Shown: positions 1 through 52,140 of the stretch, piece by piece | Numbering within the stretch: the stretch's first letter is position 1 | How the letters are laid out: each line of letters starts with the position of its first letter | Source of the DNA: Gammaproteobacteria bacterium | GTDB lineage: Bacteria; Pseudomonadota; Gammaproteobacteria; Methylococcales; DRLZ01 | Length of the DNA stretch: 52,140 nt | NCBI GenBank assembly: GCA_022600935.1 | Contig: JAHZJL010000020.1 | Coordinates: 1 to 52,140 of the forward strand | Direction: 5' to 3' | The notes under the pieces: model-generated | Told to the model about the DNA's origin: nothing | Databases searched by the model: none | The model's input: the letters and a program-made list of their open reading frames with translations, nothing else | Made by a program: the position numbers and the translations under genes

Positions 1-26
1 CCAGTTATTTACACTTCAAACATTGT

Positions 27-111
27 TGGTGGAGGGGGGAGGATTCGAACCTCCGAAGGCGGAGCCGTCAGATTTACAGTCTGATCCCTTTGGCCACTCG
101 GGAACCCCTCC
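27..111 (-). tRNA. tRNA-Tyr (GTA)
   Basis: Reverse complement gives GGAGGGGTTCCCGAGTGGCCAAAGGGATCAGACTGTAAATCTGAC...GGTTCGAATCC...CCA: GTA anticodon, long variable arm, encoded CCA. Confidence 0.97.
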
Positions 112-196
112 GTAACGCCAAGCAGAGTATTTTGGCTCTAAATTAATAACTTGTCAAGTATCGTGACACAAAAACAAAAGCAAGAATCACATCAGA

Positions 197-763
197 TCAT
201 GACCCGTGCAATTTTTGAACAGCTTTTTGCGATTCATCACCCATTAAATCCGGAATTAATGAGTGACAATCTTCGATTGATTGATCAATTAGATCCCGCT
301 CAAGCCTGGATGGGGATTTCAGAACATAATCAATCATATTCCCTGAGCGCCCGATTCCAATTCTCAGGCGTTTGAAATCATTCGAACCCAACTGCTGAAT
401 TATGTCGCGCAATCCATTGTGTCCACCATGACCGCCTCCTGCCTTGAAACGTATTACACCAGGAGAAAAATCAAGCTCATCGTGTGCCACAAGAATATGA
501 CTGGTATCAATATTGTAATACTGCGCTACAGAACGTATCGGAACTCCTGATTTATTCATGTAAGCCATTGGCTTAACAATAAACCAGGTGTTTCCGGAAA
601 TTTTCAACTGAGCCAGTTCTGCGGAGTGTTTTGACTTGCTGCTGAACTGAGCACCAAATTCCTGCACAAAACGATCAATGAACCAGAATCCGGCATTATG
701 CCTGGTCAACACATATTCTGGACCTGGATTCCCCAGTCCGGCTATTAAAAACTGGGTCGCCAT
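197..763 (-). CDS. pth: Peptidyl-tRNA hydrolase
   Basis: GLGNPGPEY..TRHNAGF, HDELD and GGHGGHNGL motifs; canonical position after rplY. Confidence 0.98.
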   Translation of the reverse strand: MATQFLIAGLGNPGPEYVLTRHNAGFWFIDRFVQEFGAQFSSKSKHSAELAQLKISGNTWFIVKPMAYMNKSGVPIRSVAQYYNIDTSHILVAHDELDFSPGVIRFKAGGGHGGHNGLRDIIQQLGSNDFKRLRIGIGRSGNMIDYVLKSPSRLERDLIDQSIEDCHSLIPDLMGDESQKAVQKLHGS

Positions 764-828
764 TCAGCACACCGATTCTAAACGGCAAGCAGCAAACCTG
801 CTAAAACCCGATTGTCTGACCAGATAAA

Positions 829-1479
829 TCAGGACTCCTCATCTCCCTCTTCACCAGCTTCTTCCGGTGCATCAACTTCGTCCTGGACAACTCTAGGCGG
901 TGTGATCGATACAATAATCTGATCATAGTCCTGCTCATCCCCGTGAGTCAAAGCTGCGATCTCGACATTATCTGGCAAATCAATCTGCGTCAGATGTATC
1001 GCTCCACCAATGTCCAGGTCCGCAACGTCAATATCTATCGACTCAGGCAACTCAGACGGCAGACAAATAATTTCCAACTCGTTCATAGTATGAAGCACGG
1101 AACCACCGCTCTGCTTGACACCTATACATTTATCTTCATTCAGGAAATGAATTGGTACAGTGACCTTGATTTTCTCACCTGCGGTAATGCGCATAAAATC
1201 CATATGCAGAATGCGCGATTTACTTGGGTGACGCTGAATTGTCTTCATAATTGCCTGTTGAGGCTTCTGTCCATCGATGTTGATCGACAGAATGTGGGAA
1301 TAATACCCCTCATCCATTAGTTTTTTCTCAACTTCGTTATGATCCAGAACCAGCATTTCCGGGTCTGCATGCCCGCCATAAATGACTGCTGGTATTTTCT
1401 TGTCACGTCTGATTTTACGTGCTACAGACGTACCTGCATGCTCTCTCTTTTCTGCGTCAAACTGATAATTGACCGCCAT
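829..1479 (-). CDS. rplY: 50S ribosomal protein L25 / general stress protein Ctc
   Basis: IPAVIYG, QRHP..ILHMDF and acidic tail. Start moved to the ATG at 1479 because a GGAG RBS precedes it. Confidence 0.96.
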   Translation of the reverse strand: MAVNYQFDAEKREHAGTSVARKIRRDKKIPAVIYGGHADPEMLVLDHNEVEKKLMDEGYYSHILSINIDGQKPQQAIMKTIQRHPSKSRILHMDFMRITAGEKIKVTVPIHFLNEDKCIGVKQSGGSVLHTMNELEIICLPSELPESIDIDVADLDIGGAIHLTQIDLPDNVEIAALTHGDEQDYDQIIVSITPPRVVQDEVDAPEEAGEEGDEES

Positions 1480-1826
1480 GATGACAGACTCCAATATCCT
1501 AAATTAAATAAAAATATCAAAAAAGCCGGGCATTATAACTTAACCCGTAAAATTAATCCATTATTCGCTGCAAACCGATTGCTCGAAAGCTGACATTCAA
1601 GCCAGACATGCTGGAATGCACCCTGACAACCAGACACATTGATTGATGACTCAATCACATCATTACAATAGTTTAGGCGATAGATAAACATTTCAGCCCA
1701 GATTGCGCCGGATCCTATTCGTCTTCATGACGTGACAGACCGCGCATAGCGAGCTTTACGAGGACTGGCTCAACACCGAAGACAGACAAAAGACAAGCAA
1801 CATGGGATGAAAATTTTGAAATTGCC

Positions 1827-2804
1827 TTAGTCAATAAACAAGGAACTAACCGATTCGTTATTGGCCATTCTCCGAATCGCCTCACCCAACATTCCGGCAA
1901 CACTGAGTTGACGCACTTTACCACAGGCAACTGCCTCGTCACTCAATGGTATCGTATTCGTCACCACCAGTTCGTCAAGCGATGAATTGACAAGATTATC
2001 GATAGCCGGACCAGACAATACGGCATGCGTACAACAAGCGATCACCGTTTTAGCGCCACGTTCTTTCAAGGCATCTGCTGCCAGACACAGAGTCCCGGCT
2101 GTATCGACTAAATCGTCGATCAACACACAAGAGCGATTGTCTACATCACCAATGATATTCATCACCTTGGCCTCATTAGGCTTGGGACGGCGTTTATCGA
2201 TAATCGCCAGATCCACATCATCCATTAATTTTGCCACTGCACGCGCCCTGACAACACCACCGACATCCGGTGAAACAACCATCAGATCAGGATATTCCTG
2301 ACGCCAGATATGTCCGATAAACAATGGTGATGCATAGACATTATCGACAGGCACATCAAAAAAACCTTGAACCTGATCAGCATGCAAATCAACAATTAGC
2401 GCCCTGTCAACGCCAGCCGTCAATATCATGTTGGCAATCAATTTGGCAGTTATCGGCACTCGAGCCGCTCTCGGCCGCCTGTCCTGTCGCGCATATCCGA
2501 AATAGGGAATCACCGCAGTGATTTTTCCAGCTGATGAACGCCTCAATGCATCGACCATAATCAGCAATTCCATCAGATTTTGATTTGCCGGCGCACATGT
2601 TGACTGGACCAGAAATATATCCCGCCCTCTTACATTTTCACCTATTTCAATCTGAATTTCGCCATCACTGAATCGACCAACACTTGCATGACCGAGACGC
2701 ATATGCAGATAATCAGCGATTTCTTTTGCCAATTGCGGGTTTGAATTACCCGCAAATATCATAAATGATGGGCCATCAAGAGAATCTGTTTTGATTTGCA
2801 TCAT
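1827..2804 (-). CDS. prs: Ribose-phosphate pyrophosphokinase
   Basis: [27 protein letters not shown] and DDLVDTAGT motifs; exact start uncertain. Confidence 0.98.
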
Positions 2805-2863
2805 GACATGTTAAGAGCGATAAGCTAAGTCTGAGGCGGGAAAAATCATTTTTACTGAATGAA

Positions 2864-2938
2864 TGGCTGGGACGCCAGGATTCGAACCTGGGATGCGGGG
2901 ATCAAAACCCCGTGCCGTAACCACTTGGCGACGTCCCA
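2864..2938 (-). tRNA. tRNA-Gln (TTG)
   Basis: Reverse complement TGGGACGTCGCCAAGTGGTT...GGTTTTGATCC...GGTTCGAATCCTGGCGTCCCAGCCA; canonical ispE-tRNA-Gln-prs position. Confidence 0.97.
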
Positions 2939-3042
2939 AAAGTGAAAGAACTTACAGATTAATTATAATCGTTATGACTGCAATAGTGTGAGATTGGAAA
3001 TAATGTCAGTTCAAACGGATGACTAAAAAAGCCAATTTAATT

Positions 3043-3912
3043 TTATGACAAGTCGCTTAACTTTTTCTGAAGTGGCGACAATTGACAAGCCTTGGCTACA
3101 AATACTGTCCAGTTTTTCTGTAAAATCTGTGCAGCTTGAATTGCCTCCTGCTCTGAATTGAAAGCAGCAAACACACAAGCACCAGTCCCGGTCAGCCCAT
3201 GCTCCTGATAACAGTCAACAGCATCAATTGCCCGTTTGACTTCAGGGTAACACGAGACAACGACACTTAAACAATCGTTATATGACTCATTGGCACTAAG
3301 CTGATCTATTTTGATAGATTTGGAATTTCTTGTCAATGCCCGATGCTCAAACACAGTTTTTGTACTTACATGGCAATCAGGTACCAACACAACAAACCAG
3401 CGCTGTTGCAGGTTAATCGGGTGCAAGATTTCGCCAACACCTTCAGCCCATGCATTATTGCCATACACAAATACCGGCACATCTGCACCCAGATGCAAAC
3501 CCATCCTGGCCAATTGATCGACTGATAATTGCAGGTTCCAAAGTGTGTTCAATACCACAAGTGTTGTTGCTGCATCTGAGCTGCCTCCACCCAGACCTCC
3601 CCCCATCGGTAGAATTTTGTTCAGTGCAATGGTCAAACCTGGAACATCGATATTCTTTCCCCTGGCAATCTCTCGAAGCATTTTTGCAGCACGAATGATC
3701 AGGTTGTCAGAATCCAGTACTCCGTCAAGAGAAGACTCCATCACAATGTTATCGTCCCCACGTGGAGTAAATCGCAACAAATCGCATCGGTCAATAATCT
3801 GAAAGACAGTTTGCAGGATATGGTATCCATCGTCACGGCGACCGGTAATCCTCAACATGAGATTGAGTTTTGCTGGCGCTGGCCACTGTTCATCCCATAA
3901 TGACTGGGTCAT
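3043..3912 (-). CDS. ispE: 4-diphosphocytidyl-2-C-methyl-D-erythritol kinase
   Basis: PAPAKLNL, PMGGGLGGGSSDAA and LGADVP motifs. The ATG at 3912 overlaps the lolB stop (ATGA). Confidence 0.97.
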   Translation of the reverse strand: MTQSLWDEQWPAPAKLNLMLRITGRRDDGYHILQTVFQIIDRCDLLRFTPRGDDNIVMESSLDGVLDSDNLIIRAAKMLREIARGKNIDVPGLTIALNKILPMGGGLGGGSSDAATTLVVLNTLWNLQLSVDQLARMGLHLGADVPVFVYGNNAWAEGVGEILHPINLQQRWFVVLVPDCHVSTKTVFEHRALTRNSKSIKIDQLSANESYNDCLSVVVSCYPEVKRAIDAVDCYQEHGLTGTGACVFAAFNSEQEAIQAAQILQKNWTVFVAKACQLSPLQKKLSDLS

Positions 3913-4538
3913 CGATTTATCTCCCATTCGTCAACGACTATTTTCAATCGTATCCGGTCTTTATTGATTTTAATTTTTCGAGGCAGCATGAACTGATTCA
4001 CGGCTTGATATTGTGAATAATCGATAGACCAGCCCGATTGATTGATCTGTTCGTTATACCCGTCTTTACCCACTCTCACATGGGCTGTCTGACTCGGTTC
4101 TGCAATACCCAGCAACCAGTATCTGATGGAGGTCAAAGGCACGGAAAACCCTAGTTTTGATTGGAGTAATTGCTGAGGAGAACGCGATATGGTGACTTCA
4201 GAACTCGATACCTGCAACCACAATTCACCCTTCAGATATCTGATAAACACTCTGTTGATATTAATCGGACCACTGATATCCAGAGTTAATTTATCATTAT
4301 CGACACACCAGCGAAGAGATGCCTGCCATCCGGAATCATTGTAACGCGCCACAGACCTGCCATTGATACACCAGGATTTGAGATCAGCCAGGATTAAACC
4401 AGATAAGCGATCAGTGGGATTTGCCTGAGCACCATCAGATTGAGTTGTTACTGAGCGAGTTGCGCACCCAGCAAGCACGACGAAAACACCGAAGATAAGT
4501 TCTCTGCACTTGAATAAACTGAGCAGATAACTCATCAT
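3909..4538 (-). CDS. lolB: Outer-membrane lipoprotein insertase LolB
   Basis: Lipobox VLAGC; LGFSVPLTSIRYWLLG, QSGWSIDY and LPRKI motifs; located between the TPR gene and ispE. Start approximate. Confidence 0.9.
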   Translation of the reverse strand: MMSYLLSLFKCRELIFGVFVVLAGCATRSVTTQSDGAQANPTDRLSGLILADLKSWCINGRSVARYNDSGWQASLRWCVDNDKLTLDISGPININRVFIRYLKGELWLQVSSSEVTISRSPQQLLQSKLGFSVPLTSIRYWLLGIAEPSQTAHVRVGKDGYNEQINQSGWSIDYSQYQAVNQFMLPRKIKINKDRIRLKIVVDEWEINR

Positions 4539-4572
4539 GCAGCATCGATATGCTGCGCGATAATAAACATGC

Positions 4573-6450
4573 TTAGTTTGTATTAACCCCTTCAAACACT
4601 TCAGGCAAACGCTGCTTCATTTTCAACAAGGCTTCGTGACTGGAGTTTTTATTCCACAACTCCTGCAATACCTGATTGGCTTCGGTAAACTGACCACCTG
4701 CCCACAACACTTCAGCCAGATGTGTGCCAATTTCAACATCCTTGTTTTTCTGATATGCAGATTGCAGAAATTGCAACGCTTCTTTAACGTTATTCTGCTT
4801 GTATCGCAACCAGCCAATACTGTCCATGATCGCGGGATCATTGGGTTTTAAACTGATTGCCTGATTCAGAAACCGCTCCGCCTCATCAAGCCGATCGGTG
4901 CGATTACATAATATGTACCCCAGGGCATTCAGCGCATTGACATTGTCGGGTTCGATTTTGAGTAACGCACGCAAATCAGACTCGGCCATTGGATAATCTC
5001 CAATCTGGTCAGCCAGCAATGCCCGCATATATAACAATTGTTTATCAGTCGGACTGCTGGTAACAGCGTTACTTAACACCTCTACCGCTTGTTCAGGTTG
5101 ATCGATTTTGTTGTATATATCAGCCTGTCGCAATGCAATCCGCGGAGTAAGCTGTGGATATTTATTAAGCAGCTTTCTGAGTTGATCCAACGCACCCTGA
5201 TAATCGTTTTGTTCAACCAGTATTTCACTTGCAAATATATGCGCATCATACGCCAGAGCACTGGAATCAACCTGATCCAGCCAATCCAGCGCTTCATCGT
5301 ATAACTTGTTTTCTGCAGACAATTGCCCAAGCTGCAAAAAAGCACGCTGCCTGTGTTTGGGATTTTTTGCCAATTCCAACAAGCGCTCTTTGGCCGAATC
5401 GAAATCCCCCAAAGTGCTTTGCATGATAGCCAGTGCAAATCCGGCATCAGCATTTTCAGGATCAAGTTCTACAACACGTTGAAAATGTACCACTGCATTG
5501 GAATAATCATGTTGCATAGCCAGGAGTTTGGCATACAAGGCATGTATTTCAGCATTATCAGGAAAACGGCGGGTTGCCTGATTGAGCATGGTCATCGCTT
5601 CTTCAGTCTTGCCGGATTGCGCAACCAGCTTGGTTTTCATCAGCAAAGCCGCATCCCAGTCGGGCCTTAATGTGAGTGTTTGGTCTAGATAAGTCTCAGC
5701 AGTTCCAAAGTCTTTTAGCTTGATGGCGATTAACGCATAGGCAAAAGGCAGTTCAGCAGTACCCGGGAAACGCTGCAGTAAAGCATCGATGACTGGATAG
5801 GGTTTTTCAGTACTGCTCACGATGCTATCCGCTATTCGTACTGCAGTTTTTTCAAAATTGATATCAGGACTGGACAGAATCAATGCGAAATTATCGATTG
5901 CCTGCCCGGTTTTGCCTCGCTTTAATTGCAAATCTGCAACCAGGTGTCTGGCCGAAACATTGTCGGGATCATTATCGGTCCAGACTTTTGCTGCATCCAT
6001 TGCGGTTTTATAATCTTTGGCATACATCGCAATCCTTGCAGCTCTGGCAGCGATTTTGGGAGAATTGGTCAGTTTAGCTGATTTCACATAGCTGTCTGCA
6101 GATAACTTAATGCGGTTACGTTGACCTGCTATCTCTCCACTGAGCAAATAATACAATGCCTCAGGAGATATCGTTGGTTCGTCTTCTGTTTGATCTAACT
6201 CAGCGCCCTTGTGCTTGGTTTCTTCTGTGGTTTTAGCAACAGTGGCTGCTTGTTTTGACTTGACTATCGCGCTTTTATCAGTCTCTGAATACGACTTTGC
6301 GGTATTGTCTGATAATCCAGGTTTGTCAATTGACGCACATCCTGAAACAATAACCAGCATAACCAGCAGCACACTTGTAGCTCTGCAATGATGCAATTTA
6401 AAATTTTTATTCACCAATGATTCAGCCTTCCGATACAATCGTTTAAACAT
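4573..6450 (-). CDS. Tetratricopeptide-repeat lipoprotein
   Basis: Lipobox IVSGC, many TPR repeats, ALNALGY and DSIGW motifs of the family that sits divergent from hemA. Start uncertain. Confidence 0.9.
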   Translation of the reverse strand: MFKRLYRKAESLVNKNFKLHHCRATSVLLVMLVIVSGCASIDKPGLSDNTAKSYSETDKSAIVKSKQAATVAKTTEETKHKGAELDQTEDEPTISPEALYYLLSGEIAGQRNRIKLSADSYVKSAKLTNSPKIAARAARIAMYAKDYKTAMDAAKVWTDNDPDNVSARHLVADLQLKRGKTGQAIDNFALILSSPDINFEKTAVRIADSIVSSTEKPYPVIDALLQRFPGTAELPFAYALIAIKLKDFGTAETYLDQTLTLRPDWDAALLMKTKLVAQSGKTEEAMTMLNQATRRFPDNAEIHALYAKLLAMQHDYSNAVVHFQRVVELDPENADAGFALAIMQSTLGDFDSAKERLLELAKNPKHRQRAFLQLGQLSAENKLYDEALDWLDQVDSSALAYDAHIFASEILVEQNDYQGALDQLRKLLNKYPQLTPRIALRQADIYNKIDQPEQAVEVLSNAVTSSPTDKQLLYMRALLADQIGDYPMAESDLRALLKIEPDNVNALNALGYILCNRTDRLDEAERFLNQAISLKPNDPAIMDSIGWLRYKQNNVKEALQFLQSAYQKNKDVEIGTHLAEVLWAGGQFTEANQVLQELWNKNSSHEALLKMKQRLPEVFEGVNTN

Positions 6451-6570
6451 TAACAAGCTGTATTCCCCGTGGTTTAATTGTATTGAATAGTTTTGCATAT
6501 CGCTAGATTAACAAGAATTTTAGCCATAGAATTATATCTCTAGTATTGAAATTATCAGACAACGAATTTA

Positions 6571-7839
6571 ATGGAATTACTCGCATTTGGTTTAAATCAT
6601 CAATCTGCCCCGGTGAACGTCAGAGAACAACTGGCATTTACACCGGATGCATTAATTCCTGCCCTGAAGGAAATCTCGGATATCCCCAAAGTGAATGGAG
6701 CTGCCATCCTGTCCACTTGTAATCGCACTGAATTGTACTGTGGCATCGACTCGGATCAGTCTCAACATGATTTACTGGATTGGCTTGCCAATCACCGTAG
6801 CTTGCAAAAAGAACAGTTACTACCACATCTGTACTCACATTATGCACGCAACAGCATCAGGCATTTATACCGTGTTGCCAGCGGTCTTGACTCCATGGTG
6901 CTGGGGGAACCACAAATTCTGGGTCAAATCAAATCTGCATATCATACGGCAAAACAGGCAGGAACTCTCGATAAAACTCTGACCAGATTGTTCCATTCCT
7001 CCTTTACAGCCGCCAAAAAAGTCCGCACAGATACGGCAATCGGCTCCAGCCCTGTATCTGTAGCATTTGCAGCCGTAAGACTGGCGCACCAGATTTTCGG
7101 TAATCTCGCTAATCAGACAGTCTTGCTGATTGGTGCAGGTGAAACGATCGAGCTTGCTGCGCGTCACTTTCATAATCATGGTGTTCAGTCATTGCTGATT
7201 GCCAATCGATCACTGATCAAAGCCCAGCGCCTTGCCAGTTTGTTCGATGGACAAGCGATTCAGCTAGCAGAACTCAATCGGAATTTGCATCAAGCGGACA
7301 TTATCGTCTCATCAACCGCCAGCCAATTACCGATACTTGGCAAAGGCAGTATTGAAAGCGCAATCCGCGCCCGCAAACATAAACCCATGTTTCTGGTTGA
7401 TCTTGCCGTTCCACGCGATATTGAAGCTGAAGTCGAGCAGTTGAACGATGTATTCCTGTATACAGTCGATGATTTGCAACATGTCGTCACCGAGAACATC
7501 AAAAGCCGCCAGGAGGCAGCTGAACAAGCCGAACAGATTATTGAAACCCAGGTCGACCGCTTTCTGGACTGGTTAAAAACCGAACAACACAGCACCATCA
7601 TAACAAAGTATAGGACACAGTCAGAAACGATACGCGACGAAGTGCTTGGCAAAGCCCTCAAACAACTCGAAAATGGAGCCGACTCCAGACAAGTGATGGA
7701 TTTTCTGGCTTCAACATTGACCAATAAACTGATTCATACACCAACAACCCAGATTCGCCAGGCCGCAACTGAACAACGCCTGGATTTGATTCAGGCCGCC
7801 CAACATCTACTCAAAATATCAACTGACAACACATCGTGA
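6571..7839 (+). CDS. hemA: Glutamyl-tRNA reductase
   Basis: [28 protein letters not shown] and DLAVPRD motifs. Confidence 0.98.
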
Positions 7840-8927
7840 AAACCAGCATTCAAACCAAACTCGAACATCTTGCCCAACGTTATGAGGAAATTGAAGCCCT
7901 GCTCTCAGAACCGGAAGTCCAAAGTGATCAAAACAAATTCAGATCGTTAAGCCAGGAATATGCCCAGCTAAAACCCATGGTTGACTGCTATCAGCGCTAC
8001 CTGTGTGTTGCTGAGGAAATAGAAACAGCAAAAGCCATGCAGTCTGACCCGGATCCGGAGATGCGGGAAATGGCCAGGGAAGAACTTGCTGAAGCACTGG
8101 AAACACAACAACAACTGGAATCTGAACTACAGATTCTTCTATTACCGAAAGATCCCAATGATAACCGCAATATTTTTCTGGAAATCCGGGCCGGGACCGG
8201 TGGTGCCGAAGCAGCAATCTTCACAGGCGACCTGGCACGAATGTATCAACGTTTCGGGGAAAATAAACACTGGAATTTTGAGACCATTTCCGAAAATCTT
8301 GGTGAACATGGTGGCTACAAGGAAATCGTGATACGAGTGACCGGTACAGATGTCTATTCCCAACTGAAATTTGAATCCGGCACCCACCGAGTGCAGCGAG
8401 TTCCGGAAACTGAAGCCCAGGGCCGCATCCATACTTCTGCATGTACAGTTGCCATTATTCCAGAAGCCGACGAAATTGATGCCGTCGATATCAATCCATC
8501 TGATCTACGAGTGGATACCTTCAGAGCTTCCGGTGCCGGCGGTCAGCATGTCAACAAGACTGATTCCGCTATCCGTCTTACCCACTTGCCGACCGGCATT
8601 GTTGTGGAATGCCAGGATGAACGCTCACAACATAAAAATAAGGCACGCGCCATGTCTCTGCTGCAATCCAGAATACTCGCAGAACAACAGGAAAAGCAAA
8701 ATGCTGAAATTGCCGCAGATCGCAAAAACCAGGTTGGCAGCGGGGACCGCTCGGAGCGTATTCGAACCTATAACTATCCTCAGGGCAGAGTCACCGATCA
8801 TCGCATCAACCTGACTTTGTATAAACTTGAGGAAATTATGCAAGGCTCAATGTCACAGGTCATTGATCCGTTGATTTCAGAACATCAGGCCGCCTTGCTG
8901 ACTCAACTGGGTGAAGATGACAATTAA
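7836..8927 (+). CDS. prfA: Peptide chain release factor 1
   Basis: PxT (PET) motif, GAGGQHVN and RTYNYPQ; GTG start overlaps the hemA stop. Confidence 0.98.
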
Positions 8928-8952
8928 CTTTACTGGATTGGGACGTTAACAA

Positions 8953-9804
8953 ATGACACGGGTAGCATCTGCACTGTCTCAGGCCAGGGAACAGCTGACA
9001 TCGCATAGCGAATCAGCACGACTCGATGCTGAAATCCTGCTGGCTAACACTTTAGCGCAGTCAAGGACCTGGTTATTCACAAGGCCGGAGCATGAACTCA
9101 CACACCAGCAACTGGGACATTTCCAGAAATTGATTGAACAACGTCAATCGGGGGTTCCTGTTGCCTACCTGACCGGCACTCGCGATTTCTGGAATCACAG
9201 TTTTCAGGTCACACCCCAGGTTTTAATACCCCGTCCTGAAACCGAAATACTGGTTGAACATGCCTTGCAGCTCATCGAAACCCATCAGTTCAGGACTATT
9301 CTTGAACTGGGCACTGGCAGTGGTGCAATTGCGGTTTCAATTGCTGACGAAAAGCGGGATCTGACAATAACAGCGACTGATATCAGCCAACAAGCTCTGA
9401 ATCTTGCCAAGGCTAACGCTGACATGATTGGTATTAACAATGTGCGCTTTATCCACAGTGACTGGTTTGTCAGCCTGGAACATCATCACTATGATCTGAT
9501 TATTAGCAATCCGCCTTATATTGCACAACACGATATCCACCTTAACCAGGGCGATATCCGCTTTGAACCAAAACAGGCATTGAGTGCCGGAAACGACGGA
9601 CTCAGGGATATACGTCTGATCATTGATCAATCCCGGAACCACTTGAACACTGGAGGATTTGTGCTTCTCGAACATGGTTATCAGCAAGCTGATGCAGTTC
9701 GATCCCTGTTTTCCGGTTATCATTATCAAGCCATTGAAACCATCAACGACTTGCAGAACCACCCACGCATGTCGATGGCACACTACATTCAGCAAACACT
9801 ATAG
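8953..9804 (+). CDS. prmC: Release factor glutamine methyltransferase
   Basis: LIPRPETE, LGTGSG and NPPY motifs. Confidence 0.97.
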   Translation: MTRVASALSQAREQLTSHSESARLDAEILLANTLAQSRTWLFTRPEHELTHQQLGHFQKLIEQRQSGVPVAYLTGTRDFWNHSFQVTPQVLIPRPETEILVEHALQLIETHQFRTILELGTGSGAIAVSIADEKRDLTITATDISQQALNLAKANADMIGINNVRFIHSDWFVSLEHHHYDLIISNPPYIAQHDIHLNQGDIRFEPKQALSAGNDGLRDIRLIIDQSRNHLNTGGFVLLEHGYQQADAVRSLFSGYHYQAIETINDLQNHPRMSMAHYIQQTL

Positions 9805-9836
9805 ACGTATTGCTAACGACTCAGGAGTATTCAGTC

Positions 9837-10265
9837 ATGCAGTTTTCACACAATACTGTTTCAATCCCACGTCCTCTGGTCAACCAAATGCTGCATCATG
9901 CCCAATTATCACCAGAAAAGGAAATTTGCGGCCTGATTGGCGCACGCAATAGCAAAGCTGCCAGCTGTTATCCGGTTCGCAATATAGCTGACAATCAAAC
10001 ATTTCGCTATGAACTGGACCCGAAACAACACCTTGAAGCAATGCGTAAAATGAGATCAGAAGGCGAAGATTTATTCGCGATCTACCACTCTCATCCTCAT
10101 TCTCAAGCCAGGCCGTCAAAAACAGATATTGAAATGGCCAATTATCCTGAAGCCCTGTATTTGATTATTTCACTCAATACCAAAGGGGTACTGGAATTAA
10201 GAGGGTTTTATTTGAACCGGGAAGAAACGACTACAGAGGTGCAACTGAATCTGGAAGCAGAATAA
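9837..10265 (+). CDS. JAB/MPN+ (Mov34, M67) metalloprotease, Mec-like
   Basis: E-I-C-G plus YHSHP...PSKTD JAMM motif; AGGAG RBS before the ATG at 9837. Confidence 0.9.
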   Translation: MQFSHNTVSIPRPLVNQMLHHAQLSPEKEICGLIGARNSKAASCYPVRNIADNQTFRYELDPKQHLEAMRKMRSEGEDLFAIYHSHPHSQARPSKTDIEMANYPEALYLIISLNTKGVLELRGFYLNREETTTEVQLNLEAE

Positions 10266-10328
10266 CCAGCATACAGTGTTATTTTGTGCTTTCTTAAGAG
10301 GGTAAACTGAGAATACTTTATTTTAAAG

Positions 10329-10410
10329 AATCAGATGCAGCTGGGTGTCCAACTGCAGCCCCGGGCAGATATGATTGCCCTTTATTGGACTTTCTCCAGC
10401 TCATCTGATT
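10329..10410. other. Long imperfect hairpin in a convergent intergenic gap (terminator or small structured element)
   Basis: Nested pairings AATCAGATG/CATCTGATT, AGCTGG/CCAGCT, GTCCAA/TTGGAC and GGGCAG/TTGCCC. Confidence 0.6.
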
Positions 10411-10453
10411 AAACGTTATTCAGTGTCATTGGTATCTTTTTAAACAACCTGAA

Positions 10454-10636
10454 TTAATTCATTCCATAGCTAATGGATTGATATTGATCAATAGTGTCAC
10501 TACTCAGCGTACCTGTATAATTTAACGAGAACAGCGCTGCGCCAAATACAAACCATATCATCCACATCAGTTTACTCTTTTGACGCTGTTCTGGCTTCTT
10601 TGCTTCTATACGTACCTGAGATTCCATGTTCCTCAT
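10454..10636 (-). CDS. Small single-pass membrane protein (60 aa), unknown function
   Basis: AGGAG RBS 8 nt before the ATG at 10636; basic N-terminus followed by hydrophobic LMWMIWFVFGAALFSL. Confidence 0.6.
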   Translation of the reverse strand: MRNMESQVRIEAKKPEQRQKSKLMWMIWFVFGAALFSLNYTGTLSSDTIDQYQSISYGMN

Positions 10637-10770
10637 TGTGATAACTCCTGTCACTGATGTCCTTACAGTGATTGTATCTATCATCGCTTACTAAACTGTC
10701 AACCCCGGGTTGTGGTTATTGATGACGCAATTTGCATTATTTCAAGCCAGAAGCAGCTCCTTACAACCAA

Positions 10771-11913
10771 TCAAGGCGTTACAATCATTTGTTTCGCAGT
10801 TGCCTCAATAAAATCTGCAGCGACACGCGCTCGATCATAAAGATTGGCATATCGTCCATATTGAATTCCGTTGTCACTCCATACAGCATCAGGCAATACA
10901 GCCATCATGTTCAGCAATAACTGATTATAATACTGTTGCTGATAGGGACTGGGGATAACCAAACCAGCATCTGCCTGCTGGATGTAACATGAATACCCAC
11001 AGACTTCCGTTGCAATTACCGGCAATCCGGCAATAATTGCCTCCAGCAAGATATTTCCGGTGTTCTCAACCAATGCAGGATGCGCAAGAATATCGGCTCC
11101 GGATAAAAACGCAGGAATATCATCACGGCCCTCGAACATATGACATTGATCAATCAATCCTAATTTTCTGGCCAATGTTGTATAGGGTCGATGATTGCGA
11201 TCACCAACCGCAACAATATGAACAGTGTTGCGAATTGACGCAGGTAATGCGTGAACAGCATTCAATGTTCTTTTCAGGCCTTTGCGTTTGAAATCAGCAC
11301 CGACCGATAGAATCACGGTCTGCTTGTCACTAAACCCAAAGTGCTGCCTCCAGTTGCTGCGGACCTGTTCACGATTCTCAGGTGCTTTTCGATTTGGATG
11401 AATCCCTGGGGGTAGCTCAATAAATCGATTTGCAGAGGTATTGTAATAGTGTTTAAAAACCGGAATCTGCCTGGTTGAAACAGCCATGATTCTGGTGTTA
11501 TGTTGCGCGTCAAAAACAGCAGCTTCATATGAAACATGATGTTGAAATCGTGGTGTTAATCGATAATACCAGAATTTTTTTGATGCTATGGCGCGATAAC
11601 AGGGATCTGCTGCATAATAAACATCCAGTCCCGGCATTTTGTTGAATCCGACAATCAAGTCATACGCTAGCTTTTGTATCCGGTTTCTGAACTGAAAAAC
11701 AAATTCCCGGTCACGATGATGGTTAAATCTTGCTGATACAGGAATTTCAATAATGTCCAGATCAGCGGGTTTTTCACCTTCCCAGTGCCGGGTAAACACA
11801 GTGACTTGATGACCACGCTTCACACACTGCTCAACGATAGCTAAAAAATTTCGCTCCAGTCCACCAAACGGGAAATAACGAAAAACCACAAATATCAAGC
11901 GCATTAGCAACAA
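10771..11913 (-). CDS. Glycosyltransferase family 4 (WaaG/RfaG-like)
   Basis: YFPFGGLER, GFNKMPGLDVYYAAD, RKG and ENTGNILLEA (EX7E) motifs. Confidence 0.9.
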   Translation of the reverse strand: MLLMRLIFVVFRYFPFGGLERNFLAIVEQCVKRGHQVTVFTRHWEGEKPADLDIIEIPVSARFNHHRDREFVFQFRNRIQKLAYDLIVGFNKMPGLDVYYAADPCYRAIASKKFWYYRLTPRFQHHVSYEAAVFDAQHNTRIMAVSTRQIPVFKHYYNTSANRFIELPPGIHPNRKAPENREQVRSNWRQHFGFSDKQTVILSVGADFKRKGLKRTLNAVHALPASIRNTVHIVAVGDRNHRPYTTLARKLGLIDQCHMFEGRDDIPAFLSGADILAHPALVENTGNILLEAIIAGLPVIATEVCGYSCYIQQADAGLVIPSPYQQQYYNQLLLNMMAVLPDAVWSDNGIQYGRYANLYDRARVAADFIEATAKQMIVTP

Positions 11914-12144
11914 TCCGTAGTCTCAACGCATTGCATTGTTCTCAACATACCCTGAACATTCCAGATGACAACATGTGTGTTAACACAATGAATACACGTT
12001 GATTCTTTTCTTGCATAACAATCTTTGAGATACTTTGCCATTTATGAAGCTGTTAAATTCTCCTTACAATCAATACTCTTGTAAACCGGAATGATTAAAT
12101 GATCAAAATTTTGCTCAATCAATCTTTCTGAAAACTGACTCTTT

Positions 12145-14208
12145 ATGCAACTCATCTATCTGGTTTTGACATATGTCCTGATTGTGTTGAATTTTGCCGG
12201 GATAACTGTCGCAACTGAGCGATTGACGCTGTCACCAGCGTGTCGACGCGTATTTGTCATTGTTATAATTTCGTTAACCCTGTTTAATCTCGAACATATT
12301 CAGGGGCTTGGGAAACTAAACTGGTTATGGCCTTTGACAACGATAGCATCTGTCCGGGTGATATATCGGCATCACAACCGACATGGTAAATCCCGCTTTT
12401 GGCGAGGTGAGCTGATTTTTTGGGGAGGGCTGTGTTACGCCCTGATCTGGCGTTTTTGTTTTCCCAATATTGACTCAGGCTCCGAACATCTAACAGATTT
12501 GTATTTCATCAGCAATTATTATAGTGGAGAGACACTGCCACCTAATGATCGTTGGCTGAGCGGTAGCCGATTTGATTTCTACTACGCTTTTCAACATTAT
12601 TGTGCGGCCTTACTGGGACGCATCTTCAATCTCGATATCGGGTTGACCATGAATGTGTCATGGACAATCCTGATCGGACTGATCGCGAGTCTGGTATGGG
12701 ATGCCAGCAGTCAAGTGATCAAACACCGCTGGCTGAAAGGATTGATACTGGGCTGCGTCCTGACCGGAGGCAATGGATTGTCCAGCTTCATGCCGTGGCT
12801 GATTCAGCATGATGAATCTGCGCAAACAGCGGTTCACGATATCGCAATTGAACGGATTTGGGCCAGCACCCGGTTTTCCGGATTATATGATCAATATGTC
12901 AACACTGATTTTGGCCGTAAACTGGTTGAATCATCCAGCCAGCCAGACCCTGGCAAACGACTGGAACTGCCGTTTGAAACCATTGCTTATCTCACGTACC
13001 TGGGAGATTACCACCCTCCTCTCGGAGGTCTGCTCATTGCACTGTGGACCCTGGCCTTAATCATGCGTCTGGAATACAAACCAATTGTATTTTCTCCTTC
13101 AAAACAGCATCTATCCCTGTTAAAACGAACACCAGAATGGCCTGCATATTTCGCTCTGGGCTTAACCCCTGCACTGACTCTCGTGACAAACACCTGGGTA
13201 TTTCCCCTGCAATGCGTATTGCTGGGCTCGTGGATGATGTATCGGCAACTGTTCAGGCGAATTGCCTGGTTCTGGATGATTGCCGGATTGCTGGCAGGTG
13301 CTTTCAGCATCTATCCTTTTCTCACTCATTTTGCCACACACTCGCTTGACACACCTATTTCAAAACTCAGTGTCGAAAATCATACGCCTTTGCTTTTATT
13401 CCTGACGATGCACTGGCCAACACTGATCTGGCTGATAGGTGGTTTGTTGCTATGGCGAACCAATCGCTGGTGCGCATGGTTGTCGTTTACACTTGCATTG
13501 TTGCTGACAATGACAGAACTGATCGTCGTTGATGATCCGCTGATCGGCAAATATCAGCGCTTCAATACAACGCTGAAATGGTGGTCGTGGTTATGGCCAG
13601 TAACGGTTACCGGAATTCTGACTCTGTTGATTGCCAAGTCCACTCGTTTCATCAAACTGTTTCTGATCATCACGATATTTCCACTATTCATCTATAGCAT
13701 GGATTTAATTCGTTACCTCATCTATGCACCCAAACCGCAAATCGGCAAATTATCTGGAAACGGCTGGCTTCTGGAAAACAAAACGAATCATGAGATCCTG
13801 GAGTATCTGGCCAATGCAGATCCGGGAGTCGTCCTGGAATCAATACCCAAAGGTGCGTATACACAATCAAGCGCTCTCACCTTGTTTGCCAATCAATCAG
13901 CTGTGATGGGATGGCCTGATCATATCAGCCAATGGCACGGGCATCTAAATTCCATTCAACACCGGGCTGACCAGGTACGCCGCTTCTATCATGCAACACT
14001 TTCCGATCCTTTGAATTTTCTGGGGCAATACCCGATTCGCTATATTGTCTGGACAAATGAAGACGAAAAACGTTATCCCGGCTTGCGATTGACGATCAAC
14101 CAGCGCATCCTACCTGACTATCAGTGGTTATCATTTTACCGTCATGGCGACCAGGAAGCCGGAGTATGGGTTCGTGCCAGACCTACACCTCCCTTTTCAG
14201 ACCGATAA
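12145..14208 (+). CDS. DUF2298 / YYY-type polytopic membrane protein, putative GT-C glycosyltransferase (paralog 1)
   Basis: SEHLTDLYF...PPNDRWLSG..FDFYY, HP, NTW, RFNTTLKW and GWPDH motifs; more than 10 hydrophobic segments plus a soluble C-terminal domain. Confidence 0.8.
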   Translation: MQLIYLVLTYVLIVLNFAGITVATERLTLSPACRRVFVIVIISLTLFNLEHIQGLGKLNWLWPLTTIASVRVIYRHHNRHGKSRFWRGELIFWGGLCYALIWRFCFPNIDSGSEHLTDLYFISNYYSGETLPPNDRWLSGSRFDFYYAFQHYCAALLGRIFNLDIGLTMNVSWTILIGLIASLVWDASSQVIKHRWLKGLILGCVLTGGNGLSSFMPWLIQHDESAQTAVHDIAIERIWASTRFSGLYDQYVNTDFGRKLVESSSQPDPGKRLELPFETIAYLTYLGDYHPPLGGLLIALWTLALIMRLEYKPIVFSPSKQHLSLLKRTPEWPAYFALGLTPALTLVTNTWVFPLQCVLLGSWMMYRQLFRRIAWFWMIAGLLAGAFSIYPFLTHFATHSLDTPISKLSVENHTPLLLFLTMHWPTLIWLIGGLLLWRTNRWCAWLSFTLALLLTMTELIVVDDPLIGKYQRFNTTLKWWSWLWPVTVTGILTLLIAKSTRFIKLFLIITIFPLFIYSMDLIRYLIYAPKPQIGKLSGNGWLLENKTNHEILEYLANADPGVVLESIPKGAYTQSSALTLFANQSAVMGWPDHISQWHGHLNSIQHRADQVRRFYHATLSDPLNFLGQYPIRYIVWTNEDEKRYPGLRLTINQRILPDYQWLSFYRHGDQEAGVWVRARPTPPFSDR

Positions 14209-14217
14209 TTCAAAGTC

Positions 14218-16236
14218 ATGAGCACAATTTATTATTTCTGCACATTTGGATTGATTCTGATCAATATTGCAGGAGTGACAATCCTGTTCAGCCGCTGGTT
14301 TCAATCCTTTGCGTTAGCGCGATCCAGTGGACTCGTGATACTCGGCTTGATGGGCTTTTTTACTGAGCATTTTTTTGGACTTGGACAAATTAACGCGATC
14401 TGGCTGCTATCGACTCCAGTTTCTTTATTTTTGATCTACAAGCAGATCCAATCGCCTCGAGCAATCCAGTTTCGAAATGCTGAAACTGTCTTTGTACTGG
14501 CAGTTCTCTACGCACTGGCCTGGCGCTGGTATTTCCCGTCAATCTATCCGACTTCAGAGCATATTACCGACTTGTATTTCATCGGAAATTATATGAATGG
14601 TGACCAATTGCCACCGCTGGATCACTGGTTTCCACCACGTCGATTCGATTTCTATTATGGTTTTCAGCACTATATGGCCGGGTTAATGGCTCGAGTATTC
14701 AGCTTGTCAGCAGGATTAACCTATAACATTGCGTTTGTTTTGTTGATGTCTTTGTCAGTCACTCTTGCCTGGGATTTTACCGGCTGTTTCCTCAACAACA
14801 GCTGGAAAAGGGGGTTGATTGTTATTACCCTGGTGTTAGGTGGAACCGGCGCAACAATTTTTGCAAACCTTGGCTATCATCTGCAATCGAACAATTTACG
14901 GACTGAAATTCATAATACTAATGAAAGCATGATTGCAAGTGCACGTTTCATTGGATCTAAAGACCAATTGCTGAATACTGTCATCGGCCAATTGCTGTTT
15001 CCCAAATCTGAAGGCTCGAAACCACAGGTTTTGCCGCTGGAGGATTTTGGTTACCAGTATTTTGTCGGTGATTATCACCCGCCTTTGGGCGGTTATCTGT
15101 TGTTATTTCTGTCATTACTCTGTATTGCCAGTCTGGAATTTTCGGATCGTCAGCACTCCTGTGACAGGTTTAGCTCAAGATCTGATGCACTCCATCAAAC
15201 CTTGCTGACTTTCACCGTTCCTGTGATGATTGCGACAAATACCTGGACGTTTCCGCTACAAGCAGTCCTGGTTGCAGGCTGGATCTGCTGGCGTTATGCT
15301 CAGCATAAAACACTGAACTGGTCTGCCTTGCTCGCTGGTGGAATCATTGGCCTCTTGCTGATCTATCCATTTCTAAGCAAATTCACAAGCCATAGCGCTG
15401 CCACCCCAATTCAATGGGTCACAACTGATTTGCATACCCCTATCAGGCAGTTTTTAGCCATGCACTGGGCATTATTACTGTTTGCCAGCATGGCTTGTCT
15501 ACTAAAACAGTACAACCGACTTGGCTTATGCTTTACCCTGATTTTTCTTGGACTATTAACTGTTTCAGAACTCATTTTTGTGGATGATCCATCAGCAGAG
15601 CATTTTCAGCGCACTAACACTGTGATGAAATGGTGGGGATGGATCTGGACAGGCGCACTGTTATCACTGAGTACACTGGTCTTAAGCAGTTCATTTCGCT
15701 GGCACCGGATTGTCGTGATTGGCACCCTTCTCATCATTAATGTCTATGCGATCAATATATATCGTTACTGGTCTGTCGCAGCGAAACATAATGCCGGACA
15801 ACTGTCTGGAGATGCTGTTTACAGCGGCAATCCGGTTACTCGTGAAATGCTGAACTTTCTGAACACAGCACCCTATGGTGTAGTATTGGAAAATTGCTAT
15901 GGTAATGCGTATACCGACTCCGGGATTTATGCAGCGTTTTCGGCCAAACCCACTGTCATGGGCTGGCCTGAACATCTGGTAACCTGGCATGGAAAAAGTC
16001 AACGTGTCTGGCGATTAAAAGACGATATACAGCAGTTTTATGGTGGTGTCTTGCCTAACCCCATCAATTGGCTAATGTCACACCAGGTCAGGTATATAGT
16101 CTGGAACCACAAAGACAGCAATCAATCTGATGCGTGGCAAACCATCAACCAGGCAATTTCAGCACAATATCATTGGCTTTCATTTCAACAGCAACACAGC
16201 AGACCAAAGGGACTCTGGGTTTACCGGAAAGAATGA
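14218..16236 (+). CDS. DUF2298 / YYY-type polytopic membrane protein, putative GT-C glycosyltransferase (paralog 2)
   Basis: SEHITDLYF...PPLDHWFPP..FDFYY, GDYHPPLGG, TNTWTFP, RTNTVMKWW and GWPEH; colinear with the upstream gene. Confidence 0.8.
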   Translation: MSTIYYFCTFGLILINIAGVTILFSRWFQSFALARSSGLVILGLMGFFTEHFFGLGQINAIWLLSTPVSLFLIYKQIQSPRAIQFRNAETVFVLAVLYALAWRWYFPSIYPTSEHITDLYFIGNYMNGDQLPPLDHWFPPRRFDFYYGFQHYMAGLMARVFSLSAGLTYNIAFVLLMSLSVTLAWDFTGCFLNNSWKRGLIVITLVLGGTGATIFANLGYHLQSNNLRTEIHNTNESMIASARFIGSKDQLLNTVIGQLLFPKSEGSKPQVLPLEDFGYQYFVGDYHPPLGGYLLLFLSLLCIASLEFSDRQHSCDRFSSRSDALHQTLLTFTVPVMIATNTWTFPLQAVLVAGWICWRYAQHKTLNWSALLAGGIIGLLLIYPFLSKFTSHSAATPIQWVTTDLHTPIRQFLAMHWALLLFASMACLLKQYNRLGLCFTLIFLGLLTVSELIFVDDPSAEHFQRTNTVMKWWGWIWTGALLSLSTLVLSSSFRWHRIVVIGTLLIINVYAINIYRYWSVAAKHNAGQLSGDAVYSGNPVTREMLNFLNTAPYGVVLENCYGNAYTDSGIYAAFSAKPTVMGWPEHLVTWHGKSQRVWRLKDDIQQFYGGVLPNPINWLMSHQVRYIVWNHKDSNQSDAWQTINQAISAQYHWLSFQQQHSRPKGLWVYRKE

Positions 16237-16661
16237 ACGTTTTTAAATTTAATCAGGCAGTTATAATTCAATTTTTCAAGTTTGCGTCAATGGGAGCTAT
16301 AGGGACAATTGCACAATACTGTGTGCTGTGGGCCGGAGTCGAAATTTGGTTCTGGGCTGCTTCATTATCTTCCGCAATCGGCTATCTGGTCGGGTCAATT
16401 GTCAATTATGGATTAAATTATTACATCACATTTAACAGTAACCAGACTCACGGCAAAACGATGCCTAGATTCTATCTGGTGGTAGTAGTTGGTTGGTCAA
16501 TAAATACGGGTATTATGTGGGTTCTGGCCGATCAATTGTTATGGAATTACTGGATTGCTCAATTAATCGCGACAGCTACCGGACTGTTATGGAATTTTGT
16601 GGGTAGTCGGAAATGGGTGTTCAAATTACAGTCAATCAAGCACAAGGCAAACATTAAATGA
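16233..16661 (+). CDS. GtrA-family flippase
   Basis: QFFKFASMGAIGT, NYGLNYYITF and WNFVGSRKWVF; four TM helices; ATGA overlap with the upstream stop. Confidence 0.9.
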   Translation: MNVFKFNQAVIIQFFKFASMGAIGTIAQYCVLWAGVEIWFWAASLSSAIGYLVGSIVNYGLNYYITFNSNQTHGKTMPRFYLVVVVGWSINTGIMWVLADQLLWNYWIAQLIATATGLLWNFVGSRKWVFKLQSIKHKANIK

Positions 16662-17680
16662 ATGAATCTTTCAATACTGAACAATCAACTCAGACAAATA
16701 AACCATTGATTTCAGTGGTAGTGCCAGCTTATAACGAAGCGGATGTCATCCAGGTTTTTTACGAACGCATGTGCAAACTTTTCGATTCATTATCAGATTA
16801 CTGTTGCGAGATGATTATTGTCAATGACGGTAGCCAGGACCTGACTCAGTCCATAATTGAACAACTAAGATCAAAGGATAATCGTATTGCAAGTATCAGT
16901 CTGACCAGAAATTTCGGTAAGGAAATTGCCATGACTGCCGGGCTTGACCATGCAAAAGGTGACGCCATCATAATAATCGATGTTGATCTGCAAGACCCTC
17001 CAGAACTGATTGTTAAGTTTATTGAAGAATGGCAAAACGGCTATGACATCGTTTATGCAAGACGCACTGCCCGAGATGGTGAAACCTGGCTCAAGATCTT
17101 TACTGCCGAAATGTTTTATAAAGTCATGGATAAAATTTCCGAGCGAGTCAAAATCCCCCGGAATACTGGTGATTTCCGACTCATGAGTCGGCGTTCTGTC
17201 GATGCGCTGTTGCAACTCCGCGAACACCATCGTTTTATGAAAGGGTTGTATGCCTGGGTTGGGTTTCCATCAAAAGCGATCGATTATCGTCGCGATCCGC
17301 GTGCTGCCGGAAGCAGTAAATTCAATTACTGGGGTCTCTGGAATTTCGCTCTGGAAGGCATCACATCATTCACTGTTATTCCACTGAAAATAGCAACCTA
17401 TCTGGGCTTATTAACATCATTGTCAGCATTCAGTTTTGGACTGTTTATCATTATTAAAACCCTGTTATGGGGAGACTCAGTGCAAGGTTTTCCGACATTG
17501 ATGGTCACCATTTTATTTCTAGGTGGTGTGCAACTTTTTTTTATTGGAGTCATGGGAGAATATCTGGGACGGATATTCGGTGAAACTAAACAAAGGCCGC
17601 TTTATCTGATACAACGTTATAGCCCTTCTCACTACTGCCCGGTTGAGCAAAATCCAACTCCGTCTGCCAAACAGGCTTAA
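16658..17680 (+). CDS. GtrB-like polyprenol-phosphate glycosyltransferase (GT2)
   Basis: VVPAYNE, NDGSQD, RNFGKE, DVDLQDPP, GDFRL, two C-terminal TM helices, GEYLGRIF..TKQRPLY. Confidence 0.93.
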   Translation: MNESFNTEQSTQTNKPLISVVVPAYNEADVIQVFYERMCKLFDSLSDYCCEMIIVNDGSQDLTQSIIEQLRSKDNRIASISLTRNFGKEIAMTAGLDHAKGDAIIIIDVDLQDPPELIVKFIEEWQNGYDIVYARRTARDGETWLKIFTAEMFYKVMDKISERVKIPRNTGDFRLMSRRSVDALLQLREHHRFMKGLYAWVGFPSKAIDYRRDPRAAGSSKFNYWGLWNFALEGITSFTVIPLKIATYLGLLTSLSAFSFGLFIIIKTLLWGDSVQGFPTLMVTILFLGGVQLFFIGVMGEYLGRIFGETKQRPLYLIQRYSPSHYCPVEQNPTPSAKQA

Positions 17681-17790
17681 GTTTAGACGGTTTTATTTTT
17701 AGTTGGATTGAAGTAGTCATAACATTTCCGCAGAGCAGGAGCGTTATGACTGGGGTTGGCTATTCCATTAAACTTCCGCTTACATGTCAA

Positions 17791-19413
17791 TCAACACTGA
17801 TTCGACTTAAATCCATTGGTAATTGGATAACGGCGATCACGTCCGAATGCCCGCGGCGTGATGCGTATTCCGGGTGGCGCCTGTCTGCGTTTGTATTCGT
17901 TCAGGTCGACCAGCCTGATGACGCGATGTACATCACTGTCATGGAAACCGGCAGCAATAATTAGCTCTGCGGACTGATCTTGTTCGACGTAACGCTCCAG
18001 AATAGGGTCCAGCACATCATACGGAGGCAGGCTGTCGGAGTCTTTCTGGTCTGGGGCCAGTTCAGCGCTAGGTGGTCGTTCGATGACTCGTTGCGGTATT
18101 GCTGGTGAGATTGTATTACGGTATTCGGCGAGTTTGAAAACCAGGAGTTTTGAAACATCTTTGAGAGGCGCAAAGCCTCCGGCCATATCGCCATATAAGG
18201 TAGCATAGCCAACGCTCATTTCACTTTTATTGCCTGTTGTGAGCAACAATTTTCCGGTTTTGTTGGATATTGCCATGAGAATCACACCGCGACTGCGGGC
18301 TTGAAGGTTTTCTTCCGTGGTGTCTTTTGGCATACCACTGAAACGGTCGCTCAATAGCTGTTGAAATGCACTGACCGCCGATTCAATGGAAACGCTGTGA
18401 TAGTGAACACCAAGCAGTTCAGCCTGTTGGGCAGCATCGGTTTTACTCATGTCGGATGTGTAGTGATACGGCATCATGACTGCTTCCACATTGTCTGCTC
18501 CCAATGCGTCCGTTGCCAGGGCCAGTGTCAGTGCCGAATCAATACCGCCCGACAAACCAAGCACAACACCTTTAAAGCGGTTTTTTTGTACATAATCACG
18601 TATGCCTAAAACCAGGCCTTTATAAATACTTGAGATGCCCTGATCTTCGGGTTTGCATTCTATTGCTGATAAACTTACAGCATTGCCATTTAATTGCATA
18701 TCACAGATTAACAACGCGTCTTCAAACTCTGCGGCTCTGGCGATCACAGTACCAAAGGCATCCATGACGAATGAGGCACCATCGAAAATCAATTCATCCT
18801 GACCACCGATCAGGTTGACATTGAGCATGGGAATTTCAGCTGTTGAGATACGTTCCCGGATGGCAGTTTCCCGACGCTGAATTTTAGCTAGATGATAAGG
18901 AGAGGCATTCAGATTCAAAACACATTGTGCACCGCGTTGTGCAGATTTCTCGACGACACCGGGAAACCACGCATCTTCACAGATACATAACGCTGTTGGT
19001 ACATTGTCCATATTAAACACGCAGACTTCATCGCCTGCTGTAAAATAGCGCTTCTCGTCAAATACACCATAATTTGGTAATTTCTGTTTACGATAGTTTG
19101 CGACACGGTGGCCGTTGTAAAACACGACTGCTGAGTTATACAATTTGCCCTGGTCCAATTCCGGATAACCGACAATGAGATAAATACCGTGTACTGAGAG
19201 TTGGATGTCATCCAGCGCATGTTGGACAGCGTGCATAAAATCGTCCCGCAACAGTAAATCATCCGGTGGATATCCGGTTAGACTCAGTTCGGGAAAAACA
19301 ATCGCGCTAGCGTGTAATGTATCGCGTGCGTGTTGGGCAGTAGAGATCATGATCTGCTTATTACCCGGTATGTCTCCAACAACCATGTTTTTCTGGGCAA
19401 GAACAATTCGCAT
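17791..19413 (-). CDS. nadE: Glutamine-dependent NAD+ synthetase
   Basis: Nitrilase-type domain (FPEL, LPNYGVFDEKRYF, ICED) fused to the synthetase domain (SGGIDS, ENLQAR, TGNKSE). Confidence 0.97.
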   Translation of the reverse strand: MRIVLAQKNMVVGDIPGNKQIMISTAQHARDTLHASAIVFPELSLTGYPPDDLLLRDDFMHAVQHALDDIQLSVHGIYLIVGYPELDQGKLYNSAVVFYNGHRVANYRKQKLPNYGVFDEKRYFTAGDEVCVFNMDNVPTALCICEDAWFPGVVEKSAQRGAQCVLNLNASPYHLAKIQRRETAIRERISTAEIPMLNVNLIGGQDELIFDGASFVMDAFGTVIARAAEFEDALLICDMQLNGNAVSLSAIECKPEDQGISSIYKGLVLGIRDYVQKNRFKGVVLGLSGGIDSALTLALATDALGADNVEAVMMPYHYTSDMSKTDAAQQAELLGVHYHSVSIESAVSAFQQLLSDRFSGMPKDTTEENLQARSRGVILMAISNKTGKLLLTTGNKSEMSVGYATLYGDMAGGFAPLKDVSKLLVFKLAEYRNTISPAIPQRVIERPPSAELAPDQKDSDSLPPYDVLDPILERYVEQDQSAELIIAAGFHDSDVHRVIRLVDLNEYKRRQAPPGIRITPRAFGRDRRYPITNGFKSNQC

Positions 19414-19627
19414 TGATTTTCCTGTCGATTTTAATAATGTTTGAACGGTGTTTAATAGTGTTTGGCTGGCAGCTCATCTCAACTTTTCAGGTTGAGACAC
19501 TTGTCTCCAACTCAGATTATTTGCATTTTGTCTGTCATTAACCTACTGATATAAATACGGAATCCAAAAAGCAGTTAACAGAATATATCCGCTTCCATCA
19601 GTTCAACGATATAATGACATTTATGAA

Positions 19628-20428
19628 TTGTTTTGTCTGTTACTAATACTGATCATGATATCCTGGGTTTTAAGTCGAGTTTTTGCCTGTTATGCATTGG
19701 TGCCTTTTTCGGCACTGTTTTTTTATCTGGATTGGGATATCAACCGCTCACTGGCAACGCAAGTCTGGCCCTGGGTTGTTGTGGTCCTGCAAATCGCCAG
19801 ACATTCAGCATTGGGGATGACCATCGGCTTTCATCGGTATTACTCGCACCATGCATTTAAAGCCCCGCGCTGGCTGGAATTTCTGATTGCCTATTCATGT
19901 TGTGCATCGAACCAGGGTGCAATGTCCTGGTGGGCTGGCACGCACCGTTATCATCATGTTCATTGTGACACTGAACTTGATCCGCATTCTCCGGTTCAAC
20001 ATTCAATTTTATATGCCTGGTTGGGATGGGGTTATGACCCGAAATATGCGTTGCGAAAAATCAAGCTGCGCTATCCGGAAGTCCGTTTTCTGGATAACTG
20101 GTGTTTTGTGATTCCCTGGATTGAATTCGATTTGATCTGGTTGATTTCAGGTTCTCTGGGATTTGCGACTTTCATATCACTGCTGCCAGCAGCCTTATCT
20201 CCTATCGGCACATTGTTTTTCAACTGCATGTCTCACGGTGGCAAACCTGACGAAAAAGGCTGTACTGCCCGCAAATACTGGCAGATTTCGGCAATCCTGT
20301 TGGGTGAGCATGACCATAAAGACCATCATATATACCCAGCTAAAGCTCATCGCCCCGGTCCTGACTTACCCTATTGGCTGGTATTATGGCCGCTGGAAAA
20401 ACTTGGCATCATACATCATTTGAGATAG
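19628..20428 (+). CDS. Membrane fatty-acid desaturase (delta-9 / DesC-like)
   Basis: His boxes HRYYSH, HRYHH (with DPHSP) and EHDHKDHH. Start uncertain (TTG 19628 or ATG 19655). Confidence 0.85.
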   Translation: MFCLLLILIMISWVLSRVFACYALVPFSALFFYLDWDINRSLATQVWPWVVVVLQIARHSALGMTIGFHRYYSHHAFKAPRWLEFLIAYSCCASNQGAMSWWAGTHRYHHVHCDTELDPHSPVQHSILYAWLGWGYDPKYALRKIKLRYPEVRFLDNWCFVIPWIEFDLIWLISGSLGFATFISLLPAALSPIGTLFFNCMSHGGKPDEKGCTARKYWQISAILLGEHDHKDHHIYPAKAHRPGPDLPYWLVLWPLEKLGIIHHLR

Positions 20429-20438
20429 ATATAGCGGT

Positions 20439-21230
20439 ATGATTGATACCGCAAAACACAACGTTAACAACCTGGCTCATCAAACATTGAAAGACTGGTT
20501 GCAAGACCAGCCATTCGCACTGGCATTGTCATCCTGCTATTTTGGTTTTTTTGCTCATATTGGGGTCTTATCTGCACTGGAAGATCATAACTTAATACCA
20601 AACAAGATCAGTGGTGCCAGCGCCGGTGCTTTAGCAGGTTCCATGTGGGCATCCGGAAATTCAATGCCTACATTGACCTCGTTGTTATTTACAGTACAAA
20701 GACAAAGCTTTTGGGATCCTTCCCTGGGTTTTGGTTTACTCAAAGGTGAACGGTTTCGGGAAACGATTGTCGAGATGGCTGCAGTGACAACTCTTGAACA
20801 ATGCAAAGTACCCATTTCTGTCTCTGCATATGATGTTAAGAACAGAGCAACCCATACATTTAATTCAGGAAATTTAGCTGCGTGTGTCTATGCCTCTTGC
20901 ACTGTTCCTTTATTGTTTCAACCAATTCGAATTAATGGCAGGATTTACCTTGATGGTGGTATTAAAGATTGGGCTGGCAGTAAAGGCTTAGAACACTACG
21001 AACGACAATTACAAATTGGTCTGTATCGAAAACAGCGTTACCTTTTAGACATTACATCCACTAGATATAAAAAAATACATCATCAAACAAGACTGCTTGC
21101 GCTTAAAGATCTGATTGCTGTCTCTCCTAATGCAATGCATTTAGGCAAAGACTTGTTTTATCAGGCACGAGAAGCCATGTTAACTGCGATTCATCAGCCT
21201 GTTGCAAAGCAGATGACGATTCAAGCGTGA
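20439..21230 (+). CDS. Patatin-like phospholipase
   Basis: GASAG nucleophile elbow, ASCxxP and DGG motifs. Confidence 0.88.
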   Translation: MIDTAKHNVNNLAHQTLKDWLQDQPFALALSSCYFGFFAHIGVLSALEDHNLIPNKISGASAGALAGSMWASGNSMPTLTSLLFTVQRQSFWDPSLGFGLLKGERFRETIVEMAAVTTLEQCKVPISVSAYDVKNRATHTFNSGNLAACVYASCTVPLLFQPIRINGRIYLDGGIKDWAGSKGLEHYERQLQIGLYRKQRYLLDITSTRYKKIHHQTRLLALKDLIAVSPNAMHLGKDLFYQAREAMLTAIHQPVAKQMTIQA

Positions 21231-21267
21231 AAAAAAGCAGGTGGTCTAATGATACAATCACCTGCTT
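21231..21267 (-). terminator. Rho-independent terminator of the PG-binding lipoprotein gene
   Basis: AAGCAGGTG/CACCTGCTT stem followed by a T-tract on the minus strand. Confidence 0.7.
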
Positions 21268-21336
21268 CAAGCGTTATGTAATGCTCATTGCTGTTATTGT
21301 TATCGCCAGGCACAGATCCCGGTAAACCATACTGCG

Positions 21337-22455
21337 TTAATAAGAAACGCCAAGTTCTTTCAGTGTTTCCATCGTGATCTGGCCGGATGCCAAACCGTTT
21401 TTCTTTTGATATTCGACAAGGGCCGACATGGTTCTTTGCCCAATCCTGCCATCGATACCACCGGGATTGTAGCCTTCATAGTCCAGCGCCTGTTGAATAC
21501 GCCTGACCACATCCGTTGTGGTATTTGTTTCACACAAAATTGGTCGCCATTCCAGAATGCTGTCAGAAATTTTAGTACGTTGATCGATTGATTCATATTG
21601 AGCTGGGATTTCAACACGCTTTTCAACTGCGGGTTCCACAACTTTTTTGACTTTGATGGTTCTGTACTGAGCCGGAATCTCTGTTCGAATGACTTTTTCA
21701 GGTTCGACCAAAACCCGCTTTTTTATAATCCGATGTTCAGCGGGAATCTCCACTTTTTTAGTCGTTGCCGGTTCAATCAAAACCTGTTTTTCAACAGTTT
21801 TATATTCAGCCGGCACTTCAACCAGACACATGATTTCACCCGTTGCATGATCAACTTTCTGTATCGGCCCCTTACCCTTTTTCCAGGTTGAATAAGCAGG
21901 TTTGATTAATACTTTTTCTGTCACAGTATCATATTTTGCTGGGACCGAAATTATTTTTTCTGACGCTTCTTTGACAACAACCTTGATATTCTGCCATTCA
22001 TATCTGGCCGGGTGCACTTTGATTTTTTCACTTTCCTCCTTAATCAGTATCTGTTCTTCTACCCAACTGTATTTAGGTGGAGTAATTTGAACATTATAAG
22101 TTGCCGGCTTTTTCACCATACGCCTGGTTTCAGTTGAGTATTGAGGAGGTATCAACACCTGAGCATAACATTCACCTGGTTTGGCATTCAAAGGCAGTAC
22201 TTCGTCTCTGGAAACGACTTGAGCTGCTTTTACTGACTCATTAAGCTTCTGATTTTCTTCATTTAATCGTTGATTTTCTTGTTTCAGTTTTTTGACAAGC
22301 TTTTGAGATTGTTGTTGTTTTTCAACAATTGATGGATCTGGTTGTTGTTGAGGTGTGACTTCAGCTTTCAATGTTTCTTGTCTAGATGCAGTACTACATC
22401 CTCCTATCAAAAAAGCAGCAACGATAATTCCCACGGCTGAAAATTTATTATCCAT
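21337..22455 (-). CDS. Lipoprotein with coiled coil, PAxY repeats and C-terminal peptidoglycan-binding domain
   Basis: Lipobox LIGGC; IQQAL..GYNPGGIDGRIG..T..AL..YQ PG_binding_1 signature. Confidence 0.85.
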   Translation of the reverse strand: MDNKFSAVGIIVAAFLIGGCSTASRQETLKAEVTPQQQPDPSIVEKQQQSQKLVKKLKQENQRLNEENQKLNESVKAAQVVSRDEVLPLNAKPGECYAQVLIPPQYSTETRRMVKKPATYNVQITPPKYSWVEEQILIKEESEKIKVHPARYEWQNIKVVVKEASEKIISVPAKYDTVTEKVLIKPAYSTWKKGKGPIQKVDHATGEIMCLVEVPAEYKTVEKQVLIEPATTKKVEIPAEHRIIKKRVLVEPEKVIRTEIPAQYRTIKVKKVVEPAVEKRVEIPAQYESIDQRTKISDSILEWRPILCETNTTTDVVRRIQQALDYEGYNPGGIDGRIGQRTMSALVEYQKKNGLASGQITMETLKELGVSY

Positions 22456-22827
22456 AATTAATTCCTGTTATTTATGATTTTGTACCGGAAGTCAGGCATA
22501 CACTGTTACTCATAGTCTGATTATACAATTAACTCACTCAATGCTCTGCTATTTATTCATTGTGCTGACCTGCCAGAACATCCGGTCTTTTTCTATTCAT
22601 CGTTTAAAATAATTATGATGAATTGTTCGAAACTAAATACAGTTTCATATATATTTTTACTGATTTATAAATCAGGATCAAGAACCCTATTATTACTGTC
22701 GTACAAAACACATGGTTTTTTGCAAAAAAAATACACTGAACTCTATTGGAGTCAATATATTATTCATAACCAGATTATGTGTAAAAAAAGATAACCATTC
22801 GATTAGGTTTAATCGATTAATTGAAAA

Positions 22828-23559
22828 CTAAATATCACCCCAAAGATGCTGGACCAATGACAGAGCCGTGATCACAGCAGTTTCTGAGCGTAGAATTCGT
22901 GACCCTAGACTGACAGGACAATAGCCGCTATTGACTGACAGCTGGTATTCAGTGTCGGAAAACCCACCTTCAGGGCCGATCAATAACTCTATTTGCTGTT
23001 GATCAATCTCAAGATTATTGAGGTGTTGTGCTTGATCGGGATGAAAGATGAACCGATTTGGTGATCGGGTTTGTAGCAGCCAATCATTGAATTTGAGCGG
23101 TAATGCTATCTCTGGCAATTTGTTTCGCCCGCATTGCTCGCACGCATGTTGGGCTATTAACTGCCAATGTCTGAGTCTGCGTTGCGCCTGCTGTTCATCA
23201 AGTTTGATAACGCAATACTCGGTAAATAAAGGGACGATTGTTGATACGCCGAGCTCGACAGCTTTCTGGACTGCAAAATCCATACGCTCGCCTCTGGATA
23301 TGGCAAGCGCCAGCGTGATATTGAGTGGTGATTCGATATCAGTAGACCGAAACTCGCCAATTACTAATTTAACCGCCTTTTTCGGACCCAGAGCGGTTAA
23401 AACAGCATCGAATTCGCCACCTTCACCGTTGAACACGATCAGTGAATAGCCTTGTCTAAGACGTAACACTGTTAGAATATAATGGGCCGCATCACCAGTC
23501 ACATCAATGGTGTCACCCGTTGCCAGCTTGGATGGCAAATACAAGCGGGAAATTCTCAA
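22828..23559 (-). CDS. rsmE: 16S rRNA m3U1498 methyltransferase
   Basis: HY..VLRL, KAVELGV, ACEQCGR, IGPEGGFS and LGSRILRSETA motifs. Confidence 0.97.
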   Translation of the reverse strand: MRISRLYLPSKLATGDTIDVTGDAAHYILTVLRLRQGYSLIVFNGEGGEFDAVLTALGPKKAVKLVIGEFRSTDIESPLNITLALAISRGERMDFAVQKAVELGVSTIVPLFTEYCVIKLDEQQAQRRLRHWQLIAQHACEQCGRNKLPEIALPLKFNDWLLQTRSPNRFIFHPDQAQHLNNLEIDQQQIELLIGPEGGFSDTEYQLSVNSGYCPVSLGSRILRSETAVITALSLVQHLWGDI

Positions 23560-23587
23560 TAGATTTTCTCCCTTGAAGTGTTGTGGA

Positions 23588-24940
23588 TTATGCTGTTGCT
23601 AATTCAATGCCTTGCCATGCGACATCGACCATTTTCTGAATCTGCTCCTGATTGATAACATAAGGCGGCATGAAATAGACAACATTTCCCAACGGTCGCA
23701 GCAATACACCTTGGGTCAATGCATGTTGATAAACGCGCAGACCACGACGTTCCTGCCAGGGAAATGCTTCTTTGCTGTGTTTGTCTTTAACCATCTCAAT
23801 GGCCAGAATCATCCCGGTCTGACGTACGTCTGCCACATTCGGATGATCGCTAAAATGGCGGGTCGCTTCAGCCATGCATTCAGACAACTTGCGGTTATTC
23901 TCAATCACCGCTTGTTGCGAAAAGATTTCCAGGGTCGCAAGAGCTGCCCGGCAGCCCAAAGCATTACCGGTATAACTGTGTGAATGTAAGAACCCTTTCA
24001 GACTTTCATAACGATCATAAAATGCGTCGTAAATTGCAGAAGTCGTCAACACTGTTGATAGAGGCAGATAACCACCTGTCAGACCTTTTGATAAGCAAAT
24101 AAAATCCGGGCTAATGTGGGCTTGCTCGCACGCAAACAAAGTACCAGTTCGACCAAACCCGACTGCGACTTCATCGGCAATTAAATGAACGTCATACCGA
24201 TTGCAAGCCTCACGTAACATGCTCAGATAAATCGGATCATACATGCGCATATTTCCGGCGCATTGTACCAGAGGCTCGACAATCACAGCGCTGACTTCAT
24301 GAGCATGTTTCTGCAAGGTTTCGTCCATGTGTTGAAATCGCCGCCTGGAATACTCTGCCCAGGTTTCACCCGGTTCACGATTGTAACAATCAGGTCCGGG
24401 TACGGTAATAACATCCATTAACAACGGAGCGTACGTCTCTTTATACAAAGCGACATCCCCGACGGCCAAAGCCCCAAGCGTTTCACCATGATAGCTGTTT
24501 TGCAATGCGATAAACCTGGTTTTTTCGGGCTTGCCGAGATTGCGCCAGGCGTGAAAACTCATTTTCAGCGCAACCTCGACCGCTGATGAGCCATTGTCCG
24601 CATAAAAACATCGATCCAGACCATCTGGTGTGATGGCAACCAGTTGTTCTGCCAGTTCGATCGCTGCCTGGTGAGAAAACCCTGCCAGGATGACATGCTC
24701 CAGAGTCTCCATTTGCTGTTGCAAGGCAGCATTGATATGCGGATTACAATGACCAAATAGATTGACCCACCAGGAGCTGATAGCATCGATATAGCGATTC
24801 CCTTCAAAATCTTCCAGCCATACCCCCTGGCCTTTTTTGATAGGAATCATCGGCAGTGCTTCGTGGTCCTTCATTTGCGTACAAGGATGCCATAACACTC
24901 GCAAATCGCGTTGTGACCATTGATCGTTTAAACCAGTCAT
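23588..24940 (-). CDS. bioA: Adenosylmethionine-8-amino-7-oxononanoate aminotransferase
   Basis: WHPCTQM, SSWWVN, YHGET, DEVAVGFGRTG and SKGLTGG motifs. Confidence 0.97.
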   Translation of the reverse strand: MTGLNDQWSQRDLRVLWHPCTQMKDHEALPMIPIKKGQGVWLEDFEGNRYIDAISSWWVNLFGHCNPHINAALQQQMETLEHVILAGFSHQAAIELAEQLVAITPDGLDRCFYADNGSSAVEVALKMSFHAWRNLGKPEKTRFIALQNSYHGETLGALAVGDVALYKETYAPLLMDVITVPGPDCYNREPGETWAEYSRRRFQHMDETLQKHAHEVSAVIVEPLVQCAGNMRMYDPIYLSMLREACNRYDVHLIADEVAVGFGRTGTLFACEQAHISPDFICLSKGLTGGYLPLSTVLTTSAIYDAFYDRYESLKGFLHSHSYTGNALGCRAALATLEIFSQQAVIENNRKLSECMAEATRHFSDHPNVADVRQTGMILAIEMVKDKHSKEAFPWQERRGLRVYQHALTQGVLLRPLGNVVYFMPPYVINQEQIQKMVDVAWQGIELATA

Positions 24941-24958
24941 ATTGTCTTTAACCTGTTG

Positions 24959-25813
24959 TTATTCAGGAAAACTGAGTTGTTCCCAGATTGCCAGTGTGGG
25001 TCTAGCCTGATTCATAGTGTAAAAATGAACACCGGGAACACCGTTATCCAGCAGTCGTTGCACCATCCCGGTCAGAAATTCAGTGCTGAATGCTCGTATC
25101 GATGCACTGTCATCACCGTAACCTTCCATTCGCTTGCGAATCCAACGTGGGATCTCCGCACCACAGGCATCGGAAAAACGCGCCAGCTGAGAAAAATTGA
25201 TGATCGGCATAATTCCGGGAATTATCGGCACATCGATGTTCACCTTTTCACAGGATTCGATAAATGCAAAGTAAGCGTCGATATTGTAGAAGTACTGTGT
25301 AATCGCCCGGTCAGCACCTGCATCGACCTTAATTTTGAAATGCTCTAAATCCTTTTCGGGATTAGCCGCCTGGGGATGCATTTCCGGATAAGCTGCAATT
25401 TCAATCTGGAATTCATCGCCGCATTGCTTGCGAATAAATTCAACCAGATCGCTGGCATAGTTAAAATCACCACGTACGTGCATACCGGACGGCATATCGC
25501 CACGTAAAGCAACAATACGTTTTATGTTGTTCTGCCTGAATTGCTGGAGTATTTCGTCAATACTTGCATACGTCGCTGCAACACAGGATAAATGATGTGC
25601 AACTTCGATTCCGGTATTTTGTTGAATTGATTTTACCGTGTTCAGCGTGTTTTCACGGGTTGATCCTCCAGCACCATAGGTTACCGAGAAAAAGTCTGGT
25701 TTTACTTCAGCAAGCTGGTTCCAGACTGTTTCCAACTTTACCAGACCTTGATCGGTTCTGGGTGGAAAAAATTCAAAGCTGTAAGATTTGGGAAATTTTT
25801 GCTGAGACTGCAT
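24959..25813 (-). CDS. metF: Methylenetetrahydrofolate reductase
   Basis: SFEFFPP, SVTYGAGG, ALRGD, AYPE and ITQYFY motifs. Confidence 0.97.
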   Translation of the reverse strand: MQSQQKFPKSYSFEFFPPRTDQGLVKLETVWNQLAEVKPDFFSVTYGAGGSTRENTLNTVKSIQQNTGIEVAHHLSCVAATYASIDEILQQFRQNNIKRIVALRGDMPSGMHVRGDFNYASDLVEFIRKQCGDEFQIEIAAYPEMHPQAANPEKDLEHFKIKVDAGADRAITQYFYNIDAYFAFIESCEKVNIDVPIIPGIMPIINFSQLARFSDACGAEIPRWIRKRMEGYGDDSASIRAFSTEFLTGMVQRLLDNGVPGVHFYTMNQARPTLAIWEQLSFPE

Positions 25814-25851
25814 TGGTCAACCTCAAATTAGGTCTTGACAAATAAACACAG

Positions 25852-25885
25852 AAAAAGACAAGGGGCGTCTCCGCCCCCTGTCTTT
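25852..25885 (-). terminator. Rho-independent terminator after ahcY
   Basis: AAAGACAGGGGGCG-GAGA-CGCCCCTTGTCTTTTT on the minus strand. Confidence 0.85.
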
Positions 25886-25907
25886 AGTTATTAGCGATGC
25901 TGACCAA

Positions 25908-27323
25908 TCAGTATCGGTAATGTTCCGGTTTGAACGGACCGTTCTTGTCGAGGTTAAGATAGTGTGCCTGCTCATCGCTCAAGGTTGTTAAATTGGCACC
26001 AATTTTTTCCAGATGCAGACGCGCGACCTCTTCGTCGAGATGTTTGGGCAGCATATACACCATGTTTTCATAGCGGTCGCCATGCGCCCAAAGTTCAATC
26101 TGAGCCAGAGTCTGATTAGTGAACGAATTTGACATCACAAAGCTTGGATGTCCGGTTGCACAACCCAGATTGACCAGTCGCCCTTCAGCAAGAATAATGA
26201 TGCGTTTGCCATCTGGAAAAATGACATGATCGACCTGTGGTTTGATGTTCTCCCAGGTATATTGAGCCAGGCTGGCACAATCGATTTCATTATCAAAATG
26301 GCCGATATTACAGACAATTGACTGATCTTTCATGGCTTGCATGTGATCGTGCGATATGACATGGAAGTTACCGGTCGCAGTCACGAATATATCTGCCTGT
26401 GCACAAGCATCTTCCATGGTGACAACACGGTAACCTTCCATTGCCGCCTGTAACGCACAAATCGGATCAATTTCAGTGACCCATACAGTTGCACCCAACC
26501 CTCGTAAAGATTGAGCGCAGCCTTTACCGACATCACCGTAACCGAGAACCACGGCAATTTTTCCCGCAATCATCACATCAGTTGCGCGTTTGATACCGTC
26601 TACCAGAGACTCACGGCAGCCATATAAATTGTCGAATTTGGATTTGGTGACTGAATCGTTAACGTTAATCGCCGGGAATATCAATTCATTTGCGTCTGCC
26701 ATTTGATACAAACGGTGAACTCCAGTCGTGGTTTCTTCTGTGACACCTTTGATATTGGCGCGAATTGTTGAATACCAGCCAGGACTGGTTTTCAGCTTCG
26801 CCTTGATTGAATTAAACAGCGAAACTTCTTCTTCACTGCCTGGATTATCCAGAACCGATAAATCTGATTCTGCTTTAGTGCCCAGCTCGATTAACAGTGT
26901 TGCATCGCCACCATCATCAAGAATCATGTTGGCAGTTCCACCATCCGCCCAGGCAAAAATCTGGTGCGCATACTCCCAGTATTCGTCCAGTGTTTCGCCT
27001 TTGGTGGCGAATACCGGAATACCAGCAGCAGCAATTGCGGCAGCGGCATGATCCTGGGTTGAAAAGATGTTGCACGATGCCCAGCGAACTTCCGCACCAA
27101 GCGCAATCAGAGTTTCAATCAAAACCGCAGTCTGAATGGTCATATGCAGGGAACCGGCAATGCGGGCACCTTTCAATGGCTTATCCTGACCATATTTACT
27201 TCGCAATGCCATCAAACCGGGCATTTCGGTTTCGGCAATGGCAATTTCCTTGCGACCCCAGTCAGCAAGGCTCATGTCAGCGACTTTAAAATCTGTGAAG
27301 TTGTCTTCCACAACTGCATTCAT
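25908..27323 (-). CDS. ahcY: Adenosylhomocysteinase
   Basis: [33 protein letters not shown] and GHPSFVMS motifs. Confidence 0.98.
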
Positions 27324-27345
27324 AGTGTTTCTCCAAAAAAATGCA

Positions 27346-27470
27346 GAGCGTCGTTAAATTAACAAACTTAGCATCCAAGCCTAACAATCAGGGTTAATAC
27401 AATTGTGCAGGTAACAAACATTACACTGCTTGAGTCATCGTAAACCTGATTGCTGCAACGCTCCTTGGAT
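27346..27470 (-). promoter_or_regulatory. SAH riboswitch
   Basis: Minus strand reads ATCCAAG-GAGCGTTGC-AGCAATCAGG...CCTGATTGTT-AGG-CTTGGAT...AACGACGCTC: P1, P2 and the GAGCG/CGCTC pseudoknot, directly upstream of the ahcY RBS. Confidence 0.92.
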
Positions 27471-27500
27471 ACTCAGTACTAAAAATAGTACGATTTGTAT

Positions 27501-28655
27501 TTAAACAGAGGCCTTGATTGCGTCGACCTTGTTTGTGGCTTCCCATGGTAATGCAATATCGTCTCGACCGAAGTGCCCGTAGCTCGCTGTTTGACGATAA
27601 ATCGGTTGAATCAGGTTCAACATATTCAACAAACCATATGGACGCAGATCGAACAATTCTTTAACGATGGCCTCGATTCTGGCATCGTCGATCTTTCCTG
27701 TACCAAAGGTATCGATTGTCACAGAAGTTGGTTCTGCAACTCCAATCGCATAGGAAATCTGGATTTCGCAGCGCTCCGCCAGACCGGCGGCTACAATGTT
27801 TTTAGCGACATATCGACCTGCATAAGCTGCTGAGCGGTCGACCTTGGATGGATCTTTTCCAGAAAATGCTCCGCCACCATGACGCGCCATACCACCATAA
27901 GTATCCACGATAATTTTACGACCTGTGAGGCCACAGTCACCAACAGGTCCACCGATCACAAAATTACCCGTAGGGTTGATGTGATATTGTGTATTGCTGT
28001 GCAGCCATTCAGCAGGAAGAACCGGCTTGATGATCTCTTCCATCACGCCTTCGTGCAAATCAGTTTCACTGATATCCTCATCATGTTGAGTTGACAATAC
28101 AACGGCATCAATCCCTACCGGCTTATTGTCCTCATATTTGAATGTCACCTGGCTTTTAGCATCCGGGCGCAACCACTTCAACCCGCCTGCCTTGCGAACT
28201 TCAGCTTGTTTTAAAACCAGTCGATGAGCATAGGCAATTGGCGCCGGCATCAACACATCAGTTTCATTGGTCGCATAGCCGAACATCAAACCCTGGTCAC
28301 CTGCCCCCTGATCCTCTTTTCTGGCACGATCAACACCTTGAGCGATATCTGGCGACTGGCGCCCCAATGCGTTTAGAACTGCACAATTGTGGCCGTCAAA
28401 ACCCACATCCGAATTGTCATATCCGATTGAATTGACGACATCACGAACCAGCGATTCATACTCAATGTTGGCTGTTGTGGTAATTTCACCAGCAAGCACA
28501 ACCATACCAGTTTTAACCATGGTTTCACATGCCACACGAGCATGTGGGTCCTGCGCGATGATTGCATCCAGAATGGCATCAGATATCTGATCTGACATTT
28601 TGTCCGGGTGACCTTCGGATACTGATTCCGATGTGAAAATAAAATTCTTATTCAC
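27501..28655 (-). CDS. metK: S-adenosylmethionine synthetase
   Basis: [17 protein letters not shown] and GGGAFSGKD motifs. Confidence 0.98.
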
Positions 28656-28735
28656 AATGATAATGCCTCTGTGTTTTTAATAGAGATTGCGTTAATCTGT
28701 TTTCGTTATTGGGAATGTATTAAACAAACGAGTAA

Positions 28736-28744
28736 TTATACCAT
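28736..28744 (-). promoter_or_regulatory. Extended -10 element, probable metK promoter
   Basis: TGGTATAAT on the minus strand about 80 nt upstream of the metK start. Confidence 0.55.
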
Positions 28745-28780
28745 AGCTGATTATTCTTATTAAAGGCTATACAAAATACT

Positions 28781-29180
28781 TGAGTGTGAACTGAGACTCA
28801 AACCAAACTGAGTCACGACAATCAGTTGAGCATGCTGTCGTTTTGGTAACAAGGACGTACCCGAAAGCATGTTTTCTTCTGATCGAACTGCGACAAATGG
28901 TGATTTGGCAAAACACCATTGCAGACTGTGACAGGTTTCTATTATCAACAGGACAATAACACCTGTTCAAACAACTCAGTTGCCGGAACACAATGAATTG
29001 CAATGATTTATTTCAATTCTGAGATTTAGGGCATGACATGATTTCGACTGTCAACCAGAGTGATTGGTCAAAAACATGATGTTGAGAAAAAGAGTCGTGC
29101 TGTTAAAGCAAGTGGAGCATTACTTGAACGGCGCCAACATTCAGTTGATGTTAACACCAACTGAAAGTCTATTATTTTTT
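28781..29180 (+). ncRNA. Putative large structured non-coding RNA or element, family not recognised
   Basis: About ten consecutive hairpins, ending in a strong stem followed by a T-rich run; no credible ORF. Strand inferred from G-U pairs and the T-run. Confidence 0.5.
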
Positions 29181-29224
29181 AGGTGGCTATACATTCTATC
29201 CGTGAATATCAAGCGAATAACGTC

Positions 29225-29686
29225 CTAATCCAGTAACGACTTGATCAACTGATCTTCAAGCTCAATCCTGGACGCAAGGCTTTCACCAAGTGACGACAGG
29301 TCTTTGGTCAATTCTTTCTCTCGGACTTCCTTGCGAAGGTCTTCGTATTTATCATTGAAGGCAATGGCATGATCTGTCAATTCAACCAGGCGTGGATACA
29401 CCAGTTTGGCGACATCCAACACATTCTGCCTGCGTTCGTTACCTTCAGCTATGCGCTGATAAATACCGATGTGAGCAATCGAGATATACTCGATCATAAC
29501 CTGACAGAAATTTTTGATCTCGGAATCTTTCGGCAGATCATCGTTTGCTTCATCTTTCAGAGCAAACTGACAATACATGGACCACATATGTTGCCGCTAT
29601 TTTAAAAGCGACTCAATCATCGATCTGGTTTTAGTCCGTCGCTGCGAAAAATCTTGTGCTTGTATTCCCATAGCCATCGATCCCAT
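29225..29686 (-). pseudogene. rsd: Rsd/AlgQ anti-sigma70 factor interrupted by an in-frame TAG at 29597-29599
   Basis: FCQ..IEYIS..H.GIY, FNDKY and LSSLGE.LA.RIELEDQLI motifs. The frame extends to a GAGG-preceded ATG at 29686 but reads LLK*RQHMW. Confidence 0.8.
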
Positions 29687-29801
29687 ACATTATCCTCAAT
29701 GTGAGTAACCAATCGCTTTGATCAGTTACGATCCAGTAGAATACCTACTTGGTTATTTAATGTAAATCAATCTATTCGACAAAATGTGGAGTGAAGACTG
29801 A

Positions 29802-30626
29802 ATGCCACAGAACATATCAGTGATTATACCAACCTATAATCGTGCAAAACTGTTAAGCCGGTCACTAAATTCCGTATTGCAACAAACATGCCCCCCCTCT
29901 GAAATAATTGTAGTCGACGATGGCTCAACTGACTATACAGAACAACTCATCAAGCATGACTACCCGCAAGTCATCTATCATCATCAACCACAGCTGGGGG
30001 TGAGCGCCGCCCGTAATCAAGGGATACAACTGGCCAGTCACTCCTGGCTGGCTTTTCTGGATTCAGACGATGAATGGTTACCGGACAAGCTCCAGAAACA
30101 GCAAGCCATGATTGGCGGAAATTCTAATGTAAAAATTTGTCATAGCGATGAAATCTGGGTACGCAACGGTATTCGAGTCAACCCACATTTAAAACATCAA
30201 AAAAAAGGTGGCTGGATTTTTCAGCATTGTCTGCCGCTGTGTGCAATCTCACCTTCTGCAGTGTTGATTCATCGATCTGTATTCGATACTGTCGGGATGT
30301 TTGATGAATCCTTACCAGCATGTGAAGATTATGATTTATGGCTGAGAATGACGTGTCAATATCCGGTCTGTTATATCGATCAACCACTGATCAAAAAATA
30401 TGGTGGGCATGACGATCAACTATCCAGACAATATTGGGGCATGGATCGGTTTCGCATTCAGTCAATCGTGAATATACTCGACCATCAACAATTATCGCTA
30501 CAGGACAGATTGGCCGCTCACCGGATTCTGCATAAAAAATTATTGATTTATATACAAGGTGCGCTAAAACGGAACAAATCCGAAGAAGCTATGAAATATC
30601 AACAAATTCAGCGGCGTTTTGAATGA
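29802..30626 (+). CDS. Glycosyltransferase family 2
   Basis: IIPTYNR, VDDGSTD, FLDSDD and EDYDLWLR motifs. Confidence 0.92.
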   Translation: MPQNISVIIPTYNRAKLLSRSLNSVLQQTCPPSEIIVVDDGSTDYTEQLIKHDYPQVIYHHQPQLGVSAARNQGIQLASHSWLAFLDSDDEWLPDKLQKQQAMIGGNSNVKICHSDEIWVRNGIRVNPHLKHQKKGGWIFQHCLPLCAISPSAVLIHRSVFDTVGMFDESLPACEDYDLWLRMTCQYPVCYIDQPLIKKYGGHDDQLSRQYWGMDRFRIQSIVNILDHQQLSLQDRLAAHRILHKKLLIYIQGALKRNKSEEAMKYQQIQRRFE

Positions 30627-31453
30627 ACAACTCTGAGCATCGGTTTTCGATTCATTTGATCGCTGCACTTGACTGTGAAGCCAAACCGCTGATATCAAAC
30701 TACCAGCTTAAACGCTGTATCGATGACAGCGCATTTGCTGTATTTCGAAATGATACGATGACCTTGACTGTATCCGGGGTTGGCAAACTGGCGGCAGCCA
30801 ATGCTGTCGGTTATACCCAGGGGCGTTATGGTTTTGGGCAATCCGGGGCCTGGTTGAACATAGGCATTGCAGGGCATCCGGATCTGGATATCGGGGAATG
30901 CAGAATTGCACATAAAGTCCTTGATTCAGAGACAAATACAAGCTGGTACCCCGCTCTGCTCCCTGGTCATATTAACACCTCTGAACTGGTCTGCGTGAGC
31001 CAGGCCGAAACAGAATATCTCGATGATTCAATGTATGACATGGAGTCTGCTGGATTTATTTCATCTGCTACTCGCTTCCAGACTCAGGAACTGGTTCACA
31101 GCCTGAAAATCATTTCAGACAATCATAACAACCCGGTATATCGTTTCGATAAAAAAACTGTCACCAGCCTCATAACAGATCGCATTGATACGATTGATTG
31201 CATAATCAACGAACTCGACAATCGTAGTCAATACATCAGAAACAATTCGCTGGAACTAGTCGAGACGTTTAATCAGACCTGGCATTTCTCAAGACATCAA
31301 TATACACAATTAAATCAACTCTTGAATAACTGGAGTTGCATGTCTCCAAACACGTTGCCAGAGCCAGAGAATCTGAAGCACCTGACACATTCCAAACAAG
31401 TCATTGCCTGGTTAAAAGAACAGGTCGCACAGGTGCCTGTACGATTTGATTAA
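30623..31453 (+). CDS. Nucleoside phosphorylase / nucleosidase-fold protein (PNP_UDP / MTAN / HpnG-like)
   Basis: AL..EA, SGVGK, NIGIAG, DMES and KIISD motifs; ATGA overlap with the GT2 gene. Confidence 0.75.
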   Translation: MNNSEHRFSIHLIAALDCEAKPLISNYQLKRCIDDSAFAVFRNDTMTLTVSGVGKLAAANAVGYTQGRYGFGQSGAWLNIGIAGHPDLDIGECRIAHKVLDSETNTSWYPALLPGHINTSELVCVSQAETEYLDDSMYDMESAGFISSATRFQTQELVHSLKIISDNHNNPVYRFDKKTVTSLITDRIDTIDCIINELDNRSQYIRNNSLELVETFNQTWHFSRHQYTQLNQLLNNWSCMSPNTLPEPENLKHLTHSKQVIAWLKEQVAQVPVRFD

Positions 31454-31497
31454 ACTGACTGCATCTGGAAACAACCATGAATTGCATTCTGGAACAG

Positions 31498-32172
31498 TCA
31501 TTCTCTGGGTCCAAATAAAGCTGTTCCGATCCGTACCATCGTTGCACCTTCCACTATCGCCGCTTCCAGATCGGAAGACATTCCCATTGACAATGTATCC
31601 ATACTTGCAGATCGATATTGATTGAACAAACTGTTGGCCTGTTTGAATATGTAGCGTTGTTCACTGTGGCTTTCTGTTCGTTTCGGGATAAACATCAATC
31701 CTCTCAATACCACCCCTGACAATTGTCCGACCTGTTCAATCAATGCAGGAATATGATCAGGAATAACCCCGTGCTTGCTTGTTTCATGACTAATATTGAC
31801 TTGCAAACAGATATTCAGCGGCGCTAATTGTGGACGTCTCTGCTCACTGAGTCGGCGGGCGATTTTCAGCCGGTCCACGCTATGGACCCACGAAAAGTGA
31901 TTGGCAATGGCCGCAGTTTTATTGGATTGAACCGGACCGACAAAATGCCAGCAAAGCGGTACATGAGACAGTGCTTTTTGCTTTACCAAAGCTTCCTGAA
32001 CATAACTTTCAGCGAAGTGAAATTGACCGGCACGCCAGGCATCCAGCATCACATCCACTGATTTGGTTTTACTGACTGCAATCAGCTTTACCTCCCCGGG
32101 ATTGCGTCCGGCCTGCGCAGCAGAAATGTCAATTCGTTGTTTGACTACAGTCAAGTGTCTTGCAATCGTCAT
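31498..32172 (-). CDS. yggS: PLP homeostasis protein YggS
   Basis: LIAVSKT, WHFVGPVQSNK, LSMGMSSD and VRIGTALFG; divergent from pilT. Confidence 0.96.
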   Translation of the reverse strand: MTIARHLTVVKQRIDISAAQAGRNPGEVKLIAVSKTKSVDVMLDAWRAGQFHFAESYVQEALVKQKALSHVPLCWHFVGPVQSNKTAAIANHFSWVHSVDRLKIARRLSEQRRPQLAPLNICLQVNISHETSKHGVIPDHIPALIEQVGQLSGVVLRGLMFIPKRTESHSEQRYIFKQANSLFNQYRSASMDTLSMGMSSDLEAAIVEGATMVRIGTALFGPRE

Positions 32173-32252
32173 CTCAAGCAGTTTCTGATCTCTTGACTAT
32201 ACTTGGTATCAAAGCAATACACCACAAACACCAAGGGTTACGGTACTACATA

Positions 32253-33287
32253 ATGGATATCGCAGAATTACTTGCATTTTCAGTTAAAAACAACGCATCC
32301 GATTTACATCTGTCAGCAGGACTTCCACCGATGATTCGTGTCGATGGAGATATCAGACGAATCAATGTCGATCCGTTCGAGCACAAGCAAGTCCATGCCA
32401 TGATTTACGATATTATGAACGACAAGCAGCGTCGTGACTACGAGGAATTTTTTGAAACTGATTTCTCGTTTGAACTGCCTGGCGTCGCTCGTTTTCGTGT
32501 TAATGCGTTCAATCAGAATCGGGGAGCGGCAGGAGTGTTCAGAACAATTCCTTCCAAAATCCTTACCCTGGATGATCTGAAGTGTCCGAAATTTTTTGCA
32601 GATATCACTGAAAAACCAAAAGGAATCATTCTGGTTACAGGACCCACCGGTTCCGGCAAATCAACCACGCTGGCGGCAATGATCGACTATGTCAACAGCT
32701 CACGATATGAACATATTCTGACCGTGGAAGACCCGATTGAATTCGTTCATCAAAGCAAAAAATGTCTGATCAACCAGCGCGAAGTCCACCGCGATACACA
32801 TGGTTTTAACGAAGCATTACGTTCAGCACTGCGTGAAGATCCGGACATTATCCTGGTTGGTGAAATGAGAGACCTGGAAACCATTCGTCTGGCATTGACA
32901 GCAGCCGAAACAGGCCATCTGGTGTTTGGTACATTACATACCAGCTCCGCCGCCAAAACTATTGATCGTATCATCGATGTGTTCCCGGCTGCTGAGAAAG
33001 ACATGATTCGCGCCATGTTGTCGGAATCACTGCAAGCAGTTATTTCTCAAACTCTGTTGAAAAAAGTTGGCGGAGGACGCGTTGCTGGACATGAAATCAT
33101 GGTCGGAACACCGGCAATCAAAAACCTGATCCGTGAAGCCAAGGTTGCGCAAATGTACTCTGCAATTCAAACCGGACGCAAAGACGGCATGCAGACTCTG
33201 GATCAATGTTTGACTGAACTGGTTCAGCAACATTTAATCACTAAACAAACAGCGCGTCCTCGGGCTATCGATAAAAATCTGTTTTAA
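32253..33287 (+). CDS. pilT: Type IV pilus retraction ATPase PilT
   Basis: MDIAELLAFSVKNNASDLHLSAG, GPTGSGKST, LREDPD and AIKNLIRE motifs. Confidence 0.97.
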   Translation: MDIAELLAFSVKNNASDLHLSAGLPPMIRVDGDIRRINVDPFEHKQVHAMIYDIMNDKQRRDYEEFFETDFSFELPGVARFRVNAFNQNRGAAGVFRTIPSKILTLDDLKCPKFFADITEKPKGIILVTGPTGSGKSTTLAAMIDYVNSSRYEHILTVEDPIEFVHQSKKCLINQREVHRDTHGFNEALRSALREDPDIILVGEMRDLETIRLALTAAETGHLVFGTLHTSSAAKTIDRIIDVFPAAEKDMIRAMLSESLQAVISQTLLKKVGGGRVAGHEIMVGTPAIKNLIREAKVAQMYSAIQTGRKDGMQTLDQCLTELVQQHLITKQTARPRAIDKNLF

Positions 33288-33359
33288 GACAGGGATCAAT
33301 CAAGGTCTATAACAGTTCAGACAACTATTACACAGTATCAAGCGCACGGCACTCATTCT

Positions 33360-34490
33360 ATGGATATACAAGCACTACTGGCATTAATGTCAGAAAAAAA
33401 AGCATCTGACTTGTTTATTTCTGTTGGCAAACAACCCTCAATCAAAGTCGATGGGACGATTTATCCTGTCGGAAAGAAAAAGCTGACTCCGGAGGATTCC
33501 CGTGAGTTAATTTTGAGCGCAATGTCACCCAGTCAGCGCGCCGAACTGGAAACAATCAAGGAAGCGAATTTTGCGATCAGCACATCGAATGTCGGGCGTT
33601 TTCGTGCCAGTGCATTTATACAGCGTGATACAGTGGGAATGGTGGTGCGTCGAATCGTCAGCGAAATTCCATCGACTGAAGACTTGTTCCTGCCTAAATC
33701 TTTAAAAAACCTGGTCATGCAAAAACGTGGCCTGGTGCTGTTTGTGGGCGCGACGGGAACCGGTAAATCAACGTCTCTGGCTTCTTTAATCAAACATCGA
33801 AATCTGAACAGCAGTGGCCATATCATCACTATTGAAGATCCACTGGAATATATTCATAACCACGAAGGATGCATCGTCACTCAGCGTGAAGTGGGACTGG
33901 ACACTGAGTCCTATGAAATTGCTCTGAAAAACACATTGCGACAGGCTCCGGACGTGATTCTGATCGGGGAAATCAGAACCCGTGAAACCATGCAACATGC
34001 CATCACGTTTGCGGAAACCGGTCATTTGTGTCTGAGTACTCTGCACGCCAGTAATGCCAACCAGGCATTGGATCGTATCCTGCATTTTTTTCCCGAAGAA
34101 ATGCATCGCCAGGTGTTTATGGATTTATCACTCAATTTACGTGGTATTGTCGCTCAACAATTGGTCAAACGCGCCGATGGCAAGGGTCGTTATGCTGCGG
34201 TAGAAATCCTGCTCAATACACCGTTGGCAAGTGACCTGATCAGAAAAGGTGAAGTCCACAAATTGAAAGAATTGATGAAGCAATCGCGTGAACAAGGCAT
34301 GCAGACTTTCGATCAACACTTATATGATTTATACAAGCAAGGCAGAATCACATACGAAGATGCGTTACGTTCGGCAGATTCCATGAATGAAGTCAGACTG
34401 ATGATTAAACTCGGTGACTCAACTGGAGAGGATCCAACCAACTGGAGTAATGATGACAATGAACTGCTGTTGGTCTCTAACGAGGAATAA
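33360..34490 (+). CDS. pilU: Type IV pilus ATPase PilU
   Basis: GATGTGKSTS, LRQAPDVILIGE and NANQALDRI motifs; follows pilT. Confidence 0.96.
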   Translation: MDIQALLALMSEKKASDLFISVGKQPSIKVDGTIYPVGKKKLTPEDSRELILSAMSPSQRAELETIKEANFAISTSNVGRFRASAFIQRDTVGMVVRRIVSEIPSTEDLFLPKSLKNLVMQKRGLVLFVGATGTGKSTSLASLIKHRNLNSSGHIITIEDPLEYIHNHEGCIVTQREVGLDTESYEIALKNTLRQAPDVILIGEIRTRETMQHAITFAETGHLCLSTLHASNANQALDRILHFFPEEMHRQVFMDLSLNLRGIVAQQLVKRADGKGRYAAVEILLNTPLASDLIRKGEVHKLKELMKQSREQGMQTFDQHLYDLYKQGRITYEDALRSADSMNEVRLMIKLGDSTGEDPTNWSNDDNELLLVSNEE

Positions 34491-34623
34491 TGTCCAGGTA
34501 TTCCCCGAATAAAGTTGCTGAGACCCTTCTTTTACCCTTTTTTTACAATGAGATTTTGAAAGCGATTCGTCAATTTATACTACAATACTGATTCCATCGA
34601 TTTTTAATTCAGGACCCTCGATC

Positions 34624-35115
34624 ATGAGAATCAGCAGTCGCCTAGCTTTCTTTCTGGCTTCTTTGTTTTGCTTTGCGGCATTGGGTGTTGCCGCTTATTT
34701 CCAGTTTGTTGAAGAACTGGAACCCTGCCCTTTATGTATCACCCAACGTTTATTTATTCTGGCTGTCGGATTGGTTTGTTTGATTGCAGCTATCCATCAT
34801 CCCTCCAAAACTGGAAAAACCATTTACTCAATCATGGCCTCAGTATTCGCTTTTGGCGGAATGCTGGTGTCTGCCCGACATGTCTGGATTCAAAATCTTC
34901 CGGCTGAGGAAGTTCCCACTTGCGGGCCGGGATTATCATACATGATCAAAAATTTTCCGTTGACTCAAACCATCGAAGCAATGCTTAGTGGGACAGGTGA
35001 ATGTGCCGATATTTTATGGACATTCCTCGGTCTAAGCATCCCAGCCTGGACATGTATAGCATTCCTGGCATTATTCGTCTGGAATGTGCTGATCAGCAGA
35101 GGACGATTCAGCTGA
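34624..35115 (+). CDS. dsbB: Disulfide bond formation protein B
   Basis: PCPLCITQR, CGPGL, GECA and LGLSIP motifs; four TM helices. Confidence 0.95.
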   Translation: MRISSRLAFFLASLFCFAALGVAAYFQFVEELEPCPLCITQRLFILAVGLVCLIAAIHHPSKTGKTIYSIMASVFAFGGMLVSARHVWIQNLPAEEVPTCGPGLSYMIKNFPLTQTIEAMLSGTGECADILWTFLGLSIPAWTCIAFLALFVWNVLISRGRFS

Positions 35116-35670
35116 GTTCTGCTTGCATCTGATAACAAGGCGTTTTTAAACTCCAGTTAGTGAGTCGCTTGGTTGTCCTTTTCTACAGGTGCATAATTCT
35201 TTAATTTTTATGCCAACGCAGCGAAATCAGTCTGCGTAAGTCACTCAAGTTTTCAAACAATCGGGTTATATTTTCAACATCCATTGATTTCAGATCATCC
35301 AGTGTCTGGAGCAGTTCATGATGGATTAAAGAGTTTTTTGGTGTATCTGGGTGAATTGAACTGGATGAACTATTAAATTGTTATTTGACGCTATCAAGTC
35401 ATGCTGTGACAAAAATATGACGTTTACCCACTGTTACATCTACTTTTGAAAGATTCATCTCATTAAACTTATTCACAAATTTGCTTGATCTTGTTTGTTG
35501 TACTGATTGAATATAAATTGTTAACAGCCTAAACCCAGCACCAAACCAAACTTATCATATATCTTATTGAATATTAATGTTATTTTTGTTTTTCACTCAA
35601 GATTGACCAAAAACTTAACAATACCGCTAACTATCAATATTAATACATGCTGGAATCAGTTAACCTCAAG

Positions 35671-35705
35671 TTACTCACAAAGTTATCCACAGATTCTGTG
35701 GATAA
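35671..35705. promoter_or_regulatory. Cluster of three DnaA boxes (DARS-like core); a fourth box at 35469-35477
   Basis: TTACTCACA-aag-TTATCCACA-gattc-TGTGGATAA, plus TTATTCACA at 35469. Confidence 0.8.
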
Positions 35706-35767
35706 CAACCCCTCTTGTCGACTTGTCAAAACATTGACGAAATAGTGTGTGATTTGACCCATTCTGC

Positions 35768-37996
35768 ATGAAGACAATCATCCAGTCACAGAATGCAAAA
35801 CTGATTTGCCGAATTGCATTGTTAATCCCGGTTCGACGGTCATTTGACTATTTGCTTCCCGATGACTTAACAGTGCATACAAATCTGGTGGGTTGTCGTG
35901 TCATTGTTCCGTTTGGCAAGCAGACCAAAATCGGTGTTATGACAGACATTGATGTCAACTCAGAAATCGCTCCCTCAAAGCTCAAACCCATACAAGAACT
36001 GGTTGACCATACCCCGTTGTTTAACAAAACAGATATGCAATTGCTGAGCTGGGTTGCCAGTTACTACCACCACCCAATTGGTGATGTGTTGAATGCGGCT
36101 CTGCCTGGTCTGTTGAGAAAAAATCGAGCAGCCAGTCTGCCCAGGCAAACTGTGTTACGTTTAACCACTCAGGGCATGAGCATATCACTCGATACATTCA
36201 AACATGCCACAAGACAAGCAGTCTTGATGACAGCTTTGAAAAACAGCCCTCAACATCAATTAAGTACGCTTGAATTATCCAAACAGAAAATCACATGGCA
36301 ACAACCCGCAACATCATTAATTAATAAAGGCCTTGTTGAACGCATTCAATGCGATATCAATGTCTCGTCTCAACAACGTTCTGTGGCAGCGCCTTTACAC
36401 CTGACTCATGCTCAACGCATTGCGGTTGATGCTGTCAGTGAACAGCTCTCAGGGTTTGAAGTGTTTTTGCTCGATGGTGTCACTGGCAGCGGGAAGACAG
36501 AAGTTTACATGCAGTTAATACAACATGTCCTCAGGCAGGGTAAACAAGCTCTGGTTCTTTTACCCGAGATTGCCTTGACTCCGCAGTTGGAACAACGGTT
36601 TCTTTCGCGATTCAAGGAGAAAATCGCTGTCTATCATTCCGGTCTCACTGAAAAAGCACGGTTTCAAAACTGGCTTGAATTTCGAAATGGTATTGCCTCA
36701 ATCCTGCTAGGCACACGTTCCGCCAGTTTTATTCCGATGTCAAAACCCGGTTTGATCATTATTGACGAAGAACACGACCCGTCCTTCAAGCAGCAGGAAG
36801 GTTTTCGATTTTCAGCACGAAATGTAGCAATACGACGTGCCCAGTTACTGGATATCCCAATCGTTCTGGGCTCGGCTACACCATCGATTGAAACGTTTCA
36901 CAATGCGACGCGCAATCGTTACCGGCATTTAAAATTACCAGCGCGAACCGGAAATATCGATTTACCGGAAATTCAGTTACTGGATATCCGTAATCAAACC
37001 ATCCATGCCGGGCTATCCAATCCCTTAATTAAACTGATTGAGACAACGCTGAACAATCATCAGCAAATCATCATTTTCATAAACCGGCGTGGTTATGCGC
37101 CTGCTTTAACCTGTCATCAATGCGGGTGGGTTGCACGGTGTTCGCGCTGTGAAACCAATACTGTCGTTCATCATGGACAACAACGTTTACTGTGCCATCA
37201 TTGTGGTGCTGTCAACCTGCTACCTAAACATTGCCCGGCTTGTCACAGTACAGACCTTGTCTCGCTAGGTATCGGGACTGAGCGTGTTGAAAAATTCCTG
37301 CAACAACAATTTCCGGATTACAATACAGCTCGCTTCGATCGCGATAATATCCCCAACAAGGCAACTCTGGATACTATGCTAGAAGCGGTCAAAAGCCGTC
37401 AGATTGACATTTTGATAGGCACCCAAATGCTGGCCAAAGGGCACCATTTCCCCGGCGTCACTGTAGTTGCGGTGCTTGATACTGATCAAGGCTTGTTCAG
37501 CTCCGATTTCAGAGCTTCCGAGCGTCTGGCACAATTGATTATTCAGGTAGCAGGTCGTGCCGGCCGCGAACAAAAAGGCCGCGTGGTCTTGCAAACCCGG
37601 CAACCAGATCATCCACTGCTAGCCATGTTAATCAAACAGGATTATCCTAAATTTGCCCAACAGGCCTTGCAAGAACGATTTTCAGCAAAATTACCGCCAG
37701 CTTCACACCATGCCTTGTTTCGAGTCAGGGCAACCACTCAGGAATTACCCAATGCAGTCTTGCAAATGATCAGGAACGAACTGGAAACCTACACTGATGA
37801 AATACTGATACTGGGTCCAGTGCCATCACCGATGGAAAAAAAAGCCGGTCAATACAGATATCAGTTGTTAGTCCAGGCATCACAAAGAAAACCGTTACAT
37901 AACTGTCTGGATAAAATTATTCCATTTATCGAGAATCTAAAACTGGCAAAACGGGTACGCTGGTCAGTCGATGTTGATCCTATCGATTTATTTTGA
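35768..37996 (+). CDS. priA: Primosomal protein N'
   Basis: GVTGSGKTEVY, DEEHD, eight-Cys zinc region and QVAGRAGR motifs. Confidence 0.98.
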   Translation: MKTIIQSQNAKLICRIALLIPVRRSFDYLLPDDLTVHTNLVGCRVIVPFGKQTKIGVMTDIDVNSEIAPSKLKPIQELVDHTPLFNKTDMQLLSWVASYYHHPIGDVLNAALPGLLRKNRAASLPRQTVLRLTTQGMSISLDTFKHATRQAVLMTALKNSPQHQLSTLELSKQKITWQQPATSLINKGLVERIQCDINVSSQQRSVAAPLHLTHAQRIAVDAVSEQLSGFEVFLLDGVTGSGKTEVYMQLIQHVLRQGKQALVLLPEIALTPQLEQRFLSRFKEKIAVYHSGLTEKARFQNWLEFRNGIASILLGTRSASFIPMSKPGLIIIDEEHDPSFKQQEGFRFSARNVAIRRAQLLDIPIVLGSATPSIETFHNATRNRYRHLKLPARTGNIDLPEIQLLDIRNQTIHAGLSNPLIKLIETTLNNHQQIIIFINRRGYAPALTCHQCGWVARCSRCETNTVVHHGQQRLLCHHCGAVNLLPKHCPACHSTDLVSLGIGTERVEKFLQQQFPDYNTARFDRDNIPNKATLDTMLEAVKSRQIDILIGTQMLAKGHHFPGVTVVAVLDTDQGLFSSDFRASERLAQLIIQVAGRAGREQKGRVVLQTRQPDHPLLAMLIKQDYPKFAQQALQERFSAKLPPASHHALFRVRATTQELPNAVLQMIRNELETYTDEILILGPVPSPMEKKAGQYRYQLLVQASQRKPLHNCLDKIIPFIENLKLAKRVRWSVDVDPIDLF

Positions 37997-38073
37997 AACA
38001 GTGTTAAGGCCAATACTGCTGGATTTTTAAATTCTTGAGTTGAATGCTTGGAAGCCAATCAACCTGAACAGTT

Positions 38074-39867
38074 TTACTGTCTGCGTATTACCACCGGATC
38101 GACCCCGTACTCAGAAACGATCTGAGCAAAAACCATTGAATCATTGATCACCATGACATCAATAATTTCAGTGACATGAGCGGTTTCGGCATCAAAAGAT
38201 GTTTCTTCTTCTAAACGCATGACATGACCTACAACATTCGACCAGTTGTGATTGATTGCACGACTAGCCAATTGTATGGTGTAGATCTCAGAATCAGCTT
38301 GTAAAACCATGTGCTCGCTAACGGATGGTGTTACAATCGCTATATATGCTCCGTGTTCACGAGTATGCCAGCTGCCAAGCAGACTTTCCTGTTCAAACAG
38401 ACTGACCTGGAACGATTTGCCAGACACTTGACGAACCCTTAGTGCTGCAGTGTCGGCACCATTTGCCGTTTGTAAGCTGGTAAACACATAGGGACTTATC
38501 GCAAATTCCTGGTCAAACACAAGCTCCTTCCAGGCACCGTTTCCCTGAATATCAAACTGTCCAACCTGAATCATGGTTCCATCTGAAAAATTATAGACTC
38601 CAGGTTCGACGAACAGATAGGCTGCCTGCTCCATGGAATGCAGTTTATCCTGATAATTCCATTCTCTGAATCTGAGTTGTATTGTGAGAAGATCGGCATC
38701 TGTATTAACCTGAATCACTCCCGGTTGCACTCCTTCACTGGTTGGTACACCTGCAATCAAAACCAGAGGGTTCGGGGTTGATGATTGTGTGATCGTTGTC
38801 CACTGATGATCAAGATTAATCACATCAGCAAACAACTCAAAAGAGTGGTCAGGAATACTGAACACAGGCAGGTTTTCGTCAATATCCGGATCAATAGCGG
38901 TAACGTCATAATTAAATGATTGCCTAACTCCTTCAACGATGACATCTTTGACACGGACATGATAGACAACATCTGAATTTCCTTTGACTCTGGAAACATC
39001 GATACCGGGTTCCCAGCTAATGGTATTTTCCGGTGCAGTCAACAAATCCGTGCGTGGTGGTTGTGATCGAAAAATTACGTTCAGATTGATGGCCTCCCCT
39101 GTATCAGCTTCCATTTCAATTGATGAATTGCTGAAATCGGCATTAGCGTAGGAAAACGACCAGCGCGGAAATACGAGTTGATAGGGTACATAACCAGGTG
39201 GTGGCCAGCTCACAAATCCATCACGTGTTTCAGGTCTGGTTAAAAAAACCTGATCGTCTTGTATAACAGTTGCATGAGCCGGAAGAAAACCAAATTGATC
39301 TGGAATCACATTTCCGGTACCCATTTCGCGTGTTTGAGGATAAATAATCCAGCGTCTGTGCCCAACGGAACGATTATTTTCGCCGGGGTCTTTCATTAAT
39401 AAGGTGATAGCCTGATATCCATGTGTCCCCAACCCCAAATTTGAACGTCCTGCCGCTTCCAGGCCTGTTTTTGTAAAACAAGCCCAGGATTCAGATGGAG
39501 TATGGCTAAGATCATGGTTGGCCGACATCATCAAGGCTGCTGATCTGGCGATTGAATTCAATTCTGGATTGAACTTGACATCGGCATTCACTCCCGCCAT
39601 TGACCGAAAATAATTAATTCGTAATAAAATCGCCTGTTTATAGGTCTCGGAAGTCACTCCAGCCTGACATTCGGAAATATCGCCAATCCACTGTGGTTCT
39701 GTACCATTTGCCGCCAGGTAAACAGTCTTGAATAGATTTCTCACTGCTTCCCGGTCATGGATGTCTACTACCTGAATTGCAAAACACTGTGAGCTGAGCA
39801 AAACAATCAGGTAAAACACGCATTGCAACACAGCGTTTTTAACTGCAGGCAGTTCTAATGCTGGCAT
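38074..39867 (-). CDS. Secreted CAP/SCP-domain protein with C-terminal beta-repeat (H-type-lectin-like) region
   Basis: Signal peptide ending SQCFA; RINYFRSMAG, LSHTP and GHRRWII CAP motifs. Start at 39867 or 39915. Confidence 0.75.
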   Translation of the reverse strand: MPALELPAVKNAVLQCVFYLIVLLSSQCFAIQVVDIHDREAVRNLFKTVYLAANGTEPQWIGDISECQAGVTSETYKQAILLRINYFRSMAGVNADVKFNPELNSIARSAALMMSANHDLSHTPSESWACFTKTGLEAAGRSNLGLGTHGYQAITLLMKDPGENNRSVGHRRWIIYPQTREMGTGNVIPDQFGFLPAHATVIQDDQVFLTRPETRDGFVSWPPPGYVPYQLVFPRWSFSYANADFSNSSIEMEADTGEAINLNVIFRSQPPRTDLLTAPENTISWEPGIDVSRVKGNSDVVYHVRVKDVIVEGVRQSFNYDVTAIDPDIDENLPVFSIPDHSFELFADVINLDHQWTTITQSSTPNPLVLIAGVPTSEGVQPGVIQVNTDADLLTIQLRFREWNYQDKLHSMEQAAYLFVEPGVYNFSDGTMIQVGQFDIQGNGAWKELVFDQEFAISPYVFTSLQTANGADTAALRVRQVSGKSFQVSLFEQESLLGSWHTREHGAYIAIVTPSVSEHMVLQADSEIYTIQLASRAINHNWSNVVGHVMRLEEETSFDAETAHVTEIIDVMVINDSMVFAQIVSEYGVDPVVIRRQ

Positions 39868-40143
39868 TGCTTGATGATTCCGGTACAAATTCAAAATAAC
39901 ATCCACCATGGACAACTATTGTCTTGTCTCTTGTCAGAATAAAAGTGACATCAAATCAGGGTCATAGTTCTGCAATTATAGACAATGATTAAACTGATTG
40001 ACATCATCACCGGATTTAAAAAGGTTCGTTGCCATACAGAATACACGTTATAAAAAATATATTTTTTAATACTTATCTGAGCTATAAAAACATTTTATGT
40101 GTTGCATATTTCCTTAAAAATAAACAAATGCTGTCAATTTGCT

Positions 40144-40156
40144 TCGCATTTTGCAA
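40144..40156 (+). promoter_or_regulatory. LuxO/NtrC-type upstream activator site
   Basis: TCGCATTTTGCAA, one mismatch to the recalled Vibrio LuxO site TTGCA-W3-TGCAA, about 100 bp upstream of a sigma54 promoter. Confidence 0.55.
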
Positions 40157-40255
40157 TTATTTTTTTAAACAATTTTCTTTACTTTCAATTAACAAGAAAG
40201 TCTGGCTTTTGTGTATGAACAAACAAATTATTTATGATTTAGTGATTGGCTTTAA

Positions 40256-40271
40256 TGGCATATTTATTGCT
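40256..40271 (+). promoter_or_regulatory. sigma54 (-24/-12) promoter
   Basis: TGGCATATTTATTGCT with exact GG-N10-GC spacing, 35 nt before the response regulator start. Confidence 0.75.
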
Positions 40272-40306
40272 TGCATAAATAGTTGTTATCAATAAAAGGA
40301 GAAATA

Positions 40307-40846
40307 ATGAAAGTATTACTTGTTGATGATGCAATTGATGTCAGACTGTTTGTTTCAAAATATCTTGAACAATGGGGGTTTGAAGTCAAAGTTGCCAAAA
40401 ACGGAATAGAAGCTCTAGAACACATCAAGCAATTCAACATTCAACTGGTCATCAGTGACTGGATGATGCCTGAAATGGATGGGATTCAACTGTGTAATAA
40501 ACTGCGTACAACCGACCTTGGTCACTACATCTATCTGATTGTTTTAACGTCAAAATCCGAGCAGATTGATGTCGTGAAAGGTTTATCGTCAGGAGCTGAC
40601 GATTTTATCACAAAACCTATCAATATCGAGATATTACAAGCCAGAATCTATTCCGCCATGCGAATTATAGAAATGGAAAATAAATTAAAATATATGAATG
40701 ATATACTCATGCGACAAAATACTGATATCAAAAAAGCATATGTCCAGCTCGACGCCAATCTTCAGGAAATTCAACACATGATTGGAAATACGGAAGTTGT
40801 TGTCTTAACATCTGATAATGCTAACAAGGTATCAAATATCAAGTAA
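40307..40846 (+). CDS. Response regulator (REC plus coiled coil, no recognisable output domain)
   Basis: VLLVDD, DWMMPEMDG and GADDFITKP motifs; AGGAG RBS. Confidence 0.9.
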   Translation: MKVLLVDDAIDVRLFVSKYLEQWGFEVKVAKNGIEALEHIKQFNIQLVISDWMMPEMDGIQLCNKLRTTDLGHYIYLIVLTSKSEQIDVVKGLSSGADDFITKPINIEILQARIYSAMRIIEMENKLKYMNDILMRQNTDIKKAYVQLDANLQEIQHMIGNTEVVVLTSDNANKVSNIK

Positions 40847-40956
40847 TGTAGAAAGTTAAATCATCTATAATACAAGTAAGCAACACAGGTTATTTAAAAT
40901 AATCTTGTTTTAGTTATTGTGTTAATTTTAGTTTTAATTGTTTATTAAAATTTAGA

Positions 40957-43761
40957 ATGTCTTATACCTTTGATAATCCTCATTCTTTAGATCAGAACAG
41001 TCAACAGCCAGGACTATCTGATGAATGCATGCATTCAATCCTAGACGCAATTGATCAGGCGTCTATCCTGTTAAACGTCAATCTAGAGATTGTTTTTCTG
41101 AATCGAGCATGCAAGACACTGTTATCGCTAAAGAACGAAGATGTCATCGGCAGAAACATTCTGGACCCCTTGTTTAATCAAACCAGTCTTGCCACACTCA
41201 AAGGATTATTGCTATCTGTTCAAGGCAAAATTCAAACCCCCGAACAATTCACTTCCGGTTTAAAATGGGTCCATTCTATTCAAAACAATACCAGTGAAGT
41301 CAGCGGTTATTACCAGTTACTAGGCAATCCAATTTTTAGCAATCATCAATCACTGACAGGCTATTTAATTGCAATTACTGATATCACGCCTCAACTGCAG
41401 ATCAGTCAAGAAAACTTTGACAAATTATTTAACCAGGGCATTTTAAATGTTAGCCGTGATCCAATTTTCACATTAGACAGTTCATTTTCAATCATCAGTA
41501 TGAATGACAGCGCCAGACAATTGTTTCTTGATTCAAAAGATGGCTATTTAGGTGCAAAGCTTGAAGACATTATTCGCATCAGTCCTAACAGAACCTACCG
41601 CCATTTTATTTTTGATGCGCTTGCCAAACAAAAAGATAACGAATATCTGGAAATTAACGTCTACGACAAAAAAGGCAAGGAATATTATTTTGAAGTCTCT
41701 GCAGGCACAGTCAAACTGGCTGATCAGTCGATTTATACAGTGATCCTGCATGACACCTCGATTCGCAAACATTACGAGGACTTATTGCAAGAGGAACTTG
41801 ATCAGGCCTGTAGAGAAAATAAGGCCAAGTCATCCTTTCTGGCTGTCATGAGCCACGAAATGCGTACACCGCTGATTGGTATTTTAGGTGTACATGAGTT
41901 ATTGCAAGATACTCAACTCAATGAAGATCAATCGCGTTATATCGATATAGCAACACATTCAAGCCGTACCTTGCTCAACCTGATTAATGGAATACTGGAT
42001 TTTTCCAAAATCGAAGCAGGAAAACTGGAACTTGAAATGCTGACCTTCAATCCTGAGGAGACAGTGTATCAAGTTGTTGAAATATTAGCTTCTTCTGCGT
42101 TCAAAAAAGGGATATCCCTGCAAACTTATATCGATCCGGAATTGCCTGGCCAGATCATCAGCGACCCGGTGCGATTGCATCAGGTCCTCATGAATTTAAC
42201 CAATAATGCGATTAAATTTACAAAACATGGTGGTATATCAGTACTGGTATTAAAATCACCAACAAATCCACATGAAATTGTTTTTGAAGTCAGTGATACA
42301 GGTATAGGTATTGCCAAGGATCAATTAAGCAATTTGTTTGATGAATTTACCCAGGCTGAAGCCTCAACCAATCGAAATTACGGTGGATCAGGATTAGGAC
42401 TAGCTATATCCAAGCGCCTGGTCAAATTACTCGGTGGAAATCTTGATGTTGAAAGCCAACCCGGAGAAGGCTCAAGATTCTGGTTCAATATTCAATCCAG
42501 AGAACCAATTACAGACAACAATGAAACATCCCCAATTGATATTGAAAATATCAAAATCCTGCTGATTGATCAGTCCCCTGTCAGTTCTGCTTTAATCAGT
42601 CGTCAGCTTCAGGATTATACACAGTCGTTAGTACTGGCCAACAATCAGGATGCTGCAATTCAATTACTTTCAGAATCAAATACTCACTTTCATATTATTA
42701 TCGTTAACTCATACAAATTAAACGGTAACTTCAATGATTTATGCGAAGCATTGATCAACAGCAGGATAAATCATCAAAGTCATTGTATTTTAACTGGCTT
42801 GCCAGAAACCTTAAGAGCAACCAAAAACCGGCATGACTCATTGTTTGCCACCGCAATTCCTCTGCCAATAAGACGTTCTACATTATTACAACGAATCAAC
42901 TTACTTCTTAATGAAGGCAAGGACGATTACAAACCCGAGTTGACAAAATCAAAGCCGGTCCAACCTAACAACAATGGTCAAATTAATGTTCTTGTTGCTG
43001 ATGACAGTCTGACCAATAGAATAGTGACTGAATCAATGCTAAAACAAGCCGGATATCAGGTTTATCTGGCCAACAATGGGCAGGAAGCCATTGAACAACT
43101 CTGCCAAAATCCCGTAGATATTGTACTCATGGATTTATCCATGCCTGTTATGGACGGTATTGAAGCAACTGTTCAAATCAGAATGCAAAATAACTATACT
43201 CAATTACCAATCATTGCATTGACTGCGACTGCCTTACAGGAAGACATCGATGCGTGTCTCAAAGCCGGAATGACTGATTATCTGGGAAAACCATTCACTA
43301 AACAAACCTTGTTCGACAAAATCGAGGAATGGACAAAGCAACTCAAAAACGATCCTCGCTCAATCTCGTCCTTGCGTCCTCATTCTGGACAGGACAGCAA
43401 ATTCGCTACAGATATTGATTACACCGAATATATTGACATGGAGACTTTAAACCAGGTATCCGATGACCTGTCCAGTGAAATTTTGACAGAAATGCTTGGA
43501 TTATTTATTAATGAGTCATATAAAAGACTGGACCAGATTCAGGAATTACTGGCAACACATGATTATAAAGAAATTGGCAATCAGGCTCATGCAATCAAGG
43601 GCAGTTCTTCAACATTCGGAGCGAAATTACTCTCTCCTTTAGCTGAAGATCTGGAGTTAGCCTGTAAAAACAATCATTCAATAAATGAGATTGAAAATCT
43701 TACAGTTCAATTACTTGACGTCGGGAAACAAACATTAAAAGCCTATACTAATCTAAACTAA
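40957..43761 (+). CDS. Cytoplasmic hybrid histidine kinase (PAS-PAS-HisKA-HATPase-degenerate REC-REC-HPt)
   Basis: MSHEMRTP, NLTNNAIKF, DTGIG, GGSGLGL, MDLSMP and AHAIKGSS motifs; no TM segment visible. Confidence 0.93.
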   Translation: MSYTFDNPHSLDQNSQQPGLSDECMHSILDAIDQASILLNVNLEIVFLNRACKTLLSLKNEDVIGRNILDPLFNQTSLATLKGLLLSVQGKIQTPEQFTSGLKWVHSIQNNTSEVSGYYQLLGNPIFSNHQSLTGYLIAITDITPQLQISQENFDKLFNQGILNVSRDPIFTLDSSFSIISMNDSARQLFLDSKDGYLGAKLEDIIRISPNRTYRHFIFDALAKQKDNEYLEINVYDKKGKEYYFEVSAGTVKLADQSIYTVILHDTSIRKHYEDLLQEELDQACRENKAKSSFLAVMSHEMRTPLIGILGVHELLQDTQLNEDQSRYIDIATHSSRTLLNLINGILDFSKIEAGKLELEMLTFNPEETVYQVVEILASSAFKKGISLQTYIDPELPGQIISDPVRLHQVLMNLTNNAIKFTKHGGISVLVLKSPTNPHEIVFEVSDTGIGIAKDQLSNLFDEFTQAEASTNRNYGGSGLGLAISKRLVKLLGGNLDVESQPGEGSRFWFNIQSREPITDNNETSPIDIENIKILLIDQSPVSSALISRQLQDYTQSLVLANNQDAAIQLLSESNTHFHIIIVNSYKLNGNFNDLCEALINSRINHQSHCILTGLPETLRATKNRHDSLFATAIPLPIRRSTLLQRINLLLNEGKDDYKPELTKSKPVQPNNNGQINVLVADDSLTNRIVTESMLKQAGYQVYLANNGQEAIEQLCQNPVDIVLMDLSMPVMDGIEATVQIRMQNNYTQLPIIALTATALQEDIDACLKAGMTDYLGKPFTKQTLFDKIEEWTKQLKNDPRSISSLRPHSGQDSKFATDIDYTEYIDMETLNQVSDDLSSEILTEMLGLFINESYKRLDQIQELLATHDYKEIGNQAHAIKGSSSTFGAKLLSPLAEDLELACKNNHSINEIENLTVQLLDVGKQTLKAYTNLN

Positions 43762-44174
43762 ATATCGCTTTAACATTAAAAATTATTCGTCATTACTCTT
43801 GTGCAGGTCAACCTGTTTACCTGGTCTGGCTAAACACATCTAATTTCCCTGTATTCCAGAATCATTAAATACTGCATTAACACAATTAGTCATAGTTTTG
43901 ACACTATTTTATACAATGCATGAAAAATGCGAGTTAATTTTTTTCATAAACAAGAGTAAATAAAGACTTCTATTTACTATCTGTGTTTAGCAATTGCCAA
44001 TACAAAATAGTTTGATTCGTAGACATTAAAGTTTACGTTACATAAATTTACATTTCGTCAAATGATGGCTATAAATTAATCGTGTTAGCTTTAATTTGAT
44101 TCATTATTCACAGTTATATAAATATTAGTATGTTAGTATACAATTTCTAATAATTTTGAATAACCAACGTACTA

Positions 44175-45614
44175 ATGAAGCAAACATATTTACCTGGGAT
44201 CTTGATTGTAGAAGACTCTATCGAGCTGGCTGAGCTCTACAAGAGATACCTGAACAAAAATAATTTCAAGGTTGATCATGTTACTGATGGTGAAACGGCA
44301 ATTCAATTTCTGCAATTAAATTCACCCAAGATCGTTCTTCTGGACTATGTTCTTCCAGGTATTTCAGGGCAATCTGTGTTGGAATATGTCAATCATAAAG
44401 ATTTACAGTGTCAGGTCATTGTCATGACAGCCCATGCTTCAGTTGAAACTGCTGTCACCTGTATGCGGCACAAAACATTTGATTATCTGATCAAACCATT
44501 TGATGCAACAACGCTATTAAAAACAATAAACAATGCATTGTCACAACAGCTTGAACCCAGAAAAGTTTTAACCGAAAACAATTCCTCATCTACAGATAAA
44601 TCTGAACTAACCGGATTTATCGGTCAATCAGCAATTATGCAGAATGTTTATCACTTGATAAACAATGCAGCACCAAGTATTGCAACAGTGTTTATTTCAG
44701 GTAAAAGTGGCACCGGCAAAGAAATTTGCGCCCGTGCCATCCATGATTTAAGCCCAAGAAAAAATAATGCATTTATTGCAATTAATTGCGCTGCTATTCC
44801 TAGAGATTTGATGGAAAGTGAAATCTTTGGTCATATCAAAGGTGCTTTCAGCGGTGCGACATCTGATCGTCCTGGCGCTGCGACATTAGCCGACAATGGA
44901 ACATTGTTTCTTGATGAAATCTGTGAAATGGATATGGAGTTACAAACCAAGCTTCTGCGTTTTGTACAAACCGGTAGTTTCCAAAAAGTCGGAAGTGGTG
45001 AATTACATACTGTTGATATCCGCTTTATTTGCGCAACCAACCGAAATGTATTACAGGAAGTCGAACATCACCGGTTTCGTGAAGATTTATACTACCGTTT
45101 ACATGTCATACCAATTGAAATGCCTTCGCTTAAACAACGTGGCCAGGATATTATCACCATCGCTGAATATTATTTAAACGAGTATTCAATACAGGAGAAT
45201 AAACATTTTCATGGACTGTCTGAATCATGTCGCCAGTATTTTCTAACTTATGATTGGCCTGGTAATGTACGACAGTTACAAAATATCATCCGCAATATTG
45301 TCGTACTCAATAATGCAGATCTGGTTACAGTCGATATGCTGCCTGAGTTGATGAAAAGCAATTTAACCAGCCAGAAGTCGGATTTCAAGATAGAAGAACT
45401 CGATAGTGAGGAACTTCAGATTTTGCAGGAGTCAGAAAAGAAGATAGTGCCGTTATGGGTTTCCGAAAAAAAAATTATTGAAGACACGATTGAGTATTGC
45501 GACAGTAATATCCCAAAGGCAGCAGCATTACTAGGCATCAGCCCGTCAACGATTTACCGTAAAAAAGAAGCTTGGAAAAAAATGGACAACAAGCCTGGCA
45601 GTAAAAATGACTAA
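44175..45614 (+). CDS. sigma54-dependent response regulator, LuxO-like
   Basis: REC domain, GKSGTGKE, GAFSGA, LFLDEICEMD, LLRFVQTG.FQKVGS, PLW..EK and SPSTIYRK HTH. Confidence 0.9.
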   Translation: MKQTYLPGILIVEDSIELAELYKRYLNKNNFKVDHVTDGETAIQFLQLNSPKIVLLDYVLPGISGQSVLEYVNHKDLQCQVIVMTAHASVETAVTCMRHKTFDYLIKPFDATTLLKTINNALSQQLEPRKVLTENNSSSTDKSELTGFIGQSAIMQNVYHLINNAAPSIATVFISGKSGTGKEICARAIHDLSPRKNNAFIAINCAAIPRDLMESEIFGHIKGAFSGATSDRPGAATLADNGTLFLDEICEMDMELQTKLLRFVQTGSFQKVGSGELHTVDIRFICATNRNVLQEVEHHRFREDLYYRLHVIPIEMPSLKQRGQDIITIAEYYLNEYSIQENKHFHGLSESCRQYFLTYDWPGNVRQLQNIIRNIVVLNNADLVTVDMLPELMKSNLTSQKSDFKIEELDSEELQILQESEKKIVPLWVSEKKIIEDTIEYCDSNIPKAAALLGISPSTIYRKKEAWKKMDNKPGSKND

Positions 45615-45681
45615 TCATTCAATTAATCAATTCTCGTAAACACCTGCATGACACAACTATACTTACAAGAAGGGATAAACA

Positions 45682-46938
45682 TCAGTTTTGATAAGCTTGT
45701 AATGTCATCCTAAAAAAATCCAGTGCTATGACAGCTGCCCGTATCTGTTGTCTGGCTTTGGAACCGCTCAAGCGACTTTGTAGTGTCTTGACCAAACCTG
45801 ATTGCTCATACACCACTGTCAGGATTACAACAGACTCCTGTTCTGAAACAGTCATATCACTCTCAATGTTCTGTACCGGCTCTTTCAACTGCAGTATCAC
45901 AAATTCAGAATTATTTTGTTGACTGGTTTGCTCTGCAATCCGGATTGCTGTTTGCTGCAATTTCTGAGCATCAGGCATTTCTGATGCATCGATTGAGAAC
46001 TGATTGCTCAACTGCTCCTCATGATTGATGACAACGGCTTGTTTTAACCAATCGACAGCTTGGCAATGTGCAGCAATCCGCCCTGCGCTGATTGTTTCGA
46101 TAACACTGACTGAAGCCTGATCGCTCTGCAACATCCGGCCAATGACTTCAACCAATCCCCCGCCAGGCTGTTCAATTCCGTCGATACTGAATACTGAAGA
46201 TCCGATGGACGATGCAAATTGATTCACGATCTCATCTCTTGATTGTTGAGGATAATCATTCGGGAATAACAATTTGGTCTGATTTTCCCAAGGATCAGCC
46301 CGATAGCTGAGGTTGACGGATTTCGGCAACTCCAAATGCTGTATTCTTTGTTGAATTTCTGACTCCCCAATATTCGCAGTCCTGATTACAACCAGTTGCG
46401 CCGGTTTTTGATTGAAGTGTTGACGCAATAACGGAGTGATTCGGTGCTGAAAAATCTGACGCATTTCATACGGCACACCAGGAACACAAAACAGCCAGCA
46501 TTGATTGATATACATAGCAAAACCTGGTGCAGTTCCCCAGGTATTATCCAGACGCATTGCACCATCCGGCAGCAACGCCTGTTTGCGATTGATTTCAGGC
46601 ATGACAGACTGTCTTTGACTGAAATAGGTTTGTATCTGTTGCAGCGCAACCGCATCTTCAAACAACGCACATTGAAACGCTGCGGACACAGCATCTGCTG
46701 TCAAATCGTCAGTGGTCGGACCCAACCCTCCACTGCTGATACAAACATCCGAGCGTTGTGTACAATCTTGTAATACTTGAACCAGATCATCAATTCTGTC
46801 ACCAACAGTGGTATGGCGAACCAGATTGAAACCTTTGTGGACCAGTTGTTCGGATAACCAGGCGCTATTGGTATCGACAATCTGCCCGGTCAATACTTCT
46901 TCGCCCTGAGCAATAATTTCTGCGGTTGGTAAATTCAT
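45682..46938 (-). CDS. cinA: CinA-family protein (MoCF-like domain plus degenerate PncC domain)
   Basis: GEEVLTGQIVDTNS, GGLGPTTDDLT, GTAPG and PGVPYEM motifs. Confidence 0.85.
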   Translation of the reverse strand: MNLPTAEIIAQGEEVLTGQIVDTNSAWLSEQLVHKGFNLVRHTTVGDRIDDLVQVLQDCTQRSDVCISSGGLGPTTDDLTADAVSAAFQCALFEDAVALQQIQTYFSQRQSVMPEINRKQALLPDGAMRLDNTWGTAPGFAMYINQCWLFCVPGVPYEMRQIFQHRITPLLRQHFNQKPAQLVVIRTANIGESEIQQRIQHLELPKSVNLSYRADPWENQTKLLFPNDYPQQSRDEIVNQFASSIGSSVFSIDGIEQPGGGLVEVIGRMLQSDQASVSVIETISAGRIAAHCQAVDWLKQAVVINHEEQLSNQFSIDASEMPDAQKLQQTAIRIAEQTSQQNNSEFVILQLKEPVQNIESDMTVSEQESVVILTVVYEQSGLVKTLQSRLSGSKARQQIRAAVIALDFFRMTLQAYQN

Positions 46939-47043
46939 GACCATACATCATAAATGTTATGTATCTGAAATGGAAAAATATTGATCTTGACGATTTCAAT
47001 TTCAGACTGGACCAGACTCTCAAATTCAGCTAAGCTTGAACAG

Positions 47044-47316
47044 ATGTTAGATCCTAATTCCATAGAAGATATCGCAAAAAAACTGACTGACTCATTACCG
47101 TCTGTCGGCCCCATAAAACAAGACATTGAAAGTGGATTTCAAACCATTCTGGCGGAGATGTTGAATCAGTTGAATCTGGTCAGTCGTGAGGAATTTGATG
47201 TCCAGACTGCTGTATTGACTAAAACCCGAACCAGGCTTGAGCAACTGGAAAAAACAGTCCGTGAACTCGAGCAAGCAAGCCAACCAGATACAACCAGTCA
47301 TTCATCACATTCCTGA
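47044..47316 (+). CDS. ubiK: Accessory factor UbiK / YqiC (BMFP family)
   Basis: LNLVSREEFDVQTAVL.KTR..LEQLE motif; upstream of comM. Confidence 0.9.
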   Translation: MLDPNSIEDIAKKLTDSLPSVGPIKQDIESGFQTILAEMLNQLNLVSREEFDVQTAVLTKTRTRLEQLEKTVRELEQASQPDTTSHSSHS

Positions 47317-47358
47317 CTCAGGCTTACAGAGCCTATACATTCAATACGTTAAATCATT

Positions 47359-48870
47359 ATGGCTCTGGCAGTCGTATACAGTCGTGGAAAACTCGGCCTG
47401 GATGCGCCACTGGTGACGGTGGAAGTGCATCTCAGTAATGGTTTGCCAAGCTTTTCCATTGTCGGTTTGCCGGAATTAGCTGTCAAGGAAAGCAAGGATC
47501 GTGTGCGTGGCGCCCTGCTCAATTCACGGTTTGAATTTCCGGCCAAACGCATCACTGTCAACCTCGCTCCTGCTGACTTGCCAAAAGAAGGTGGCCGTTT
47601 CGATTTGCCAATAGCACTTGGCATCCTGGCTGCGTCCAGTCAAATCCGTGATGATGACCTGGGCCAGTTTGAAATTTTAGGAGAACTCTCACTAAGCGGT
47701 GAAATTCGTGGTGTATCCGGAATTCTACCAGTCTCCATTGCCACTGCTGCCGAGCAAAAAGGGTTGATTCTGGCTACAGCAGATGCAGACCAGGCGGCAT
47801 TGGTCAGCCAGGCCAGAATCTATCCAGCATCGCAATTACTGGAAGTCTGTGCTCACTTGAATCAAATTGAGCCGATTTCTCCGCGAAGCGGCCAACTTCC
47901 GCAACCCCAGAGCAGACAAAACCCATTCAATCTGGCTGATGTCACAGGGCAGTTTCATGCCAAACGAGCTTTGGAAATCGCTGCTACTGGTGGACACAAT
48001 CTGTTATTTATTGGACCGCCTGGCACTGGTAAATCCATGTTGGCCTCCCGCTTACCGTCAATTTTACCGGAACTTGATGATAACCAGGTATTGGAAACCG
48101 CCGCGATCTGGTCAGTCAGCGGCCTGCAGCGTCAACTTGATGATTGGCGCATCCCGCCATTCAGAGCTCCACATCACAGTGCATCAGCCCCTGCCCTGGT
48201 TGGCGGCGGCAGTGTCCCCAAACCAGGAGAAATCTCACTGGCACATAACGGCGTGTTGTTTCTCGATGAATTACCAGAATTCGATCGCAAGGTTCTGGAA
48301 GTGTTGCGCGAACCACTGGAAACCGGACAGATCAACATTGCCCGGGCCACGGCGCGCAGTGAATTCCCTGCCAGATTTCAGTTTATCGCAGCGATGAACC
48401 CCTGCCCCTGCGGTTATCTGGGTGAGGAATCAGGCCGCTGTCACTGTACATCTGCTCAGGTTCAACGCTACCGGTCAAGAATATCCGGACCGTTGTTTGA
48501 TCGCATTGATTTGCATGTTGAAGTTAAACGACTCCCAAAATCCGAAATGACCGGACACAGCAATGACAATGCTGAAACCAGCGCGAATATCCTGCAACGC
48601 GTGAAAATAACCAGGCAACGTGCACTAGACCGCCGCGGCTATCTCAACGCCCGTTTAACACCGGCACACATTAAATCTGATTGTGTAGTAGACAACGACA
48701 GTCAGCAGTTACTGGAACAGGCGATCGATACACTGGGGTTATCGCATCGTGCATTTCACCGTATTCTAAAAATAGCCCGTACAATTGCGGATATGGATGA
48801 CAAGAACCGCATTGAATCCCAACATATCAGCGAAGCCATCTCTTACCGGCGCCTGGACAGAAGTTACTGA
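47359..48870 (+). CDS. comM: YifB/ComM Mg-chelatase-like AAA+ ATPase
   Basis: ITVNLAPADLPKEG, GPPGTGKSML, PFRAPHH and AAMNPCPCG motifs. Confidence 0.95.
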   Translation: MALAVVYSRGKLGLDAPLVTVEVHLSNGLPSFSIVGLPELAVKESKDRVRGALLNSRFEFPAKRITVNLAPADLPKEGGRFDLPIALGILAASSQIRDDDLGQFEILGELSLSGEIRGVSGILPVSIATAAEQKGLILATADADQAALVSQARIYPASQLLEVCAHLNQIEPISPRSGQLPQPQSRQNPFNLADVTGQFHAKRALEIAATGGHNLLFIGPPGTGKSMLASRLPSILPELDDNQVLETAAIWSVSGLQRQLDDWRIPPFRAPHHSASAPALVGGGSVPKPGEISLAHNGVLFLDELPEFDRKVLEVLREPLETGQINIARATARSEFPARFQFIAAMNPCPCGYLGEESGRCHCTSAQVQRYRSRISGPLFDRIDLHVEVKRLPKSEMTGHSNDNAETSANILQRVKITRQRALDRRGYLNARLTPAHIKSDCVVDNDSQQLLEQAIDTLGLSHRAFHRILKIARTIADMDDKNRIESQHISEAISYRRLDRSY

Positions 48871-48884
48871 GCGACAGAACAGCA

Positions 48885-49463
48885 ATGAATCAGCAAACAA
48901 CACGGTGTTACTGGGCCAGTCACGGCACTGAACGCGAGCGTATCTATCACGATACAGAGTGGGGTATACCGAACCATGACGATGCACACTTATTTGAAAT
49001 GTTGTTACTGGAAGGCGCTCAGGCCGGACTGTCCTGGGCAACGATTCTCAATAAACGCGCTGCATTCCGTGAGCACTACGATGCCTTCAACCCTGAACAG
49101 ATTGCTTGCTGGGATGACAAAAAAATACAACAACTCATGAATGAGCCATCAATCATACGCAACCGGCTGAAAATCCAGTCAGCAATCGACAATGCCAGGG
49201 CTTTTCTGGCAATTACAGAACAAACCGGTCGTTTTTCAGATTATATCTGGCAGTTTGTCAATGGCGAACCCATTATCAACCATTGGACAACCCATGCTGA
49301 TCTGCCCGCATACAGCGATAAATCCGAGCAAATGGCCAAAACTCTGCGTCAGGCCGGATTCAAGTTTGTCGGTAAAACAATCTGCTACGCCTATATGCAA
49401 GCTGTCGGCATGGTCAATGACCATACCACGGATTGTTTTCGCCATATCCAGTGCCAGAATTGA
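48885..49463 (+). CDS. tag: DNA-3-methyladenine glycosylase I
   Basis: RC.W..YHDTEWG, LEGAQAGLSW and GMVNDH...C motifs. Confidence 0.96.
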   Translation: MNQQTTRCYWASHGTERERIYHDTEWGIPNHDDAHLFEMLLLEGAQAGLSWATILNKRAAFREHYDAFNPEQIACWDDKKIQQLMNEPSIIRNRLKIQSAIDNARAFLAITEQTGRFSDYIWQFVNGEPIINHWTTHADLPAYSDKSEQMAKTLRQAGFKFVGKTICYAYMQAVGMVNDHTTDCFRHIQCQN

Positions 49464-49660
49464 AGACAATCCATGCTGTTGATCGTGATTGATTCTGGTA
49501 AATTTCAAAATTGTATTATCCCACCACAAACCTACAAAAAAGCAGATTGTATAATCACCTCATATTCAACTGTTTGCCGACGTTTACACATTGTTCTGAC
49601 AATTCCCAAACACAAACTATCTGCAATGACCCAAGCAATCATCTTGGTTAACTGATCACT

Positions 49661-51670
49661 GTGCCTGATCTCAATCCACAACAACAACAAGCCGTCGAAA
49701 CCATTGACCGACCATTACTGGTACTGGCAGGAGCCGGTAGCGGTAAAACCCGTGTCATTACCGAAAAAATTGTTTACCTGATTCAACAGGGTTTAGCACG
49801 CAACCGAATTGCTGCGGTGACTTTCACGAACAAAGCCGCCCGTGAAATGCAGGAGCGCGTTAAAAAAAGCCTGAAGGGAAAACCAGCACGAGGGCTGCGT
49901 ATTTCAACTTTCCATACCCTGGGTTTGAATATGATCCGCCGGGAACGTGACTATCTGGGATTTCGGGAAGGGGTATCCATATTTGATGACCATGACCGGA
50001 CCACAGTGATCAAAGAACTGGTCAATCATGCCAAAGACCGCTATGACCCGGACAGTATCGATCTCTATCGACAGCAAATCAGTCAGTGGAAAAATGTGTT
50101 TCGGGAACCGTCTGCCGCACTCAAACAGGCTGAGGACTCAATCGAACATCAAATCGCCTTGCTGTATCGCGAATACAACCAGCAATTACGTGCATACAAC
50201 GCGGTAGATTTTGACGATTTAATCATGATGCCGGTTCTCCTGTTCCGTGATCATCCCCAGAGACTTGAGTACTGGCAAAACCGTATTCAGTATCTGCTGG
50301 TCGATGAATATCAGGACACCAATATTACCCAGTACCAACTTGTAAAACTGTTGGCCGGACCACAAGGCCGCCTCACCGTTGTCGGTGATGATGATCAATC
50401 CATCTATGCCTGGCGTGGCGCAGAACCGGAAAACATGTTGCGACTGACCGAGGATTTTCCGCGCCTGAGTATCATCAAACTGGAACAGAACTACCGCTCG
50501 ACCCAGCGCATACTCAAAGCAGCCAATCATCTGATCAAACACAATCATCATGTATTTGAAAAACGGTTATGGAGTGAACATGCCCCTGGTGCCATGTTGC
50601 GGGTTATCGACCAGGACGACGAGTCCGCAGAAACCCAGCAGATTGCATCGGAAATCATTCACCACCGGCTCCGCAACAACAATCGCTACCATGACTATGC
50701 CATCCTGTACCGCAGCAACCATCAGTCGCGCCTGTTTGAACGTGCGATGCGTGAACATAACATCCCTTACTATCTAAGCGGAAATACATCATTCTTCGCC
50801 TATGCCGAAGTTAAAGATGTACTGGCCTACTTACGACTCCTGGTCAATCACGATGACGACTGCGCTTTTCTGCGTGTCATCAATACCCCGCCTCGCGAGA
50901 TCGGCCAAAAAACCTTACTGGCTCTGGGTAATTATGCAAGACAGCGCAAAACCAGCCTGTTCAGCGCTTGTTTTGAAATGGGTCTGACACAACACTTGCC
51001 GGATCGGGCATTAACCAACCTGACCCGCTTTTGTGAGTGGATCGTTGATGTCGCAGACCGGGCAAATCGCGGAGATACTTTTGCGGTGATCGAAGATATG
51101 CTTGATACAATTAAATATCTGGAATGGCTGAAAGATAACGCCAACTCGGAAAAGTCAGCGGAACGCAAGGAAAAAAACGTCTTTGAACTGATCAACTGGC
51201 TGAAGCGCATCGCAGACAAGGCAGAACAGGAAAAACCGCTCAAAGACATCATCGCCGATATCATGCTGGTCGATATCCTGGAGCGCCAAAACGATGATGA
51301 AATACTGGACCGGGTCAGCCTGATGACTCTGCATGCAGCCAAGGGACTGGAGTTCCCTCATGTATACCTGGTCGGCATGGAAGAAGAACTGTTACCTCAT
51401 AAAAACAGTCTGGAACAGGATACGCTGGAAGAAGAACGGCGACTGGCTTATGTCGGCATCACCCGTGCCCGCCAAACACTCACCTTCAGCTATTGCAAAC
51501 AACGCCAGCGCTATGGCGAAACCATCGATTGCGAACCCAGCCGCTTCCTGTCTGAACTACCGGAGGACGACCTGGAATGGCGAGCCAAGGCTCCCGTTGA
51601 TCCGACTCAAGCCAAAGAACGCGGCAAAGCCAGCCTTGCTGGGTTAAAACAGTTACTCAGTGAAAGTTGA
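49661..51670 (+). CDS. rep: ATP-dependent DNA helicase Rep
   Basis: AGAGSGKTRVITEKI, DEYQDTN, VGDDDQSIYAWRGA, HAAKGLEF and Rep-type C-terminus. Confidence 0.95.
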   Translation: MPDLNPQQQQAVETIDRPLLVLAGAGSGKTRVITEKIVYLIQQGLARNRIAAVTFTNKAAREMQERVKKSLKGKPARGLRISTFHTLGLNMIRRERDYLGFREGVSIFDDHDRTTVIKELVNHAKDRYDPDSIDLYRQQISQWKNVFREPSAALKQAEDSIEHQIALLYREYNQQLRAYNAVDFDDLIMMPVLLFRDHPQRLEYWQNRIQYLLVDEYQDTNITQYQLVKLLAGPQGRLTVVGDDDQSIYAWRGAEPENMLRLTEDFPRLSIIKLEQNYRSTQRILKAANHLIKHNHHVFEKRLWSEHAPGAMLRVIDQDDESAETQQIASEIIHHRLRNNNRYHDYAILYRSNHQSRLFERAMREHNIPYYLSGNTSFFAYAEVKDVLAYLRLLVNHDDDCAFLRVINTPPREIGQKTLLALGNYARQRKTSLFSACFEMGLTQHLPDRALTNLTRFCEWIVDVADRANRGDTFAVIEDMLDTIKYLEWLKDNANSEKSAERKEKNVFELINWLKRIADKAEQEKPLKDIIADIMLVDILERQNDDEILDRVSLMTLHAAKGLEFPHVYLVGMEEELLPHKNSLEQDTLEEERRLAYVGITRARQTLTFSYCKQRQRYGETIDCEPSRFLSELPEDDLEWRAKAPVDPTQAKERGKASLAGLKQLLSES

Positions 51671-52092
51671 CTGTTTTTATAAATCCACATGATCACCTAT
51701 TGTAATTAACATCTATTGTTTATCACAAGATGCGCAATCAACATAAAATTGATTTTTTCAAAGCCTGATTCGATTTCCACAAATAAAAAACGATTGGAGC
51801 CCAGTATTAAGTTTCAATTCCTCTATTTGGAGAATTCTCATATTAGAACAGTCAACTTGCTAAATATGCTAAAAGTTGTAATTCTTCATAAAAAGACATC
51901 ATTACACAAATAACCTCAACTGGCACAATAAAGTACTCAATAAATTCTGAAAAAACCCTGTAAATTTGAATTTTCCAGAATATTTGCCCAGTATTTCCTC
52001 ATAAAGAAGACTACAGACATCATAAATTAAATCAAATACATTCACTTCATTGCCTTTTGTACCATGTGCTTGTAATGTTGATAAAAAAGAAC

Positions 52093-52140
52093 TAAACAAC
52101 CACCAGCTAAAAGCTGGTGGGTTTAAGTTTCGGACTGAAA
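52093..52140. mobile_element. Probable end of an IS200/IS605-family element, truncated by the window edge
   Basis: Perfect subterminal hairpin CCACCAGCT-AAA-AGCTGGTGG followed by the first arm of a second hairpin (GGACTGAAA). Confidence 0.55.

Follow-up and report, generated by a model that had tools for sequence, protein, structure and literature searches.

Three-component glycosylation systems, GtrA/GtrB/Gtr* among them, produce a lipid-phosphate-linked sugar donor, flip it, and use it for extracytoplasmic transfer (PMC11127046). The Pgf system of Streptococcus mutans employs one GtrB-type synthase (PgfS) for two GT-C paralogues, PgfM1 and PgfM2 (PMC12041528). Pgf is a Gram-positive system that includes an epimerase and has Ser/Thr-rich protein regions as its acceptors. 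In Rhizobium, the paralogous GT-C enzymes RgtA, RgtB and RgtC, which are accompanied by RgtE, depend on one lipid-phosphate-sugar donor and act at separate positions of the LPS core. Here we analyzed a window of 52,140 nucleotides (the whole of positions 1 to 52,140 of contig JAHZJL010000020.1) from a methylococcal gammaproteobacterium, in which a GtrB-type synthase and a GtrA-family protein are encoded together with two paralogous DUF2298 proteins, designated YYYa and YYYb. We consider it likely that these genes encode a three-component system for glycosylation outside the cytoplasm, in which one operon supplies two transferases. The features of the locus are as follows:

10771-11913, minus strand: waaG homologue (GT4); Glycos_transf_1, 91.2 bits; match to solved WaaG
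11914-12144, no strand: divergent spacer between waaG and YYYa, 231 bp, read from the sequence; presumed promoter region
12145-14208, plus strand: YYYa, DUF2298, "upstream" clade, 687 aa; PF10060, 79.3 bits; predicted GT-C fold
14218-16236, plus strand: YYYb, DUF2298, "downstream or single" clade, 672 aa; PF10060, 96.8 bits; predicted GT-C fold
16233-16661, plus strand: gtrA, proposed lipid-linked-sugar flippase, 142 aa from ATG; PF04138, 91.4 bits
16658-17680, plus strand: gtrB, polyprenyl-phosphate glycosyltransferase, 340 aa; Glycos_transf_2, 118.2 bits; match to GtrB 5ekp

The stop codon of YYYa (TAA, 14206-14208) and the ATG of YYYb (14218) are separated by a gap of 9 bp, and the junctions of YYYb with gtrA (16233-16236) and of gtrA with gtrB (16658-16661) are both ATGA overlaps. 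The start of gtrA was taken at ATG 16233; the listed open reading frame opens with GTG at 16134. The first-pass annotation had described YYYa-YYYb-gtrA-gtrB as a tightly coupled operon, and this description held when the junctions were re-read in the sequence, the gap and the overlaps making translational coupling visible. The spacer between waaG and YYYa contains at best weak sigma-70-like promoter matches (9 of 12 positions). Across the region, promoter-like sites were fewer than expected (12 vs 17.2 in shuffled sequences), and terminator-like sites numbered 14 vs 7.2 in shuffles, with a convincing placement in none. No phage genes were found in the flanks, where the neighboring genes (prfA, prmC, a gene for a JAB protein, and nadE) are of the housekeeping type. 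The operon was also considered as an insertion; synteny within the genus gave no definable empty site, because nadE, prmC and waaG are hundreds of kb apart in the congener G002.

Both DUF2298 proteins exceed the gathering cut-off of PF10060 (27.8 bits), their best stretch covering profile positions 20-384 of 488. Of the earlier family assignment, the DUF2298 part therefore stands, whereas both proteins fall short of the curated TIGR03662 cut-off (91.1 bits for YYYa and 128 bits for YYYb vs 300.25 bits). A YYY triplet, the motif associated with TIGR03662, is absent from both proteins; an F-D-F-Y-Y stretch, with Y146 and Y147, is invariant in the two. Judged by these profile matches, YYYa and YYYb are a distant proteobacterial subfamily homologous to the TIGR03662 "Chlor_Arch_YYY" model. 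They share 38% identity over 679 aligned columns (E 6e-142) and are the sole DUF2298 genes found in the genome, which is 85% complete. A search for AMO/pmoA gave no match, and its control likewise matched nothing. No family beyond DUF2298 and TIGR03662, and hence no other GT-C family, was matched by either protein in Pfam and NCBIfam at E ≤ 10, and the Protein Atlas clusters are labeled only as "DUF2298 domain-containing protein." The DUF2298 profile matched 3065 cluster representatives, and DUF2298 is common in Archaea and Chloroflexota, groups without LPS. In the full-text literature, we found two incidental mentions of DUF2298 and no study of any member, and no mention of TIGR03662, PF10060 or Chlor_Arch_YYY. 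Haloferax volcanii, the control for the genome profile search, carries a PF10060 protein. AglS (HVO_1526), a characterized archaeal Dol-P-mannose mannosyltransferase, is a conceivable member of DUF2298. A literature search for HVO_1526 returned no paper, and a distant relation of AglS to PMTs has been suggested (PMC4973528).

The structure models of YYYa and YYYb are confident, and their top structural matches are GT-C enzymes only, in agreement with the fold that the first reading had proposed. By Z score, the best match of both proteins is ArnT (18.1 and 15.7), and it spans both the membrane portion and the periplasmic domain at the C terminus; the solved GT-C heterodimers 6p25 (Pmt1-Pmt2) and 7bvc (EmbA-EmbB) are also among the matches. 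The structural alignments begin near residue 81, so that helix 82-105 corresponds to the canonical TM1 of GT-C enzymes and is preceded by three additional N-terminal helices. The models have the polytopic membrane module and the long first outer loop of a GT-C fold. This assignment rests on predicted folds, because the YYY profile matched no solved GT-C sequence in the PDB at E ≤ 10 and other GT-C families gave no sequence match. An alignment of 113 sequences (41 a-type, 72 b-type) contains 55 columns in which the two clades hold the identical residue with a conservation of at least 95%, including E50, H51, E114, D118, D135, R159, R243, E275, H287, E451, D457, R465, K471, E558 and H586. E114 and D118 lie 9-13 residues past the TM1-equivalent helix, which would place a conserved acidic pair where the first outer loop begins, as in GT-C enzymes; from the alignment start points, we infer that these residues face the periplasm and that the conserved residues cluster. 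Since YYYa and YYYb have each kept these 55 near-invariant positions, the acidic pair among them, both look like active enzymes.

The other two members of the operon belong to well-defined families. GtrA matches PF04138 (GtrA_DPMS_TM) over profile positions 1-117 of 117, and GtrB aligns with Synechocystis GtrB 5ekp over residues 17-331 vs 27-339 (360 bits, E 1e-106), carries a DVDLQD motif, and comprises a GT2 domain followed by two C-terminal hydrophobic segments (247-270 and 277-303). As in the GtrA/GtrB/Gtr* systems of Shigella and Salmonella, a GtrB-type synthase, a small GtrA-family membrane protein, and a partner with a predicted GT-C fold are combined in one operon. Unlike in those systems, there are two transferases, they are placed first in the operon, and they match DUF2298 only, even at E ≤ 10; no serotype-specific Gtr* in a prophage or O-antigen context was found, and the neighbors are housekeeping genes. 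The ArnC/ArnT (GT83) pair, which modifies lipid A with aminoarabinose, is approached through the structural match to ArnT and through ArnC, which is homologous to the synthase of this locus. However, the synthase is far closer to GtrB (360 vs 150 bits), the YYY proteins differ from ArnT in their extra N-terminal helices, and other arn genes are absent from the operon. No PMT_2, PMT or ArnT sequence signal was detected in YYYa or YYYb at E ≤ 10, and no PMT_2 gene was found in the 85% complete genome. The arrangement of a single synthase with two paralogous GT-C enzymes per operon resembles Pgf, and among the NCBIfam models GtrB scores highest against PgfS (299 bits, under the cut-off of 500), although PgfM1 and PgfM2 are of the YfhO family and not DUF2298. 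Proteins with poly-serine linkers were considered as acceptors and gain no support here: a Ser+Thr content of 60% or more within any 20 residues was reached by only 8 of 3013 open reading frames, a count made with no control genome. Neither an STT3 Pfam match nor the WWD motif is present in YYYa or YYYb; their resemblance to STT3/AglB/PglB (GT66) is confined to the level of the fold, and the synthase here would yield a lipid-monophosphate monosaccharide rather than the lipid-diphosphate oligosaccharide of STT3 systems.

The association of DUF2298 with these genes recurs in other genomes. Of the 69 usable related loci, 53 contain a same-strand GtrB-like gene and 16 have none nearby, and 50 of the 53 also contain a flippase-like gene of the GtrA (39) or UPF0104 (13) type; the linked loci show at least six gene orders. 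This recurrent linkage and the predicted GT-C fold support the proposed role of DUF2298 as a lipid-linked-sugar transferase. The module is rare: it was not found in the 30 relatives examined and was found in 1 of 299 other sampled genomes of the class. In the tree, 41 upstream copies fall on one side of a branch with a support of 98, downstream and single copies fall opposite them, and each side mirrors the branching order of its counterpart; as read from this tree, the pair derives from one old duplication. The a-type copies always adjoin a b-type partner (41/41 in the sample), and the b-type occurs without a partner in 27 loci whose upstream stretch is long enough to hold one. The related loci were collected with b-derived patterns, which a solitary a-type could have escaped.

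The divergent GT4 gene is not part of this recurrent set. Its product matches solved WaaG 8b5s over its full length (365 bits, E 3e-108, residues 5-371 vs 3-371) and E. coli RfaG 2iv7 (332 bits), which upholds its earlier description as WaaG-like and identifies it, by homology, as a true WaaG of the LPS core alpha-1,3-glucosyltransferase type. The gene is single-copy in 4/4 genomes of the genus searched and, in the congener G002, adjoins a two-component system rather than a DUF2298 operon. Membership of waaG in the module was rejected because tblastn detected no waaG among the 79 related loci, and waaG is probably a divergent neighbor outside the conserved module.

We propose that GtrB transfers a sugar from a nucleotide sugar to undecaprenyl phosphate on the cytoplasmic face, that GtrA would then assist the lipid-linked sugar to the periplasmic face, and that YYYa and YYYb would transfer it from the carrier lipid to an acceptor in the envelope, with E114 and D118 in the first periplasmic loop serving catalysis. 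The polyprenyl-phosphate-linked donor of the two proteins is deduced solely from the recurrent GtrB-like linkage (53/69 loci). PgfS, GtrB and ArnC differ in the sugar that they use, so the donor sugar is unreadable from homology; it would be a hexose or an N-acetylhexosamine, and glucose is the simplest guess. YYYb would be the core enzyme, because many genomes make do with it alone. YYYa would be a derived partner, present only alongside YYYb, that most likely adds a further unit of this sugar, either at another site or atop the first. Sharing of one donor in the manner of the Rgt enzymes, which belong to a GT-C family other than DUF2298, is our favored model for the pair.

For the acceptor, our leading candidate is a glycan of the LPS type (core, lipid A or O-antigen), at somewhat less than an even chance. 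The genome encodes WaaG and three Wzy_C-family proteins, and waaG borders the divergent spacer, which together favor this choice; the hint is weak, because waaG accompanies none of the 79 related loci and is placed elsewhere in the congener, and the abundance of the family in Archaea and Chloroflexota, which are without LPS, counts against it. O- or N-glycosylation of periplasmic or surface proteins, as performed by PMT, YfhO and OST enzymes, is a rather doubtful alternative, and an envelope molecule that is neither of LPS type nor protein seems somewhat less probable still. Alternatively, the YYY pair may use the lipid-linked monosaccharide directly to polymerize a homoglycan in the periplasm or at the surface, one enzyme priming and the other elongating. 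The Emb/Aft/Mpt enzymes of mycobacteria provide a parallel for such a GT-C pair. However, genes for export, anchoring and chain-length control do not recur in the neighborhood, loci with a single YYY gene are common, and processive and single-addition GT-C enzymes are indistinguishable at the present level of analysis; we regard this possibility as quite improbable.

It is also conceivable that YYYa and YYYb are obligate partners in a heterodimer, one enzyme with one acceptor, comparable to Pmt1-Pmt2 and EmbA-EmbB. The constant company of a b-type copy beside each a-type copy (41/41), the mirrored subtrees, the spacing of just 9 bp, and the solved heterodimers 6p25 and 7bvc among the structural matches would all be explained in this way. 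However, the b-type is solitary in 27 loci with upstream room, which indicates that the partner is dispensable, a lone a-type could have been overlooked because the loci were found by b-derived patterns, and the retention of all candidate catalytic residues in both clades fits two independent enzymes equally well. A complex prediction with cut chains (YYYa 1-499 and YYYb 1-492, 38-row alignments) gave no answer (score 0.00) and is neutral on binding. On this evidence, an obligate heterodimer appears unlikely. That the YYY proteins are not glycosyltransferases, acting instead as a PIG-U-like scaffold, an Und-PP-glycan ligase or polymerase, or a transporter, is very improbable, because invariant acidic residues occur where GT-C enzymes hold their catalytic residue, many charged residues are conserved across 113 sequences, and the gene with which they are tightly and recurrently coupled encodes a synthase of monosaccharide-lipids, whereas no such coupling is seen with Und-PP-glycan genes.

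The extracytoplasmic glycosylation operon that we favor follows a textbook pathway logic, and what it offers is a new family of enzymes and a further acceptor to look for, not a new principle. The predicted fold and the gene linkage give the large DUF2298 family a testable function as lipid-linked-sugar transferases. Chitinilyticum aquatile DSM 21506 and a Jeongeupia species share the gene order YYYa-YYYb-gtrA-gtrB. The occurrence of the proteobacterial subfamily in culturable, nonpathogenic bacteria (Chitinilyticum, Jeongeupia, Iodobacter, Motilimonas and Psychromonas) makes knock-outs practical, and the rule that the a-type occurs only with the b-type offers a simple genetic design. More tentatively, and against our own expectation, DUF2298 may represent a functionally new GT-C family, with a proteobacterial a/b pair that acts unlike any of the known Gram-negative three-component systems. 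Candidate roles under such a reading are OST- or PMT-like protein glycosylation from a lipid-monophosphate sugar and a two-enzyme, possibly heterodimeric, machine that builds a new envelope glycan outside the cytoplasm. If DUF2298 is such a family, the culturable carriers would provide the first tractable entry to it, its other members being spread over Archaea, Chloroflexota and numerous uncultured lineages.

The operon is real. The gene positions and junctions read in the first-pass annotation were recovered as the following open reading frames:

10771-11913, minus strand: GT4 gene (waaG homologue)
12145-14208, plus strand: YYYa, the upstream DUF2298 protein, 687 aa (Pfam DUF2298, 79.3 bits)
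14218-16236, plus strand: YYYb, the downstream DUF2298 protein, 672 aa (Pfam DUF2298, 96.8 bits)
16233-16661, plus strand: gtrA, 142 aa (Pfam GtrA_DPMS_TM, 91.4 bits)
16658-17680, plus strand: gtrB, 340 aa (Pfam Glycos_transf_2, 118.2 bits)

The plus-strand genes are joined by one 9-bp gap and then two ATGA overlaps, a spacer of 231 bp lies between the first of them and the GT4 gene, and the G+C content of the operon (0.43-0.46) is the same as that of the window. YYYa and YYYb share 38% identity from end to end, and the source genome (85% complete) yielded no other DUF2298 gene. Their assignment to DUF2298 holds, as both exceed the Pfam cut-off of 27.8 bits, whereas their TIGR03662 scores (91 and 128 bits, respectively) fall short of that model's curated cut-off of 300.25; they are therefore distant members of the latter family. 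Pfam and NCBIfam searches at E ≤ 10 returned nothing for either protein beyond the DUF2298 family/TIGR03662, and a profile search against PDB sequences found no solved-structure relative of the DUF2298 proteins at E ≤ 10.

The AlphaFold2 models of YYYb (pLDDT 94.4, pTM 0.94) and YYYa (pLDDT 89.4, pTM 0.92) are confident as predictions. Foldseek gave 20 matches for YYYb at E ≤ 0.001, every one of them a GT-C enzyme or an oligosaccharyltransferase complex (DPY19, STT3, AglB, PglB, AftA, and ALG12), so that the structural comparison proposed in the first-pass annotation yields a predicted GT-C fold. Membership tests were positive for the GT-C fold and DUF2298, and negative at the sequence level for Gtr*, PMT_2, and STT3, because the sequences of YYYa and YYYb do not place them in those families. 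Most structural alignments start at approximately residue 81; therefore, helix 82-105 corresponds to the canonical first GT-C helix, which makes the three preceding helices an N-terminal addition and the following loop the first outer loop. The membrane side of the conserved residues and their clustering are inferred from where these alignments start.

On the donor side, the GT2 encoded by gtrB gives a full-length alignment to the solved Synechocystis GtrB (5ekp; 360 bits, E 1e-106) and a weaker match to ArnC (150 bits). A DVDLQD motif is present, and the C-terminal part has two hydrophobic segments; among NCBIfam models, PgfS scores best (299 bits, under its cut-off of 500). These features identify the protein, as judged from sequence, as a polyprenyl-phosphate glycosyltransferase. 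The sugar that it loads cannot be read from homology because GtrB, PgfS, and ArnC use different sugars. A second ArnC/GtrB-like GT2, 32% identical and cut by the contig end, lies on a small contig of the source genome (G000:C278:1-2317; L097), followed by an asparagine-synthase-family gene. The same genome has three Wzy_C-family genes, and no PMT_2 gene was found in its 85%-complete sequence.

A scan with one genome per species found 132 relatives, and the best 79 loci were retained. Within these 79, 78 are from Pseudomonadota as judged by record title, and the carriers include Chitinibacteraceae, Methylococcales, Psychromonadaceae, Motilimonas, Cellvibrionaceae, and several Burkholderiales; the loci are kin to each other and not independent counts, and they span at least 13 named families. 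Sufficient downstream sequence (1.5 kb or more) was present in 69 loci; a same-strand GtrB-like gene lies within 3.5 kb in 53 of them and is absent from the other 16. Of the GtrB-linked loci, 39 contain a GtrA-like gene and 13 a UPF0104/LPG_synthase_TM gene, two of them having both, and three have neither. The linkage, whose recurrence was a test set in the first-pass annotation, is kept in no fewer than six gene orders. The arrangement of the window, YYY-YYY-gtrA-gtrB, is the most frequent (10 loci, plus four with an extra 668-aa gene). In 13 loci, the flippase-like UPF0104/LPG_synthase_TM gene takes the place of gtrA, and in all 13 gene orders that hold it, a FAD amine-oxidase-family gene follows (L022, L033, L039, L040, L043, L045, L048, L053, L055, L068, L072, and others), whose product might modify the lipid-linked sugar. 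L013 also contains such a pair (14824-15801 and 13505-14827, both minus strand). Two further genes accompany the module:

L027:6550-7923, plus strand: DIE2/ALG10-family gene (also L037, L041, L046, L056, L061)
L013:11390-13396, plus strand: gene for a 666-668-aa protein (also L012, L014, L023)

The former encodes a GT-C protein (117.7 bits; 420-460 aa) and precedes a single YYY gene in six loci, the usual position of YYYa; therefore, this slot can hold a second GT-C of another family. The latter, found after gtrB in Deefgea and Andreprevotia loci, has no Pfam match and is a candidate for a third membrane transferase that has diverged further.

Tandem copies occur in 43 of the 79 loci. In a tree built with FastTree from 114 full-length proteins (copies under 600 aa left out), all 41 upstream copies (a-type) lie on one side of a branch with support 98, a FastTree value less reliable than that of a careful search, and all downstream and single copies (b-type) lie on the other. 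Given this division and the mirrored subtrees (e.g., Methylococcales/Chitinilyticum, Jeongeupia/Andreprevotia, and Psychromonas/Motilimonas groupings), the pair is the product of one old duplication. Of the loci having room upstream, 27 hold a solitary b-type, and no a-type without a b-type was found in the 79 loci, which were searched with patterns built from b-type sequences. In L079 (6040-8044) and L080 (8001-9994), the downstream YYY gene is broken into two ORFs, which could reflect an error in the assembly, a frameshift, or decay to a pseudogene.

The operon is best read as a periplasmic glycosylation system of three components, which retains the original proposal that DUF2298 is a lipid-linked-sugar transferase. 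GtrB would form undecaprenyl-phosphate-sugar and GtrA would assist its passage through the membrane; the sugar would then be moved onto an envelope acceptor by two active GT-C enzymes, YYYb as the core enzyme and YYYa as a dependent second enzyme for a second site or a second step. One published account describes the general scheme and calls GtrA a "proposed" flippase (PMC11127046); another describes one GtrB-type synthase, PgfS, that serves two GT-C paralogs, PgfM1 and PgfM2 (PMC12041528). The operon would work like GtrA/GtrB/Gtr*, ArnC/ArnT, and Pgf; YYYa and YYYb are not sequence members of Gtr*, the ArnT family, or the Pgf transferase family.

A rival reading takes the YYY proteins as non-catalytic. 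At 55 alignment columns, one residue shared by the two clades occupies 95% or more of the rows in each, including E50, H51, E114, D118, D135, R159, R243, E275, H287, E451, D457, R465, K471, E558, and H586, and clade-specific positions are few (a-type D110, F473, and S481; b-type Y169, M470, and G474); neither copy has the appearance of an inactive enzyme. Alternatively, YYYa and YYYb may form a heterodimer, against which the solitary b-type loci count, or the two GT-C enzymes may carry out extracytoplasmic polymerization. The acceptor could also be a protein: Ser/Thr-rich candidates are few (8 of 3013 ORFs in the source genome alone, without a control genome).

The divergent GT4, annotated at first as WaaG-like, is a genuine WaaG homolog (365 bits to the solved WaaG 8b5s). 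waaG is single-copy in the four genomes of the genus searched, and in a congener (G002) it adjoins a two-component system instead; its adjacency is therefore local to the window, and as a pointer to LPS it is at best a weak hint. Neither waaG nor the other window flanks are conserved beside the module in any of the 79 loci. The rest of the window holds housekeeping genes. At 29802-31453 (plus strand), a 274-aa GT2 gene overlaps by 4 bp a 276-aa ORF without a Pfam match, a separate small glycosylation pair that has nothing to do with the operon. A 613-aa protein (38074-39915, minus strand) has a CAP (cysteine-rich secretory protein) domain as its sole Pfam match, and at 40001-46000 the G+C content falls to 0.35-0.38 (vs. 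approximately 0.44 elsewhere) in a stretch that encodes a response regulator, a 934-aa hybrid histidine kinase, and a sigma-54 activator.

The module is rare: it was not found in 30 relatives (three from the genus and 27 from the order), and among 299 further genomes sampled evenly across the class one carried it (E ≤ 1e-20; one more genome was not scored). The literature searched yielded no paper on TIGR03662, PF10060, or Chlor_Arch_YYY and no functional treatment of DUF2298, only incidental mentions, in agreement with its initial description as uncharacterized. In principle, the operon has an ordinary role; it combines this with an uncharacterized enzyme family and an uncharacterized target. 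What is added here is a proteobacterial DUF2298 subfamily, the rarity of its module, the recognition of waaG as an unlinked neighbor, a single old a/b duplication in which the a-type would depend on the b-type, and evidence that both YYY copies look active.
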